A DNA stretch of 64,000 nucleotides, taken from the IMG/VR virus record IMGVR_UViG_3300013006_000018, one strand, 5' to 3'. The notes beneath the pieces were generated by a model. The model had not been told where the DNA came from and searched no databases. It worked only from the letters and a program-made list of their open reading frames with translations. Positions within the stretch are counted from its first letter, which is position 1. Every line of letters starts with the position of its first letter. Below are positions 1 to 64,000 of this stretch, in pieces. The position numbers and the translations under genes were made by a program. The DNA comes from a virus.

Positions 1-315
1 CTTGCTCGTCTTAAGCTTCTTAAGAAACCAAAAGGTAACCGTAAGAGATTAAGTGATGAAGAAATACGTGTTCAAGAAGAGCAGACTGTGATAAAAGAAA
101 AAGAGTATTTTGAGTTTACCGAAAAACTTAATACCTGCAAGAAGACATGGATTGAGTGGGCTACAGGAGGGTCTAATAAATGTCAGGTTGCAAATGGAGG
201 TACATGCATTCGACCAGACATCTACTATAACCGGGAATATGATAAATCAGGGCGTTGTTTTACCTGCCCTTACCACGAGCACTGTCTCTGCACGAACAAA
301 GAAGTTAGAGCTTAA
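1..315 (+). CDS. Cys-rich hypothetical protein, 5' truncated (putative Zn-binding)
   Basis: Frame 1 is open from position 1; C-terminal CFTCPYHEHCLC cluster. Confidence 0.6.
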   Translation, partial: LARLKLLKKPKGNRKRLSDEEIRVQEEQTVIKEKEYFEFTEKLNTCKKTWIEWATGGSNKCQVANGGTCIRPDIYYNREYDKSGRCFTCPYHEHCLCTNKEVRA

Positions 316-1421
316 TAACCGTCGTAATTCTTTTTAAAGAGTGCCTCTTTCCGGGCGTACTCTACAATTTTTTCGTGTTCAAGTAGTTCCCGGGGCCGTC
401 TTTCATGGCGGATAACATAGACAATTACTATATCACCAACTTCCATAAGGAAGGCTAGTAGTAAGCAAACAAGAGCTGTTACTTCAAGATGAAGTAATGC
501 CTCAAACGATAAGCGAATAATATTATCTGAACCAGTTATTTCTACAGGTGTGTAATTCACTTTAACTTTCGAAGCTATTGTAGAAAGGAGGCCGTTTGCT
601 TGAATAACAGACTGCTCTAATTCCCGAAATGTTTTTGCAGCATTGATACCCTTCTTAACTTCTTCAAGCTTGTTATCAATTAATTGATTTGCAGCTTTAA
701 GAGTCTTTATTTCATCTTGTGTCTGTTCTTTAACTCTTTGTGATTCTCTATTGATGCTTTCTTTTGATGCCTTGGATTCAAGATCGTATGTACTTTGCAG
801 TCTTCTTGCTTCTGACTGTAGTTCTTTTGTTCTGGGGCCATCGCCAGGTTTACCTGATAGATAATCTGCTCGAACACCGAGCTTTTCATCTATTACCTTT
901 TGGTTGGCATCGTTTATATCTCTTAAGACATCTGTATGTTTTTTAGAATATTGCTCTTCAATAGATAGCATAGTGTCTCTTTCTTTTTCTTTAATTGTTT
1001 GCTCTTCCAGTTGAGATGCTTTTTTACTAGCAGCTTCAAATTCATTTAGCTTCTGTGATATGGTTAATTTGCTTATTTTGATAGAATCTTGTAATCCGGT
1101 TTCTGAATATAAGCCTGCAAAGTCAAATATAGTAGGTAGGAGACTAAGAAAAGCGCATAATATAGCAGCTTTACGAGGGAATTTATCTCTACCAAACAGT
1201 ATAATTTTAACGCAATAAGGTAGGCCAACAACACCGAGACTTGTTAATCCTACTAAAAACCAATTCCACGAAACGAGAATTAGACTTAATGCATGAAAGG
1301 CAAAACAGTAAGCTGCTGTGATTATGACCCAATAGACGATATCAATGGCTTGAGCTGATATTTTATGGGAAGTATCAAATCCAAATATAGTCTGGTAACG
1401 TTGTTTTATAGCTTCTATCAT
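312..1421 (-). CDS. Multi-TM membrane protein with long coiled coil (DUF4407-like)
   Basis: Three N-terminal hydrophobic helices, K/E/Q coiled coil containing GKPGDGPR, C-terminal TM helix; TAAATA 5 nt upstream. Confidence 0.6.
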   Translation of the reverse strand: MIEAIKQRYQTIFGFDTSHKISAQAIDIVYWVIITAAYCFAFHALSLILVSWNWFLVGLTSLGVVGLPYCVKIILFGRDKFPRKAAILCAFLSLLPTIFDFAGLYSETGLQDSIKISKLTISQKLNEFEAASKKASQLEEQTIKEKERDTMLSIEEQYSKKHTDVLRDINDANQKVIDEKLGVRADYLSGKPGDGPRTKELQSEARRLQSTYDLESKASKESINRESQRVKEQTQDEIKTLKAANQLIDNKLEEVKKGINAAKTFRELEQSVIQANGLLSTIASKVKVNYTPVEITGSDNIIRLSFEALLHLEVTALVCLLLAFLMEVGDIVIVYVIRHERRPRELLEHEKIVEYARKEALFKKNYDGY

Positions 1422-1432
1422 TCATATATTTA

Positions 1433-1630
1433 TTACTTACCCCACCAATTAGGCTTCTTATACTGAGGGTCTCCACTCTCAACCCACGGTACAGAACCTA
1501 GTACAGTTTGACCATCATAAGGACCGCTTTGATGAGCCGATTCCGGTGGTGGCGTGAACCCACTACCATGTGCGCATCCGCTCACGATAATGGCTGTTAT
1601 GATTAGAAGTATATAGTCTATCTTTTTCAT
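1433..1630 (-). CDS. Small lipoprotein
   Basis: Start reassigned to ATG 1630 (MKKIDYILLIITAIIVSG|C lipobox), downstream of TTGACT-N16-TATAAT. Confidence 0.65.
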   Translation of the reverse strand: MKKIDYILLIITAIIVSGCAHGSGFTPPPESAHQSGPYDGQTVLGSVPWVESGDPQYKKPNWWGK

Positions 1631-1636
1631 GACTAT

Positions 1637-1664
1637 ATTATAAATGAAATGCAAATATAGTCAA
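1637..1664 (-). promoter_or_regulatory. Sigma70-like promoter TTGACT-N16-TATAAT, 6 nt before ATG 1630
   Basis: Near-consensus -35 and -10 boxes read on the minus strand. Confidence 0.6.
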
Positions 1665-1684
1665 GCTATATAACTACTTGATAA

Positions 1685-1870
1685 TCAATTGTTTATATAG
1701 TTGTAGAAGTACTCGTAATTACCAGAGAGCAGTAAATCAATAGGGGCCTTATCCTTAAAAGCTCTATGCGGTGTGGACAACCATATATCCAGGCTAGTAT
1801 CAAATGCTTTTTCTTTAAGCTTATTGACAATAAGCTGCTGTTCGTAATTAAGCTTTGTACCTTCGATCAC
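1685..1870 (-). CDS. Stand-alone Xre/MbcA/ParS antitoxin C-terminal (toxin-binding)-like domain
   Basis: WLSTPHRAFKDKAPIDLL matches the WLxxPxxxLxxxxPxDLL signature. Confidence 0.6.
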   Translation of the reverse strand: MIEGTKLNYEQQLIVNKLKEKAFDTSLDIWLSTPHRAFKDKAPIDLLLSGNYEYFYNYINN

Positions 1871-2091
1871 TTCTTTTTCTTAGGAGTCTTCTTCTTAGCA
1901 GCAGTCTTTTTCTTGACAGCTTTCTTTACGGGCTCGGGTTCTTCTTCAAAATAATCAAGATCGTCCTGGAATTTATCGCCAGAAATCTTGTCTTTAATTG
2001 TATATCCAATATCTCTAATCTTATCTCCGATGGAATAGTAAACGTCATAAGCCTTGAATACGATATCGTCAATTAGGTCTTTTATATTCAT
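1867..2091 (-). CDS. Hypothetical protein with histone-H1-like Lys/Ala tail
   Basis: [19 protein letters not shown]; TATAAATA 5 nt upstream. Confidence 0.6.
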
Positions 2092-2136
2092 ACAGTTATT
2101 TATATTGTATTCGTTTTTTTTCCCATAAATAGTATT
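2092..2136. promoter_or_regulatory. Divergent pair of T4-type late promoters (TAAATA at 2097-2102 minus, 2126-2131 plus)
   Basis: Each lies exactly 5 nt before its ATG. Confidence 0.65.
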
Positions 2137-2733
2137 ATGGGAGCCTATATCTTTAAGGTATGTAACAATACCGGTATTGAAAAACCAGGGCCTCCTAGAC
2201 CTTCTGCCACGCCGACCCCAACTGCAACTCCGACCTTAACGCCAACAAATACACAAACACCTTCTGTTACGCCGACTAATACTCTCACACCTTCTGTTAC
2301 TCCGACCAATACTCTTACACCCACATTCACACCTACCAGATCACCGACACCGACACAAACAATGACGCCTACCTCACCTTATACAACAGCTACAAGTACA
2401 CCCTCACATACACCTACAGCTACACCGAATCCTTTCCAATATACTATTATTGCAAACGATTCTCCTACACCAGATACATTAGAGGGTGTTTCAATATTCT
2501 CACCGCTTTATAAAGATCGGTTCTACTTTAGTGGAGCAGATCCAGGCATCATACCAGCTATTCCTCCAATGAGAATATATGTTAATGGTATCTATAGATG
2601 TCAAATTGACTTCTTGATCTTGCGTGGTGGTCAAGGCTTTGGCTTTAGTACAGAAGAATGGACTGGGCGGAATCCTCAATTCTTCGGTACCTTTGCAACA
2701 ACTAACCCAAATATAGTAAATTTCTTTACATGA
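2137..2733 (+). CDS. Pro/Thr mucin-like stalk protein with unnamed ~100-aa C-terminal domain (putative virion decoration)
   Basis: About 75 aa of TPT repeats; head paralogous to an internal domain of 53620..56169. Confidence 0.7.
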
Positions 2734-3572
2734 ACAATATTTTTTCAGTATTACATGGTCAGAGTTTTAGAGTAAAAGCACAAAAAGGGGTTGTACCAGG
2801 TATTCCTCCTATTGCTTCTCCTACACCCACACAAACCTCTACACCTACAAACACCCCTACAAATACACCCACACCAACAAATACTCCTTCTCTAACACCT
2901 ACCATGACACAGACACCTACAATGGGTATAACACCTTCAATAACCCGTACACCGTCTAATACACCCACAATGACCCCCACAGGTACCCCCGGGGCAACAT
3001 TGACACCGACAGCTACACCACAAATCACTCCTTCAACTACACAAACACCGACAGCTACACCTGTTAATAAGACGACAATACCCTTCAAATATTTGATAGC
3101 CAGATATGCATGGAATAATACAGGTACAGACTTTGATATATTAAATGCAATTAATAATATTCCTGGAAATGCGAATAATTATGTCCCTGTTGGCTTCTGT
3201 CCGGCGAGGACGATTGTGGGTTCATTATCATGGGGTGGTGACGTTAAAGGCACCACGGGTAGTGAATATACAGCTCTCGACTATAATGCATTATCAGCCG
3301 TAGCATTGGCTGCAGGCGCTACGACATTCGATATGGGATTAACCGGTCAATGGTCTACTAACTTTACATCTGGTGCAATAAGTCTTGAAGTCACAACATA
3401 TTCAGGCGGTACTATCGTTAGGTCAGGTACTATTCTTTACGCGACCGGGCCTTTGCTACAAACATTTACCGTACAGAAGACTGTAACTGTTGCGGGTGAT
3501 TGTACTATAACACCAAGAGAATTTGGTAAAATAACATTCAACATAAATGATGGATCTGCTTATATACAATAA
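2730..3572 (+). CDS. Pro/Thr mucin-like stalk protein with beta-rich C-terminal head
   Basis: About 85 aa PT repeat, no signal peptide, ATGA-coupled to the previous gene. Confidence 0.7.
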
Positions 3573-3611
3573 GTTTTTTTGTAAATAGTAACGGTTTAGA
3601 TAAATAATGTT

Positions 3612-5522
3612 ATGGCAAGTAATGCACGGTTTCATAATAAATGGCATAGAAGAAACCACCATTCTCAATCGTCTCCGGACTATCCAGATTCGGCAACAGA
3701 TCCAATTGCATCACCAGAAGAGCCTTTTATTGGTGATTTTGTAATTTCTGGTAATTTAAGCGCGTCAAAAAATCTATTCATCGATCAAGATGCTACCATA
3801 CAAGGTAGTTTATCCGTATTAGGCAACTTTACATATCTAGACACTATAGTATCTGTAACTAGCGCTCTTTCTGTTATTAATTCAGGAACAGGGCCAGCGT
3901 TAACCGTTGTACAAAACGGGCCACAACCTATTGCAAGATTCATCGATGGTGATGCATCCGGCGGCCAACGGTACGCCCTATACATTGATAATAACGGGTA
4001 TGTAACTATTAATGGTGATATACCTTATCAAAAGTTTGATCCAGTCTATGGTGCGGTTCGATCTGCGCAACTTGCAGTTTCCGGTAACATTCTAGCAGGT
4101 GGGAATATTCAATATGAAGCAAAGAAACAAAATTGTATTTATGTTAGTACTTCCGGTGTGGATACAAACTCAGGTTTAAATCCCTCGGTGCCCGTACGTA
4201 CAATTAAGAAAGCTGCTAAAGTTGCGTTTGATGTATACGGGCCAAATAAAAGTACTATTTTTGTAGAGACAGGTGATTACTCGGAACTGAATCCTATCTA
4301 TCTCACTCCAGGTACATCTCTCATTGGTGATAACATAAGACGTACAACCATTCGCCCGATAAATAAACAATACGATATTTTATGGTGTAATAATGCATGT
4401 TATGTATGGGGATTTACCTTTAGAGATCATTTAGCTCCATCAGCTGCAACAGCGTTTCCTATTTTAAATTCTACAAATCCTCAATATGTTGTTGCCTTCA
4501 ATACACCGGGTTATACAATTGATACAACACGTACAGGTCCCCCGTTCGGTTTACCTATAGTATCCAAACCTTTTATTAGTACTAGCCCTTATATACAAGG
4601 CTGCAGCTCAATTACAACAGGTACGAACGGTATCAGCGCAGGTTGCGGTATACGGGCAGACGGTGCCCTTGCTTCTGGTTATTTGAGAAGTTTTGTTACT
4701 GACTCATTCACACAATTTAATCAAGGTGGTATTGGTATACATATTCTTAATAACGGATACGCTCAACTAGTTAGTACCTTTACTATTTGTACTACAGAAG
4801 GTATCTTGTGTGAGACCGGCGGTCAATGCAGTATCAGTACATCAAACTGTTCGTTTGGTTTATCTGGCTTAGTAGCTCGTGGTAAGTCTTGGTACCCGGT
4901 ACTAACCGGTACACAGATAAATACAACCCCTCTAGGTGAAAATTATATCGATGTACAAGCAGTGACACCCCGTCCATTTAATATCAATCAAATAACGAAC
5001 CCCGCTTTGACTGCCATACCGGTTACAGAGCCTTACCCCGGTTTAATCATTAAAGTACAAGATGACCCGGCTAGTAATTATGACCCGTTATTAAATCCTA
5101 CCGGTAAAGCTATCTACCATAGTATCCGAAGTGTAAGTGCTGTTGATGTAAATGCATACAAATATAGAATTACATTTACTTCTAATGTTACAGCACCCTT
5201 AACAGCTTCTGCTTTAGAACCAAAATATGTAGAAATGTATCTAAGAAGTCAGATCGCTTCTGCATCTCATGCTTTTGAATATATTGGTACAGGCACTATT
5301 CTCGAGCAGGCGGTGCCTTCATTGGGAGGTGAGCCGGACAACAGTCTTGAAGCGGTTTTTGCTGACGACGGTATTGTTTATTATACAAGTACCAATGAGG
5401 CAGGTAATTTTAAGGTAGGTAATGGGTTTACTGTTGTACAGTCAATAGGCCGAATTCAAGGCAGAGCTTTCGATAGATCAATTTTAGCGTTAGTAACACC
5501 ATTGGTATTAGCATTGGAATAA
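3612..5522 (+). CDS. Virion structural / tail-fibre protein with beta-helix-like region
   Basis: IYVSTSGVDTNSG...RTIKKA, SPYIQGCS and DSFTQFNQGG...GYAQLVS motifs typical of T4-like cyanophage-type virion proteins; TAAATA 3601-3606. Confidence 0.7.
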   Translation: MASNARFHNKWHRRNHHSQSSPDYPDSATDPIASPEEPFIGDFVISGNLSASKNLFIDQDATIQGSLSVLGNFTYLDTIVSVTSALSVINSGTGPALTVVQNGPQPIARFIDGDASGGQRYALYIDNNGYVTINGDIPYQKFDPVYGAVRSAQLAVSGNILAGGNIQYEAKKQNCIYVSTSGVDTNSGLNPSVPVRTIKKAAKVAFDVYGPNKSTIFVETGDYSELNPIYLTPGTSLIGDNIRRTTIRPINKQYDILWCNNACYVWGFTFRDHLAPSAATAFPILNSTNPQYVVAFNTPGYTIDTTRTGPPFGLPIVSKPFISTSPYIQGCSSITTGTNGISAGCGIRADGALASGYLRSFVTDSFTQFNQGGIGIHILNNGYAQLVSTFTICTTEGILCETGGQCSISTSNCSFGLSGLVARGKSWYPVLTGTQINTTPLGENYIDVQAVTPRPFNINQITNPALTAIPVTEPYPGLIIKVQDDPASNYDPLLNPTGKAIYHSIRSVSAVDVNAYKYRITFTSNVTAPLTASALEPKYVEMYLRSQIASASHAFEYIGTGTILEQAVPSLGGEPDNSLEAVFADDGIVYYTSTNEAGNFKVGNGFTVVQSIGRIQGRAFDRSILALVTPLVLALE

Positions 5523-5533
5523 TAAATAATAAT

Positions 5534-5896
5534 ATGGCTGATCTACCTCTTAATTATTTTGTTAGAAGAACATTAACTTTGTCACCTGTTACAACAGGAG
5601 CTTACACAGCTCCTTACGATAGAGCGTCAATTATATTAGCAGCTTATGCTTCTAATTATACAGCAGGTGACGTAACGGTCACGGTAGGTATCTCTGGTAA
5701 AGGGGGATCATTTGTACCTACAAGACCCTATTATGATCATATAAAGAACTTCACGATTCCTGCTTACGATACAGTTAACATTGCACCCAATCGCTTGTTA
5801 TTAGAACAATACGATGTAATCATAGCAAGCTGTAACAATGTAAATTCATGTAATTTAAATTTAAGTATTCTCGAGACTATTAATACGGCTTCATAG
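5534..5896 (+). CDS. Small conserved tail-associated virion protein
   Basis: YTAP..SIIL..SN..VTV..IPA.D..LLLE..D pattern; follows the fibre gene; TAAATA 5523-5528. Confidence 0.6.
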   Translation: MADLPLNYFVRRTLTLSPVTTGAYTAPYDRASIILAAYASNYTAGDVTVTVGISGKGGSFVPTRPYYDHIKNFTIPAYDTVNIAPNRLLLEQYDVIIASCNNVNSCNLNLSILETINTAS

Positions 5897-5898
5897 TA

Positions 5899-6777
5899 AT
5901 GAATTACTCGTTTGAAACCATTAGCGGTAAAGTCCGTCTAAGAACCCCCATGCAATCGGATATCGATCCGGTGCGCTATAAGTTCTTAAATTTAATTAAC
6001 GCAGAACCTAATTTAGGTATACCAAAAGATCCAGGTACTGTAGGGGGAATGCGCTACATGCTACTCTCTAATACCTCTGATGGTCTTGCACCTTGGAGAG
6101 TATGGTCATATTTAAATCCGAAGATAGCTATAGATAGTATTCAGAATTCATTAGCTTTTGGGGATAATGCTACAATCAATAATGCGAATAGCTTTATTTT
6201 TAGCAATTACAAATATACAAATAATAATCCCTATAACAGTCAAACATTTAGTGATTATTCATACGGGATTTATTCTTTAAGCGGTATTTTTCTTTATAAT
6301 GCTACAACGATTGGTGATCCGGCTAGCGCCACATACTTTGTAGTTACGGAAACCGGGTTTGTTGGTATTAAAACAGATGCACCTGCTGTAGAGCTTACCG
6401 TTTCAGGTAGTGTGAGTGCCAATGGTAGTTTAACTATAAATGGAAATTCTACTTTAGGTAATAATGCATCCGACACAACAATTATACGAGGGACTACGAA
6501 AATTGCCGATAGTACATCTACAAATGGAATTTTATTTGGTTCAGGTGATACCTCTTATGATGTAAATTTATACAGGCATTCCGCAAATGTTATAAGAACA
6601 GACGATACATTAGTTTCTACGGCTCTGAGCTCTGTGGGAGGTTTATCTGGTGCAAGCGTAACACTAACTAATGCATATACAGTAGTACCTACATCAGTTG
6701 CTGATACAGGTGCATTTTTAATTATAACTGTTAATGGTAATTCAAAAGCTATCAGACTCTGGGATTATACTTTATGA
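5899..6777 (+). CDS. Putative tail-fibre protein
   Basis: AEPNLG, GFVGIKTDAP..LTVSGSVSA and DVNLYR fibre-type motifs. Confidence 0.6.
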   Translation: MNYSFETISGKVRLRTPMQSDIDPVRYKFLNLINAEPNLGIPKDPGTVGGMRYMLLSNTSDGLAPWRVWSYLNPKIAIDSIQNSLAFGDNATINNANSFIFSNYKYTNNNPYNSQTFSDYSYGIYSLSGIFLYNATTIGDPASATYFVVTETGFVGIKTDAPAVELTVSGSVSANGSLTINGNSTLGNNASDTTIIRGTTKIADSTSTNGILFGSGDTSYDVNLYRHSANVIRTDDTLVSTALSSVGGLSGASVTLTNAYTVVPTSVADTGAFLIITVNGNSKAIRLWDYTL

Positions 6778-7724
6778 TAATTACAAACACACAAAATAAT
6801 TCCTTTACTCAACCCATAAGTACTGTTGGTGGTACAAGTACCAGCTGGAATAGTAACTATACCACCGTCAATACTCAATCAGCAGCTATTGCTTCAGTAT
6901 ATACCACCGTCAATGCTCAATCAGCAGCTAATGCTTCAGTATATACCACCGTCAATGCTCAATCAGCAGCTAATGCTTCAGTATATACCACCGTCAATGC
7001 TAATAGTGCTACATGGGGAAATACCGCTAATAATATATCTTCGCTATCAGGTAACGGTACATTTAATTTATACGCAAGAAATATAAATTTAGGGAACACA
7101 ACTAATTGGACCAGTGCGATAAGTATTCCAGGTAACATAAATGATTTAACCGGGGGTAGCCCTTGCATTGTCACTGATATTGTGTGTCTAATAGTAAGTA
7201 GATCATTAGGTCCAACATCTACTCCAACAACTGGTATCTTGTTTGTAACCCCTCCTAGTTTTTCATTAGAAAGTAACTCAGGTAATAGTTTTTGTAGTAG
7301 CCTTGGAATTGGTAATAGACCTTTTGCAGGCAATTATTACAGAACAGCTAACGGTGTGGGTTCTGCTAATAGCTCAGGTAAATACACATACAACGGGATT
7401 AGTGGAACTAGTGCTAGAGCACATAGCGCAACTTTACCAACTTTTCTTACTACCACACTTACAAGTGCGATTGATGCAATTGTCACCAATTTACCAGTGA
7501 ATGCTAATAACGCTTTTAGCGGTAACGATTTTCATATTAAAGTCGATAATGAAATCATGTATGTATCAGCTGGAGGTGGTAGCGCTGGTATGACGATTAT
7601 ACGGGGTCAGCTTGGTACAGTTGCAGCATCACATGCATTAGGTGCAACAGTGACAACCAACATTGCAACTAGTGATATATTACTGGCAGATATATGTTTT
7701 GTTATAAAGAGATTTAATAGTTAA
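6774..7724 (+). CDS. Putative fibre/virion protein with 14-aa tandem repeats
   Basis: YTTVNAQSAANASV repeats; C-terminal IKVDNEIMYV...RGQLGTVAASH..GATV module. Confidence 0.6.
   Translation: MIITNTQNNSFTQPISTVGGTSTSWNSNYTTVNTQSAAIASVYTTVNAQSAANASVYTTVNAQSAANASVYTTVNANSATWGNTANNISSLSGNGTFNLYARNINLGNTTNWTSAISIPGNINDLTGGSPCIVTDIVCLIVSRSLGPTSTPTTGILFVTPPSFSLESNSGNSFCSSLGIGNRPFAGNYYRTANGVGSANSSGKYTYNGISGTSARAHSATLPTFLTTTLTSAIDAIVTNLPVNANNAFSGNDFHIKVDNEIMYVSAGGGSAGMTIIRGQLGTVAASHALGATVTTNIATSDILLADICFVIKRFNS
6858..7001 (+). repeat. 42-bp coding tandem repeat, ~3.4 copies
   Basis: tataccaccgtcaatgctcaatcagcagctaatgcttcagta units starting at 6858, 6900, 6942 and 6984. Confidence 0.9.
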
Positions 7725-7732
7725 TATCTACA

Positions 7733-8144
7733 TGGACCTGCTGGGAGTCGAACCCAGGTCTTGAATAATTTCATTTATAAGCACTACAAGTTTATTTTAG
7801 TTGATATTTCATAAGGATTAAACTAAGCGAAAAGCCCTTACTCATAACAATTTTATACGTATAAACTATTAATTGTTATAACCCAATTTATACGAAGGTT
7901 AGTAACACGCTCCATCTTACAAACCTTAATCTACAATGGAACGCTCAAGTTAGTTAAACTAACTCAAGGGTGGCTTCTGAGTCTTCAAAGCCAGCTACTG
8001 CAAGGATTGCATCAGCTTCTTCTAGACTCATGGCCATGTCGAATGTTTCATCGGCATTTAATGTTGTTTTGCTATTGGTAAACCGGCATGCCCCGGTACT
8101 TGCTCTCATGAACTCCACTGTTCAATCGATTCCAATTCAGGCCC
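7733..8144 (-). ncRNA. ssrA: tmRNA (transfer-messenger RNA)
   Basis: 5' GGGCCTG pairs with 3' CAGGTCC-A including a G3:U70 pair; T-arm GGGTTCGACTCCC; internal tag ORF 8055-7954 after TAAAT|GCC. Confidence 0.92.
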
Positions 8145-8177
8145 ATTTCAAAGAACTGCACTGCTTCACACCCATAC

Positions 8178-8206
8178 ATTATAATATGAGGATATAATGA
8201 TATCAA
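8178..8206 (-). promoter_or_regulatory. Sigma70-like promoter for the tmRNA (TTGATA-N17-TATAAT)
   Basis: Perfect -10 box, 17-nt spacer, about 30 nt upstream of the tmRNA 5' end. Confidence 0.7.
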
Positions 8207-8207
8207 C

Positions 8208-8281
8208 TAGCGGGGGCAGGATTTGAACCTGCGACCTTCTGGTTATGAGCCAGCTGAGCTACCGGACTGCTCCACCCCGCA
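8208..8281 (-). tRNA. trnM: tRNA-Met(CAT), initiator-like
   Basis: Cloverleaf; U1xU72 mismatch, A11-U24, anticodon loop CTCATAA. Confidence 0.9.
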
Positions 8282-8296
8282 AGTAAGAGTATAATA

Positions 8297-8893
8297 CTAT
8301 TTAAGCCAAATATAAGCTGGGTCCAATGCATTGGTATCAAGATAATCCCATACCTTCCAATTATTGGTCTTTTTAACAGCTTCCACTAGGTTTGCAAGTA
8401 ATGCATTCAGATCATCAATATGCCATACATCATCAAGTAACTTTTTACCTGTTACCCGAGATTTATGTGCTATATGATCTGAATATGAGTATGCAAAACC
8501 AGTGAAGGGCGGTATCATACAACCCATGGAACAAAGAACCCCTTGCATGCGCGATACAATCTCCTTCCCCCCTACAGAATGCATGGTAACTATGACACTT
8601 ACCGGTTTACCCACTAAATGCTTTTTACCTTCAATCTGAGTCATCTTTTCAAATAACTGTTGCATCGGAGACCCCCAGGAATCCCAATATGTTCCTGAAC
8701 AAAATAATAAGCCATCACTGGTCCTAATAGTCTTACGTGCTCTTAACCAATCGAAACTAGGGGATAGATTTAATACACATACTTTTATAGAAGGATCTAT
8801 TTTTTGGAGTATTTTTCGGATCTTATTAATCAGCTGACCGGTGTTGCCAGAACGACCTCCAAGAGACCCATTTATAATAGAAATCTTCACCAC
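8297..8893 (-). CDS. NAD(P)H-dependent FMN reductase (flavodoxin-like)
   Basis: IINGSLGGRSGNT, SDGLLFCSGTYW and GKPV..VT.HSVGG motifs. Confidence 0.8.
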   Translation of the reverse strand: MVKISIINGSLGGRSGNTGQLINKIRKILQKIDPSIKVCVLNLSPSFDWLRARKTIRTSDGLLFCSGTYWDSWGSPMQQLFEKMTQIEGKKHLVGKPVSVIVTMHSVGGKEIVSRMQGVLCSMGCMIPPFTGFAYSYSDHIAHKSRVTGKKLLDDVWHIDDLNALLANLVEAVKKTNNWKVWDYLDTNALDPAYIWLK

Positions 8894-8944
8894 ATAATGA
8901 TAGTGGAACCCATTTAGTTATCAAGAAAATTATTAAATATAGAT

Positions 8945-9904
8945 ATGGACGTCATTCCTATTAATGTTGGTTTTGTCCCAAATATTATACTATTTGGCAA
9001 TAACTTTCAATATACAAACGGTGTTTTTCTGAGTTCTAATCGTAACACTAATTTGACAAGTGTTTCGGCTTATAACTTCTTTTCAAATGTAAAGCGTCTA
9101 TCTTCTATATGCCCGCCTTTCTCTGGACAAGAAATAAACAATTATACTGTGGTAAATAGTAATACTATCAGTGTTGGATTAACATCTATCACAACCCCAG
9201 GCACCTACGATATTATCATCAAGAACGATGGAGGGTATTTTAAGACATCCTCAGCTAAAACGCTCTTGCTTAAAAGAGATACTTCAATTCCAACTCCTAC
9301 ACCGACTCCTACTCCGACACCAGCACCACCGTCTGCGTGTATTGAAGGTTGGTCATATACAAACTTTCAGGGGGCTACATTTAGGAACGGTGATCCCATT
9401 CCTGAAATTACGGATCAAGAAGCATGGAATACTGCTACAGGTCCAGGTTGGTGTTACTTTGATAATGACCCTGCCAATGATGCTATTTATGGGAAACTTT
9501 ACAACAGGTATGCTGTAGCCGATATCAGGGGGCTAGCTCCTGAAGGCTTCCATATACCAACTCTTGCCGAATGGGTTGATCTAATTACGTGCTTAGGGGG
9601 CTCAGATGCGGGTGGGGGTATATGGCCTGTTGCGGGCGCTAAGATGAAAACAACAGGTACAATTCAAGATGGGGATGGGTTGTGGAATACACCGAATGTT
9701 GCCACAAACGAAAGTCTCTTTTCAGTGGAACCAGCTGGCTGTAGAACAGGTGGTTTCATCAATCTGCACACCAGAGGCAGTTTCTGGGTGTATGATAGTG
9801 ATACCTGTATTAATTTTAATAATGGTGCCTCTTACGTTTATATCGGTGGTGATAGTGCAACAGTTGGTTATTCTATACGCTTAAAAGCAGGGCCCGGTTC
9901 ATAA
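8945..9904 (+). CDS. Ig/IPT-like domain + PT linker + FISUMP (Fib_succ_major) domain protein
   Basis: TFRNGDPIPE...WCYFDND...YGKLYN...LAPEGFHIPT..EW...GYSIR; TAAATA 8934-8939. Confidence 0.8.
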   Translation: MDVIPINVGFVPNIILFGNNFQYTNGVFLSSNRNTNLTSVSAYNFFSNVKRLSSICPPFSGQEINNYTVVNSNTISVGLTSITTPGTYDIIIKNDGGYFKTSSAKTLLLKRDTSIPTPTPTPTPTPAPPSACIEGWSYTNFQGATFRNGDPIPEITDQEAWNTATGPGWCYFDNDPANDAIYGKLYNRYAVADIRGLAPEGFHIPTLAEWVDLITCLGGSDAGGGIWPVAGAKMKTTGTIQDGDGLWNTPNVATNESLFSVEPAGCRTGGFINLHTRGSFWVYDSDTCINFNNGASYVYIGGDSATVGYSIRLKAGPGS

Positions 9905-9909
9905 AAGAA

Positions 9910-9981
9910 CTGCTCGGGTAGGGATCGAACCTACGACCAATGCATTAACAGTGCACCGCTCTACCGCTGAGCTACCGAGCA
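9910..9981 (-). tRNA. trnN: tRNA-Asn(GTT)
   Basis: Cloverleaf, loop CTGTTAA, U1-A72, G73. Confidence 0.93.
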
Positions 9982-9984
9982 ATA

Positions 9985-10067
9985 TGGGCGGAGCTGGATT
10001 CGAACCAGCGAAGGCGTAAGCCAGCAGATTTACAGTCTGCCCCGTTTGGCCACTTCGGTATCCGCCC
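9985..10067 (-). tRNA. trnY: tRNA-Tyr(GTA)
   Basis: Cloverleaf with long variable arm, loop CTGTAAA. Confidence 0.93.
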
Positions 10068-10086
10068 AAAATCTTTTAAAGAACAG

Positions 10087-10171
10087 CGGGCAGAGTAGGA
10101 TTCGAACCCACGGATGCTTTCGCATCAACGGTTTTCAAGACCGTCGCTTTAGACCGCTCAGCCACCTGCCC
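10087..10171 (-). tRNA. trnS: tRNA-Ser(TGA)
   Basis: Long variable arm, loop CTTGAAA, G73. Confidence 0.93.
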
Positions 10172-10176
10172 CGCAT

Positions 10177-10250
10177 CGCACTCACCAGGAATCGAACCTG
10201 GAACCGACGGTTTAGAAAACCGTTGCTCTATCCGGTTGAGCTATGAGTGC
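10177..10250 (-). tRNA. trnR: tRNA-Arg(TCT)
   Basis: Cloverleaf, loop TTTCTAA. Confidence 0.9.
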
Positions 10251-10252
10251 AT

Positions 10253-10325
10253 TGGCGCTGACGGGATTCGAACCCGTGTATGGTCCTTGAAAGGGACCTG
10301 TCCTAGGCCCCTAGACGACAGCGCC
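10253..10325 (-). tRNA. trnE: tRNA-Glu(TTC)
   Basis: Cloverleaf, loop CTTTCAA. Confidence 0.92.
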
Positions 10326-10373
10326 ATTCATATAATCTTATAGGTAAATATTTAAAAGTCAATTTATAAAATG

Positions 10374-10445
10374 AGCCGGTGATCGGGATTGAACCGATGA
10401 CCGACGGTTTACAAAACCGTTGCTCTACCACTGAGCTACACCGGC
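10374..10445 (-). tRNA. trnT: tRNA-Thr(TGT)
   Basis: Cloverleaf, loop TTTGTAA. Confidence 0.93.
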
Positions 10446-10447
10446 AT

Positions 10448-10520
10448 TGGAGGTATGGGGATTCGAACCCCAGACCTATAGCTTGCAAAGCTACCGCTCT
10501 ACCAACTGAGCTATACCCCC
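10448..10520 (-). tRNA. trnA: tRNA-Ala(TGC)
   Basis: Cloverleaf, G3:U70, loop TTTGCAA. Confidence 0.94.
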
Positions 10521-10528
10521 AGTTCATT

Positions 10529-10600
10529 CTGCCAGGCTAGGATTCGAACCTAGAACAGGCAGATCCAAAGTCTGCTGTGCTACCATTGCACCACCTGGCA
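10529..10600 (-). tRNA. trnQ: tRNA-Gln(TTG)
   Basis: Cloverleaf, loop CTTTGGA, U1-A72. Confidence 0.93.
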
Positions 10601-10602
10601 AA

Positions 10603-10674
10603 TAGGCGATAAGGGATTCGAACCCCTGACCCTCTCCGTGTAAGGGAGACGCTCTACCGCTGAGCTAATCGCCT
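10603..10674 (-). tRNA. trnV: tRNA-Val(TAC)
   Basis: Cloverleaf, loop CTTACAC. Confidence 0.93.
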
Positions 10675-10748
10675 GTTAAGAGAGTTTAATAGAAAGAATT
10701 GCAAATGCAATAATTACGTATCCGTTAACCTACTGAAACTGATACTAT

Positions 10749-12338
10749 TTAAAGAGGAGTAATAGCATATTTGTCCATTAGATATGCCTCAACTTCCTGA
10801 ATTTCTGATGTTGTGATCGCTCTATTGTAAAATATAATTTCATAAACATACATTTCTGTAGAAGCTTCTGCATTATATCCACTTCCCTCGCCAAATGGTG
10901 AGGCTCCAATAAAAACAGAGGCGCTATTGGTTTCATTAAGTCCGTAACCATCATTATCACCAGTTCCAACTTGTACTTCTGCTCCATTGTATCTTATGAG
11001 GCCAGAAGAATCTGAAGTGAACTGAGATACTATAATTCTTTTTATATTAACATCATCTCCTGTACCAGTACCATAACTAATACCAGTATCTTGACCATTA
11101 GTACTTTCAAGACTCCCAATAACCCCTCCGTTTACATATATTTGATATTTTCTTCGTTTACTGTCATCATTTGATTTACTGAATACACATGAATTGTTTG
11201 CTCCTGCGCGCACTAGAGTAATTAACGTATATGGACCTGTTAAATTTAGACTTTCGCTTGGTAGAGCCAATATTGATGCGTTAGGATCACCGTAAGTATT
11301 ATTTGCTGTGAATAATAATGCTCCATTAGAAAACGTTGGGAATCCCGTGTTGTCTATGCTTTTTGTAAAGTTTCTAGAATTTCCACTTTGATCCGCCCAA
11401 GCTGATACAACCTCCATCATTACACTTGATGTTGTAATGCTTCCAATAATAGAACCAGAAGGGATTGCTGTAACGGATGTGGTTACTGGATTACCTACAT
11501 CTCGCTCGGAGTTTCCATATACTGCTGTCGGTGCTGGTGCGTCACCATTTTCTGTTACCCAAGCTCCCTCTGGTTGTTGGTTATAGTTTCTATACTGATC
11601 ATTAGGTCCAACAAACCAAAAGTTATCATTATCATCATATGAAATACTTCTGGAGCTAGATGCGGTGAAATTAGAAGATTCAATATCAATCTGACTGTCT
11701 GACCTTGTATATATCCCATTTATTGATGTTGTTCCAGCATTTGAAAGTGTTATTGTGCTAAAATATTCTGCTGGAGTCCAGGCTCCAGCGTAATTACCAG
11801 TAGTATTGTAAGCAATTGCAATGTCGTTTGGTATATATCTGATAGCATTACCGTCTATTAAAAAGTCTCCATTAAGTAGTGCTTCATAATCAGAAGAGTA
11901 AGTATAGGTACCGTTTGCACCTGCATAAATACCAGTAAATCCAGAAATAACAACTTGAGTAAAGTATTGAGAGGATATTGCCCAAGTCTGTCCATCGGAA
12001 GACTCGACATAGGCATAACCAGCACCCGTATCACTTTCTAAAACAAACGCGTTTGCATTCCAATACATATCAAACCCATTTGATGGACCAGAAAAACTAT
12101 AGCTATTGACGTAACCTTCATAAGATGGAACTGATGTTGCCGTATATGTCCCACTTAAGGTGCTTGTTCCAGAAATTATAATTTGTGAGACATAGTTGTA
12201 GGCAGGTGCTTGAATGTTACTTACTCCAGCATCAGCTTTCAACCAGAGGGATAGTCCGGCAATGTTGGTAGGGGAAAAAAGAGTAGAAAACGGCTTGCTG
12301 GAACTACTGATTCCTAGTCCTAAACTAAGGCGAGGCAT
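10749..12338 (-). CDS. LamG/concanavalin-like virion protein with ~270-aa inserted repeat modules
   Basis: SPTNIAGLSLWLKADAGV ... VSAWADQSGN ... EIIFYNRAIT..EIQEVEAYL..KY. Confidence 0.75.
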   Translation of the reverse strand: MPRLSLGLGISSSSKPFSTLFSPTNIAGLSLWLKADAGVSNIQAPAYNYVSQIIISGTSTLSGTYTATSVPSYEGYVNSYSFSGPSNGFDMYWNANAFVLESDTGAGYAYVESSDGQTWAISSQYFTQVVISGFTGIYAGANGTYTYSSDYEALLNGDFLIDGNAIRYIPNDIAIAYNTTGNYAGAWTPAEYFSTITLSNAGTTSINGIYTRSDSQIDIESSNFTASSSRSISYDDNDNFWFVGPNDQYRNYNQQPEGAWVTENGDAPAPTAVYGNSERDVGNPVTTSVTAIPSGSIIGSITTSSVMMEVVSAWADQSGNSRNFTKSIDNTGFPTFSNGALLFTANNTYGDPNASILALPSESLNLTGPYTLITLVRAGANNSCVFSKSNDDSKRRKYQIYVNGGVIGSLESTNGQDTGISYGTGTGDDVNIKRIIVSQFTSDSSGLIRYNGAEVQVGTGDNDGYGLNETNSASVFIGASPFGEGSGYNAEASTEMYVYEIIFYNRAITTSEIQEVEAYLMDKYAITPL

Positions 12339-12342
12339 AACA

Positions 12343-13260
12343 TCATTTGAAAGCTATGATCGCCCCATAAGACAATGTGAGACTAGTGATGGGAGCTGTC
12401 AGGATAAAGTTTTGTGGTAATTCATAATCAACTAATCCTGTTGTGGTGGAGTTAGCAATGGCAATAGCTGAAAACTTACATGCACTCAACACCTGTATGG
12501 CATTGAAGTTTTGTGTGACTGTGCCATTAGAAGGCTGGCAAAATACTACACCATTGATTCCTAATTGATTGCCTAGCAGTGCAGAAACAGAATTGACTAA
12601 TGTGTTGGTTCTAGTAAGCAATGTTTCAATATCAGCAATATTAGTATTGATGGTGCCTACAGCTGTGTTGATGGTACCTACAGCTGTGTTGATAGTACCA
12701 ACATTGGTGTTAGTAGTACCTACAGCTGTGTTGATAGTACCAACATTAGTGTTAGTAGTACCTACAGCTGTGTTGATGGTACCTACAGCTGTGTTGATAG
12801 TACCAACATCAGCTACATTAGCAGAAACAGAATTGACCAATGCATTGGTTCTAGTAAGCAATGTTTCAATGTCAGCTACATTAGTGTTGATGGTACCAAC
12901 ATTGGTGTTAGTAGTGCCAATGTTATTGGAAATGGTTGTTAATGTACTCTCTACCGCATCTGTGTTATTTTTAATTGTAGTAACATCAGGGGAAATAACA
13001 TTTAAAATGTTTTCTACATCTGCTAGATTTACATTGATATTTTCTGCAGAAAGAGAAACCTTAATATCCTCGGGGTTTGCCAGATATGTTACTACCGCAT
13101 ACTTCGAAAATATATCAACAGAGCTTAATGAATACCCAGAATCCCTATAATCCCATTTTATTACAGAAACGGGCGGAAAACGTAAATCATTTGTTATTTC
13201 TACAAATTTGTTAGATTCAGGTAACTGCGGTGTACCGAAAAAGTTTGATTGATAAGCCAT
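12343..13260 (-). CDS. Heptad-repeat coiled-coil virion/fibre protein
   Basis: VGTINTA/VGTTNTN repeats; small C-terminal beta domain (FNAIQVL...LSYGAIIAFK); TAAATA 13266-13271. Confidence 0.7.
   Translation of the reverse strand: MAYQSNFFGTPQLPESNKFVEITNDLRFPPVSVIKWDYRDSGYSLSSVDIFSKYAVVTYLANPEDIKVSLSAENINVNLADVENILNVISPDVTTIKNNTDAVESTLTTISNNIGTTNTNVGTINTNVADIETLLTRTNALVNSVSANVADVGTINTAVGTINTAVGTTNTNVGTINTAVGTTNTNVGTINTAVGTINTAVGTINTNIADIETLLTRTNTLVNSVSALLGNQLGINGVVFCQPSNGTVTQNFNAIQVLSACKFSAIAIANSTTTGLVDYELPQNFILTAPITSLTLSYGAIIAFK
12577..12925 (-). repeat. 21-bp coding tandem repeats flanked by a duplicated DIETLLTRTNxLVNSVSA block
   Basis: Repeated acagctgtgttgat(g/a)gtacc units. Confidence 0.85.
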
Positions 13261-13282
13261 ACAATTATTTATGTTTTATGCA

Positions 13283-13645
13283 CTATTTTAATGACAATAA
13301 ATATTTAAGTCTATTAAGTATAGCAAGCATTTCATCACGAATGTTTAGTAAGTCTGTATCTGTATCTGCAAGTTCGGATGTATAACCGTTAAGTTTATTA
13401 ACATAAATGTCTACGAATTCTATTAAGTTAACTCCTTCTATGTTTTGAAGTTCAAAATGAAAGGATGTTTTTGCCTTAGGACGACCGTATTTACCAATAA
13501 ACACTTCTACAAAACTATCAATGATACCGTCTAAGCTTTCATAAGCCTTGCCGAGAGCTTTATGCTGACTAAATTCTGTTGTCTGCCAATGAAAAATTCT
13601 TAACTGTTGTTGCAGGGTAATTAGCGGTGTAATAACCGGGCTCAT
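13283..13645 (-). CDS. Dps/ferritin-like four-helix protein (DUF5856-like)
   Basis: HWQT...HKALG..YE.L...ID.FVE...GKYGR and NIRDEML...LKYLL. Confidence 0.75.
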   Translation of the reverse strand: MSPVITPLITLQQQLRIFHWQTTEFSQHKALGKAYESLDGIIDSFVEVFIGKYGRPKAKTSFHFELQNIEGVNLIEFVDIYVNKLNGYTSELADTDTDLLNIRDEMLAILNRLKYLLSLK

Positions 13646-13689
13646 AAATTTACTTATAAAAAATAGGGCTGTTTACCATATATATTTAT

Positions 13690-13911
13690 ATGGCAGCAGG
13701 CAAAACAGCAAGTCACGGAAAACCCGGGCATAATACTTCACATCATAAGACACGTTTTATTGGCAATGATAAAGTTACTCCGGTTTTTTATGCAGGACAT
13801 AACTTAAAGCATGGTTCTTATATAGCAGGGCACGTTAACGGTAAAACCGTTGAAGATGCTAATGGTAGGCCTATTCCTTTTAAGCAAATAGGTGAGTTAA
13901 GAGCTGCTTAA
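13690..13911 (+). CDS. Small basic His-rich hypothetical protein
   Basis: ORF; TATATA 5 nt upstream. Confidence 0.55.
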   Translation: MAAGKTASHGKPGHNTSHHKTRFIGNDKVTPVFYAGHNLKHGSYIAGHVNGKTVEDANGRPIPFKQIGELRAA

Positions 13912-15587
13912 TTTTCTCTTCTTAAATCTCTACTGTAGTGCACAAACCGATCGTGCTCTATAGGGGATAATAATAGTATAGCACTTCTAATCATTTTCTC
14001 TTTAGTTTGTTGATATATATATGACATCCATGTTTGTTCGTAGGGGTGTGCCCATTTTACATCAAGAAACATTTTCTGATTTCCTTCTCTTGATACAATC
14101 TGAGGCCAATTACAATAATATATTTCTCCGTCTGCATAGACTAAGGATTGATATGATTTAATGTTATTAAAGCTTGTTCTTGGTGGATTTGGATCTAACC
14201 CAAGCTTAGGTAGTCTTGTTTTAAATGGAAAGTATTCTTCTCTTTTTACCTGTGGTAAATTATACCAAGACCATTGAGTACTATTGTCACCAAAAAATTC
14301 TTTAAAGCTAAGCTTTAAGAAATCATACCCCTCTATATTCATAATAGAAATAACCTTATCAAATATATTTTCTGTATATCTATTAAAACCAAGAGGGCAA
14401 ATTTCTGTAGTTTCGGGAAGAATAAACATATCATCTTCCAAGAAGATACTATAATCACAATCAGTTTCTGCAAAATGCTCAGCGGCAAACTGCCGTCCTC
14501 CACATATACCTATATTATCTTTTTTAATTCTAACAAAGTTATACTTTTCACATAATTCACTATAACGTTCGTTAGTAGAAATATCTGTGCTATTATCAAT
14601 TAAGAAGTTTATCGTATTCGTAATAAATTTATTATGATAGGAATAAGAAATACATAGCTTTTCAAATTGATCTGGTGAATTAAACGTCAATACATAAAGA
14701 GCTACTTTAGCATTTATTATATTCTTTTTGTTAGTTGTTGTTGTTACGATTTTTGTTTTAACGGTATCATTTTTTAAATTTTCAAAGAACATTCCTATTA
14801 GACCGTTATCTTCTAATACAAATCTATCATACATCTCGGGGCGCTGGTGGGCCATGATTGTAAAGATAGATTCTTCTGTTCCCATGTAATCCTCTGAAAG
14901 AGTTTGTTGCAGAAGACCATAGTAATGCCCGTTTGCCTGCTTTATGTGATCAATATTACCGCCAAAGAAACCACCCCGACAAACATACTTTACATAATCA
15001 ATATCACAAAATTTATTCATTCCCTCTCTATCAAATCCATGAATCTCATTACCCCCTTCATAAGGGAAGGAAAGAAATAAGAATTTCTGTAAGATCGATT
15101 CAAGTTTATCTTGCACTTTATCGTGGGTGAAGTAACCTGGGTGTACTGTATTGGTTATACCCCCGTCAATCCATACTAAGTAATCTGATCCAAAGGGATT
15201 AAAGCAAGCTTGATCATGCAACATGAACATCTTGCACATGACCATAGGATTGTACAATTCTAAAGTGGCTTGCGTACTTTGTTTTAACCATTCAACTTGA
15301 TTGGACCAATTAGGATCGAGCCTTATCTTTTGGGCTTGTTTATAGAAATCAAATTTTTCTCGAAATTCATCAATTTCCTTTATATGAACACGGGTGTTTT
15401 CCTTCCTTCTATGCTGCCAAACTAAATCTTCATATTTTTTCTCAATATAAATAGCCATGTTCACATCGGCTTGCATGAGTTTTATAAAATTATCAATATA
15501 ATGTTGAAATGGTCGCTTGAACCCTTCGCCGGCCTGATCCCGACGTAAATCCCAGATACCTGTTACAAATGTTATGTTCTTAGACAT
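13908..15587 (-). CDS. HtrL/YibB-family glycosyltransferase-like domain fused to a GT-A (GT2-like) domain
   Basis: Start reassigned to ATG 15587 (MSKNITFVTG); WIDGG, RGGFFGG, MGTEE; second domain with IDNST, IFLEDD. Confidence 0.75.
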   Translation of the reverse strand: MSKNITFVTGIWDLRRDQAGEGFKRPFQHYIDNFIKLMQADVNMAIYIEKKYEDLVWQHRRKENTRVHIKEIDEFREKFDFYKQAQKIRLDPNWSNQVEWLKQSTQATLELYNPMVMCKMFMLHDQACFNPFGSDYLVWIDGGITNTVHPGYFTHDKVQDKLESILQKFLFLSFPYEGGNEIHGFDREGMNKFCDIDYVKYVCRGGFFGGNIDHIKQANGHYYGLLQQTLSEDYMGTEESIFTIMAHQRPEMYDRFVLEDNGLIGMFFENLKNDTVKTKIVTTTTNKKNIINAKVALYVLTFNSPDQFEKLCISYSYHNKFITNTINFLIDNSTDISTNERYSELCEKYNFVRIKKDNIGICGGRQFAAEHFAETDCDYSIFLEDDMFILPETTEICPLGFNRYTENIFDKVISIMNIEGYDFLKLSFKEFFGDNSTQWSWYNLPQVKREEYFPFKTRLPKLGLDPNPPRTSFNNIKSYQSLVYADGEIYYCNWPQIVSREGNQKMFLDVKWAHPYEQTWMSYIYQQTKEKMIRSAILLLSPIEHDRFVHYSRDLRREN

Positions 15588-15591
15588 CGTT

Positions 15592-16485
15592 TTAATAATT
15601 AGCAAAGATCTTATAAAAGCTATTAGCTTCACCAGAAAGATAACTAGTTCTTTCCCCAGGTGAAAAAAACCACCATAAGTCAAAAAGCTTTAAATCAAAC
15701 ATCTCAGGGAATATTGAATATAGTGCACTTAGTATAGGCTCTTCCGTACCGTACATTTTTTTGTCGATATAGAGGTTTAGCATTTCCTTGTATCTTTCAA
15801 AGAATATATTGTAAATGTCTCTATGACCACCAAATATACCGCCGATGACATGCTTCAACAGCTGTGGTTTATGTTCTAGTTTGTAGTATTCCTGGATCAT
15901 TAGCTCCTGATCGCCCACCATGCCTTGCATAGGGAGAGCACAACTAAATATTTTGCTTAAGTCTAAACTGTCATATATTTTATTTCCAAGAGCAGGCGTA
16001 AACATATTGGTTGTATTATGCGGATAATACCACTCTCTTTTTACTGGTATACGCATCTCTACCCCACCGACCTTCTCCGGAAAGATACCGTGATGCATTA
16101 AACCTGCATCGACCCAGAACGCTACGTCTGAATTAAAATATTTGTTATCAAGTACTTGCTTTACCCAGAACGCTTTTGAATAACAGAGCACTTCATTACG
16201 ATTCTTAGCTACGATACTTTCATATATTTCTTTTTTAAATGCCATGAATTTATCATGAAATTCAAATGCTGAAAGATCTTGTCCAATAACTTTAAAGTCG
16301 TTTATTGCATACTCAGATAGAAATTTTTCTGTTCTCTCGACACTATCATGATCTGTAAATAATACTAAGGGTTTGTTTAGGTTAAGAATGTTTACAAGGG
16401 TGGATTGATAGACGGCTAAATCCCACCCTCTTCCACCATAGATATCACTATCTCTACAACCATATACACAGGTAACTAAAGTCAC
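15592..16485 (-). CDS. HtrL/YibB-family glycosyltransferase-like protein
   Basis: TLVT...PLVLFTD, SKAFWV, FWVDAG, IGGIFGG, GTEE. Confidence 0.75.
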   Translation of the reverse strand: MTLVTCVYGCRDSDIYGGRGWDLAVYQSTLVNILNLNKPLVLFTDHDSVERTEKFLSEYAINDFKVIGQDLSAFEFHDKFMAFKKEIYESIVAKNRNEVLCYSKAFWVKQVLDNKYFNSDVAFWVDAGLMHHGIFPEKVGGVEMRIPVKREWYYPHNTTNMFTPALGNKIYDSLDLSKIFSCALPMQGMVGDQELMIQEYYKLEHKPQLLKHVIGGIFGGHRDIYNIFFERYKEMLNLYIDKKMYGTEEPILSALYSIFPEMFDLKLFDLWWFFSPGERTSYLSGEANSFYKIFANY

Positions 16486-16514
16486 TTAATAATTTATTTT
16501 TACTGTATAGGTTT

Positions 16515-17126
16515 TCAAGATAATATTCGCTTACACTCTTGAATAAAGATATCTTGTCTTTCTTGTTTGCGTACTTCAAAACAATGAAACGTATTATTTG
16601 AATAATGTGTGCCGATTCCAAATTCAAAATTATAAAACCCTGTATTACATTTCCAGAGCGGTATTAAGCATTTCTCAGGAAATGAAAAAACAATTTCTAT
16701 ATTTTTAATGCGGGTAATAATTGAAAATCTTTCTGCAACGTCAATTTCTTTATCTTCATAGAAGCCGCCACAAAAGGAGTCACATTCCACCTTGTTATAG
16801 GTATATTTTGTAAAGTTTAAAAAGCTAGGAGCGACATAAGGGTATGAGTTAGATGTTTGTGCATTTCCATATATACATGGGCTTTTATTGATGATACTCT
16901 TTGCTTCGTCAAAAACACCTGCACTAGTAGGGATAAGATCCACATCGAGAATAGAGATTGAATCCCACTCTTCCTTTTTTAAGAAAGTTTCTATAGCTTC
17001 ATGATGGTGTGTTTGGAAGGGTACTTGAAGTAAAGGAATATTAAATTTTTCAAAGACTTTCTTTTGATACGAAGCAATTTCACTGTTTAAATCGTTTTTA
17101 TAAAACGATACTGTTTTATGTATCAT
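16515..17126 (-). CDS. Putative GT-A glycosyltransferase
   Basis: ILDVDLIP DxD motif; position within the operon. Confidence 0.5.
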   Translation of the reverse strand: MIHKTVSFYKNDLNSEIASYQKKVFEKFNIPLLQVPFQTHHHEAIETFLKKEEWDSISILDVDLIPTSAGVFDEAKSIINKSPCIYGNAQTSNSYPYVAPSFLNFTKYTYNKVECDSFCGGFYEDKEIDVAERFSIITRIKNIEIVFSFPEKCLIPLWKCNTGFYNFEFGIGTHYSNNTFHCFEVRKQERQDIFIQECKRILS

Positions 17127-17877
17127 AATTTATTTGTATCCATTTCTCCGGGTATATGTCGGTTGTATTGAAGTTATTATAACCTATGCCAAACCATTTA
17201 CTACGGGTAGGGCATATTATTTTTTTGTTTAGGTTTTTATTTAAATATGCAGCCCACCAGCTGAAGGTAGAATTACATATAATATTATCTTGACATAAAG
17301 ACATTAAAACAAAATCTTCATGAGGCTGTAATGAATAGAAATCGCAATCTATATCTCTAAAAGCTTCTTTACACCATTCTATATCATCTGAAAAGACGCT
17401 AAACTTCTTACAGCTTGTTTGTTCGATAGCTTTTAAAAAGTAGTTTCTTGGAGTAACCGGATGAAAGTCTTGTTGTGTGAGGTAATCGGTTCTTCTTACA
17501 TGAATACTGCATGTAGAGCCTATAGAAGGATAAAGCTCCTGGAGTTTAACCAGATCATCTTTAAAAGCAAAAATTTCAAATATTTCGTCTTTAATATTAG
17601 AAAAGAATTTTTCACTTTGATAGTAGCCTAGGAATTCATGAGAACCGTCCAGGATGATATCATAATAGTTCCATTGTAGTTGACTGTATGTTTTACTAGG
17701 TAGCGCTGTTATAATGGGAAGTGTATTTTTAAATATATGATTGACGTTTAAATCAAAATGCGTACCGTAGCTTAAATTGTTTTTTTTTGCTGTAGCTATG
17801 GTAGCAGCTATCTGAAATAGCTTATTACCGAAGCGGCCGTTCCTATCGTTGAAAACCAGGGTTTGTGACATTTTCAA
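17116..17877 (-). CDS. Alpha-1,2-fucosyltransferase (GT11)
   Basis: GRFGNKLFQ, GYYQSEKFF, SIHVRRTDY, FSDDIEWC, NSTFSWWAAYL. Confidence 0.9.
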   Translation of the reverse strand: MKMSQTLVFNDRNGRFGNKLFQIAATIATAKKNNLSYGTHFDLNVNHIFKNTLPIITALPSKTYSQLQWNYYDIILDGSHEFLGYYQSEKFFSNIKDEIFEIFAFKDDLVKLQELYPSIGSTCSIHVRRTDYLTQQDFHPVTPRNYFLKAIEQTSCKKFSVFSDDIEWCKEAFRDIDCDFYSLQPHEDFVLMSLCQDNIICNSTFSWWAAYLNKNLNKKIICPTRSKWFGIGYNNFNTTDIYPEKWIQINYDT

Positions 17878-18691
17878 ATATTTTTTGTTTATAATTCATA
17901 TTATCATGAATATCAGTAACATCGAATCTATCCTTATGATTTAATGTAAGAATATTAAAAATTAACTCTTCTGAAGGTATGACATTATCAAGCATAAACT
18001 TTTTATATAGATCCCAGTACGGATTATAGAATTCATTTAATACGTCCTTATGCCCGCCCCAGAAGAATCCAAATATACATTTATTGAGATCAATACTGTT
18101 ATTAACAACAGAATAATTGTCTATATTGAATCTCCATAATTGCGATATGTTAGGCCCACCGAGTCTATAGATTAGAAATTTATTCTTCGAGAGTCTACTT
18201 GCTAAATTCTCAGAAAACATCTCACTATTTTCTTGTGTATTCAAATCACAGAGCATCCCAGCTGTAAATTGGCAATCAGCCCAGACAAAGTACTCTGAAT
18301 TAAACGGGTTCCGTTCCATAGCATCCTTTATCAAGTAATACTTCATTAAAACTAAAGGTGCATAATGCATTAGTAAGTTTATAATACCATTCTTATAAAC
18401 TTCCGGTTCTTTATATTTCTCAAGAAAGAGATCTTTCTCTATTAATTTTTCCATTAAAAGTTCTTTCGTCCAAGGGATACTCACAAAATTTGATTCATTT
18501 CTATTATCGGGAATATACACATCTGTAAAGGAATTGTATGAAACGAGTGGAAGGTAAGTATCTAAATTTTTTCTATAACCGCTCTCATATATAGAAAAGT
18601 CTCGTCTGAAAAGAGGATGCTCAATTTTATCCCTATCCAAATTTGTACAGCAGGTGACGTATGTAACTTTATGAGTCATATCTACGGCCAA
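17843..18691 (-). CDS. HtrL/YibB-family glycosyltransferase-like protein
   Basis: TYVT..NLDR, NPFNSEYFVWAD, GFFWGG, PSEE. Confidence 0.7.
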   Translation of the reverse strand: MAVDMTHKVTYVTCCTNLDRDKIEHPLFRRDFSIYESGYRKNLDTYLPLVSYNSFTDVYIPDNRNESNFVSIPWTKELLMEKLIEKDLFLEKYKEPEVYKNGIINLLMHYAPLVLMKYYLIKDAMERNPFNSEYFVWADCQFTAGMLCDLNTQENSEMFSENLASRLSKNKFLIYRLGGPNISQLWRFNIDNYSVVNNSIDLNKCIFGFFWGGHKDVLNEFYNPYWDLYKKFMLDNVIPSEELIFNILTLNHKDRFDVTDIHDNMNYKQKIFENVTNPGFQR

Positions 18692-19436
18692 ACTTCACGT
18701 TGTTCACTTCATAGTATTTATCTGTATAGACTGGAATGTGATAGAAAGGGTCATTTAAATTTTTTGCGTGGCCTAGATGGACTGGGCCTTTGTTAGTTTT
18801 TGTATACCACGCTTGCTTGTTTTTTATACGCATCAATGCTTCGTCATCTTCTGCACCCCAGGTTAGAAATTGCTCATTAAACCCGCCTACGTCTTTTAAG
18901 GCTTTTGTACCACAAATAAAGAAGCCGCCCATGGTTCCAAAGCCGGCGCTGTGTCTATAGTTGAAGTTACCATTAAGAACATTAGATTCTATATCTTCAA
19001 ACTTCTCATTGTTTAGATTAAAATCTATAAATTGATACCTCTTTTCTAATGCAATATCTATCAATTGGTATGTAAAGACAGCGTTCTGTTCATAAGACGC
19101 GACAACATCTTCCTTGAACTCATTATAATAGCTTTTATGAAAGTAACAATCCGAATCAATAATAGCAAATACGTCTGTATCGTTTTCAGTATGGTTTAAT
19201 GCATAGTTAATCTTTTTGCTTCTTTGATAGTATTGCTCATTTAACGGGATGTGAATCGAATCGTCAATATTTTTGTTGACAGAGAAATCGAACAAAAAGC
19301 ATTTTGAAGGTATGCCGTTACTATTTAAAAAAGAAACAAGATCTTTACTTCTGTTCCAACAAAATTTGGTATTTTCTAGGCGTACGGGATCACCGTTATC
19401 CCAGAACAGCATGTTGAGAGAAAATGAGGGAGCCAC
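18669..19436 (-). CDS. Galactosyltransferase-like GT-A enzyme (GT2/GT7 C-terminal)
   Basis: IIDSDC DxD motif; VGGFNEQFLTWGAEDDE. Confidence 0.8.
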   Translation of the reverse strand: MAPSFSLNMLFWDNGDPVRLENTKFCWNRSKDLVSFLNSNGIPSKCFLFDFSVNKNIDDSIHIPLNEQYYQRSKKINYALNHTENDTDVFAIIDSDCYFHKSYYNEFKEDVVASYEQNAVFTYQLIDIALEKRYQFIDFNLNNEKFEDIESNVLNGNFNYRHSAGFGTMGGFFICGTKALKDVGGFNEQFLTWGAEDDEALMRIKNKQAWYTKTNKGPVHLGHAKNLNDPFYHIPVYTDKYYEVNNVKFGRRYDS

Positions 19437-19440
19437 TCTT

Positions 19441-20694
19441 TCAGCTTACTACATTAGCAAGAGCCCCTGTAATAGGATCTTGCCAACCTTTTGAAATACT
19501 ATGAGGCCAAACAATCCAGCTAGACGGCGTTACTTCCGTATTAAATTCACGCCACACTTTGCAATACTTATCCGGGTCGTTAAACATACGCTCGATCTCT
19601 TCCTTATCAGCATCTTTCCTATACAAGTCATTACCATCTTTATCCTTAAACGCTACACACCAGAAATCGTAATCCTTGTGAGGTACCTTATCATATCCCA
19701 CATCAATGCAATGCTTGAATATCCGGAGGAAGGACTTTTCCCAGTCTGCTTCGGAAGCGTAATTATACGGGTTAGGAGCGAGTTCATTATCTATAGTATA
19801 TTTTTGAACTGCTCTCTTCTTAAAGTGTAAGCCGGCATACCTTTCGTAATCACGTAGTGTGCGCTTCTTACCGAAGCCATACTTACTAAAGTCAGCATCT
19901 CTTTTTTCACCATCCATTTCAAACAGTTTTCTATTACGTAAATGGCATCTATTATTTTTTTCAACCCAGTTCTTATCATCATCCCACTGCTTGGTACGGC
20001 CCTTACGAGTATATTCATGCCATATAACAACACGATGAGGATGAAACAAATCATAACCATGGGTATAAGCACGAACTGCAATACTTATTTCCTCTCCGTG
20101 AAAGTAATATTCCGGATCGTGGGGTACTTCTTTGCAGAACTTACCTAATGTAAAGCAAAAATGAGCAGAGTAAAATCTCGCTGGAATTGGCTCATTTCTT
20201 TGTTGAAAATCATCTATAGATGCAGGTAGGAAGAAAACAGCTCCTTCAGGAATAAACCTATCAAAATTCATCTTCCAAGGTATCTGAATACGCGCAGCAG
20301 GGTCATTATCCGGATCAAAACTAGGAATATAACCGGTTAAAAGAGGCTTCTTATGTCCCTTCTTTTTTAGTTGCTTAATCATCTTAATTAAAATATCATC
20401 CCAATCCTGTACAAAGCGGTGATGGCTATCTAGCTGTAAAGTATAATCTTCATCTTTATAATACTGTTGAATCATATTACGAGCCCAGCAGGTGCCTTGG
20501 CTCTTTTCAAAGGGTACATCTAAAAAGATAAATCTCTCATCATCCTTAAACTTACTAATATCATCTTTATCATCGTGCTGCCAGCAAACACAAATCTTTA
20601 ATTCATCCGGGAATTTAGCTTTTGCTACTAAATCTGTGAGGGTAGGAATTAACTGAGGGTCTCTATAAGAGGCTATCTGTACAAATATCGACAT
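19441..20694 (-). CDS. GT60-family protein O-alpha-GlcNAc transferase (Gnt1/OGNT-like)
   Basis: IFVQIASYRDP, SQGTCWARN, LQLDSHHRF..DWD, SAHFCF, VPHDP..FHGEE..AVRAYTHGYDLF, WHEY, RTLRDYERYAG. Confidence 0.88.
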   Translation of the reverse strand: MSIFVQIASYRDPQLIPTLTDLVAKAKFPDELKICVCWQHDDKDDISKFKDDERFIFLDVPFEKSQGTCWARNMIQQYYKDEDYTLQLDSHHRFVQDWDDILIKMIKQLKKKGHKKPLLTGYIPSFDPDNDPAARIQIPWKMNFDRFIPEGAVFFLPASIDDFQQRNEPIPARFYSAHFCFTLGKFCKEVPHDPEYYFHGEEISIAVRAYTHGYDLFHPHRVVIWHEYTRKGRTKQWDDDKNWVEKNNRCHLRNRKLFEMDGEKRDADFSKYGFGKKRTLRDYERYAGLHFKKRAVQKYTIDNELAPNPYNYASEADWEKSFLRIFKHCIDVGYDKVPHKDYDFWCVAFKDKDGNDLYRKDADKEEIERMFNDPDKYCKVWREFNTEVTPSSWIVWPHSISKGWQDPITGALANVVS

Positions 20695-20735
20695 ATGTTT
20701 ATTTTATGATACGCGATTTAAATATCCATCACAGG

Positions 20736-21173
20736 TTAAGCAGTAGCATTAAATGCTTTGCTAAATGTGGTTACTGCATCTACTTCCTTACTTACACTAG
20801 TATAGGATTCATAATCACCGTAAGGGTCATCCTGCGTAGCGATCGCTGCTGTGGGCGTTTTCTTAATTTTTTCGTTTATAAGACAAAAGAGTTGATTTGT
20901 CGTAACATCTGCAAATGCTCTATTAATAAAATCCTTGATTTGAGCCACAGTAACTTTACCCTTAAGCTCTGTAAAGGGATCCGCATAGAGTCCAAATACA
21001 AAATGTGGTAAATATTTCATAGTAATAAGAGCACAGTCTTTAATAACATGGTATGCGGCCGGGTTTAGGATTTGAACGCCTGTGTCGGGTGCTGTACTTG
21101 CTTTAGTAGCTGGGTTATAAAGTTTTGCCTCTTTCGCCTTACTATTTTGTACGATGATTTCTTCAAACGTCAT
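20736..21173 (-). CDS. Hypothetical protein
   Basis: ORF coupled to the nuclease gene. Confidence 0.6.
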   Translation of the reverse strand: MTFEEIIVQNSKAKEAKLYNPATKASTAPDTGVQILNPAAYHVIKDCALITMKYLPHFVFGLYADPFTELKGKVTVAQIKDFINRAFADVTTNQLFCLINEKIKKTPTAAIATQDDPYGDYESYTSVSKEVDAVTTFSKAFNATA

Positions 21174-21910
21174 ACGAGTAACTTATCTACCTCATTCTTT
21201 ATTTCACGGTAAGCATCTTGTTGCCTATAGTTATCTAGAATCTTTTTTGCTTCTGACTTTAAGTAAGGGATAGGGTATAATGTAAAATCTCGTTCATCCC
21301 TGTCGTAGTATATTACGCCAAACTGAGAAGGTTTGAGACCTGTCATATTCGCATACATAAATGCATATATAGACACTTGCAGACTGTATATGTTATATTC
21401 ACAATCTGTGAGATGCTGTACAGGTGGTTTTAGAAACTTACCGTATATACTTGTAAGATTAAATTTTTTGTTTGTCTTAAAATCGTACAAAGAGAATAGA
21501 CCCCTATCCTCATTCTTTATAACATCCGCGGTGCCTGCGACTTTATATTCATGGCAAAACAGCTTATGTTCATAAAGGCAATCATCACAATTTTTAAATA
21601 GACCCAGGCTGTTGAGGGATTTTACTATAGCTGCTTGTTCCGTATCATTCTTATCGTATACGCCATTCTTATTGTAGTCTTCTATGATCTTATGTATTCG
21701 GGTGCCAAATTCCTTACTTTCATTATTATTCTTTTTCCATTTGTCCTTAATATCCTGAATGGCGACACCCTCTCTATGTGCTACACGAGCAGCATTCTTT
21801 TCTAAATCAAAAGCTTCTTTATATCGACTAAGAAGAGTCGTTGTTGAAATATACATTTCATTAGTTTTAGAATGCCGATAGGTATGCGCCTGTTCGTCGA
21901 AGATTAACAT
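21170..21910 (-). CDS. PD-(D/E)XK exonuclease (Cas4/RecB-like phage nuclease)
   Basis: FDEQAHTY, GTRIHKIIE, VAGTAD, DFKTNK, YSLQVSIYA. Confidence 0.85.
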   Translation of the reverse strand: MLIFDEQAHTYRHSKTNEMYISTTTLLSRYKEAFDLEKNAARVAHREGVAIQDIKDKWKKNNNESKEFGTRIHKIIEDYNKNGVYDKNDTEQAAIVKSLNSLGLFKNCDDCLYEHKLFCHEYKVAGTADVIKNEDRGLFSLYDFKTNKKFNLTSIYGKFLKPPVQHLTDCEYNIYSLQVSIYAFMYANMTGLKPSQFGVIYYDRDERDFTLYPIPYLKSEAKKILDNYRQQDAYREIKNEVDKLLV

Positions 21911-21940
21911 TCAATTATTATATGAAATGAATTTAACTAT

Positions 21941-22144
21941 TCAAGAGATAACATAAACGCACGTGAACGTCCAACCTAATGTCGTTTTGTGAATAAGAGA
22001 GCAACCCATCTTCGTAAGCCTGTTGTTTAATACTTCGTACCATTGTTCGTCGATATTAAGAATAATAGAATTTCGCTTACTGTCGATTAAGATATCGTCA
22101 GTAAACTCTTCGCATACTGCAAGGCAGTTGCTTGCTAGCTTCAT
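21941..22144 (-). CDS. Hypothetical protein
   Basis: ORF; TAAATA 22150-22155. Confidence 0.55.
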   Translation of the reverse strand: MKLASNCLAVCEEFTDDILIDSKRNSIILNIDEQWYEVLNNRLTKMGCSLIHKTTLGWTFTCVYVIS

Positions 22145-22152
22145 GTAAATAT

Positions 22153-22380
22153 TTAGTCATTTTCATCACAATCTTCATCATTTTCTTTTACATCTTCTAT
22201 ATTTAGGTCAGTTTCTATTTGGACGTTAGACTGTTGTGTACCAAGGCGTAACAAAGATAATAAAATATCGATTTCACTACCTTTAAGGTAAAGTATACCT
22301 ACATCTTTTTTGTTTATAAAAACAGAAACATGTGAAGAATCGCCAACCTGAGTTACAGCCTTCAATTCAACTAAATTCAT
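22153..22380 (-). CDS. Hypothetical protein
   Basis: ORF in a coupled series. Confidence 0.55.
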   Translation of the reverse strand: MNLVELKAVTQVGDSSHVSVFINKKDVGILYLKGSEIDILLSLLRLGTQQSNVQIETDLNIEDVKENDEDCDEND

Positions 22381-22550
22381 TTATTTTTTTGTTCTGCACT
22401 CTGCAATATAACAATAAGCTTATTAAATACGGTACCTACTGGGATAAACTCATTAGCTCTAAAAACACCTCTCGTAGAGCAAGTATCTATTAAGCCGGCT
22501 AAGAGCTTAATATCTTCTAAGGTTAAAGACGTCGATATTTCTTGTTCCAT
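22377..22550 (-). CDS. Small conserved phage protein, 57 aa (absent from the ORF track)
   Basis: MEQEISTSLTLEDIKLLAGLIDTCSTRGVFRANEFIPVGTVFNKL...; ATGA overlap with the next gene; TAAATA upstream. Confidence 0.7.
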   Translation of the reverse strand: MEQEISTSLTLEDIKLLAGLIDTCSTRGVFRANEFIPVGTVFNKLIVILQSAEQKNK

Positions 22551-22576
22551 ATCTCTTATTTATTTATCCTGTTATC

Positions 22577-22780
22577 TTATTCAAGAAAGCCTTTTTCATT
22601 GTCGTAGACAACACCGTCTTCAGAATTTAAAATTTGACTAATATCCTCTTCATACAAATCGATTATATCTAAAGCTTTCTTATGTGCATCATAAACACTA
22701 TCGGCATTTATGTTTACTTTCTTTTCTTCTTTTCCAGACAATTGATTGCTGACTATTGCTGTATATTTTTCTATGAACAT
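22577..22780 (-). CDS. Hypothetical protein
   Basis: ORF. Confidence 0.55.
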   Translation of the reverse strand: MFIEKYTAIVSNQLSGKEEKKVNINADSVYDAHKKALDIIDLYEEDISQILNSEDGVVYDNEKGFLE

Positions 22781-22824
22781 ATATCTATTTTATAAAATAA
22801 AAATCTGAAATCAATGGAACTATA

Positions 22825-23154
22825 CTAGTTATATTTATGGTCAATAAAAGACTTGTAGAGGTACGCTATGGCTGGGTATGTTAATGCGGTGAGAAAAGCG
22901 TACAGCATAGTTATATCGAGAAGTCTTGATGTAATAAAACCTACAGCTAAAGATGTCCAGAATGAAAAGCAAATATAACATGACGAAAGCTTACCAAGCC
23001 ATTTATTTCTTACTAGCAGATATGTATCAAACTGTTCGTTCATATAGATTTGCGGTGAGATGAAGCCGCCTATTGTTGCCTTGAGGGGACCATAGAACCA
23101 TATTAAGAGAACCGTGAGAGTAATGAGAAGCCCTAGTATATAAATCTCTAACAT
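22825..23154 (-). CDS. Small membrane protein with CxxC (DUF1360-like)
   Basis: TM helices; LGKLSSCYICFSFW. Confidence 0.6.
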   Translation of the reverse strand: MLEIYILGLLITLTVLLIWFYGPLKATIGGFISPQIYMNEQFDTYLLVRNKWLGKLSSCYICFSFWTSLAVGFITSRLLDITMLYAFLTALTYPAIAYLYKSFIDHKYN

Positions 23155-23156
23155 AT

Positions 23157-23378
23157 TTACGCTTGCGGGTTTGGAGGTGTGTTAGCTTTTGACAGTTCCT
23201 TCCAAATAGCTTCTATATATCTTGACTTTAAATTGGCCTTTGCACAGCTACTGCAACCTGTTGTAGTTAGATTTGTCAATTCGTCATTATACTTCTTACG
23301 TATTTCTTCACACATAGGAATATCGCTTGGACAAGGCTTACTGCTATCAAAGAATGTATCTATAAGCTGCGTATTCAT
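23157..23378 (-). CDS. 4-Cys miniprotein A
   Basis: PCP-x5-C...GCSSC; paralog of 30553..30768; TATAAATA upstream. Confidence 0.65.
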   Translation of the reverse strand: MNTQLIDTFFDSSKPCPSDIPMCEEIRKKYNDELTNLTTTGCSSCAKANLKSRYIEAIWKELSKANTPPNPQA

Positions 23379-24049
23379 GTAAAGTTATTTATATCGGCTA
23401 GAGCTAAAAGACCACTGTGTTTACCATATTGTAGATCAAAGACAATATTCTTGTTACTGTAGTGATTACAAAGCTTTAGTAGTCGTTTGTCCAGATTAAT
23501 GCTTGTTGTTTGTTTATAAATTTCAAAATCAAAGATGTTACTTACCCAAAAGTATATATCGTCCTGTACTACAGGAAGCACTTCAAAATTTTTAATTAGA
23601 TCAAGATGTATAAATTCTTTTTCGACTTCCAGAAATTTATCCCATGCCTTTAAGAATAATTTTTTTGATTGAAACCAGGTCTTGATCGTAGTATCTAATT
23701 TTTGGTCATAATATGATAAGTCTAGAGAGTTAACATCGGTCTTAAAGATTGAGTCATAATATATGTTTTTAAAACCACGCACTACACCAGACATGTTACA
23801 GCCTTTAAAATTAGCGATAAAATATTTATAAAATTCTAGTTGTGTAAGACTAATATCAAAGAAGAACATCTTCTTAAAATTTTGACCTTCAGAAATTTTA
23901 ACTGGCTTAAAGCCACAAGAAGGGCCAATAAAAATATTATATTTCTTAGTTGTAGAATACACAGGTTCAGAATTAAAAACTCTCGCATAGTCGTTTAATT
24001 TAAGAAGCTGAATAGAATAAGGCGCAGTTTTATATTTCTCTAAATTCAT
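23375..24049 (-). CDS. Hypothetical protein, possibly methyltransferase-like Rossmann fold
   Basis: IGPSCGF, FFDIS, HLDLI, WVSNIF pattern. Confidence 0.45.
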   Translation of the reverse strand: MNLEKYKTAPYSIQLLKLNDYARVFNSEPVYSTTKKYNIFIGPSCGFKPVKISEGQNFKKMFFFDISLTQLEFYKYFIANFKGCNMSGVVRGFKNIYYDSIFKTDVNSLDLSYYDQKLDTTIKTWFQSKKLFLKAWDKFLEVEKEFIHLDLIKNFEVLPVVQDDIYFWVSNIFDFEIYKQTTSINLDKRLLKLCNHYSNKNIVFDLQYGKHSGLLALADINNFT

Positions 24050-25344
24050 ACTTTCCCATTAAAATTCATATAGCTATTTACCATATGCTTAAAATCACTC
24101 AAATCACTCTTAATAATGCTATCTAACCATTTCTCGGTAAAATACATATTGTCTTTTCTTTTCGTTAGCTCATCATTAAAGACATTTATATTTAAATTAT
24201 GTAGTCTAGATAACTCTGAAAGAAAATTATATTTCTCCGGAGACATTGCTCTTAGTTTGTCCAATACATTCATATCTTGTGTCTCGATCCTGCGCTTATG
24301 TGTCTTTTTAAAGAAGTCTATGACATCCATAAGCGAGTTGTAATTTTCGTTTTTTGGTAGAAATTTATTTATAATAGAAATATTTGTCTCGTAGAAATCG
24401 GTAATACTTTTTAGTTCCCTAGCTCCTAACGCCTCTATAGATAATTCGTTGGGGTTATTAACATGATGAAAGTAAATCTTTGCATCATGCTTGTTAGCAA
24501 AGATTATTAAATTGATTAAATCCGTAGCATTTGTAGTGCAGATAACAGAAGAAATATAAAAGTTCTTCTTTCTCTTTGTCAGGACAGTGTTAAATTTTTT
24601 ACAATTCTCGCTGACAATTGCAAAAGAAGCATTTTTTCTAATTTCTTCATAGACTTGTTTGGTGCCGCCATCTATCGATACACTCAAATTAATGTTAAGC
24701 TTATTAAGGATTTGCTCGGTCTTATTTGAAAAAACAGTTCCGTTAGTTTGAATATAAAGCTCTGCAGTAGACTTGTTCTTTAATAGAATATCAAATATTT
24801 TGTCATAAATAGAGATTAAGAATGGTTCTCCGCCAAAGAAGTTTATTTGTTTAGCATTTAAAACAAAAGGTGTTATTTCGTTTATAAAGCTTTCAGTATT
24901 ATATGGAGAATTATAGGCAGGCATTTTTTCCCTATTTTTTCTTATAGAAGAAGAAAATTTACCGCTACACATGATACATTCTAGATTGCATTTATTATCT
25001 AATTCTAAATCTAGCTTATAAGGATATTTCAAGTCCCTATAATCTCCTTCCATATCGTACTGCGGTATTTTAAGTAATTTAAATTTCTCTAGATTTAAAA
25101 AATATTCACATGCAAAACATCCTTTCTTAAAAGAGAAGCTATCGACTTCTTTTCTTATGCTCTTGTATTTTTCACCATTCCAAATCTCTTCTAACGTTTG
25201 TTCAGGGTATCTTCCAACCTCATAATACCTATTCGCGCAGCATACCGTTGCAGCACCATTATGACCGAGGTATAAGTTTGTATGTGGGGCGTGACAGAGT
25301 GTACCAATACTCTTTCTTCTAGAAAGAAACTCAGTCTTAGTCAT
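24046..25344 (-). CDS. Radical SAM protein with N-terminal SPASM/twitch domain
   Basis: CNLECIMC; GGEPF; TNGT; SIDG; N-terminal C..P...VCC...EIWNG...CFAC. Confidence 0.88.
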   Translation of the reverse strand: MTKTEFLSRRKSIGTLCHAPHTNLYLGHNGAATVCCANRYYEVGRYPEQTLEEIWNGEKYKSIRKEVDSFSFKKGCFACEYFLNLEKFKLLKIPQYDMEGDYRDLKYPYKLDLELDNKCNLECIMCSGKFSSSIRKNREKMPAYNSPYNTESFINEITPFVLNAKQINFFGGEPFLISIYDKIFDILLKNKSTAELYIQTNGTVFSNKTEQILNKLNINLSVSIDGGTKQVYEEIRKNASFAIVSENCKKFNTVLTKRKKNFYISSVICTTNATDLINLIIFANKHDAKIYFHHVNNPNELSIEALGARELKSITDFYETNISIINKFLPKNENYNSLMDVIDFFKKTHKRRIETQDMNVLDKLRAMSPEKYNFLSELSRLHNLNINVFNDELTKRKDNMYFTEKWLDSIIKSDLSDFKHMVNSYMNFNGKV

Positions 25345-25888
25345 TGACTTTAAAACTCAAGGAAAGTGAAATTTTTGATGAGTTAGAAAAATTGTATACT
25401 GAATGCATTTTAAAAAGATCAAAAATAATATAATCACCTGGGGTTTTTATTGTTTTATATTCATTCTCTGTTTCGTACAAGCAATAGTTATCAAGTTCGT
25501 TCAAAAGAACATGAAAAATATGAAAATTATCTTTTTCATGTTTATGTCTAGGAAAGTAAGATTGGTTATTTAAAATACAGAAGTTGACTGTGTAAATTTG
25601 AAATTTTTCACTAATATTAGATTGTATGCAGGATAGTGTCAGGGGATAAGTTTTTGCTGTTTTTTGTGTGAGGAGATCCGTATTATCGAATATGGGAATT
25701 GAGACCCACGGTATTGTATTCTTCTCGTTACTATTAAACACAGCAACATCATCTTTACCATTGTTCTTATAATAGTACTTTACAAATAACGACGAGTCAT
25801 TTTTTACAAATTCATCTAAGAAAACTGCATGTTGTGATTGTATTTCTTTTAGGAAAGGAAAATCTTCAACAGAATAGAAACAACTCAT
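25337..25888 (-). CDS. Aspartyl/asparaginyl beta-hydroxylase-like cupin
   Basis: PRHKH ... IFD...HSVYN.S. Confidence 0.7.
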   Translation of the reverse strand: MSCFYSVEDFPFLKEIQSQHAVFLDEFVKNDSSLFVKYYYKNNGKDDVAVFNSNEKNTIPWVSIPIFDNTDLLTQKTAKTYPLTLSCIQSNISEKFQIYTVNFCILNNQSYFPRHKHEKDNFHIFHVLLNELDNYCLYETENEYKTIKTPGDYIIFDLFKMHSVYNFSNSSKISLSLSFKVND

Positions 25889-25890
25889 TA

Positions 25891-26361
25891 TTATAAGAGG
25901 TTTGTTTTATCGACTGCTTTAAAAAAACGGTTAGCCTGTACGAGCGACTTTATATTCGGAATTTTTTCTAATTTTAGTCTAAAAATTGTACCTTCTTGAA
26001 ATGGAGAATTTTCGTGCGCGATTTTTACTGTCGCATTTGCATAAAAGATGTCTTTTTCCATTAAATCCTTAATCTTTATCTTGGTCTGAAATGCGTCTTT
26101 TTCATCACAGCTACATGTATTTGTACTGTATAGATAGTTGTCAATAATTTTAAAAGCTAGTTTAAAGTTATCTTTCTTCTGACTAAACGTTTTAACTTTT
26201 TTATTTTCTATTAAACAATAGCAATACTTGTTTTCCATATGCTTCTTCTCACTTCTTACGTCACATGTGCTCGGGTCTATAATTTTCTTGACTTTACAAG
26301 TGTCTACATCAATCATGGTAATCTTAAAAAAGACACAGTTTACTTTAATATTGTTTTTCAT
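25891..26361 (-). CDS. Cys-containing hypothetical protein
   Basis: ORF within the operon. Confidence 0.5.
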   Translation of the reverse strand: MKNNIKVNCVFFKITMIDVDTCKVKKIIDPSTCDVRSEKKHMENKYCYCLIENKKVKTFSQKKDNFKLAFKIIDNYLYSTNTCSCDEKDAFQTKIKIKDLMEKDIFYANATVKIAHENSPFQEGTIFRLKLEKIPNIKSLVQANRFFKAVDKTNLL

Positions 26362-26365
26362 TTCG

Positions 26366-27202
26366 TCAGTATAGATTTTTTTCTAATTTAGTTGTAAATT
26401 TATGATAGTTTTCGTATCTCTCTTTTGCAACTATAGTTCGGTTACAGTTAATATCTTCTTTTTTATTTGGATTGTAGTTTAAGAGTATCTCGGGGGTCAT
26501 TTCAAGTTCTTCCAACCCATTCTGTGTCTGTTGGTAAATAAATAATTTTTCCGACTTAGGTATAATCCCTAGTCCGATGGCTATTCTCATATTATGATTT
26601 ACAGGTGTTGAGACAGAGCCATGTACTACACGTGGATACATTGTAATAACATCACCTGCATCTAGGGGCAGTAATATTTTTGATCTCTTTAAAAGCTCCT
26701 CCTTATAGTTGTTGAGCCTTAAAGTGAAATCTATACCCCGTATGAAGTTTAAGAGTGTTTTATGGGTCTCAGGTACTACATACAGCGGCGCGGTTTTTTC
26801 ATCGAGGTCATCCAGAGCGAACCATACAGTAAGAGATGATGTTTCCAGAGACTCTCTTACCAGAGAAATATCTTGATGTACCTTACACTCATTGTCGCCA
26901 CCCGGGTATTTAACAATATAATTACCTACTGAAATTTTATAATCTGAAAAGTTACTCTCTATAAATGGGGTAAGGCTTTTTAATAAAAATTGGTATACAT
27001 CACGTTTATAGTCAAGATTTTCACTCATAGCCGTGTTAACGTGAGTTATGTTTTTATCAATATATTTTTGTAGATTAGAGCTTTTAAAGGTTGATAGGTA
27101 ATATTGTTTTAAATCTGCTAATACTGTTTTTGATATACTATTTTTTAGTATAACAAACCCGTCGTCCAATAAACACTTATTAAGTTTTTTATCTAGTAGC
27201 AT
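26366..27202 (-). CDS. Phytanoyl-CoA dioxygenase (PhyH)-family 2OG-Fe(II) oxygenase
   Basis: DGFVILKN, VHQD, WFALDD, VPETH, AGD...VVHGS. Confidence 0.85.
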   Translation of the reverse strand: MLLDKKLNKCLLDDGFVILKNSISKTVLADLKQYYLSTFKSSNLQKYIDKNITHVNTAMSENLDYKRDVYQFLLKSLTPFIESNFSDYKISVGNYIVKYPGGDNECKVHQDISLVRESLETSSLTVWFALDDLDEKTAPLYVVPETHKTLLNFIRGIDFTLRLNNYKEELLKRSKILLPLDAGDVITMYPRVVHGSVSTPVNHNMRIAIGLGIIPKSEKLFIYQQTQNGLEELEMTPEILLNYNPNKKEDINCNRTIVAKERYENYHKFTTKLEKNLY

Positions 27203-27215
27203 AATATTATTAAAT

Positions 27216-27223
27216 TATAAATA
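27216..27223 (+). promoter_or_regulatory. T4-type late promoter TATAAATA, 5 nt before GTG 27229
   Basis: Exact T4 late consensus. Confidence 0.65.
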
Positions 27224-27228
27224 ATTAT

Positions 27229-27780
27229 GTGAATTACTTAGATTTCAATGCGTTTGCTTGTCCATATATCTATATAAGTACAAGATATTATTGTAATAGG
27301 GGGTTGACATACTTTGAGAATTCTGATACAAGCTTTGAGTTATCTAGATATATTCTAACTAAGAAGGATTATGTAGGTAATACTTATTTTGACTACGAAA
27401 TGAAATCACTTGTACCGTCTAATGTTGAAGGTGGCGGAGATAGCAGCTTTCGTCTAATGCATATTCCAGAGAAGAAAATACTTTTAACCATTGAACAAGG
27501 TATAATTATAGAAGATTCTATTTTAGCGGATTTAGAAAGTAACGAGGAATATATAAATATTGTCCTAACTAACAGTGGTGCTTTTATAACAGGGGAACTC
27601 CAGCAATGCGGTGTAGGTATTTATAAAGTTAAATATACATACAAGAACAATGAAGCCGTAACTGACGACAACTCTATTAATTGTGAAAGTCGAATATTTT
27701 TATCAGATACCAATATTGAACCGGCTTTTGATAGCGAAGGCTATATTCTTCCTGCATCTAATTTAGCAAGCCCGATTTAA
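27229..27780 (+). CDS. Hypothetical late protein
   Basis: ORF with GTG start directly after the late box. Confidence 0.6.
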   Translation: MNYLDFNAFACPYIYISTRYYCNRGLTYFENSDTSFELSRYILTKKDYVGNTYFDYEMKSLVPSNVEGGGDSSFRLMHIPEKKILLTIEQGIIIEDSILADLESNEEYINIVLTNSGAFITGELQQCGVGIYKVKYTYKNNEAVTDDNSINCESRIFLSDTNIEPAFDSEGYILPASNLASPI

Positions 27781-27794
27781 CTAACTTTGTAAAA

Positions 27795-28484
27795 CTAGTA
27801 CCGCTTGTGTTGTGTTAGGGTGTAAGAGAGCGAATCATTAAGTAGTTCCGCCCATTCAACTCTTTGGGTATTAGTTATTGCCTTGTAATTACAATGTACG
27901 ATAAGATGTATTCTTAGTTCGCTACTACCATTATAAACAATATGCTCATTACTAGTATCCAGCATAAACGCCTGTCCAGTACTAAGCGGAACATAACCAT
28001 AACCTTTCATTTTAAAGATACAGTTTTTAGGGTTATTGAGAGCTATATTAATAGGCGCTAAAGTTTTTTTAGGCATATCAACGTGTGGTTCTATATATCC
28101 TCCAGGCTCAAGAAGCATATATCTGACTCTAAAGAAACCGGTACCAAAAAAGGTCTTTTTTAAGAAATTTACTGCTATAGGGCACTTATTTGAAATGTCA
28201 GTAAACTGATATGGTACTTTATCTTGATCTAAATTTTTATACTCGTCATAATGCGTATAGTCGTATATATGGCTCGATGTTATGCCATGAATACATAGTG
28301 ACTTCCACCCCTTGCTATTTGTTTCACGGTATTCGGTAAAATGTTCTTTGAGCTTAATTGCCTCTTCATACATCTGCTCTGCGGGTACATCAATATTAAG
28401 CTTTATCCATGGTAAACAGCTTTCTAACAAAAACCATTCTACGTCCGGCTCTTGAAATATAAACTGTTTAATTTTGCTCGTCAT
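27795..28484 (-). CDS. Aspartyl/asparaginyl beta-hydroxylase-like 2OG oxygenase
   Basis: GWKSLCIHG, RVRYMLLEPGGYIEPHVD, HIVYN...RIHLIVH. Confidence 0.82.
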   Translation of the reverse strand: MTSKIKQFIFQEPDVEWFLLESCLPWIKLNIDVPAEQMYEEAIKLKEHFTEYRETNSKGWKSLCIHGITSSHIYDYTHYDEYKNLDQDKVPYQFTDISNKCPIAVNFLKKTFFGTGFFRVRYMLLEPGGYIEPHVDMPKKTLAPINIALNNPKNCIFKMKGYGYVPLSTGQAFMLDTSNEHIVYNGSSELRIHLIVHCNYKAITNTQRVEWAELLNDSLSYTLTQHKRY

Positions 28485-28529
28485 TCTATATATATTAATT
28501 GAAGTGAGATATAATTCAAATTGTATGCA

Positions 28530-29192
28530 ATGAAAATTAACAGTGTCTACAACAATAGTATCTCATCATTTATTGGCCTGAATTGCCAAGATGATAAAAT
28601 TATATCTGTAAAAAAATATTTTATTGTAAACAAAGATTTATTTTTGAATTTTGCGCTACAGGCATTTAAACTAAACTTAACGTTAGATAATATTGATCAC
28701 AGCAAAGAGGTCGGTATTAAGAATGGTGGTTGTATTTGCTTTAAGCATACAAAACAAAAAGATTATCAAGCTATCTATTATAAAGAAGCTTCAAAACAAT
28801 ACAAACCTTATGAAGATTATCATTTAAATGCTTTTGAAAAGGCAGATAATTTGTTGTTTTTTAAGAAATATTTTTATACAAAAAATCGGCAATTCATCAA
28901 TAAAGCAATGACCGAATATGGTATTAAGCATAAGAACTTTGATGCTCTTGAAGTATGCACAGGCACTAGCTATAGAAATAGACAGCAAAGTATGAAGATG
29001 GCTATCATAGACGAAAAAACTAACTTTAAAAAAGTATCAGTTTTTAGTAAGCCATTTAAAAACATAAATATACCTAATAGGATATATATAGCTTATGGAA
29101 AAGATCGGTATAATAATACAGAGAGTCATTACTTTACGAATGGGCTAACTTGGCAGCTGCCTGCAGCATTAATATATGATGAAATTATTTAA
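28530..29192 (+). CDS. Hypothetical protein (paralog of 32843..33601)
   Basis: Shared IGLN..I.SxKxYF, KxYxYxKN and D.[LI]E motifs. Confidence 0.6.
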   Translation: MKINSVYNNSISSFIGLNCQDDKIISVKKYFIVNKDLFLNFALQAFKLNLTLDNIDHSKEVGIKNGGCICFKHTKQKDYQAIYYKEASKQYKPYEDYHLNAFEKADNLLFFKKYFYTKNRQFINKAMTEYGIKHKNFDALEVCTGTSYRNRQQSMKMAIIDEKTNFKKVSVFSKPFKNINIPNRIYIAYGKDRYNNTESHYFTNGLTWQLPAALIYDEII

Positions 29193-29763
29193 ACAGCTTA
29201 AAGATTATCCGGAATTTGATCCATTTCTAAAGAATCTCAATTCAATTGCAGCTGAATATGAAACTTTTATAAAGAGTAATGTGTTTTCAATAACACACGA
29301 AAAGACGATTGAATGGATTAAACAACAAGAGAATAATGAGCAATACTATTCCGGGGGTGGTAATGCAAAAGATTGGGCGGTGCTGCCGCTCTACAAGGAC
29401 ATAATTTGTTACCCTAACGAATTCCCGATTACTAATAATCTAATCAGGCGATGTAAGAAGGTAAACTTTGCGGGTTTTTTCTGTCTAAAAGCAATGCAAA
29501 GTATCCCTTACCATAAGCACAATACTAGAACAGTAATTATGCATGTAAATTTATTTCTACTTTCGGGAGGTAAAGCTTATACCTATTTAGATGAAAGTAT
29601 TAATGGTGATCCAAATACTACGGATAATTATAGTACCTATTATGAAAGACGATCCATGGATATCTCAGGAGATCATATAATTTTTGAACCATCACTGTAT
29701 CATAGTGCTAAAAATAGATCAAAAACAGATAGAATTACTTTTGGTATTGAAATAAAAAGATAG
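29176..29763 (+). CDS. Aspartyl/asparaginyl beta-hydroxylase-like cupin
   Basis: W.VLPLY, IPYHKH, IFE..LYHSAKN.S..DRI. Confidence 0.75.
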   Translation: MMKLFKQLKDYPEFDPFLKNLNSIAAEYETFIKSNVFSITHEKTIEWIKQQENNEQYYSGGGNAKDWAVLPLYKDIICYPNEFPITNNLIRRCKKVNFAGFFCLKAMQSIPYHKHNTRTVIMHVNLFLLSGGKAYTYLDESINGDPNTTDNYSTYYERRSMDISGDHIIFEPSLYHSAKNRSKTDRITFGIEIKR

Positions 29764-30481
29764 CTGGCAAAGCAATGTGTGCATCGGTCTTCGCTATTTG
29801 AGGTATCATTTTACCATAATCCGATAGTGTAGAGTCTTCATAATATAAATAATTTTTAGCGTATTTTTTATTGTTAATTTCTAGATATTGCTCACCGTTT
29901 ACCTTTTTGTATATTAATTGAAATCCCGATTTTTGAAAGTTTTTAACAGTATCGTGCGGCGATTCCAAGTACATACCTATATCACTAACAAATGCGTCCC
30001 ATTGTTTTTTATTGTAATCCTCCTGTAAGAACCAATCAATAATTAAGACATGGCCACCCGGTTTTAAGATACGGGATAGTTCGCTTAATAATTTTTTTCT
30101 ATCGTATGAATGGGAGTATGACTCTGAGAAGAGAATTATGTCCGCCGAACTATTGCCTAGCTCTGTATCATGATAATCTTTGTTTAATAGAGTGACATTC
30201 AGTAGGTTATTATTTTTTTTAATAAAGTCGAGATGCCTCTTATCTGAGTTTACTAAAGTAAAATTAATCTTTGTGTATTTTTTGGCAAATTCTAATGTCG
30301 GTTTACCTATCCCGCAGCCAAAATCATAGAAGGTGGTATCTTTATTTTTAAGATGAAGAGCTTTTTCAATAAAACTATTACATTGCTGATATGTCTTTTC
30401 AAATTTATAGCCCTGTAATCTGCCTCCCGAATTAACCAGACCAGGCCATAGGGGTGTAAATTTTTGGTAAAACTTCTCCAT
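29735..30481 (-). CDS. Class I SAM-dependent methyltransferase
   Basis: YDFGCGIG, FSESYSH, RILKPGG. Confidence 0.85.
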   Translation of the reverse strand: MEKFYQKFTPLWPGLVNSGGRLQGYKFEKTYQQCNSFIEKALHLKNKDTTFYDFGCGIGKPTLEFAKKYTKINFTLVNSDKRHLDFIKKNNNLLNVTLLNKDYHDTELGNSSADIILFSESYSHSYDRKKLLSELSRILKPGGHVLIIDWFLQEDYNKKQWDAFVSDIGMYLESPHDTVKNFQKSGFQLIYKKVNGEQYLEINNKKYAKNYLYYEDSTLSDYGKMIPQIAKTDAHIALPAIFLFQYQK

Positions 30482-30552
30482 AGCCTTAAAATGTGAGCTA
30501 GTATTAATAGGAATTATATTTAACTCAAAACTATATTGTGCAATATGGCATC

Positions 30553-30768
30553 TTACAGGTTAGTCGTACCCAAGAGATCCTTAAACATTATAATATAATA
30601 ATTTTTAATGTTAGTTACCTCACAAGGTGTGCATACCCCGAGAGTTTCTACGAAACTTACTCTCTTTTTATATTCTTTACGGAGTTTTATACAATTCTTT
30701 ATTTCAACAGGGCACGGCAAGTCAAAATTAAAGAAATTTTCTGCTATTTTATAAACATTATTCACCAT
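30553..30768 (-). CDS. 4-Cys miniprotein B
   Basis: PCP-x5-C...GVCTPC; paralog of 23157..23378. Confidence 0.65.
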   Translation of the reverse strand: MVNNVYKIAENFFNFDLPCPVEIKNCIKLRKEYKKRVSFVETLGVCTPCEVTNIKNYYIIMFKDLLGTTNL

Positions 30769-31555
30769 AGAATTGCTTGGCTTCTAAGAAGTATTTATTA
30801 TAAAGATTGTTAAGCTTAGCTTTTAAAAAATCTGACAAAAAGTTGTTTACATAACTAGAGAAATACAGCTTATTTTCGGTAAAGCTATATTTCTCGAGAC
30901 CTATAAAATGAATTATCTTAGCAATATCTATATTTTCTAGAGTTAGTAAATCTGTAGTAAGATTGTAGGGTTGTGGTAGGAAGTTTATATGGTCTTTAAA
31001 GCAAAGATTTAATGGTTCTTGATTGCCGTTAAACTTTTTCTTCTTACAAAGCTTTAATAAGGTATTAGCATATTTAGCTCTTAAAAATTCGTTTGGAATA
31101 AGCATGACACCTGCATTGAAACCTTCAAACTTATCATCAAAATAGTACTTATTTGTAATTTTATTCAAACTGCAGGCACTAAATTTGTCTGTATGAAAGA
31201 TGTCCATTAGGTTTGATGTAACAAGAATATCTGTATCTAGATAGAGTATATTCTTATATTTGTTGAGCTTAAAGATTTCAAATCTATAAGCAGGTGATAA
31301 CTTCCAGTCTCGTTGATCTGTAAATGTAATATCTGCATACTTCTTAACATTTATTTCATGTATAAAAATGGCCTTAAACTTAAATTTTTCAAGTATTGGG
31401 TAAAATAAGCTCTCGTCACCAGGGGGACAAAATAAGTTTATGTCTAGAGTTGAGACATCGTTATTAACACTCAAGCTGTATAACGCTATTTTTAATAGAT
31501 CGAGATAGTAATTTGAATTGACTACAAATACTAAAGAAGAATCATTTTTTTTCAC
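30758..31555 (-). CDS. Glycosyltransferase family 8
   Basis: ILYLDTDILV, FNAGVML, Q..LN, YN, IIHFIG. Confidence 0.85.
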   Translation of the reverse strand: MKKNDSSLVFVVNSNYYLDLLKIALYSLSVNNDVSTLDINLFCPPGDESLFYPILEKFKFKAIFIHEINVKKYADITFTDQRDWKLSPAYRFEIFKLNKYKNILYLDTDILVTSNLMDIFHTDKFSACSLNKITNKYYFDDKFEGFNAGVMLIPNEFLRAKYANTLLKLCKKKKFNGNQEPLNLCFKDHINFLPQPYNLTTDLLTLENIDIAKIIHFIGLEKYSFTENKLYFSSYVNNFLSDFLKAKLNNLYNKYFLEAKQFYGE

Positions 31556-32828
31556 AGGAAAATCCCTTCTTTTCTAGCCAATATGGAAAGCTATATTTTT
31601 TAAGAGTGTTAGTCAAGCAAAATTTATACTCTTTATTTTTTATATTTGACGATAACCATAGGAACTCCTGGACAAGGTCTTTATCTAAAAACGGGTAACG
31701 TGTTTCAATACCAAATGACCCTAATATTTTTTCGTCTTTTTCGAGGTATTTCTGCATAGTACCACCGTAAAAGTTTTTCCAAGGGAAAACAGTAGATAGG
31801 TCTTCAGGATATAACCCACCAAAACAGCTATTGTTAGTAAATTTTTCACCATTAAAGCCGTAATCAGAGTATATCTCATCCCCGCCGGTGCCTGATAAGA
31901 AGATCTTTACACTCTTTTCATTACAATATCTGCCTATGTATGATAAACAACATGACGAAGAGTCTTGAAAGTAGTCATAATCTAGGTATGGCTTGGGTTC
32001 AGAATTTGTAATTAATTTTTTTAGAGCTAATGCTTTGCTGAATGTATCGAAGGTATAAAAGAAGATTTTTTTTCTTAAAAAGGTTGCTCTATCAATACAT
32101 ACTTGCTTGTTTTCGTTATTAAGGATTGAAATATAATTAGCAAACTTACTCTTATAGGTGTGTAGTGCGAGTATGCCGCTATCTATCCCGCTTGACACCC
32201 CAATACAGAATTTTTGAGATGGCACACGCTTGTTGATGGCTCTAGTTAAAGCTTTATTAAATGACTGTAGGTTGCCCTTCTTTTGCTGGGTGCAAAATTT
32301 ATGAATATCTTTCTTAATAGTGAGCGTCCGACTTTTTATGTCGTATCTGTATAGGGTGTTCGGGAGTACACTCTTTGCATTTCCCGTAACCCCTAAGAGC
32401 CCGCTTCGAAGTGATGAAACCAATAGCTTACTACCATCTGTCGAGTAATAGAGCGGCTTGGTACCAAAGATATCCTTAAAAAAATATACTGTACCAATGC
32501 TCTTATCATATATTAACATGGCATACTCACCGTCCAATACGCTATGTATATTGTGTATGTTTTTATAGAATGTCGGTATGGATAAAGTATCGTTTTTAAA
32601 GGTTCTAGGGTAATTGTATATTTCACCATTAAACAGTATGACTAGATTGTCCTTCTCAAGCGGTTGTACGGTCTTAGAACCTGTTATATGCAGTAGATTA
32701 TGTGCGGCACAGTATGTATCTGCTTGAATATAATTTGTATTGTCGGGGCCCCTTTTCCCGAGAAAGGTATTGTTTCTTTTAAATAGTATTATATTCTTAG
32801 GGTCAGTTGAAAACGAAAAACTGCACAT
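31542..32828 (-). CDS. asnB: Asparagine synthetase B-like glutamine amidotransferase
   Basis: N-terminal Cys2, RGPD, FNGEIYN, D.FG.KPLYY, SSGIDS, SGTGGDE, ETRYPFLD. Confidence 0.85.
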   Translation of the reverse strand: MCSFSFSTDPKNIILFKRNNTFLGKRGPDNTNYIQADTYCAAHNLLHITGSKTVQPLEKDNLVILFNGEIYNYPRTFKNDTLSIPTFYKNIHNIHSVLDGEYAMLIYDKSIGTVYFFKDIFGTKPLYYSTDGSKLLVSSLRSGLLGVTGNAKSVLPNTLYRYDIKSRTLTIKKDIHKFCTQQKKGNLQSFNKALTRAINKRVPSQKFCIGVSSGIDSGILALHTYKSKFANYISILNNENKQVCIDRATFLRKKIFFYTFDTFSKALALKKLITNSEPKPYLDYDYFQDSSSCCLSYIGRYCNEKSVKIFLSGTGGDEIYSDYGFNGEKFTNNSCFGGLYPEDLSTVFPWKNFYGGTMQKYLEKDEKILGSFGIETRYPFLDKDLVQEFLWLSSNIKNKEYKFCLTNTLKKYSFPYWLEKKGFSCEKK

Positions 32829-32842
32829 AATATTATATTATA

Positions 32843-33601
32843 ATGTTCAATGATTTTTTATACGACGAAGTCGTCAATAGCTTTATAGTAAACTATAGGA
32901 ATATAGATGCAAATAATAAGTTCTGTCGAGGCAATATAATTGGACTGAATGTAAATGCCTTAGGAAATATCCTTTCCAAGAAATTTTATTTTTCTACATC
33001 CTTTGTCTTAAACAAAGATCAAATTTTAAAATTTTTACCTACAGAGGAAGATTTAATTGATGTTTATAAATTTACTGACTTTTCTGATAATGCTTTGTGT
33101 AGGAGAGGGGTTACTTTTGCTATTAAAAAGACGGGTAAGGAGTTGGTAAGACAGTTCCACTTCAAGGTATCACCCCAACACTACCAACAACCGGCTTTTA
33201 ATAAATACAAAACAGTATTTCTACCGAAAGATATTTTCGATGGGTCAGAGGTATATGGTATTTCATATGAATATAAAGGCTCGTCGAAACATCAGAAAAA
33301 TTACGTCTACTTTAAGAATAATAAAGCAAAGGAATATTTTAGTAACGCTTTAAACTCTATCATTAACTGCGATACGATAGAGTTTACTCAATCTGCAAAT
33401 AGTCAAAAAATTATATTGTTAAATTCAAGTCAAAAAGGGTATGAAAGATATTTTCCAAAACTTTCCAGTAATTTAGTTTATAAGAATTTTGGCTTGTATC
33501 TTAAAGAAGAGCAGTATTCAGGTTATATATATCCCAAAGATTATATTCAGTTAGAACAGACAGGCGAAATTGACACACTATCGGTATTAAATGAAGAATA
33601 A
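32843..33601 (+). CDS. Hypothetical protein (paralog of 28530..29192)
   Basis: IIGLNV..ILSKKFYF, KNYVYFKN, DTIEF. Confidence 0.6.
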   Translation: MFNDFLYDEVVNSFIVNYRNIDANNKFCRGNIIGLNVNALGNILSKKFYFSTSFVLNKDQILKFLPTEEDLIDVYKFTDFSDNALCRRGVTFAIKKTGKELVRQFHFKVSPQHYQQPAFNKYKTVFLPKDIFDGSEVYGISYEYKGSSKHQKNYVYFKNNKAKEYFSNALNSIINCDTIEFTQSANSQKIILLNSSQKGYERYFPKLSSNLVYKNFGLYLKEEQYSGYIYPKDYIQLEQTGEIDTLSVLNEE

Positions 33602-34364
33602 CACACATCTTGCTAATATTAAAAGTTACTATAATCGATCTACACAAGCTTGGATAGATTCCTACAGAAGAACACAGTCATATCGCTTCCATCAATTCCT
33701 AGAAGAGCACGATAATATATTAAAATCTAAAATCTTTAAACAAGGCACCGTTTATTTGGATGCGGGATGTGGAGATTTTTCATTTTCAATTAAAATGGCA
33801 AAGCAGAATAAAAAATTACAAATGCATGGGGTAACTATTAGTGATGTACAGATTAAATTAGCTAAATCAAAGTGCCCGAGCAATAGTTTTATTAGTCTAC
33901 AGAATTTTGAACAAATGAATTTTCCGGATAATACTTTTGACGGTTGTTATTTTTTAGAAAGTTTCTCTCATTCCCACAATAAAGATAAAGTTTGTAAGGA
34001 AATAAGAAGAGTAGTAAAGCCGGGTGGTCGTCTGTATGTTTTAGATTTGAATATTAAAGATAAAGTCCGAAAAGATAAAACATACTGGGGTTGGTATAAC
34101 ATTTTTTACTACCTGCCGATAAGCTACCATCAAAGCTTAAAACTATTTAAACGTTACTTTACAATTCAAGGGTCTTCTACAAATTTAAGAAACTATAGAA
34201 AGGATTTATACCAAAAATTAAGACCAACTGTCAATTTCAACAATTGTGAATGCACATATACCGATAATAAGAGCATAACGGACTATGGCATACATCATAG
34301 TAACCAATCAAAATTCAACTTGCCTGTGGTTTGGTCTGAATTTATCATGGTAAATAATAAATGA
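33591..34364 (+). CDS. Class I SAM-dependent methyltransferase (paralog of 29735..30481)
   Basis: LDAGCG, GVTIS..Q, FLESFSH, RVVKPGG; shared C-terminal [ST]DYG. Confidence 0.85.
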   Translation: MKNNTHLANIKSYYNRSTQAWIDSYRRTQSYRFHQFLEEHDNILKSKIFKQGTVYLDAGCGDFSFSIKMAKQNKKLQMHGVTISDVQIKLAKSKCPSNSFISLQNFEQMNFPDNTFDGCYFLESFSHSHNKDKVCKEIRRVVKPGGRLYVLDLNIKDKVRKDKTYWGWYNIFYYLPISYHQSLKLFKRYFTIQGSSTNLRNYRKDLYQKLRPTVNFNNCECTYTDNKSITDYGIHHSNQSKFNLPVVWSEFIMVNNK

Positions 34365-35317
34365 TATACTTTCCGACAGAGAATATACTACCGAATTATA
34401 AAGATTACCCTACACTCTACAACCACTACAGTACTTTTAAAGGAAAAGATGTATACTCGTCATACGTGTATTGGATACTCAAAAACAACAATATAGACAA
34501 CATAGAGTTAGTAGGTAGTTTAGATAAAACTACAGAGGGCGACTTAATCTTTTTTCATTTCGATAATCTCAAAGCTTTTAATTTTAATACTTCTGCCAAG
34601 AAAGTGCAGTTTATTTCTGATAGACCATTAGTTAGTGGATGTTCTAAGTATTTGTCATCAGATATAACTGTATGTAATGAATACCCAGGGTTCGCGGGCG
34701 AGTTGCCGCCGTCCTTTATTATAGATAAAAGATATTCTGTAGAAATAAATTTCTTTCCTGAACCTTTACCCTGCAATCTAAGAAAATGTAAAGTACAATA
34801 CCCACCCAAGAAAGCTGTCTGCATGGGGTTGTATGATAATATCGATAAAGAACTATTAAAACTCGTTGAAGAGAAGAAGGATCTATTATTACTATATAAA
34901 AATACACGTAAACTGAGCAAAGACAAATTTAATATTCTCAATAGTATTAGTTTCGAGCTTTATAATGAATCTAATGCCAATAAGGGCGATGAAGATATCT
35001 TCTTTTTTATACGAAACAGGGAAAGCGGGTATAACTATGCGGGGTATAAGCACCCAAATAGACTTTTTATATCATTTCACTGTAACGTACCAGGTTTTTA
35101 TTATGGGGAGACTGTATTGAGAGCTAACCGTAAATCACGATTTGATTATACAGAGATAAGTGATGTATATGATTTTCTCGATAAACTCTTAGTATATTGT
35201 ACAGACGAAGAAGTGTTTTTAAGTATCTTAAAGCAAAATAAATTAAGAGAAAACGATAATACTGAAGCGATTTTAGTCGCTAGATTCAACCAAGTTATCC
35301 AACAATTAAAAAGCTAG
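34361..35317 (+). CDS. Hypothetical protein, possibly glycosyltransferase-like
   Basis: KHPNRLF..FHCNVPG resembles GT-B C-terminal motifs; genomic context. Confidence 0.4.
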   Translation: MIYFPTENILPNYKDYPTLYNHYSTFKGKDVYSSYVYWILKNNNIDNIELVGSLDKTTEGDLIFFHFDNLKAFNFNTSAKKVQFISDRPLVSGCSKYLSSDITVCNEYPGFAGELPPSFIIDKRYSVEINFFPEPLPCNLRKCKVQYPPKKAVCMGLYDNIDKELLKLVEEKKDLLLLYKNTRKLSKDKFNILNSISFELYNESNANKGDEDIFFFIRNRESGYNYAGYKHPNRLFISFHCNVPGFYYGETVLRANRKSRFDYTEISDVYDFLDKLLVYCTDEEVFLSILKQNKLRENDNTEAILVARFNQVIQQLKS

Positions 35318-36557
35318 AGAGTTGTTCCAGTACTTCTTCTTTAGAGACAGGTGTGGGCCACTGTTTTATTGCTTCGAACACCACCGTATCTGAATCATCT
35401 TTCAAGCAAATGGTCTCGTCTTCTATTGTTGCTGAATACCCTGTGATAGTATCAACTAGTTTACCTGACTCTTCCCTTTCAAAAATTAAATGGTTTATAG
35501 CATACGCATTTGTATTAATATAGATGTTAAATGGCTCAAAGTTGACCTGTTGTGCAATACAATCTTTTGTCGGTATAGATAAAATCTCTATTGTATCGGT
35601 GTTGATCTTTATGCCTACTATTTTGACTTCGACCTCACTACTAGCCTTATTAATGATATTATATTTGTAGAATGTAGCTATAGAATTAATGAGGCTGTTA
35701 TAGTAAGTAAGGAAGGCTTCTTTGTTGTATATAATACTGCCTTTATAGTTCGAAATGTTATTTACTATTGTATCGTCTGTGAGGATCCATTCAGGAGCAG
35801 GTAAGAGACTCTTAGGCCAACTACATAACATATCTAAAGGTATCAGATAATTCTTGATATCGATTTCATCATACTCTTTTTTTGCTGTATCTTCAAGTTC
35901 TGCTAATGTTTTTAAAGACTCAGCTGAGAATGGACAACCTTTAATGACTCTTTTCTGTAAGACCTTCTTCTCTTGATCGAATTCAGAGAAAAGATATTTA
36001 AAATGCTTGGTTATTTCTTTATTGTAGTTAAGGAATGCTGATTTTAACGCAGACTTTTTAGGTGACAAAGCTTCAATAGTAGTTATTTTTAGTATATCAC
36101 AACCAGGTTTTACTTTTTCAAGAAAAACGACTTTGGGTGTCAGGATTGTAGAGTCTTTATCCGACACAATATTATATTTCTTAAGATCTAATATTGTCCT
36201 CTTTTGAATTTTCTGGAAAGGAAAGTTTTTAATATGTGACTCATACTTTTCATTAAAGAGAAAGGCAGGAGAAAACTCAAACGGCAGTTCAGGAATTGAA
36301 ATACAATCGAACTTTGTGAGGTTAACAGTCGTTTTCTTACCTAACCTACAATCAAACGTTTCAAATTCTGTTTCTAAGCTTGTATTGAAACATAAATCCC
36401 GTGTTTCAACATCCGGGTACATACTCTTAATGGTTTTAATATTATTTGTAAAGAACGACCAAAACAAAAAGTTATCATCCTGATCATAGACACACTTGAT
36501 AATGACTTTTTCTAAAATCCTAGTATAGACTGTATCTAAAGAAGTCTTAGGGTCCAT
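35295..36557 (-). CDS. Hypothetical protein downstream of tail fibre (possible fibre-assembly-like segment)
   Basis: DMLCSWPKSLLPAP-type motif; position. Confidence 0.4.
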   Translation of the reverse strand: MDPKTSLDTVYTRILEKVIIKCVYDQDDNFLFWSFFTNNIKTIKSMYPDVETRDLCFNTSLETEFETFDCRLGKKTTVNLTKFDCISIPELPFEFSPAFLFNEKYESHIKNFPFQKIQKRTILDLKKYNIVSDKDSTILTPKVVFLEKVKPGCDILKITTIEALSPKKSALKSAFLNYNKEITKHFKYLFSEFDQEKKVLQKRVIKGCPFSAESLKTLAELEDTAKKEYDEIDIKNYLIPLDMLCSWPKSLLPAPEWILTDDTIVNNISNYKGSIIYNKEAFLTYYNSLINSIATFYKYNIINKASSEVEVKIVGIKINTDTIEILSIPTKDCIAQQVNFEPFNIYINTNAYAINHLIFEREESGKLVDTITGYSATIEDETICLKDDSDTVVFEAIKQWPTPVSKEEVLEQLSSFLIVG

Positions 36558-36593
36558 AATATTATATATTCAATGAACCAGGCGTTTTCAACG

Positions 36594-37130
36594 TCAAGGA
36601 TAGCTGATTGTTCTGCCAATTTCTAGATTTGTACCACAGTTTTGGGAGTCTCTTACATAAAAAGTGTTGTTACCTCTTGTTACATTAAAGACAGCCTGGG
36701 CACTAGCATCCGTTACATACCATGTACCGCCAAAGTAGATAGTATAAGGCGCACCTGCATCACTACCACTGCATGTTATGCGTATTTGACCTGCATTACC
36801 TGGATTATCACCTGTAAAAATTACGGTACCTGCGAGGGTAGGTAGATTATTATATGCTGCGTAAAATTCACTGAAACGAGTAGGGCGCCATCTTACACCA
36901 GGGCCTGTATATGTCCATGAGACCGCTGCAGTACCTGCAGGCCGGGGGGTATTACTCATCTCTACTTGATTAGGCATGCAAACACCTGCTGATGCAGCAT
37001 TAGCAGAGTTTCCCCCACCTCCCATATACTGTAGTTCTCTTTGATCTAGAGATGTCGGTATTGTACCTAAGCTCTTAAGGGTGTTTATCTGGGAAACTGA
37101 TAGAGCGCCGGAGGATTGCAGTCTGGCCAT
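36594..37130 (-). CDS. Tail-fibre tip/adhesin-like protein
   Basis: N-terminal MARLQSSGALSVSQIN and RFSEFY motifs typical of genes following S74-chaperone fibres. Confidence 0.6.
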   Translation of the reverse strand: MARLQSSGALSVSQINTLKSLGTIPTSLDQRELQYMGGGGNSANAASAGVCMPNQVEMSNTPRPAGTAAVSWTYTGPGVRWRPTRFSEFYAAYNNLPTLAGTVIFTGDNPGNAGQIRITCSGSDAGAPYTIYFGGTWYVTDASAQAVFNVTRGNNTFYVRDSQNCGTNLEIGRTISYP

Positions 37131-37138
37131 ACAATACT

Positions 37139-38926
37139 TTAATGCTTGCTGCTACAGCTGCAAGATCTTTTTCCTGCCAATTCCTTAATCGCTTCTATTA
37201 ATAATGGAACAATTTTTTCATACTGTACGGTCAAGTAATTTTCTTTAGATATACTGTTATTATCCTTATCTAGATCAAACGGTGCAGGCACAACAGCTTC
37301 AGGTAGTACTTTTTGTATCTCTTGGGCGATAACACCGACCCTTTGCTTATCATCAAAACCGAGATCGATTGCTTTTTTATTGTGTTTATAGATAATACCT
37401 GAAAGAGTTAGTACCTTTTCCAAAGCACCGGGGATAACGCCTGTGATGTCCTTTAATCTTTCATCAGAAGTAAAGGCTGTTATGTCTCCTGTACAGAGAG
37501 TTGCACCATTAATCTGTAGGGTACCAGAACCTGGCTGCAGTGTTAGTGCACCGTTAGGGTTAATTGTAGTTGTCGAGCCTCGTATTAAGACTGTTCCTGT
37601 TGGTTGTATTTCAACATTGCTTGTGGGGTTGATATAAACAGGCCCCGCCTTGCCTACATATGTATTGTTACTATCAATCTGAATATTACCCCCGGAAGCT
37701 CTCATAATAATACCGCCAGCTCCTGCAGATAATCCCATAAAGGCATTTATACCTGTACGTACTACGAAATTATTATCATCCCCACCAGGCCTAGGGGCAA
37801 AGCTTACAGCACCTGAGACAGAGAAATTAGCGTTGTATTGTGATGCCTTAGTAGCCCAACTTTCAGTACCGATACCAACAAACGGACCGTCCGCTATAGT
37901 GAGAACCGTATTGAGTCCGGCGGGATGTATGTTATTATCACCATCGAATCTAGCTATACCTTGTTGCGAGGTATCTTTCTGCCAAACAACAAGGGCGGGT
38001 GAGTTTTTGTTAGTATTAACAACAGATAAAGCACTTGTGGTAGAGATTACTGTTTCGAGATATGTTAAGTCCCCGTAGACTGATAAATTACCTGTAATAG
38101 TAGCATTTGCATCACAGAAGATATTGTTTCTAAATAATGCTAACCCGGTAAAATCTAGATCAGGTGATGATGTGTCACCGTTAGCGGGGGGTGTAAAGAG
38201 TAAATTATTATTGCTGTCCAGTGTTATTAGAGTTGTATTGTTCCTCTTTAAGAGTAAGGCGTCTTTTGCAAGAATATTAAAATTACCACTAACAGCCTCG
38301 ATTGTATTTTGATTGGCACGTATTTGAATTTGATTAGGGTTAGGGACGTTACCATTAATATACATTTTATCATCAATATTAACGCGTGCTTCAAGACTGT
38401 TCTTTACATATCTATTTCTCGCATCACCAAAGTAAAAGCTTTGATATAGTGAACATAAAGACCAATAGGTGGTGTCGAGATTTATCTTTCCGTATGTTTG
38501 TTGAATTGAATTCGGTAATCCGGTATCTGTATATTCAAGGTTAAACCCATCGCCAATTAATTCTCTTGAAACTCTCCATAACCCACCGATTGCTTCGGGG
38601 TTTTCTATTGAGTTAGGGTAGGGTAGCGGGCCTGCTGCATCCCAAGATAGCCCATTATAGCTAAATAAATTACCTTGCTTGGTGTCATAGATTAAATCAC
38701 CTATAAACGCGAGCGACGTGAATAAATTCTTATTGCTAGTTCTGCCTAAGAACAAGTTGCTCACTGTACGACCACCTTGCGATACACCGTCCCCTACAAA
38801 AAGCCTTTGTGTATCTACAGTATACCCAAGTTCTCCTTCAGAAAGAATAGTAGTAATTCTATCTGAATTCTGGCCTCTTCTAACAAGAATTTTTACTAAA
38901 GTATCAGATGTGATTTCTATAGCCAT
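37139..38926 (-). CDS. Tail fibre: Mtd_N-like N-terminus and C-terminal peptidase S74 autochaperone
   Basis: KILVRRG...GELGYTVDT.RLFVGDG; GDITAFT|SDERLK...GVIAQE...VPLLIEAIKEL. Confidence 0.85.
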   Translation of the reverse strand: MAIEITSDTLVKILVRRGQNSDRITTILSEGELGYTVDTQRLFVGDGVSQGGRTVSNLFLGRTSNKNLFTSLAFIGDLIYDTKQGNLFSYNGLSWDAAGPLPYPNSIENPEAIGGLWRVSRELIGDGFNLEYTDTGLPNSIQQTYGKINLDTTYWSLCSLYQSFYFGDARNRYVKNSLEARVNIDDKMYINGNVPNPNQIQIRANQNTIEAVSGNFNILAKDALLLKRNNTTLITLDSNNNLLFTPPANGDTSSPDLDFTGLALFRNNIFCDANATITGNLSVYGDLTYLETVISTTSALSVVNTNKNSPALVVWQKDTSQQGIARFDGDNNIHPAGLNTVLTIADGPFVGIGTESWATKASQYNANFSVSGAVSFAPRPGGDDNNFVVRTGINAFMGLSAGAGGIIMRASGGNIQIDSNNTYVGKAGPVYINPTSNVEIQPTGTVLIRGSTTTINPNGALTLQPGSGTLQINGATLCTGDITAFTSDERLKDITGVIPGALEKVLTLSGIIYKHNKKAIDLGFDDKQRVGVIAQEIQKVLPEAVVPAPFDLDKDNNSISKENYLTVQYEKIVPLLIEAIKELAGKRSCSCSSKH

Positions 38927-38927
38927 A

Positions 38928-39608
38928 TTATGAGATCATTAAATTGCTTCCGCTTTTCCAGAGTTTGCCTGGAGTGGCGGGCGCTACAGTTGGTAGATTA
39001 TCGATACCAAAACCTGTGCCGTTAATGTTTTGATTTGTAGTTATAAGACTAGAGATGTTGATGACGGAAGGGTTTACAAACAGCTGGTTACTCGCATTTA
39101 TTTTTATAGTAGAATTGTCGTGATTTATTGAAAGGGGCGCTGTAGCGCCTGATCTGTATAACCCTGTAGTAGCTCCTGAATAAACTGAAGAATGAAGATT
39201 AATGGCACTGATTGAATTTGTAGTAACAGTGAGCTTACCTTGAGGGCTGAACGTTATAGAACTATCATCAGTTCTTGGACCTATATACATGTATGCAGAT
39301 CTACTACTGTAAAGCGGGAAGTTATTAGCATCTACACCAGTAAGAGCATATAGTTTACTATCACCGGTATTGAATATTAAGTCGTTAAGTTGTGCGAATT
39401 TAAAAACACTGATGGTAGTATCTAGATTACCTTGATAGAGTTTAGTGGAAACCGAACTACCTCCTGCGGTAGACCCATCACCAACGAACAGACGACGTGA
39501 CTGTACATCTGTAGTAAAACCGAGCTCACCGTTGTCTAAGATAACTAGCTTTCTTTCCGCATCTGTACCGCGTCTTATTTTGATTTTAGCTATAGTTACG
39601 GTTGCCAT
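38928..39608 (-). CDS. Short tail-fibre protein with Mtd_N-like N-terminus
   Basis: KIKIRRG...GELGFTTD..RLFVGDG; LPT..P..PGKLW. Confidence 0.75.
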   Translation of the reverse strand: MATVTIAKIKIRRGTDAERKLVILDNGELGFTTDVQSRRLFVGDGSTAGGSSVSTKLYQGNLDTTISVFKFAQLNDLIFNTGDSKLYALTGVDANNFPLYSSRSAYMYIGPRTDDSSITFSPQGKLTVTTNSISAINLHSSVYSGATTGLYRSGATAPLSINHDNSTIKINASNQLFVNPSVINISSLITTNQNINGTGFGIDNLPTVAPATPGKLWKSGSNLMIS

Positions 39609-39648
39609 TGAGAATATTTATTAAAAAAATTTAAATTCCAAAGTTATT

Positions 39649-41253
39649 TTAACCTATTCTGACTATATCACTATCTAAAGGACCGTAACTAACATCATCT
39701 TTTAGAATATTTAACATACTTTCTTGGTCGTTGTATATCTTTTCTAAGCTTCTGTTAACTATGTTATTTTGTAAGATTTCATTTATACCGATAAAGTATG
39801 TTATATCTTGCTCAAACGATATTGAGCTATACTCTTCAGGTAGTAGGTAACGCGCGCCGTTGAATACAAGATTGTTGTAATTATCTTTACTGGCTACAAA
39901 TTTACCTTTAATTTGATCACGTAATCTCATATTAACAATACAAAATTTTGAAAGTGCTTTGTTAAGGACCCAGTTTTGAAGATACTCTTCTTTGTCAATT
40001 TTTATTTCATCAAAGCTATAAACGTCAAAGTCATTTACCGATAAAACGTCGTATAAATTAATACTATCATAGACTAGAGCGATTTTTCCAACGTTATTAT
40101 ACCAGAGAAATATAAAGACTTGTTCCCTACCATTAACATTAATCGATTCCGCACTCTTAATGACTTGATTACTATCAACTTTAACACGGTAAAATAGATA
40201 CTTGCCGATATTTATATTAGGTTTCGATACAAACCGCTTGTATATATTTTTTGAAGTTACTATATAGAAGATATTGCTGTTTGTCTTAGAGAAAAATATG
40301 TTACGTAAGACTTCGCCTGCTTGTGTATTGATTGTTACTTCTTCTTTTACTTGAAAGTTATTAGAATATACAAATATTTTTTTATCGTTTGTTAAGACAT
40401 AAATTTTGCCTGCATTATCGCAGCTTATATTCATAGGATATGAAGACAGAAAATCAGTAAACAATCTGTAGGATGTTATCCAATTTAAGTTAGAATCATA
40501 TTTTTTAATTGTTTTATTTCCAGAATCTAAAACATACACGTTATCATTAAAAATGGTTATACCTTCTGGTGAGTTAAATTCCGTTTTATCTCTTGTAGAG
40601 CCATATCCACCTATGCTCTTAATAAAGATAGGTATATTTTTATAGATGTTATCGTCTGTTAAAAACCCAGCTACATCATACTTGAATAAATAATTTAACC
40701 CTTTATCAAGTACAAACATGTTATTGAGAGAATTAAATGATATGGCTACGATATTATTAAATAGTACTCCGGAATCACTATAACTTGCATCAGATTGAAA
40801 AGTTAAGCTACCAAAAGTATTATAAAAATTCGAAATAATTGTTGAAATAGAACCGGAATTACTCAAAAATATTGTATATTCATCTTTATTTTTATTAGTT
40901 TGAACTGAAATGATAGTAGTGTTGTCTATATTATTATAACCTCTACCTGAAAATGAATAAAATTCACTGGCGCTTAACCCACGCTTCCATGTTAAGTTAG
41001 TATCTATAGTTGAAGATAGACCAAAAGTTGCAGTAGCTGAGATAGGTATTATGTTTGAAGCAATTTTACTGTACTTGTAAAGATATAATGTATTTTCATA
41101 GAGTTTTAATAATTTAGAATTTATTATATCACTAGTAGCGATTTCGTTGGGCTGAATCTTAATATCTTCAAAAGAATAAGGTAGTTCTATAGAATCACCC
41201 AGATATCTGTCATACAGCAAGCCACGAGATTCAAAAATATTACTAATATTCAT
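39649..41253 (-). CDS. Virion structural protein with NHL/beta-propeller repeats
   Basis: EFNSPEGI...VYVLDSGNKTIKKYD. Confidence 0.65.
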   Translation of the reverse strand: MNISNIFESRGLLYDRYLGDSIELPYSFEDIKIQPNEIATSDIINSKLLKLYENTLYLYKYSKIASNIIPISATATFGLSSTIDTNLTWKRGLSASEFYSFSGRGYNNIDNTTIISVQTNKNKDEYTIFLSNSGSISTIISNFYNTFGSLTFQSDASYSDSGVLFNNIVAISFNSLNNMFVLDKGLNYLFKYDVAGFLTDDNIYKNIPIFIKSIGGYGSTRDKTEFNSPEGITIFNDNVYVLDSGNKTIKKYDSNLNWITSYRLFTDFLSSYPMNISCDNAGKIYVLTNDKKIFVYSNNFQVKEEVTINTQAGEVLRNIFFSKTNSNIFYIVTSKNIYKRFVSKPNINIGKYLFYRVKVDSNQVIKSAESINVNGREQVFIFLWYNNVGKIALVYDSINLYDVLSVNDFDVYSFDEIKIDKEEYLQNWVLNKALSKFCIVNMRLRDQIKGKFVASKDNYNNLVFNGARYLLPEEYSSISFEQDITYFIGINEILQNNIVNRSLEKIYNDQESMLNILKDDVSYGPLDSDIVRIG

Positions 41254-44200
41254 TTATTGTACCCATTTAATTTCATTTATCTTAGTATAACCAGGAGCTG
41301 TCTGTTCTAAGAACGTTAAGACCCTGGCTTCGAGAGCAGCCCGTAATTCTTTATCACTAATACCGGTGTTCTTTATTATAATATTGAAGTTAGTAGCTTT
41401 TGACCCGGGTTTTTTAAACTTAAAGAACCGCTCTACTTCTTCTAAGTAATTCCGTTTACCGCATGCTGTATCGAAGTTTACAGGTAAAATATTAAGGCTT
41501 TCCTTGTTGTGAAAGTAGATATCAAAATTGTTTAACGGCTTATTATATAGATAGAAATTCTTTATTTTAAAACCGTCTATTAAATAGATAGGCTTTTGTA
41601 GGTAGTTAAAGAGCGGTAAAGAATTTGTATAAATACTACTTCCAATAAAGAACGGTCTTTCAATTAAATTACTAAATTTATATTTTCTAGGTGAAAACTC
41701 AGATCTTTGAATTTCTTTACTATCTATAAATAGAGACATATAGCCCTTATATGAGTCATAACGAACTGCAAAATGATGATAACCAGCATCCAGCGATGAG
41801 AGGCCTGCAGTTATTTCTATGTCCTCTTTTTGTATGTTATTAAAGACATTTACAAGTCTAGCTTTAACGGTCAAACTGCTATCCGGATATTTGGCTTGAA
41901 TATAGTTTCTAAGATAAGCTGAATTAGTTAAGTTTGAACCAAAAGCGGTTGTTTTATCTGTATATGTAGTGTTTTTAATACTCCCGTCATTATTGAGAGT
42001 AACAAATTTAATTTTATTGCCCGATAGTGGTCCTTGTTGCAGAATTATTGGATATGTGTTAATTCCTTGATTGGTAATTTCGGATACGAAATCGATATCA
42101 TAATTTTCATATGAGGAATCAGTAAAGACACCTGAGAGCACAAACGTTCTATCTTCAGTGAGCTTAATATAGCTATTTTTATTGTACAACACCCATATAT
42201 TATTATCAAAATCAAAATTAAAAGTATCAACTTTATAGTTATTCTTATAGGCTGTCAACACAGGAACTGAATTCGATTGAAAATCTTTCCACTTAAGGAT
42301 CGTATTGGTATTATCTTTTAGATAGTAAATATCATTACCTACTTTTCTAGATATTCTACCCGGGGTCATATATACATACCCGTCATAAAACACAAAAGAT
42401 TTAACACTAGATGTTGTAACAGACGGGAACTCTCCGGAAGGAGAACGTCTTCTTATGATGTAATCAGGGTCACCAGTTACATCTTCAATATTCATGTTTA
42501 TTAAGTCTGCTCTATAGAACTTATTAGTAAATGACGGTCCCGCTGGCACTACACATAGAAAAAAGGCTTCTTCATTACCATAGTCGTAGTAAGTTGTATA
42601 TTTTATTTCATCGTTGGCATCTTTAATTATTTTCGTCTGTGTGTGTAAGTTGGACATCTTTATGAGACTACTATCAGTAGTAACAACATAGTAGTCTGTA
42701 AACCCGTCGTATCTTAAAACACATAACACATTTGACTTAAATTCTATAGTCTGAAGATATTTTAAATCTGTATTGTAAATTTCTATGTTAGTTTTATTGT
42801 TGAGCAATAGAGTTGGTGTTACAACATTGTAATTAAAAATACCAAAGCCATCACCTGCGTAATTACCCATAATTTGGTAACCGAAAGGTTTTGTCCAGTC
42901 ATCTGAATGACCGAAGAAGCATATAGTAAATTGATTTGTGTCTTCAATTGAAGAAAGATTAACGGTTTGGGAGTACTGAGTACCATTAAAAATAAATTCT
43001 CTTTGATTTTCAATTGCAGGGTCGTATGCTGGCGAACCGTTTATATATTTAAAATTGCTTAGTTCTTTTTGTACTAAGAAAGGTTTAAATATATTAATAA
43101 ACCCGTCAGTATATTTCGGACCTATACGCTGGTAAGCATAATATGTACCTGGTTCAAATATTAAATCAGAAGGCTTATCAAATACATCTATATCAGCTAA
43201 AATAGCTCTGGCTTGATCAAATAAGCATTCAAATAGTGATACATATCTTATAGCTTCAAATGTATTCCCACTTAAAGCATCAAAAAAAGATATTTTTTTA
43301 GGGTTATAGTATCTATCCACCCATAAAGGCTTGACATCAGAATTAATACTGCCAGAAAGCCATGAGCATAGAAATGTTGAATCGGTCTCTTCAATTGTAT
43401 CACCGAAATGCGAGGTCAGCTTGTAGTCGGCCTTTTTCTTGAAGACTCTATCAGACTTTAAAGGATGGTCACCTGCTATTGCACCGGCTTCTATAAGACC
43501 TGAATCATTAATATTTAGAATTTTATAAGGGTAAAAATTATAAGGTATATGAAAATATGTAACTTTATCCGGATTAAACGTAATTAAATTAGTAAACGCC
43601 TCGTAAGAGAAAGAAATGTTATCGTCACCAAGTATCTGATTAGATCCAGAGAAAATCTTTTTATAATCTCTTTGCTCAACAGCGGTTTGAAAGATAAAAG
43701 GGTTATTTCTAGATTGAAAATTTTCAGGTGTATTAGTATTTTTGAGAGAAAGACAGTTAACATCGAGTGTAGTACCGCTTACATTAAAAAACTCATTATG
43801 AACAAGAATATTTGATTGAATGTCTTCATAGCTTCTTAGAGGGTTAATATCTTGTGAATTGTTTTTAAAGTTTTTATTGTAAGAGACCCAGGAATCGTAT
43901 AATTTTGTGTTGTTAGATACCTCAGGTCTATACATACACTTCCAAAGGCTTAGCGATGAGTAGGGAATTGAACCAGCAGTCAGTGGATCAGAAAGAACAA
44001 GTTTGTTGGTGGTGTTGTTGAGCTCTAAAAACTTAGGTACATCGTTTAAATTTTTTAAAAATAAAATTGCATCACTATCTTTATCGTAGATATAATTAAA
44101 GATTTGCGGGCTATATTGACCTAAAGCATCAACACTTGCATCCACAGCAAATACTAGATTATTTGTAACATCAACTGTTAGATATCTTGCAACACCCTTG

Positions 44201-44643
44201 TCTTCATGTGATATTTTACATGAAGCTTCATCTAGAAAGATAATATCAAACAAGTATCTTTGGTCTAATTCTGCAATACTACCGGAAACAGCCACAGCAG
44301 CAGCAGTGGCACTTATATCTTTTTCTTGGATAACCCAAAACTTAGAAAAGTTTGTAACGCTAGGTATAGCATTACCTGCTAGATAAGTAGAAAACCCTTC
44401 ATCTACTAGTTGATCTAACTGTTTAATGGAAAAAGCATCGTTAATATTTTGTTTTTTAGATAAAAATAAATTAGAATAGTTATTAACTTTATTATCATTA
44501 GTATTTAAAAAAATGTCAGAAAACTGATAAGATATACCTGCATCGGTAGCATATTGATAGCCGTTTACTTCGAACGTTTTATCATGCTTATATGCAGCCG
44601 ATAATACAGCCAGATTATTTGTATTAAAAGCATTAATATTCAT
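41254..44643 (-). CDS. Large virion structural (baseplate/tail) protein with LamG-like segments
   Basis: HHFAVRYD...LFID, FYLYNKPL; late-gene context. Confidence 0.55.
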   Translation of the reverse strand: MNINAFNTNNLAVLSAAYKHDKTFEVNGYQYATDAGISYQFSDIFLNTNDNKVNNYSNLFLSKKQNINDAFSIKQLDQLVDEGFSTYLAGNAIPSVTNFSKFWVIQEKDISATAAAVAVSGSIAELDQRYLFDIIFLDEASCKISHEDKGVARYLTVDVTNNLVFAVDASVDALGQYSPQIFNYIYDKDSDAILFLKNLNDVPKFLELNNTTNKLVLSDPLTAGSIPYSSLSLWKCMYRPEVSNNTKLYDSWVSYNKNFKNNSQDINPLRSYEDIQSNILVHNEFFNVSGTTLDVNCLSLKNTNTPENFQSRNNPFIFQTAVEQRDYKKIFSGSNQILGDDNISFSYEAFTNLITFNPDKVTYFHIPYNFYPYKILNINDSGLIEAGAIAGDHPLKSDRVFKKKADYKLTSHFGDTIEETDSTFLCSWLSGSINSDVKPLWVDRYYNPKKISFFDALSGNTFEAIRYVSLFECLFDQARAILADIDVFDKPSDLIFEPGTYYAYQRIGPKYTDGFINIFKPFLVQKELSNFKYINGSPAYDPAIENQREFIFNGTQYSQTVNLSSIEDTNQFTICFFGHSDDWTKPFGYQIMGNYAGDGFGIFNYNVVTPTLLLNNKTNIEIYNTDLKYLQTIEFKSNVLCVLRYDGFTDYYVVTTDSSLIKMSNLHTQTKIIKDANDEIKYTTYYDYGNEEAFFLCVVPAGPSFTNKFYRADLINMNIEDVTGDPDYIIRRRSPSGEFPSVTTSSVKSFVFYDGYVYMTPGRISRKVGNDIYYLKDNTNTILKWKDFQSNSVPVLTAYKNNYKVDTFNFDFDNNIWVLYNKNSYIKLTEDRTFVLSGVFTDSSYENYDIDFVSEITNQGINTYPIILQQGPLSGNKIKFVTLNNDGSIKNTTYTDKTTAFGSNLTNSAYLRNYIQAKYPDSSLTVKARLVNVFNNIQKEDIEITAGLSSLDAGYHHFAVRYDSYKGYMSLFIDSKEIQRSEFSPRKYKFSNLIERPFFIGSSIYTNSLPLFNYLQKPIYLIDGFKIKNFYLYNKPLNNFDIYFHNKESLNILPVNFDTACGKRNYLEEVERFFKFKKPGSKATNFNIIIKNTGISDKELRAALEARVLTFLEQTAPGYTKINEIKWVQ

Positions 44644-44679
44644 CTTTAATTACTTATAGAAAATAAAGGGTTTAACATA

Positions 44680-46716
44680 CTAGCAGCCTAATACTACAAT
44701 TGGGCCTGGTTCTGCGGCATTCACCGGTACCCACCCTATAGAAGGTACTGAATACGGATTTGTAGATGGGTTAGAATATAACACACTAAGAGTTGAAGCT
44801 GAGATTATTCTCCATGTAGGTGTCGGCCAGTAGTCTATAACACCATTGTATGTAGTTCCAAATATTACTACTGCATCTATAAAGGGTGTTGGTGCATAAT
44901 AGAAGGGTTTATATGTCGGAATGCTGGCCGATAAGACTAGATTATAACAATTATCAATAGCAGATGTACCGGCGCCGATAACTCTTATGCTTGTAGGTAC
45001 AGCGGTTGGTGTCGGAGTCGGTGTAGAGGTTACAGTAGCTGTGGGTGTCGGTGAAGCGTTATTTGTTCGAGTTATCGAAGGTGTAATTGAAGGTGTTAAT
45101 GAATTGGTAGGTGTGGGTGAATATGTAGGTGTATTGGTTGGAGTCGTTGTATATGTAGGAGTAACTGTTGGTGTGGGTGTATTTGTTGGTGTTGCTGGAA
45201 TTGTTGGTGTCGGGGTGGGTGTTATACCGTCAAATATGCTTCCCTTGGGCAGCACAGCAGGTGCAGATATAACTTCAAAGGTTGTTATGTAGTTTGGAGA
45301 TTGAAATTCAAGAATTTCAACACTCTTGCTGTTGGTTCTTGCAATACTATTAATCAGGTGCTGCGAACTTGTATCGTAGGATGAAAAAGGTAGTAGTTTA
45401 AAATTAATTTTGAATGTATTAAAGTCAAAATTACCCATAATTGCAGTTATCGAAGCAGAAAATGAGGTTAATTCTTGTTCGGTGGGGAGATAAGTAAACT
45501 GGACGGCGTAGCTCTTAGGATCTGCAGGGTCAGCACCAATTCTAATGATATTATCTCCTGAATAGGTATAGGTAGGCACAATATCTTTTTCAATTGTAAT
45601 TGTTTTACCATTATCATTACTATAGATTAACTTTAATATCTTAAAATAATTATCGGAAATTGCAGAAGGATTTATTGTAAGTGTAAGATCACCTTTGTAG
45701 AAACCTATATCAATTTCATTACTTCTTCTTTGAATAGGATACCCCCAAGGGTAGATACTACCACCATTAGCTGATGCATTAAAGTAGAAATTAGATGCAG
45801 TTAGAATGTAGTTATATGTATTAATATCGTTATTGACCTGCTGCTGGGTGAATGAATAGTTAAACATTTTAGTAACTGCAATACTGCCTGTGTAGTGTTC
45901 TGAAGTACCGCCGTCTGGGTTAGCGTCCTCTGGCGCGCCTCCGATTTGAAGAGGCGAGGAGGATGTAGCATTAGAATTCGCGCTTGCTCCAGATATGTCT
46001 AAATCTACACCACTAACATTAAGTAGATACGTCAAAGGAAGGCTCGCTGCGGGGCGTAAATATTGCTTTACACCGTTTATATAGAGGTTAGCAATATTTG
46101 TATTTCTATTAAAGACAGCAGCTACATGATTAAACCCGTTGTGCTTTAGCGGAGACCCGCTAGTTTCAAAATAAACACAATTACAACCAGGGCCATATGC
46201 AATATTACTGCCTATACCGCTATAAACTTTACCGCTCTTTGAAACTTGTAACACATATCCCGGGCTCAACGCCCAATGCCCGTGTGAAATAATTCTTCTT
46301 TGGTTTGTTGATGGTTGAGCAGTGAAACCTGAGAATACTGATACTAAAGTAAAGCTGCCTGTACCGAAGTCGAAAGAATTGTTATCTGCAAATTTAATTC
46401 TATCTAACTTACGAGCACTTAAATTAAAATACTTGTTATTATTACTAGTAACCTTGACACTTCCTACCTGGCTATAGTTAGAAATATCGTTAACAGAAAG
46501 ATTGCCATAGTAACAGTACGGGTTAAAGGATTCTATATAAAGATTAGCGAGCTGTGGAGGTGTTGCTACCGGAGAAGAGAAATAACCGTCATTGACGGTG
46601 CATAAATAAGAAAAAGCTGTACTATAAATTGGGTCTACAAACAAATAACCGTTAATACAATCAGGTTTTTGTATAGGCGCTTGGTATGAAGACAGTACGG
46701 CAGAATAAAACTTCAC
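44680..46716 (-). CDS. LamG domain + PT stalk + small C-terminal module protein
   Basis: [17 protein letters not shown]...LYINGV, LQIGG; ~75 aa PT repeat; TATAAATA 5 nt before GTG. Confidence 0.75.
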
Positions 46717-46762
46717 TCAAATATTTATATCAATCTCTGAATTCTACCACAAATGACAGATA

Positions 46763-47374
46763 TTACTTCAACCCTAATACTAGATAAGACCCTCTGTCAA
46801 AATAATTAGTAGCACTAGATGTATATAGAGTTATGCGGGTGTTGGCTGGTGTATAATTATGTGCTTTCATGAATACATAACTTCCATTGGTGTCATACTG
46901 TTGCCCACCATTTTCACTAACTGACATTAAAGTACCACCAATTAGATCTATTGTACAGTGTGCCCATACACCTGTGCTACCCGAGCTGTTATTATGGGTG
47001 ATGCAGCCATTTGAATAACTATTTATTGCTAAAGTAGTATTACCCGCTGTCATACTTACATCTTTGAGTATTAGTTTTAATATTTTATATTTAGTTAAGC
47101 TTCCCGTGTTTAACTCAAAAGAAGACTGTGTGTTGAACCCACCCGCAACAGGTAGTACGCCGGACACTAGTGTATCGACACCGTTAGAAATATAACCATT
47201 TGGGTTTGTACTATTGTAAGGAGTATATCCTAGGGAAGTTGTTATTTGACCAGCAGTGACAATTCCACATACTTGTGATACTGTAACTTTTCCTGTAGTT
47301 ATTCCATCAGAAACTGGAAGAACGAGACTCCCGTTGGGTGACGATGCGGGTAATTGTGATATTTTTACTGCCAT
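46763..47374 (-). CDS. Short fibre/decoration protein
   Basis: MAVKISQLP..., LGYTPYNSTNPNGYIS, FDRGSYLVLG. Confidence 0.6.
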   Translation of the reverse strand: MAVKISQLPASSPNGSLVLPVSDGITTGKVTVSQVCGIVTAGQITTSLGYTPYNSTNPNGYISNGVDTLVSGVLPVAGGFNTQSSFELNTGSLTKYKILKLILKDVSMTAGNTTLAINSYSNGCITHNNSSGSTGVWAHCTIDLIGGTLMSVSENGGQQYDTNGSYVFMKAHNYTPANTRITLYTSSATNYFDRGSYLVLGLK

Positions 47375-47405
47375 ATATTATTATTTATTGTTTTGTACCC
47401 TTATT

Positions 47406-50156
47406 CTATGGTGTGAAGTATTGTGAATTGTCTGTTATAATACGGTCCTGGTTATCTGCTATTATATAAATTGTTGTATCTGTTGAAGTCGGTGTAACAG
47501 ATGGGGTCATTGTCGGAGTTAAACCTGGGGTGGTCGTAACTGTCGGTGTCGGGGTCGGTGTACAGGTTCTTGTAGGTGTATTGGTTGTCGTGCAGGTTTG
47601 AGTAATTGTTGCTGTTGGTGTATTAGTTTGTGTGGGTGTGTTGGTTACTGTGTTTGTAGGTGTTACTGTACCTGTATTCGTAGGTGTACGCGACGGTGTA
47701 ACGTTCGGTGTAGGTGTATGTGACGGTGTAACGTTTGGTGTAGGGGTAAATGAAGGGGTCACAGTGCATGATGGTGTATTTGTAGGTGTAGCTGGCGGAC
47801 GAAAGTCTGGGCTCTTTGTATTATCTATAACACCGTTAATGTTGAAATTCTTAACTTCAAAATTACTACCGCATAATCCAGAGCTATAAGATAAACCGCA
47901 ATATACAGCGTTTGAAAGCGGTGTATCTTGCTGATAATAGTTAGCAGGCAGCTCAAAATTTACGTAATTTACAAAAATGTCTGTATTCTTTTTCTTTAAG
48001 TCTATTATAACGGTCCTGCCGATGTCTGTAAAACGTATTCTAGCTTTATGAAATTCTGGTTCACCGGAAGTTACTTGTTGATATAAGCTAATTGGTACCT
48101 TATATGCGGAGCTATCAAGTGAATTAGATGTATAGAGCAAAGGCCAAGTGTAATATGTAGGTCCTCTGATAGATATTGAATTAGATATCGGTACATCCCT
48201 GCCGGGCTGAATACCATAACTCGATAATGCGAAATTTCCTTTGAGATCAAATCCTATTCCTATGAGTCCTCCTGAAATACCGCCTGCAAATTGTGACCAA
48301 GGTACATATCCCGCATCATTTATCCATGCTGAAACACCAGACACCGCTGTATAACCTAAGCCGGGTCCTGGTGACCCACCACATAACGTAGAAACAAAAT
48401 TATTAAATAAGAATACACAAAAGCCTTCGTCACCCACAGGAGTTGTTCCATAGCATGCATACTCAAATGAGATAGTTAAGTCTGATTTTGTGCTAAACGA
48501 CTGTTGTAAGTAGAAAGAACCAGCTTTTCCATTGATAGGCATTTGATAAAAATCATATGACAGCGGAGTTGATGTAGGTCTCGGTGTAACCGTTGGTGTT
48601 AAGGTGGGGGTTGGTGTGTTTGTTGGTGTGGGTGTCTCGGTATAACCAACTGTCTTTGTGGGTGTCGGGGTGTATGTGGCGGTTCTGGTGGGTGAAGGTG
48701 TTAAGGTGAGGGTACCTGTATTTGTTGGTGTGTTAGTGGGGGTAGCTGTAGGTGTTAAACCTGGGGTAACAGTATTTGTGGGTGTGTTGGTTGGTGTCGG
48801 TGTTGGTGTAAACCCAACGCTGCATGTAGCTGTAGGTGTTTGTGTGGGTGACTGTGTAAAATTAGGGGTCGCGGGTGGTGTTCTTGTGGGTGTTGGAGTG
48901 ACTGTGTTTGTTGGGGTGAGTGTAATGGTCGTGGTCGGTGTCTGTGTCTGTGTTCTGGTGATTGTTACTGTGGGGGTTAGCGTTGGTGTGGGGGTGTTGG
49001 TAGCTGTAGGGGTCGGTGTTACTACATCAACCAGATTTCCTATGGAGTAACCTGAGTAATCGCTACTACCCGCGGTGTATAATACATATGTTACAAAATC
49101 TGTAAGTGAGGTTGGCTGTACGGTAAAGGCATTGTACGGATTTGTATCGCCCATTCCTAATTGCCCGAAATTATTTTGTCCGCAAACAGTTACTATGTCC
49201 CCATTAACACTATTGGGTACAGCGGATATACCTATACTATTTGTATACCCTCCAAATATACTAAATACACGTAAGCTATTTTGTAATACCGTCCAGGATG
49301 TTCTAGGTAGATTATCACTAGTACCTAACTGCCCGTGGGTATTATCTCCAGCAACCCATACCCGGTCATTCGATGAAATAGCTACGGAAAAAGCATTACC
49401 TGCATGAATACTTTTATATTTTCCTTCAATTCTTCGAAATGTGTATTGAATACCAGGTGCTCCGCCGGTACCTAATTGACCAGAAGAGTTATCACCAACA
49501 ACATATAAATCATATTCATTTGTTGTATTGCTCAATGCATTACCAGAAAGTAATAAAGCATGGGTAAGTCCGCATTTAAATGAAGTCCAGGTTCCGGTCG
49601 TTGCAGTCCAGGTAGTAAAGGAGGTACTAATATTACCGAGGCCTAATTGTCCTAACTTATTTGAACCGGCTACATAGATTTGATTGTTGCTTCTTAGTGC
49701 ATAAGAAAATCCGCTACCAGCACCAACCAGGGTATATGCAAAACCACCGTCGCTTGTAGCAACAAAAGTGTTTCTACTAATGTTTGTACCGTCACCAAGT
49801 GCACCGAAGGTATTGTTACCTGCGCCATATATGCGGCCATCAGCTAGATTAATAGCTAATGAATGAGCAACACCTGCGCCAATATTAGCCCATGTACCTG
49901 CAATAGGTTTATATACCTTTTGATTTACATTAGTACCATCACCTAACTGACCAGATATATTATTACCTGCAGCAGATAAAGAGCCTGCATTATTAAGAAC
50001 AAAGCTATGTGCACTACCTGCGGCTACATTTGTGAGTGTATTAAGAGGGAATAGGGTTGTACGGGCTGTAATCGTAAACAGTTCGCCTTGATTGAGCAGT
50101 CCTAATTGACCATGATGGTTGCTCCCTATACGTGAAAAAATAGTATTATTAGCCAT
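47406..50156 (-). CDS. RCC1/BLIP-II propeller + PT stalk + legume-type lectin + PT stalk protein
   Basis: About 7 G.N..GQLG/AG..HS repeats; GDEGFCVFL...GLGY...IGIGFD..GNF. Confidence 0.8.
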
Positions 50157-53100
50157 TAGTCAATACCAAATACAAAGGTTCCATTGTTAATATTTAAATT
50201 GCCTGGTGAATTAAGCACGGTTTGTGTCTTAAAATATGCAGGTAAGTTGTTGAGTACAACATTACTTGCAGATAACCCGAAAGCTATATGGAGCGTATTA
50301 GCAGAAGGCATATACATGTTTGTTGAGGTATTCTCTAGGATACCATTAAAATACTTGAAGCCGTGTTTAAACATATAACTAGCATCCGAAGTATCTTTAC
50401 CGAGATATGTTACGAAAAAGGTTTCTGAATCTGCGTCATAACTCAACATCGATTTTTCGGTATAGTTAATATTAATATTAAGTTTTGAGGAGTTATTATC
50501 TAGTGTAAAGATAGGATCAGGATAGCTACCTTCATATGAAATTGAATTTGTATTGTCAGTTATTAATGAAAAATCTTTGAAGTTAAATATTTCGGGAGAG
50601 CCTTGTACGTTAAGCTGGGTATTTGGGTATTCCTTATGGATTCTACAATCTAATAAGCTTACCGAATACATTTCAGGTACTATCGTTTTATATATGGAAC
50701 CACTTAACAGGTGTAGTACTGTATTTTTACTAAAATAAAGTTTTTTCTCTTTTTCGTTAAAGAATATTGTTGAAATATCTTCTAAAGCATCTGAATTAAT
50801 ATGCTTTTGAATAAGATTAATATTATTTGAGGAGCTCTTGAGTGTATTGTCTGTATAATCAAATAATAATTTTTCAAAAATAACATAACTTTCTGTCTCT
50901 AAATACAGTACATCATAGTAAACATCGAAATTTATAAGTTTATTATTAATCTCGTCTTTTATTGTATCGGTATACTTAACAAACACCGCGCTTAAAGCTG
51001 AAGATACAGGCTCTATGATAGTACTATTTGAATTACGATAGTAGAGATCACCATAGTTAACAAAATTTGTATGATATATGTCTTGCTTTTCCAGGATTGA
51101 ATCCTGGTTATCGGCGTACAACGTTGTCCGACCAGGTATTCTTAAATTAATAAAATTTGAACGCTCAGTATATAGCGGTTCATTAAAGCTTACAGGGCTA
51201 CCACAAGGTGACGTTCCGTTTACTAGAAATACAAACCCATCTATACTAGTCACATTAGAAAGCGGTGCTTGATATGTAAAATCTGGAGGATAACCATAAA
51301 CAGGTCTATAGCCTGGTGCTGTAGGGTTTGCTGCACCATCAATGAGTTCGCTATAGTAAACCCTATAGGAAGCAGGGTTAAAGCTTGGATTATCGCTCGG
51401 ATAGTCTATAAGTTCTGCAGATGTCTGTGAAACAAAAGTTAAACCATCCTTATAATTACAACTATAAAACGTCTCTACAGTCTCAGAGCAGAATATTTCT
51501 GGTAAAAAATTATATGAAACAATATTAGTAAATTCGCCTTCTGGTAAACCGAAAGTAGGTACCCCATCATTATAATAAAAAGTGGAAAGCGGTGACTGAT
51601 CTGTATAACGCTTTAGTGGGTAGTCTGTATAAGAATAAGGAATATAGTATCCAGTACCTGGTGGCATATTAGTAGTTGTTTTTAACTCAAAATTATATAT
51701 AAAGGGATTTAAGGCCCCGCCATTAATAATAGAACAAAGTTTTAATCCTTCAGATTCTTTTTGTCCAACTACAGAAGGAAGTACCGCCAGAGGCTGTACG
51801 AACTTAAATAGCCCGTAGCTATTACCGTAAACATCTGATTTAAATTGAACAAGACTTTTATTTGTCGGTATGAGGGTCTTACTTCTGTTATTTATAGGAA
51901 ATTTATCAGCGGGTATTAAAGGGTATACATCTTCGTTAGCCCATACATTCTTAAGATATGAAGTAAAGAAATCTTGAGGGTCGGATTGTCTGTGTATTCC
52001 GTAGTTAATATACTCCAGGGACTGCTCCCTTGACTGATAAGCTCTAAATGTTTGTAGTTTACTATCTGTATATACATCACCAAACCGATATTGATTTGAA
52101 ATATCAATTTTATTGAAATAGTTATATTCAATAAATTTTAAGGGCGAATTAAATTCTTCTAGGGTAGTATTAGATATATTACCGTACTTGGATGGATCGG
52201 GAAATATATAGACAGAATTAGGAGCTAAGGTATCATAATTAAAATATGGTGTAAAGTTGAATGATGTAAATACGGATAACCCTAGTTTATCTGGTTTAAA
52301 GAACCCGCCAACCTCTTTTAATGTCTTTTGATTATTGGTGTCCTCTAGAACAGCAACAGTAGGATATCGCTTATTTACATAATTGGCATATGAATTTTTT
52401 GCTTTATAAACAATACCTGAAACATAATCATAGATAGTTGAACCAGTAGAGACATAGTAAAAATCTGTACCAATATATTTTTCAATTCCTAATTTTTTAA
52501 TGTTTAAATTTAAATTTTCATTGGTACCAGTGTTAACAGTATTAATAAAATCACTATCTTTTAAAAAGTAAAATTGTTCGGCAGATGAAGCCGGTGGTGT
52601 AATAGTAAAATTGTTTGTGCCTAATTCTTCTAAGAAGAATGGATAACTTGTAATGGCTTGTATTATTGATCTTGAAAAATCTAACGAAACATACGGGTCA
52701 CTATCATAAACGTTTAATTCAAAGTAAGTTTTCCTATCTCCGGAAGGATTATATGCCGTTAAAGGGACGTTGGGGCTAATATCATAATAATAGTCTGATG
52801 TATCATATAACTCCTCAACACCGATATTTAAATTATTTCGTATATCAGAAAGAGAGACATTTAGTGTCTTGATGATATCGGTTATATCTGCTGCTTCTAA
52901 TGCTTTTGATATTTCATTATAGATACCTTTTTGTATACCGTAGTTTGATCCACGTAAATTATTCTTAATCGGCGCGGTCTTGACGTCATCTCTAAGTGTA
53001 CTATAATAAAGACATATTTCTTTAATTTTCTTCGCAAAAAAAGGAATTACAGTTACTAATTCTCTATTATTATTAAAATCTATATTAGTTAAAAACCGTT

Positions 53101-53386
53101 TTTCATCCGGTGTTATATAGTTTAAGACGATTTCCTTGAGAAGAGTTACATATAGGTCCTTTATAGACGTATTATTTGTAAGTTCTTTATTATTCTGTAC
53201 ACTATACCAGATGTTTAAATATGTTTGGTATCTATTTAGAAATATTTCAGCTGTATCAAAAATCTTATTATTGTATGTTAACCACTGTTTAAAGGTAAAG
53301 GGTGATGTCTTGTCTAAGCCTGATTTATTGCCAGACGTAATAGACACTTCCAGTGTATTACTCTGTAGTTCAAGTATATCAGGCAT
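50156..53386 (-). CDS. Large virion structural protein
   Basis: 1076-aa ORF in the baseplate region; TAAATA 53392-53397. Confidence 0.55.
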
Positions 53387-53419
53387 TTAATTATTTATTA
53401 AAAACCTTGTTTTTGTGTT

Positions 53420-53605
53420 TTAAATGTCGGTAGGGTCAGAACTAAAGCAATCTTCTATGTTAAAATTCACAAAAGACATATCGGCCAATTCATCACTCGT
53501 AAAAAATTCACTAACAGCTATTTCTTCGTCCGGGGTTAATGCTTGATTGTTATCATGTTTTTCTTTTAAGAAATTAAATACTTCTGTTTTATTATTAAAG
53601 TTCAT
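53420..53605 (-). CDS. Small acidic hypothetical protein
   Basis: ORF; TAAATA 53611-53616. Confidence 0.55.
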   Translation of the reverse strand: MNFNNKTEVFNFLKEKHDNNQALTPDEEIAVSEFFTSDELADMSFVNFNIEDCFSSDPTDI

Positions 53606-53619
53606 AAAATTATTTAATT

Positions 53620-56169
53620 TTAATAAACAAGCAATCTAGCGCTCATCATCGAATGTAGACCGCATTGCAGATAATATGTCCCTGAATTTGGTACCGTCCA
53701 AGTCATCGTACCGGTTGTGGCGCCGTTGTTTTCAACACCAGCAGTTACATTTGAACTAGGTGGGTTACCGGTGTTACCTTCGGTTTCTACTATATAAAGA
53801 GGATGTTCACCACCAAAATTACCTCTTACAAAGGAGTATGTTAATCCTTTTTTCAGAATAATATCCTTACCGGAATTAAGAGATGTTTTTCCGGCTACTC
53901 GGTATGTATTACCGTAAAACCCGATATCAAAAGGAGCGCCCATCCCGTTTGAATATATGTTGTAAATAAGAGGTGAGAATGTATCTGATTTACTAAAATT
54001 GACTATATAACCTAAATCCTTTAACGCACCTAATGTTATTTTAGAACAGGGCATATCATATGAACCCTCTGAAATAGGTGTCATAAGTTCATCGTTCAAG
54101 CAAGGTGCTCCTGGTGTACTGCTGCCATAATATTTTCTATCATCATTACCCACGCTACCACCATTGAAACCTTCATCCCAATGTGATCCAATAGAACCAA
54201 ACCCTAAACCGTTTTCAACTGGAATGGCGCTAAGATTTAAATTAAATGCAGTATTATATGCACTCACAGCATGAGAAGAGCTAACCGCTGTATTATATAA
54301 ATTAAATGCGGCAGGGTAATCAGCATCTCCAATATAAGAATAATTATTACCTATTGTTGTAAGTTTACCGATATCTGTACTTGTTCGGCTATGGTTAAGA
54401 GTACTTAGTGAGTAGAAGAAATTAGCGCTTAACCCAAGACCAAGAGGGTTCTCAGTTGTATCACCTCCCCCTACTATATAACAACTATATAAATTTAAAC
54501 CGCTTCTGGAGTACCATAATGAACCTACACCGAGGGCGTGAGCTAATTCATGTAATACTGTGTAATAAAACCCATTCTTACCGCCTGCAGTACTCAGAGC
54601 TAGATACTGTGAATTATAATAGGTATTTAAATACAAATAAGATCTATAAGGAATACCGTATTGCGAGGTGTACAGTTCTGAACTTCTTCTTACCGCATTA
54701 ATACCGCAGGCACCTAAAGTTCCATTGTTACCTGCGTTACTGGCAGTTATAAATACCATTAAAGATGTATTACCAGCTGCGATTAGAGGGTTAGGAACAT
54801 ATTCAGATCCTGTATAAACTGTTGATGCTTCGGCTTTTGAATTAAACGTACTGCCGGATAATGCTAGTCCCCAGAAGTCTAGAGCAGATAAAATATTATT
54901 CGTAGCGGTTGTATCAAACCCGGGTGATTTATCTAGAATAGCAGAAATAGGATATCCGATAGAAACATACACATCCTCACCGCTGTTTTTATAATTAACA
55001 TAATAATTGCCTTGTCCTCTATACCCATTTGAAGGGCCTGAAGTTGATGGTGTAACTTGAGGGGTAGCTGAAGGAGTTGGTGTAACAGAGGGTGGAGTAG
55101 TAGATGGTGTTGGTGTGGGTGTTGTAGTAGGTGTAATTGCTGGTGTGGAAGTCGAAGAAGGGGGTGTAGGAGAAGGTGTCTTCGTCTGTGTCATTGTTAA
55201 GGTTGGTGTCGGAGTAGGATTCGAGGTTGCAGAAGGCGTTGCCCCGGGTGGTAGGGTATTGGTAGGTGTTAATGTAGGTGTTCTTGTTGGTGTACCTGTC
55301 GGTGTTGGTGTAACCCCTGTACTAAAATATACATTTCCTGCAGTGAATACACCAAAGAATTGCGGGTAATCATAACCAAAATTACTTAAACTATAACCAA
55401 ACGGTGATCCAATTCTAGCACCTGTAAAGTCAATTTGTATACGGGCTGCACCATCAACCCAGATACGCATTGGAGGAATTGAAGGTAATCCGCCTTGACC
55501 GGTATTGCTAAAGTAGAATTTATCTTGATAATTATTTTCTGAGAACATCGTTACATCATCGGTGGTGGTATTACCGATAACGTTATAATTAAAAGGGTTA
55601 GGCGTTACCGTCGGCGTAACTGTTGGTGTGAGGGTTGGTGTACTTGTGGGCCCTGGTGTCTCTGTTGGTCCTGGTGTCTCTGTTGGTGTTGGTGAGACTT
55701 GCGGTGTACTAGATTGCGATGGGGTTACAGAGGGTGTTGCTCCAATTGTTAGAGAAGGGGTTGGTGTATTTGTTGTGGTGGGTGTAACAGCAGGTGTACT
55801 AGTCGAAGTAGGTGTAGCGGTTAGTGTTTCTTGTGGGGTAGGTGTACATGTTTTTGTAGGAGTTACTGTATTAGTTGGTGTCTTTGTTATTGTAGGGGTA
55901 GGCGTGGGTGATTTTGTGAGAGAAGGTGTCGGTGTGTTTGTAGCTGTCTGCGATGGTGTAACCGATGCTGTCGGTGTGTTGGTCGGTGTTATTGAAGGTG
56001 TTGGAGAATTTGAAGGGGTGGGTGTTACAGGTATGCCGATATCACTATTACCAGCACCACCGCGCTGCATAACATTATTAAAGCTGATTCTATTAATACG
56101 ACTTTGTCGTGCAGCATTATTAGCATCAATACCTTCAAAAATCCGTGTGTTAGGTCTAACGATAGCCAT
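53620..56169 (-). CDS. PT-stalked M8 (leishmanolysin-like) zinc metalloprotease with C-terminal cupredoxin-like domain
   Basis: VLHELAHALG, GSHWDE, ELMTP, SKITLGALKDLGY; HPLYI...YYLQCGLHSMM. Confidence 0.82.
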   Translation of the reverse strand: MAIVRPNTRIFEGIDANNAARQSRINRISFNNVMQRGGAGNSDIGIPVTPTPSNSPTPSITPTNTPTASVTPSQTATNTPTPSLTKSPTPTPTITKTPTNTVTPTKTCTPTPQETLTATPTSTSTPAVTPTTTNTPTPSLTIGATPSVTPSQSSTPQVSPTPTETPGPTETPGPTSTPTLTPTVTPTVTPNPFNYNVIGNTTTDDVTMFSENNYQDKFYFSNTGQGGLPSIPPMRIWVDGAARIQIDFTGARIGSPFGYSLSNFGYDYPQFFGVFTAGNVYFSTGVTPTPTGTPTRTPTLTPTNTLPPGATPSATSNPTPTPTLTMTQTKTPSPTPPSSTSTPAITPTTTPTPTPSTTPPSVTPTPSATPQVTPSTSGPSNGYRGQGNYYVNYKNSGEDVYVSIGYPISAILDKSPGFDTTATNNILSALDFWGLALSGSTFNSKAEASTVYTGSEYVPNPLIAAGNTSLMVFITASNAGNNGTLGACGINAVRRSSELYTSQYGIPYRSYLYLNTYYNSQYLALSTAGGKNGFYYTVLHELAHALGVGSLWYSRSGLNLYSCYIVGGGDTTENPLGLGLSANFFYSLSTLNHSRTSTDIGKLTTIGNNYSYIGDADYPAAFNLYNTAVSSSHAVSAYNTAFNLNLSAIPVENGLGFGSIGSHWDEGFNGGSVGNDDRKYYGSSTPGAPCLNDELMTPISEGSYDMPCSKITLGALKDLGYIVNFSKSDTFSPLIYNIYSNGMGAPFDIGFYGNTYRVAGKTSLNSGKDIILKKGLTYSFVRGNFGGEHPLYIVETEGNTGNPPSSNVTAGVENNGATTGTMTWTVPNSGTYYLQCGLHSMMSARLLVY

Positions 56170-56183
56170 TTATATTATTTATA

Positions 56184-57257
56184 TTATGTGATTTGAAAAT
56201 TATCACTAATTGTATCATAACCTATACCATTAAACATCCCTGGTGTGGGGGTTATAGAAGGAGTAATTGACGGTGTTATTGTCACGGAAGGAGTTATTGA
56301 GGCGGTTACAGTTACTGTGGGGGTTATTGTAGGTGTTGGTGTATTTGTTGCTGTCTGCGACGGTGTAACTGATGCTGTCGGCGTTTTGGTCGGTGTTATT
56401 GAAGGTGTTGGAGAATTTGTCAGTGTATTTGTCGGTGTTACTGTAGGTGTTGCTGTTGCTGTTGGTGTCGCTGTTTGTGTAGGTGTTTGTGTTTGCGTCT
56501 GAGTAGGTGTCTGTGTTTGCGTCTGAGTAGGTGTTTGTGTTTGAGTCTTTGTTGGGGTTGCTGTGACAGCAATAGTTGGAGTAACGGAAGGAGTGACTGT
56601 AGGTGTAAAAGTATTTGTTGGTGTTACTGAAGGTGTATTTGTGTTAGTCGGTGTTATGGACGGTGTGTTAGTATTTGTAGGTGTTACTGTAGGTGTATTT
56701 GTGTTAGTCGGTGTTATGGACGGTGTGTTAGTATTTGTAGGTGTATTGGTTTGTGTTTGTGTGGTTGTTGGTGTTGGTGTTTTTGTAACGGTTACTGTGG
56801 GTGTTGATGTTTTAGTAACAGAAGGTGTAATGGTTTGTGTCTGTGTGGATGTAATTGAAGGGGTCGGTGTAGATGCAGATGTAGTGGACGGTGTATTTGT
56901 ATTCGTGGGTGTAGCAGTCGGTGTTGGTGTTGGATAAAGTGTATTTGTGGGGGTAGCTGTTTGTGTAATAGTTGGTGTAGGTGTTCTTGTCTGGGTAATT
57001 GACGGTGTTATTGTTGTGGTAGGTGTAGGTGTTGATGTAGTATATGGTGATTCTGTTGGGGTAGCAGTTTGCGTACTGGTAATGGTCGGTGTTGGTGTAT
57101 ATGTGTTTGAAGGAGTCGGTGTAGGGGGTATGGCTACATCACGCGCAACACTATCACTGCCTAGAATCGCTTTAAAATTTGGCTGTAATCTATTTGTTCT
57201 ATCTTTTCGTATATAGTTATTTTTATTAATAACTTCTCTAATAGGTAATATAGCCAT
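56184..57257 (-). CDS. Almost pure Thr/Pro/Ser mucin-like protein
   Basis: About 295 of 357 aa are TPT/TQT repeats; N-terminus paralogous to that of 53620..56169. Confidence 0.75.
56631..56744 (-). repeat. Exact 54-bp direct repeat with 60-bp period inside the mucin gene
   Basis: 56631-56684 is identical to 56691-56744. Confidence 0.85.
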
Positions 57258-57260
57258 ATA

Positions 57261-60200
57261 TTACCCTAGAACGTTTAATCCTTTTGTAAGATAATAGGAT
57301 AAAATATTGCTGACAATTCCTTCGTCTGAAACCCAGCTTGTATAGGAGCTGTTTGCTGGTGCAAGAGTTGTTAGATCATCTTGCCAGTTAATAATATTGT
57401 TGTAATAAGAGTTTTCATAACGTGGTATAAAATTATAAAATTTATAATAGTTACCTATATAGCTGCCTGAAACGCTATCTGAGGCCACTAATCCCCAGCC
57501 CCACATAGAAGAATAATTAGATAGCGGGAAACTATTTGTTGAATTGTATATTTTATTTGTATTTACTACAGTATAAGTATCGGAGAAAATTTCATAAGCT
57601 ACAATAGGTGTACCGCCAGAGATAGAACTTGTGAGTGTTGATAACTCAGTACCTCTATTAATAGCAAAATACGGACTATTAATAGTACCCTTATCATAAA
57701 AGTTTAAATCAAATTTATTTTGATCGCCCCACAACCCTTTATGTTTAATAGAAAGTAGATCTACTAATCTTCTAACTTTAGGAGGGAAAGGATAATTATA
57801 ATTTTCAAATTGTACTCCAAGTTCATAACAAAAAGATACAAGAGAATCAACACTGCATTTATCAAGATCACTATTATTGTCAATAAAGTTAGCTATTTTT
57901 TCATATACTGTCTTACCAAGGGATTCAGGAGCAGAACTTAATCCACCTACTATGGTTCCTAAGAAATCATTAAAGAGGGTGTTATAGCTAAATAAATAGT
58001 CTTGAAATGTAATTTGCTTGTAATAATCTGCCATATCGAAGTTTTCATTAATTTTTGAAATATTATATTTACCGGTATCAGGATATAAATTAAAGACGTT
58101 TGATATGCCTGTAATTGTTCTTCTTAGAGCTTCAGAAAACATATATTTGTTAATCCATCTGAACCCGTTCCAATCTCCATAAGCTTGGTACCTATTTTCT
58201 TCCCATGCAGATAGAGGATACTCAGGGCCACCCGCAAGATCAGGTAAGCTTGAAGTATTATTTATAAGATACGGTTCGTTCAAGGCATCTACATAGTATA
58301 TTTTTCTATCAAAATTATTAATGGCCCATATATACTGCGCCGTATCGCAAACTATACCGTCTATACTCTGTATGTGGTTTGTATTATTTGCAGATCCAAC
58401 ACTGACATCTGTTTTATAACCTGTATATGAATCAACACGAGTAATTGTATCCCTATCGTGCGATACCCATGCATTTTGTCCGCCGTCGACACAGATGTTA
58501 CCTATTAATCTAAAGCCGCTAAGAGGATAACCGGGTACTATATCACCGTAAGTGTCAAATTTAAACAAATAATCATTACGTGCAGAAAGATTATATGCAC
58601 TAACAGTTGTGTTGTTTAAGCATGTCAACCAAACGTTCTTATTTCTATCGACACATAATTCTACAGGTGAAAACAAAGGAGGCATTACAATAGTTCGTAG
58701 TAAAGAACCCGTAGTACTATATTTCACGACTAATGAGCTCACCGGGTGGGTGTATGCAACCCATAGATTATTTTCAAAGTCAGTATCAACAGATGCAGGT
58801 AAAAGAGTATTTTCACCAGCGAACCCACTAAGTTGCGGTAAAGTATAATCACTACTAAGCTGGTAAACTAGATTTTGATAACTTGGATATGCAACGTTTG
58901 TTATAACACCGGACAGCGCATGTATTTTTACAACAGAAACGCTATCAAATAATGATACCCATATATTTGATTCGCCGTCTAACGCTATACTATTAGGAGC
59001 TGCACTATTTAAAATAGGTGATCGGTAGTTAAGATACTCAACATTACCGGCAACATCTACTATAGTTTTATAATTAGTAAAGTCAAACGCAGAAACAATA
59101 TTACCTGTAGTAGCGTCCAACTTTATAAGAGTATCTGCAACACCGTCCGCCACCCATGGTCTATAATCTTCTCCTATACCAGCACCCGATATAGCACATG
59201 CAATTGCATATTGGTTTCTGTTTGGTTCGACATCTATGTTTGTTCTAAGAGATGAAAGAAATATACCTACAGTGCCTAAGCAGTTACTAATTATTTGTTG
59301 CCTGAAGAAACGCCCTATATACCTAGATTGCGGTTGTGCGATCCAGGATATTAAAGTATCTTTGGGAAAGTTTATAGGGTCTTCTACTAGAACGGATGCG
59401 GTTAGAACAACACTTTCAACAGAGTAAGGACTTTTAAAATAACCTTTAAAGAACCCACCAACAGTTTGTGGAGCTTCTATTGTAAAATCCTCGTAAAACT
59501 TAATACCTGTTAACGGTACTATTGTTTGATCATTGTAATATTTACATATCCCGAATTGTAAGTCATAAAAACCTGTTGGTGTTGTAGAGTTCGTTATTGA
59601 AGATGATAGCGAGGAATATGTTTTTGTAGTATATCCTTCATCGTCTTTAAATTTAACAACAAAAGGTATATCGGTATTTTGCCAGCTATGAAAGGGTATA
59701 TCAAAGGATGTAGAGGATAGGGCGCCTTCACCATCTATACCATTTGTTGTAATAGAAAGCTGTTGTGCCGGGTTATGCCTTACCTTTATGATAGGCATAG
59801 TAGTGTAGTTAATATTTTGAAATCCGCCTGGGGGATAATCGACAAAATTAAAAATATTGCTGTAGGTTGAATAAAAATCTTTGAATTTACTATTATCAAT
59901 CGATGCAAAGATAATAATGGGGTTTTCACGAGATGTATAATTCTTGACTTTATCATCTACATAATGTGCTTCACATTGACCTGTTGTTCCGCAGAAGAAT
60001 GATCCTAAATCATCTTTTTGACAGAGTACTATTTCCCTATTTTCGTTAATTCTGGCGTATACTTCTACGTTGTTCGTACTTAGCTTATCCACCACTACAT
60101 ATTGTTCCGTATCACCTATCTTCTGTTTCGCATAAAACCTAGATAATAACCGTAAGTGTGACCATTTATCGGTGTAATAGCGACTTACGTTGAGATAATC

Positions 60201-60689
60201 ACCTGATGCACCGGAAGCATAAAAATTAATGGTATAACCTTCAGCACTTAATGCCGGCCACGATTGCCAGCTTGAAAACCTTCTAACAACTAAAGGCTCA
60301 ATCAGCTTACTGGCAGGTACGTCATAAATTAGTCTCTTAAAAACTTCAAATTTTATTTCTTCATGAACAAAATCATAGATATTAATAAGAGGTTGATAGG
60401 TGTTATCATAAGCATTCCCCGCTGCGTCAAACACCGTTAGATTAGGTTTATATACTCCGGGCCATTTATACGTATGAACCGCGGTTAAATTAGATGAATA
60501 TGTCCCATCACCAAAATCCCATCTAATTTTTTTGTTAGATATATTGTTTTCTGTAGAAAGAAGTGATGAACTTGTAAAATCCGGTATAAAGGTAAGAGGT
60601 GTTATATCTAATGTGTATGATGAAAGCTGACTTCTGCCTGTAACATCTTTAACATTATAATATAGGTAAGTAAAATTAGTTGAAGCCAT
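57261..60689 (-). CDS. PKD domain + beta-propeller virion/baseplate protein
   Basis: WDFGDGT...HTYKWPGVY; repeated D.E.N[IL]WV blades. Confidence 0.7.
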   Translation of the reverse strand: MASTNFTYLYYNVKDVTGRSQLSSYTLDITPLTFIPDFTSSSLLSTENNISNKKIRWDFGDGTYSSNLTAVHTYKWPGVYKPNLTVFDAAGNAYDNTYQPLINIYDFVHEEIKFEVFKRLIYDVPASKLIEPLVVRRFSSWQSWPALSAEGYTINFYASGASGDYLNVSRYYTDKWSHLRLLSRFYAKQKIGDTEQYVVVDKLSTNNVEVYARINENREIVLCQKDDLGSFFCGTTGQCEAHYVDDKVKNYTSRENPIIIFASIDNSKFKDFYSTYSNIFNFVDYPPGGFQNINYTTMPIIKVRHNPAQQLSITTNGIDGEGALSSTSFDIPFHSWQNTDIPFVVKFKDDEGYTTKTYSSLSSSITNSTTPTGFYDLQFGICKYYNDQTIVPLTGIKFYEDFTIEAPQTVGGFFKGYFKSPYSVESVVLTASVLVEDPINFPKDTLISWIAQPQSRYIGRFFRQQIISNCLGTVGIFLSSLRTNIDVEPNRNQYAIACAISGAGIGEDYRPWVADGVADTLIKLDATTGNIVSAFDFTNYKTIVDVAGNVEYLNYRSPILNSAAPNSIALDGESNIWVSLFDSVSVVKIHALSGVITNVAYPSYQNLVYQLSSDYTLPQLSGFAGENTLLPASVDTDFENNLWVAYTHPVSSLVVKYSTTGSLLRTIVMPPLFSPVELCVDRNKNVWLTCLNNTTVSAYNLSARNDYLFKFDTYGDIVPGYPLSGFRLIGNICVDGGQNAWVSHDRDTITRVDSYTGYKTDVSVGSANNTNHIQSIDGIVCDTAQYIWAINNFDRKIYYVDALNEPYLINNTSSLPDLAGGPEYPLSAWEENRYQAYGDWNGFRWINKYMFSEALRRTITGISNVFNLYPDTGKYNISKINENFDMADYYKQITFQDYLFSYNTLFNDFLGTIVGGLSSAPESLGKTVYEKIANFIDNNSDLDKCSVDSLVSFCYELGVQFENYNYPFPPKVRRLVDLLSIKHKGLWGDQNKFDLNFYDKGTINSPYFAINRGTELSTLTSSISGGTPIVAYEIFSDTYTVVNTNKIYNSTNSFPLSNYSSMWGWGLVASDSVSGSYIGNYYKFYNFIPRYENSYYNNIINWQDDLTTLAPANSSYTSWVSDEGIVSNILSYYLTKGLNVLG

Positions 60690-62542
60690 TAGAACTCCCT
60701 TACAATAGACTGTATAGAAGGTGTAATAACTACGATTTTATTAACAAAATCTATAACATTATTAATGTAAGGGAATTTATAATAGGGTAATTGTGTATCT
60801 TGTGAAATAATTTTGATATCATCATAAGGATACACAGGGTTGTATATCACCATACTAACGCCTGGTACATAATAAGTATTTCCATTATATACAGTCTTCG
60901 TTTTAATGTTTTCTACACCTTCGAGAGCTAAAATTTGGTTTGTTATATAAGTAAAAGAAATTAATTTACCTAAATTATCAGCGGTCGTAGAAAAATAGTT
61001 TTTAAATATAGTATAAATTTGTATTTTTAATTCTTCTGGGTTTCTTTTAGCAGTAATATTTCTTGAAATTTCTAATGTAGCACCATTAGCAATATCAGGA
61101 CTTAGGGTTATATTGGGTACTGCAACAGCAAAATCTAACCCAACGTATACCGGATCATTGATGATAGGTTCTGCTGTTGTAATTTTTATATCTAATACAT
61201 CATTAAGAATGAGCTGCTTTTGTGCAGCGTTCAAATAATTAACCCGTGTGGTGAGTGATGTAAGTTTATTTAAACGTGGTACCGCGTAGATATAGATATT
61301 ATTAAAGTTACAAGCATCAGCAAATTTAACTTGATTGAATAACACACGAGAATCTAAATTAGGCTTATCCACACCGAGATCAAAGTAATACTTTAAATGA
61401 CCGGTTGTATAGTCCCAATTATTGACTACTTTTGAAGAACATATAATATTACCGTAATTTTTATCTACATATGTTTTAAAGTCGTCTGTGGTTATTAATC
61501 TATATTGACTTTTAAAAGTATTGATCGAATTGTTTTTAATATTTTGTACAGATTCTCTAAGCACATATTGTGTTGAAGGGTTACTATTAGTAAATAGTAG
61601 GAATGAACTGTTAGTATTATCGATAAGATTAAATCCTGTAGGTATTACATTTGCCTTAATATTATCAAATCTGGATGTTGAGTAAAAGAATAATTTACAG
61701 TTGTTTAACAGACCGGGGCCTACTTCTCCTTTTGTACCGTTAGTGCGAAGATAATAAATTGCTACTTCGTCGTTTGTATTCAGTTGTTTACCTGTTACGT
61801 TATTTCCAAATTTTATCTCGTAGCGCTCGTTTTCATTCATTCTTATTTCATATTTTTTGCTATTAGATTTTTCTAGAAATAGGGATTGTGATGAAGACCA
61901 TTGCTCCCATGCAGGGTTAACAACAGAGTTATCCTTAACGTAAACATTAATATTAAAGTGATCCATTTCAATATTTTTACCATTTGAATCAACAACAGTT
62001 AGGGTAAGGGTTTCAAACGGTTCACCGGTTGCAAAATAGGAGGGGTATTCAGACCATATACCCTGGTATAGTAGTGTGCCTTCTTCGAGATCTGTTAATC
62101 TTTCTATACCGGTACCCGTCTTTGAGAATGTTACATCCTTATTAAAACTATAGTTTACACCGTTGATAGTAAAATACGAATATCTCGGTATGGTGTATGT
62201 GCCGGGTTGTAGTGAAGTGGTTGCTGTCGCTTCAAAAGATAGGATCGATGTTTGATAGCCTACAGGGCTATAGTTTAATATTTTTACAATCTTATTAACA
62301 TTGTCATAAATTTCAGCGGTTGAAAAGTTACTCTCGGAAGCGGTTCTGTTCAAATAAAACAGTAAAACATGATATGAATATGCAACAATATCAATAATAG
62401 AATTTAAATTACTTCCTTCGTACTTTTGATCAGAAAAGACGTTGGTGTCATTTAGTCTTTGTATGATCAGGTTCTTTAAACTTGTAGCATCGAACGCTAC
62501 ATATCCGTCTGTTGGAAGTGTATAGTCGCTAAAGTCTGCCAT
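60689..62542 (-). CDS. gp6: Baseplate wedge subunit (T4 gp6-like)
   Basis: FSDQKYEGSNL..IIDIVAY, LNYSP, YEIKFGN..TGK, YLRT.G..G, ESVQNIK..Q.RL.T..DF. Confidence 0.85.
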   Translation of the reverse strand: MADFSDYTLPTDGYVAFDATSLKNLIIQRLNDTNVFSDQKYEGSNLNSIIDIVAYSYHVLLFYLNRTASESNFSTAEIYDNVNKIVKILNYSPVGYQTSILSFEATATTSLQPGTYTIPRYSYFTINGVNYSFNKDVTFSKTGTGIERLTDLEEGTLLYQGIWSEYPSYFATGEPFETLTLTVVDSNGKNIEMDHFNINVYVKDNSVVNPAWEQWSSSQSLFLEKSNSKKYEIRMNENERYEIKFGNNVTGKQLNTNDEVAIYYLRTNGTKGEVGPGLLNNCKLFFYSTSRFDNIKANVIPTGFNLIDNTNSSFLLFTNSNPSTQYVLRESVQNIKNNSINTFKSQYRLITTDDFKTYVDKNYGNIICSSKVVNNWDYTTGHLKYYFDLGVDKPNLDSRVLFNQVKFADACNFNNIYIYAVPRLNKLTSLTTRVNYLNAAQKQLILNDVLDIKITTAEPIINDPVYVGLDFAVAVPNITLSPDIANGATLEISRNITAKRNPEELKIQIYTIFKNYFSTTADNLGKLISFTYITNQILALEGVENIKTKTVYNGNTYYVPGVSMVIYNPVYPYDDIKIISQDTQLPYYKFPYINNVIDFVNKIVVITPSIQSIVREF

Positions 62543-62547
62543 AATAT

Positions 62548-63024
62548 TTAATTAAATATGAACCCCGAATTACTTAATGTCCCTGGTATAGTAATGCCTG
62601 TTATTTTCATACGGGGTGCTGTTATGGTTAACAAAACATAGTATTGTTGTTGCTCTTCATCAGGAACGACTTTCAATTTTTCTATTGAGACTCTGTCCGA
62701 TTCGTATAAGCCTACCCCTTTTCTAATTTCTTGACCTATTGTTTCTGCAATCCCTAAGGAGACAGGGTCAAATAAGTACCTACCTAAGCCTAGTCCAAAA
62801 GATGGATTTAGTATTTTTTGACCAGGAAATGTGTTAAAAAGATTAAAAAGTGATGATTTTATTGCACCTAAATCGTATAGAGCTTCCAAATCCCGTATTT
62901 CATCTTTCTTTAATAACTGATTATTTTGCGTATAATGCATAGTAAGATCTAACTTTATATCACTATAAGTATAGCTTTTTAATGATTTTGCCGGGGCTTT
63001 GATCGATTGTATTTTGATAGCCAT
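62548..63024 (-). CDS. gp25: Baseplate wedge / sheath initiator (T4 gp25-like)
   Basis: YSDI.LDL, AIKSSL.NLF.T.PGQK..NP.FG..L..YLFDP; TATAAATA 5 nt upstream. Confidence 0.85.
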   Translation of the reverse strand: MAIKIQSIKAPAKSLKSYTYSDIKLDLTMHYTQNNQLLKKDEIRDLEALYDLGAIKSSLFNLFNTFPGQKILNPSFGLGLGRYLFDPVSLGIAETIGQEIRKGVGLYESDRVSIEKLKVVPDEEQQQYYVLLTITAPRMKITGITIPGTLSNSGFIFN

Positions 63025-63082
63025 TAAAATATTTATAAAAATAACTATTTTTAAAATAGGTAGGTCGAGAATAAATAATTAT
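63025..63082. promoter_or_regulatory. Divergent late promoters (TAAATA at 63030-63035 minus, 63072-63077 plus)
   Basis: Each lies exactly 5 nt from its start codon (ATG 63024, GTG 63083). Confidence 0.65.
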
Positions 63083-63709
63083 GTGAATAAGAGATTTGTC
63101 AAATTATTTGAAGCTAATATTACAAGATTTAACCATGGCGGCTTCTTAGCCAGTGATAGAGTTACTTTTATTGACAACGTTCTAAAGAATGATTACTTCA
63201 AGAAACAGCCTGAAGAAATAGCCGGTGCTGTTACAGCGCTTATGAATTGTGGATTAAACTTAAGAGTAAAGAATATTAAGTCCACGTTTCCAGCAGTAGG
63301 CGGCGCAGGCAACCCTGATAATCTTGGTTATAGCTTTGCAGTAGAGGTTGTACCAGAGATAGCTCCGGGTAAATTTGATTATAATAAAACAGTCACAGTA
63401 CCTGCAAATTTACTTGTAAGGCACGATGACGGTATCAATTTGCCTCCGATACCTGATATATTAAAGCGAGCTGATAACTCTTATATTAAGCCCAAATTAG
63501 CTTCTGATATAAAACAAGACGAAGTTCCTTTCTACAGACCGCATAGTCAAACACATACTTCTAATGTAGATGGCAAAAATGTTGAGGGTGATCGTGAACT
63601 TTTAAATACCAACACAAAGATACCTTCCTCACCTGCGCACGGTGTTAAAGACCCTGCCATCGGTGACTTCCCCGATAGCTATACAAAAGCTTATCTTCCT
63701 ACTGCTTAA
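63083..63709 (+). CDS. Hypothetical late protein
   Basis: Start reassigned to GTG 63083 after the late box. Confidence 0.6.
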   Translation: MNKRFVKLFEANITRFNHGGFLASDRVTFIDNVLKNDYFKKQPEEIAGAVTALMNCGLNLRVKNIKSTFPAVGGAGNPDNLGYSFAVEVVPEIAPGKFDYNKTVTVPANLLVRHDDGINLPPIPDILKRADNSYIKPKLASDIKQDEVPFYRPHSQTHTSNVDGKNVEGDRELLNTNTKIPSSPAHGVKDPAIGDFPDSYTKAYLPTA

Positions 63710-64000
63710 CGTCAGATAGCTGTATAAAGCAGCTATAACAATTAATTTCTTGATCTATAACAAACGCACTCCTGTACAAATGTTCAGCAATAATAATTAA
63801 GTATTGTTTTTTAAGCTCGTTATCAGCTTCATTTTTATCTATATGATTAAAAAGAGATCGTAGTAGATTAATATAATCGGAATTAAACTTTTGTTCGTTT
63901 TCAATAAGAGATTTTCTGATAGCAAGTACATTCCCGGATTTAATATTATTCGTTATTAGATCGAGAACGTCACTTTTATTACTTTCAGTTAATAATAATT
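63699..64000 (-). CDS. gp44: Clamp-loader subunit (T4 gp44-like), C-terminal part, 5' truncated
   Basis: Manual translation ...IIAEHLYRSAFVIDQEINCYSCFIQLSDVKQ* matches the gp44/RFC C-terminus. Confidence 0.8.
   Translation of the reverse strand, partial: LLLTESNKSDVLDLITNNIKSGNVLAIRKSLIENEQKFNSDYINLLRSLFNHIDKNEADNELKKQYLIIIAEHLYRSAFVIDQEINCYSCFIQLSDVKQ

Follow-up and report, generated by a model that had tools for sequence, protein, structure and literature searches.

The 64,000-nucleotide stretch of DNA analysed here (the window) comes from a large uncultured T4-like phage and carries a sugar-transferase cluster of 7 tightly packed ORFs on its minus strand, at 13908-20694. The question raised by this locus is which molecule these enzymes modify. 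Judged from sequence comparisons, it is reasonably probable that the phage encodes its own mucin-type protein O-glycosylation here, working in the cytoplasm with the phage's Pro/Thr stalks as acceptors. No description of a phage system in which GT60 glycosylates virion Pro/Thr stalks was found in the literature.

The cluster begins with a GT60 gene and ends with a two-domain glycosyltransferase gene; neighbouring genes overlap by up to 35 nt or are separated by up to 29 nt. No terminator-like sites were found on the minus strand within the cluster; T4-type late promoter motifs were not enriched, and none lay upstream of the GT60 gene. The first gene (19441..20694; like the rest of the cluster, on the minus strand) encodes a 417-aa GT60-family polypeptide glycosyltransferase (PF11397, E 2.5e-75), the proposed initiating enzyme. 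It is followed by a GT-A glycosyltransferase of the Glyco_transf_7C/GT2-like type (18669..19436; PF02709, E 2e-9, with a GT2_2 match under the Pfam cut-off), and by an HtrL_YibB-like putative transferase (17843..18691), which is paralogous to the N-terminal domain encoded by the last gene and matches PF09612 weakly (E 2e-4; 21.4 bits, where the cut-off is 24.1). Next come a putative GT11-family alpha-1,2-fucosyltransferase (17116..17877; PF01531, E 5.6e-28, spanning profile positions 98-297 of 298), a 203-aa ORF (16515..17126) and a second HtrL_YibB-like putative transferase (15592..16485; PF09612, E 4e-6, above the cut-off). In the last gene (13908..15587), the HtrL-like GT-A domain occupies the N-terminal half (HtrL_YibB, E 7e-10), and the C-terminal half is, by fold, a second, GT2-like GT-A domain. 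Its ORF spans 13908-15683, and the start is probably the ATG at 15587, 4 nt past the preceding gene, giving 559 aa. The sequence-only reading had arranged these same-strand ORFs as GT60, GT7C, HtrL, GT11, DxD GT, HtrL and HtrL+GT2. Pfam and fold comparisons bear out this order except for the DxD label, since the 203-aa ORF has no match in Pfam or PDB and no homologue in the related loci (0/80). Profile searches recovered the expected PF11397 and GT11 families, and HtrL_YibB in two genes, with the match of 17843-18691 falling short of the threshold.

Characterised GT60 enzymes are polypeptide alpha-GlcNAc-transferases, which start mucin-type O-glycans (Dictyostelium, T. cruzi) or modify Skp1 (PMC8724618, PMC6939170). 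The phage enzyme matches the same Pfam/CAZy family strongly, and the protist members (the Dictyostelium mucin-type enzyme and T. cruzi OGNT) act on Ser/Thr/Pro-rich acceptors. It differs from them in its phage/bacterial setting and in an extra conserved C-terminal beta-rich domain at about residues 325-416. Because no solved structure matches the phage GT60 clade at the sequence level, its donor and acceptor are extrapolated from enzymes that are only distantly related. Residues 88-90 form an invariant DSH (DxH) motif, and ppGalNAc-T catalytic domains make up all of the 29 best structural matches to the AF2 model (pLDDT 83.6), with Z 17-20.2 and rmsd 3.6-3.9 A over 250-270 residues. The modelled fold therefore resembles that of the polypeptide GalNAc-transferases, with the DxH motif kept. 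These GT27 enzymes of animal mucin-type glycosylation share the metal motif and act on dense Thr/Ser/Pro tracts; however, the phage GT60 is 12-15% identical to them, has no alignable ricin-type lectin domain, and is soluble/cytoplasmic whereas they are Golgi membrane proteins. As proposed, GT60 would share the build of these enzymes and be a retaining GT-A transferase in which DxH is the metal site. It would attach the initial sugar directly to Thr/Ser of T-P-T-x tracts, a HexNAc (for example alpha-GlcNAc) being the likeliest donor residue.

Such tracts are present in the window itself. When every ORF was scanned, exactly 7 Pro/Thr ORFs were returned, all in the structural region and all real; they are the same seven TPT-repeat proteins lacking a signal peptide that had been picked out from the sequence before. 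Their T-P-T-x tracts amount to 1,106 residues (425 Thr, 88 Ser and 247 Pro), and the T-P-T-x-T-P-T codon pattern gave 33 matches as compared to 0 in 100 shuffles. On the plus strand are two Pro/Thr-stalk proteins, 2137..2733 (tract 2176-2445) and 2730..3572 (tract 2790-3086, with a C-terminal part matching phrog_24956), and 8945..9904, in which a short (TP)n linker (9260-9355) carries a Fib_succ_major head (PF09603, E 1.8e-23). On the minus strand, a stalk is joined to a LamG-like domain in 44680..46716 (tract 44977-45234; PF13385, E 9.6e-9) and, with three tracts, to an RCC1 beta-propeller head in 47406..50156 (PF25390, E 4.6e-49). A two-tract stalk protein, 53620..56169, resembles a baseplate wedge/tail-fibre connector at its C-terminus (phrog_677, E 1.5e-12), and 56184..57257 is a near-pure stalk of 357 aa with 37% Thr. 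The translation of 53620..56169 also shows an HExxH motif.

No signal-peptide-like or membrane-spanning segment was found in the seven Pro/Thr ORFs or in the cluster transferases (not counting the N-terminal extension of the last ORF, which is probably not translated). As predicted from sequence, soluble transferases and acceptors of this kind fit cytoplasmic modification before virion assembly; the acceptors would be tail/baseplate appendage proteins, modified during their synthesis in the host cytoplasm. A precedent exists in mycobacteriophages, whose structural proteins are reported to be modified in the cytoplasm by transferases that the phages themselves encode (Freeman et al. 2023, as cited in later papers). 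However, the acceptors described there are the C-termini of capsid and tail-tube subunits (summarised in PMC12619734), the hosts are actinobacteria, and neither GT60 nor mucin-like stalks have been reported. This precedent also lends weight to a different explanation, that the cluster glycosylates host proteins or virion proteins of the capsid or tail tube, and that the tracts are plain flexible linkers, common in the same large phages.

The distribution of GT60 among viruses bears directly on these two explanations. The Pro/Thr tract pattern was found in 38 of 44 GT60-bearing viral records, including all 10 near-complete ones, with a reversed-pattern control near 0. Among 25 arbitrary viral contigs, 2 had tracts and 1 had GT60; this last was the contig with the stronger tract signal of the two (18 vs 6 matches), and its tracts lie 1-4 kb to either side of the GT60 gene. 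GT60 was present in 14/38 tract-positive contigs and in none of the 37 tract-negative ones, though all these counts come from small arbitrary samples of records that are not phylogenetically independent. The association of GT60 with PT-rich genes that the earlier reading anticipated is thus seen (38/44 vs 2/25). The gp6-like baseplate protein encoded in the window had a recognisable homologue in only 2/13 near-complete GT60 phage genomes, and therefore many phage lineages are involved. The stalk genes of the window do not adjoin the cluster but are 4-36 kb away from it. Thirteen related loci have a same-strand Pro/Thr-stalk ORF at a distance of 30-57 nt from the cluster, 10 of them at both ends, and the heads of these flanking proteins are P-domains or RCC1 propellers, the latter being the head type of 47406..50156. 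On the other side, GT60 is missing from 5 of the 8 tract-positive viral genomes that are near-complete, and therefore glycosylation is not required for Pro/Thr tracts, which are common flexible linkers. The adjacency of stalk genes, the absence of GT60 from tract-negative records and the modelled resemblance to enzymes of Ser/Thr/Pro-rich mucin peptides speak against other protein acceptors, and we regard that explanation as unlikely.

Three cultured jumbo phages, XacN1, Xoo-sp13 and RAS14, share the module (45-49% identity for GT60 and 38-42% for the two-domain transferase). Their tract matches number 51, 51 and 22, respectively, and are found in proteins adjoining tail-sheath genes. In XacN1, a small cassette lies between the homologues of GT60 (ORF334, 47% identity) and of the two-domain transferase (ORF330, 42%), and differs in having a carbamoyltransferase; the phage is of another, Rak2-like lineage. 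XacN1 virions show at least 2 Schiff-positive glycoprotein bands, and the authors proposed phage transferases as their makers, although GT60, the conserved pair and Pro/Thr acceptors were not recognised in that paper (PMC5852040). These bands are not tied to given proteins, which leaves room for other virion acceptors, and lipopolysaccharide carry-over can also stain.

Bacterial homologues of GT60 show the same company. They occur in type VI secretion loci, where a VgrG spike is encoded some 4 kb away, and in Burkholderiales the C-terminal tail of VgrG is a Pro-Thr/Ser repeat in 15/15 GT60 loci, which again runs against acceptors other than the tracts. In Sphingomonas extracellular contractile injection system (eCIS) loci, the GT60 homologue directly follows a protein with a Pro/Thr-rich tract. 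These associations, and that with Pro/Thr proteins in phages, are left without a reason if the cluster instead serves to alter the lipopolysaccharide, lipooligosaccharide or capsule on the surface of the infected host. Such remodelling is the usual assumption for cyanomyovirus glycosyltransferase islands (PMC12801897), and GT11 and HtrL_YibB families are found in O-antigen and lipooligosaccharide loci, HtrL_YibB in those of the outer core (PMC10327509, PMC4172580). However, no characterised GT60 enzyme is reported to use a lipid-linked acceptor, and among the scanned genes (those of the cluster and most of the ones around it) no polyprenyl-phosphate or other lipid-carrier transferase, flippase, polymerase or ligase was detected. 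Host remodelling is accordingly a doubtful explanation, with a small chance of being right.

Glycan hypermodification of phage DNA, as a defence against restriction, would also employ phage transferases, which glycosylate hydroxymethylated bases, in multi-sugar systems as well (bioRxiv 2023.12.21.572611), and the XacN1 module is near DNA polymerase and RNase H genes. The window cluster, however, sits amid structural genes with no base-hydroxymethylation gene seen beside it, neither GT60 nor PF11397 was found in the two DNA-glycosylation papers searched, the modelled GT60 fold is nearest to polypeptide transferases, and the Pro/Thr association would be unexplained. A DNA acceptor is very improbable.

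Glycosylation of the stalks is also consistent with the way the module varies. Among 80 related viral loci, all 80 have a GT60 homologue and 74 have the two-domain transferase; conservation does not extend to the flanking genes, and those in the middle differ between loci, with the GT7C-like gene (18669..19436) in just 6/80, the HtrL_YibB-like gene 15592..16485 in 15/80 and GT11 in 1/80. Cassettes of relatives include GT10, GT31-like, PLOD-GT, FkbM methyltransferases and carbamoyltransferases. By sequence, GT60 and the two-domain enzyme are a conserved pair, and the cassette that they bracket, made up of transferases and sugar-tailoring enzymes, is hypervariable. Given this variability, the proposal that gene order mirrors GlcNAc-Gal-Fuc assembly is not supported, and sugar specificity cannot be read from the cassette's family matches. 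In the Skp1 pathway, too, cytoplasmic enzymes act, Gnt1 being followed by the two-domain PgtA (GT74+GT2) (PMC8724618, PMC6939170); however, the N-terminal domain of the phage partner is HtrL_YibB-like, and the acceptors are long repeats on virion appendages as opposed to one Skp1 residue. A route through hydroxyproline is not supported either, since prolyl-hydroxylase-type domains are no consistent companion of phage GT60 (4/13 near-complete genomes). The idea of a GT60 system acting cytoplasmically on the phage's own stalks was thus strengthened by co-occurrence, adjacency, fold, XacN1 and VgrG, while its sugar order was not.

In the two-domain transferase, W171-x-D173 and E416-D417-D418 are invariant. 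The best matches of its AF2 model (pLDDT 82) are two-GT-A enzymes: collagen-type LH3, Mimivirus R699, LARGE1, which elongates a glycan carried by dystroglycan's mucin-like domain, K4CP chondroitin polymerase and PmHS2. The tandem architecture of the last three is shared by fold (Foldseek E 1e-8 to 1e-10), but identity is 8-11% and global TM-scores are low (0.21-0.27); polymerase activity is only a possibility. The enzyme would lengthen the primer by two sugars or a repeating unit, and the variable genes between the pair (GT7C/GT2-like, two HtrL-like, GT11 and the 203-aa ORF) would decorate the glycan. Giant viruses (the chlorovirus PBCV-1 capsid and Mimivirus fibrils) likewise have virus-encoded, host-independent surface glycosylation with clade-variable gene sets, although they infect eukaryotes and differ in initiating chemistry and acceptors. 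Roles of a 'glycocalyx' in display and shielding are speculation. If the acceptor, donor sugars and step order are as we infer, the outcome for these phages would be a lineage-specific coat on the stalks, which may benefit them through stiffening, shielding from proteases or predators, or adhesion.

The window derives from a large, uncultured, distantly T4-like myovirus. Its genes include one for a gp6-like baseplate wedge protein (60689-62542), several for tail fibres and an array of tRNAs. A nucleotide search of its candidate glycosylation cluster against cultured phages returned no matches, and the window has no nucleotide-level relative among them. The cluster (13908-20694) consists of seven minus-strand ORFs with junctions ranging from a 35-nt overlap to a 29-nt gap, confirming the tight coupling noticed in the sequence-only reading. 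The GT60 gene (19441-20694, minus strand) belongs to PF11397 as had been proposed, with a Pfam E-value of 2.5e-75 and 254.6 bits against a curated family cut-off of 21 bits. It is followed by a Glyco_transf_7C gene (18669-19436, minus strand; Pfam E 2e-9). The expected GT11 gene (17116-17877, minus strand) also passed its threshold (E 5.6e-28, 98.5 bits versus 23.9), with a match covering profile positions 98-297 of 298 and the N-terminal third absent. HtrL_YibB (PF09612) had been assigned to three products. The assignment stood for 15592-16485 (minus strand; E 4e-6, 27 bits against a cut-off of 24.1) and for the N-terminal half of the last protein (13908-15683, minus strand; E 7e-10, 39.4 bits), but not for 17843-18691 (minus strand), where the score of 21.4 bits (E 2e-4) fell below the cut-off. 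The N-terminal domain of the last protein was likewise placed among viral HtrL_YibB clusters by a protein atlas (score 0.97). Since homologues of this protein align only from about residue 33, the ATG at 15587 is its likely start. A 203-aa ORF (16515-17126, minus strand) had no Pfam or PDB matches. The T4-type late promoter TATAAATA has 19 matches in the window versus 16.7 expected and none ahead of the GT60 gene, and counts of sigma-70-like sites and terminators were no higher than in shuffles.

At least 202 stretches among the viral contigs scanned encode close relatives of this GT60, and 80 of these loci were examined. Only two cluster genes are conserved, GT60 itself (80/80) and the last gene (74/80), which encodes a two-domain partner with HtrL-like and GT2-like halves. 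Homologues of GT11 were found at 1 locus, of the GT7C-like gene at 6 and of the 203-aa ORF at none, and the flanking genes showed no conservation among the 80. The GT60 and partner genes are either adjacent or separated by 3-7 kb of variable genes, which in relatives include transferases (GT10, GT2, GT31-like, RXYLT1/GT47-like and PLOD-type), FkbM and other methyltransferases, and carbamoyltransferases. Judged from gene content, this layout appears to be that of a glycan pathway in which the start and the partner are fixed and the middle diversifies. The suggestion that gene order mirrors the assembly of a GlcNAc-Gal-Fuc chain loses its basis with such an unconserved middle and was rejected. 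Certain phages and bacteria have GT60 as part of a far longer fusion ORF of 820 aa and more, examples being 15212-15970 of a 310.7-kb viral record (G080) and the loci L435, L436, L441 and L455. Fusion ORFs of Vicinamibacterales and Myxococcales also match the partner, partly or wholly, and such GT60-partner fusions independently support the idea that the two proteins work together.

PDB sequence and profile searches with GT60 and the two-domain partner gave chance-level matches only, and the folds were therefore taken from AF2 models. In the GT60 model (pLDDT 83.6, pTM 0.80), the top 29 structural matches are all ppGalNAc-T catalytic domains, with Z of 17-20.2 over 250-270 aligned residues, compared with 16.3 over 215 residues for the generic GT-A enzyme SpsA. 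As modelled, the protein has a GT-A fold related to GT27, closest to that of mucin-type polypeptide GalNAc-transferase catalytic domains. Its DSH metal motif, of DxH/DxD type, is invariant in 24 sequences. GT60 is set apart from GT27 by the absence of a C-terminal ricin-type lectin domain (PMC8724618); the phage enzyme carries a conserved, beta-rich C-terminal domain (about residues 325-416) that the structural alignments barely cover. The fold bears on the rival proposal that the cluster glycosylates DNA: it indicates peptide acceptors. Family precedent for that proposal is also lacking, as GT60, PF11397, HtrL and carbamoyltransferase are absent from the key DNA-glycosylation papers searched. 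The partner is predicted to contain two tandem GT-A domains (pLDDT 82), with an invariant EDD in the C-terminal domain and only W-x-D invariant in the N-terminal one. Its best fold matches, LH3, Mimivirus R699, LARGE1, K4CP, COLGALT1 and PmHS2, are two-domain enzymes that glycosylate proteins or polymers, which the phage protein resembles by predicted fold.

All seven Pro/Thr ORFs listed in the sequence-only reading (starting at 2137, 2730, 8945, 44680, 47406, 53620 and 56184) are real, and the window contains no further ORF of this kind. Their tracts total 1,106 residues, including 425 Thr, 88 Ser and 247 Pro, and the T-P-T-x-T-P-T codon pattern has 33 matches versus 0 in 100 shuffles. The genes are sited amid baseplate and fibre genes. 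The stalks bear LamG, RCC1-propeller and Fib_succ_major heads, and one of the proteins has a C-terminal domain matching a baseplate wedge/tail-fibre connector family. Membrane or signal-peptide-like segments were found in none of the transferases and none of the stalk proteins.

Several further features of these ORFs can be described. The 849-aa stalk protein (53620-56169) has a metalloprotease-like HExxH motif outside its repeats and shares a similar short domain, placed after the Pro/Thr tracts, with the 198-aa ORF 2137-2733; the N-terminal peptides of ORFs 53620 and 56184 are also alike. ARAGORN, run over the whole window, reported ten tRNA genes at 9909-10674 and 8207-8282, including tRNA-Thr(UGU), with no tRNA-Pro in the array and no tmRNA anywhere, including 7954-8055. 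In the seven ORFs, 60% of Thr codons are ACA and Thr content is 18%, versus 7% in other late genes, suggesting that the phage tRNA-Thr(UGU) may aid translation of the stalks. Two weak hints point to a member of Bacteroidota as the possible host: the Fib_succ_major head of stalk protein 8945-9904, and the nearest cellular homologues of GT60 among long contigs, which come from Cytophagaceae, Arcticibacterium and Jiulongibacter (L409, L410, L417; 56-58% identity).

The check on co-occurrence of GT60 with Pro/Thr-rich genes across viruses was answered positively. The tract pattern is present in 38 of 44 GT60-bearing viral records and in all ten of those at least 90% complete, with a reversed-pattern control giving counts near zero. 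Of 24 relatives retrieved with the gp6-like protein, 3 carry GT60 and every one of these has tracts, and the 14 without tracts, including a complete 230-kb genome, all lack GT60. In 25 arbitrary viral contigs, tracts occurred in 2 and GT60 in 1; this sole GT60 record had the stronger tract signal, with tracts on either side of the gene. In an arbitrary sample of 38 tract-positive contigs, GT60 is carried by 14. Fisher tests of the association gave p = 2.8e-5 and p = 9e-11, values that are descriptive as the samples are not independent. A recognisable gp6 homologue is present in only 2 of 13 near-complete GT60 genomes, and gp6-family lineages at 39-51% identity differ, some having both GT60 and tracts and others neither; these two patterns indicate that the association reflects more than one evolutionary event.

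Phage transferase islands are usually read as remodelling a host surface glycan; applied to this cluster, that reading leaves the association unexplained. The HtrL and GT11 families are known from such loci, but a lipid-carrier transferase, flippase or polymerase was undetected among the genes scanned. The most serious rival holds that the enzymes glycosylate some other protein and that the tracts are mere linkers. Tract-positive genomes without GT60 keep it plausible, 5 of 8 near-complete ones lacking the gene. Against it stands the close adjoining of stalk genes and cluster in relatives. At 13 related loci the cluster is separated by 30-57 nt from a Pro/Thr-stalk ORF of the same strand, with such an ORF at both ends in 10 of them, and these proteins have RCC1 or P-domain heads resembling those of the window.

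Among cultured phages, GT60 matches were found only in the jumbo phages XacN1, Xoo-sp13 and RAS14, which infect Xanthomonas and Stenotrophomonas, and in CM1, a relative of RAS14. In the first three, a carbamoyltransferase and an HtrL-like gene stand between GT60 and its two-domain partner, and tract matches number 51, 51 and 22, respectively. The XacN1 tracts belong to a family of six paralogous genes and to large proteins encoded beside the tail-sheath genes. At least two Schiff-positive glycoprotein bands have been observed in XacN1 virions, and ORF328 and ORF334 were proposed as their makers, the GT60 family and the acceptors not being named in that paper (PMC5852040). ORF334 is the GT60 homologue. 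Since the proteins behind the bands are not named, the staining also leaves room for another protein as target.

At least 147 bacterial relatives of the phage GT60 were found. In Burkholderiales (Ralstonia sp. 25C, Paraburkholderia, Trinickia, Achromobacter and Burkholderia), about 4 kb separates GT60 from the gene for a VgrG spike. Two of these loci were Pfam-scanned: that of Ralstonia sp. 25C also encodes TssE and TssF, and that of Paraburkholderia ferrariae has an Rhs effector between VgrG and GT60. The C-terminal tail of VgrG is a Pro-Thr or Pro-Ser repeat in 15/15 Burkholderiales loci, with a unit that varies between species, examples being (PTEPP)n, (PSEEP)n and (TP)n, the longest tail having about 70 TP units. 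Long-tailed VgrG genes occur at 8270-11134 of L440 (Ralstonia sp. 25C, NZ_CP196737) and at L462, L466, L470, L442 and others. The neighbouring GT60 is a short form in which only residues 1-323 were matched and the phage C-terminal domain is absent. These VgrG tails beside GT60 also argue against an acceptor other than the tracts. In Sphingomonas, GT60 comes directly after a Pro/Thr-rich-tract protein at five loci. One of these was viewed in detail, that of Sphingomonas sp. BE123 (L475, 2441-13209): an eCIS locus with eCIS_core and contractile-injection tape-measure domains here encloses two GT60 paralogues in tandem, preceded by a 1,186-aa protein that combines a tract rich in Pro, Thr and Ala with a hydrophobic segment and a glycoside-hydrolase domain of Rv2525c-like type. 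The cluster of Jiulongibacter sediminis (L417, 946-11148) contains two GT60 genes, a carbamoyltransferase, an FkbM-HtrL-GT fusion, a Pro/Thr-tract protein with a hydrophobic N-terminus, a UDP-glucose dehydrogenase and a UDP-sugar epimerase/dehydratase-family (SDR) enzyme. This gene set, together with the fold likeness of the partner to LARGE1, raised the idea that the product may be a uronic-acid-containing polymer.

Phage tails, type VI secretion machines and eCIS particles all work by contraction and are put together in the cytoplasm, a setting that would suit soluble transferases whose acceptors lack signal peptides. GT60 enzymes are polypeptide alpha-GlcNAc-transferases that initiate mucin-type O-glycans in protists, and the cytoplasmic Skp1 pathway continues after its GT60 step with the two-domain GT74+GT2 enzyme PgtA (PMC8724618, PMC6939170). 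The phage pair offers a suggestive parallel, differing in that the conserved two-domain transferase joins its C-terminal GT2-like domain to an HtrL-like N-terminal one; no paper supporting kinship of HtrL_YibB with GT74 was found. A prolyl 4-hydroxylase precedes the GT60 step in the Skp1 pathway, whereas none is consistently present in GT60 phages. The prolyl-hydroxylase-type family PF13640 occurs in only 4 of 13 near-complete GT60 genomes, 3 of them above the cut-off, and in none of the window ORFs scanned. The hydroxyproline variant raised earlier was thus not borne out, and this route is unlikely as a general mechanism on genomic grounds. Other oxygenase families lie near the cluster, in an AT-rich island (23375-35317) with three Asp/Asn-hydroxylase-like (AspH-like) cupins, a PhyH dioxygenase, a radical SAM/SPASM enzyme, two methyltransferases, a GT8 and an asparagine-synthetase-like protein. 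These enzymes could tailor proteins or glycans; in a comparison covering the island edge (23375-25344), no homologues were found near GT60 in relatives.

The family reaction, transfer of alpha-GlcNAc from UDP-GlcNAc to Thr/Ser or hydroxyproline of a polypeptide, is putative for the phage GT60, whose link to Pro-Thr/Ser repeat proteins is one of genomic association. Glycosylation of the phage's own Pro/Thr stalks initiated by this enzyme is considered moderately probable. The earlier interpretation is borne out in part: comparative genomics, together with one published staining result in a relative, supports its core well, and its sugar sequence and functional story lack support. A broader reading is put forward more tentatively, at somewhat less than an even chance: in contractile injection machines generally, from phage tail and baseplate fibres to the VgrG spikes of type VI secretion and eCIS components, appendages with Pro-Thr/Ser repeats would receive mucin-type O-glycans in the cytoplasm from GT60 and its partner. 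Such a system would be widespread across bacteria and large phages, diversifying selection would act on its hypervariable glycan cassettes, and it would be related, on the prokaryotic side, to the enzymes that initiate the mucin-type and Skp1 pathways of eukaryotes. In the literature searched, no paper linked GT60 to phages, Pro/Thr-rich phage proteins or VgrG, and nothing relevant was found on glycosylated VgrG or O-glycosylated Pro/Thr-rich phage proteins.

Virus-encoded glycosylation of the virus's own particle is a kind of system already known, of which the proposed GT60 form would be a variant. The cases of phage self-glycosylation documented so far are mycobacteriophage capsids and tail tubes. 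That type is defined by a glycan on virion proteins that depends on the phage transferases; for the GT60 system the evidence is indirect, consisting of Schiff-positive bands in virions of XacN1, a phage with the homologous module. If true, the mucin-type system would add a second form of phage self-glycosylation that differs in mechanism and is very widespread, with more than 7,600 GT60 homologues in metagenomes at E < 1e-10 and at least 202 viral contigs. The bacterial loci suggest that the same chemistry may act on type VI secretion spikes and eCIS particles, for which the literature searched held no report. Mucin-like glycoproteins could also be made in the cytoplasm with the soluble, bacterial-type enzymes that such a system would provide. 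Dense, lineage-variable O-glycans on fibres would bear on the adhesion of large aquatic and soil phages, their resistance to proteases and grazers, their evasion of antibody or lectin recognition, and the way in which their receptor-binding heads are presented.
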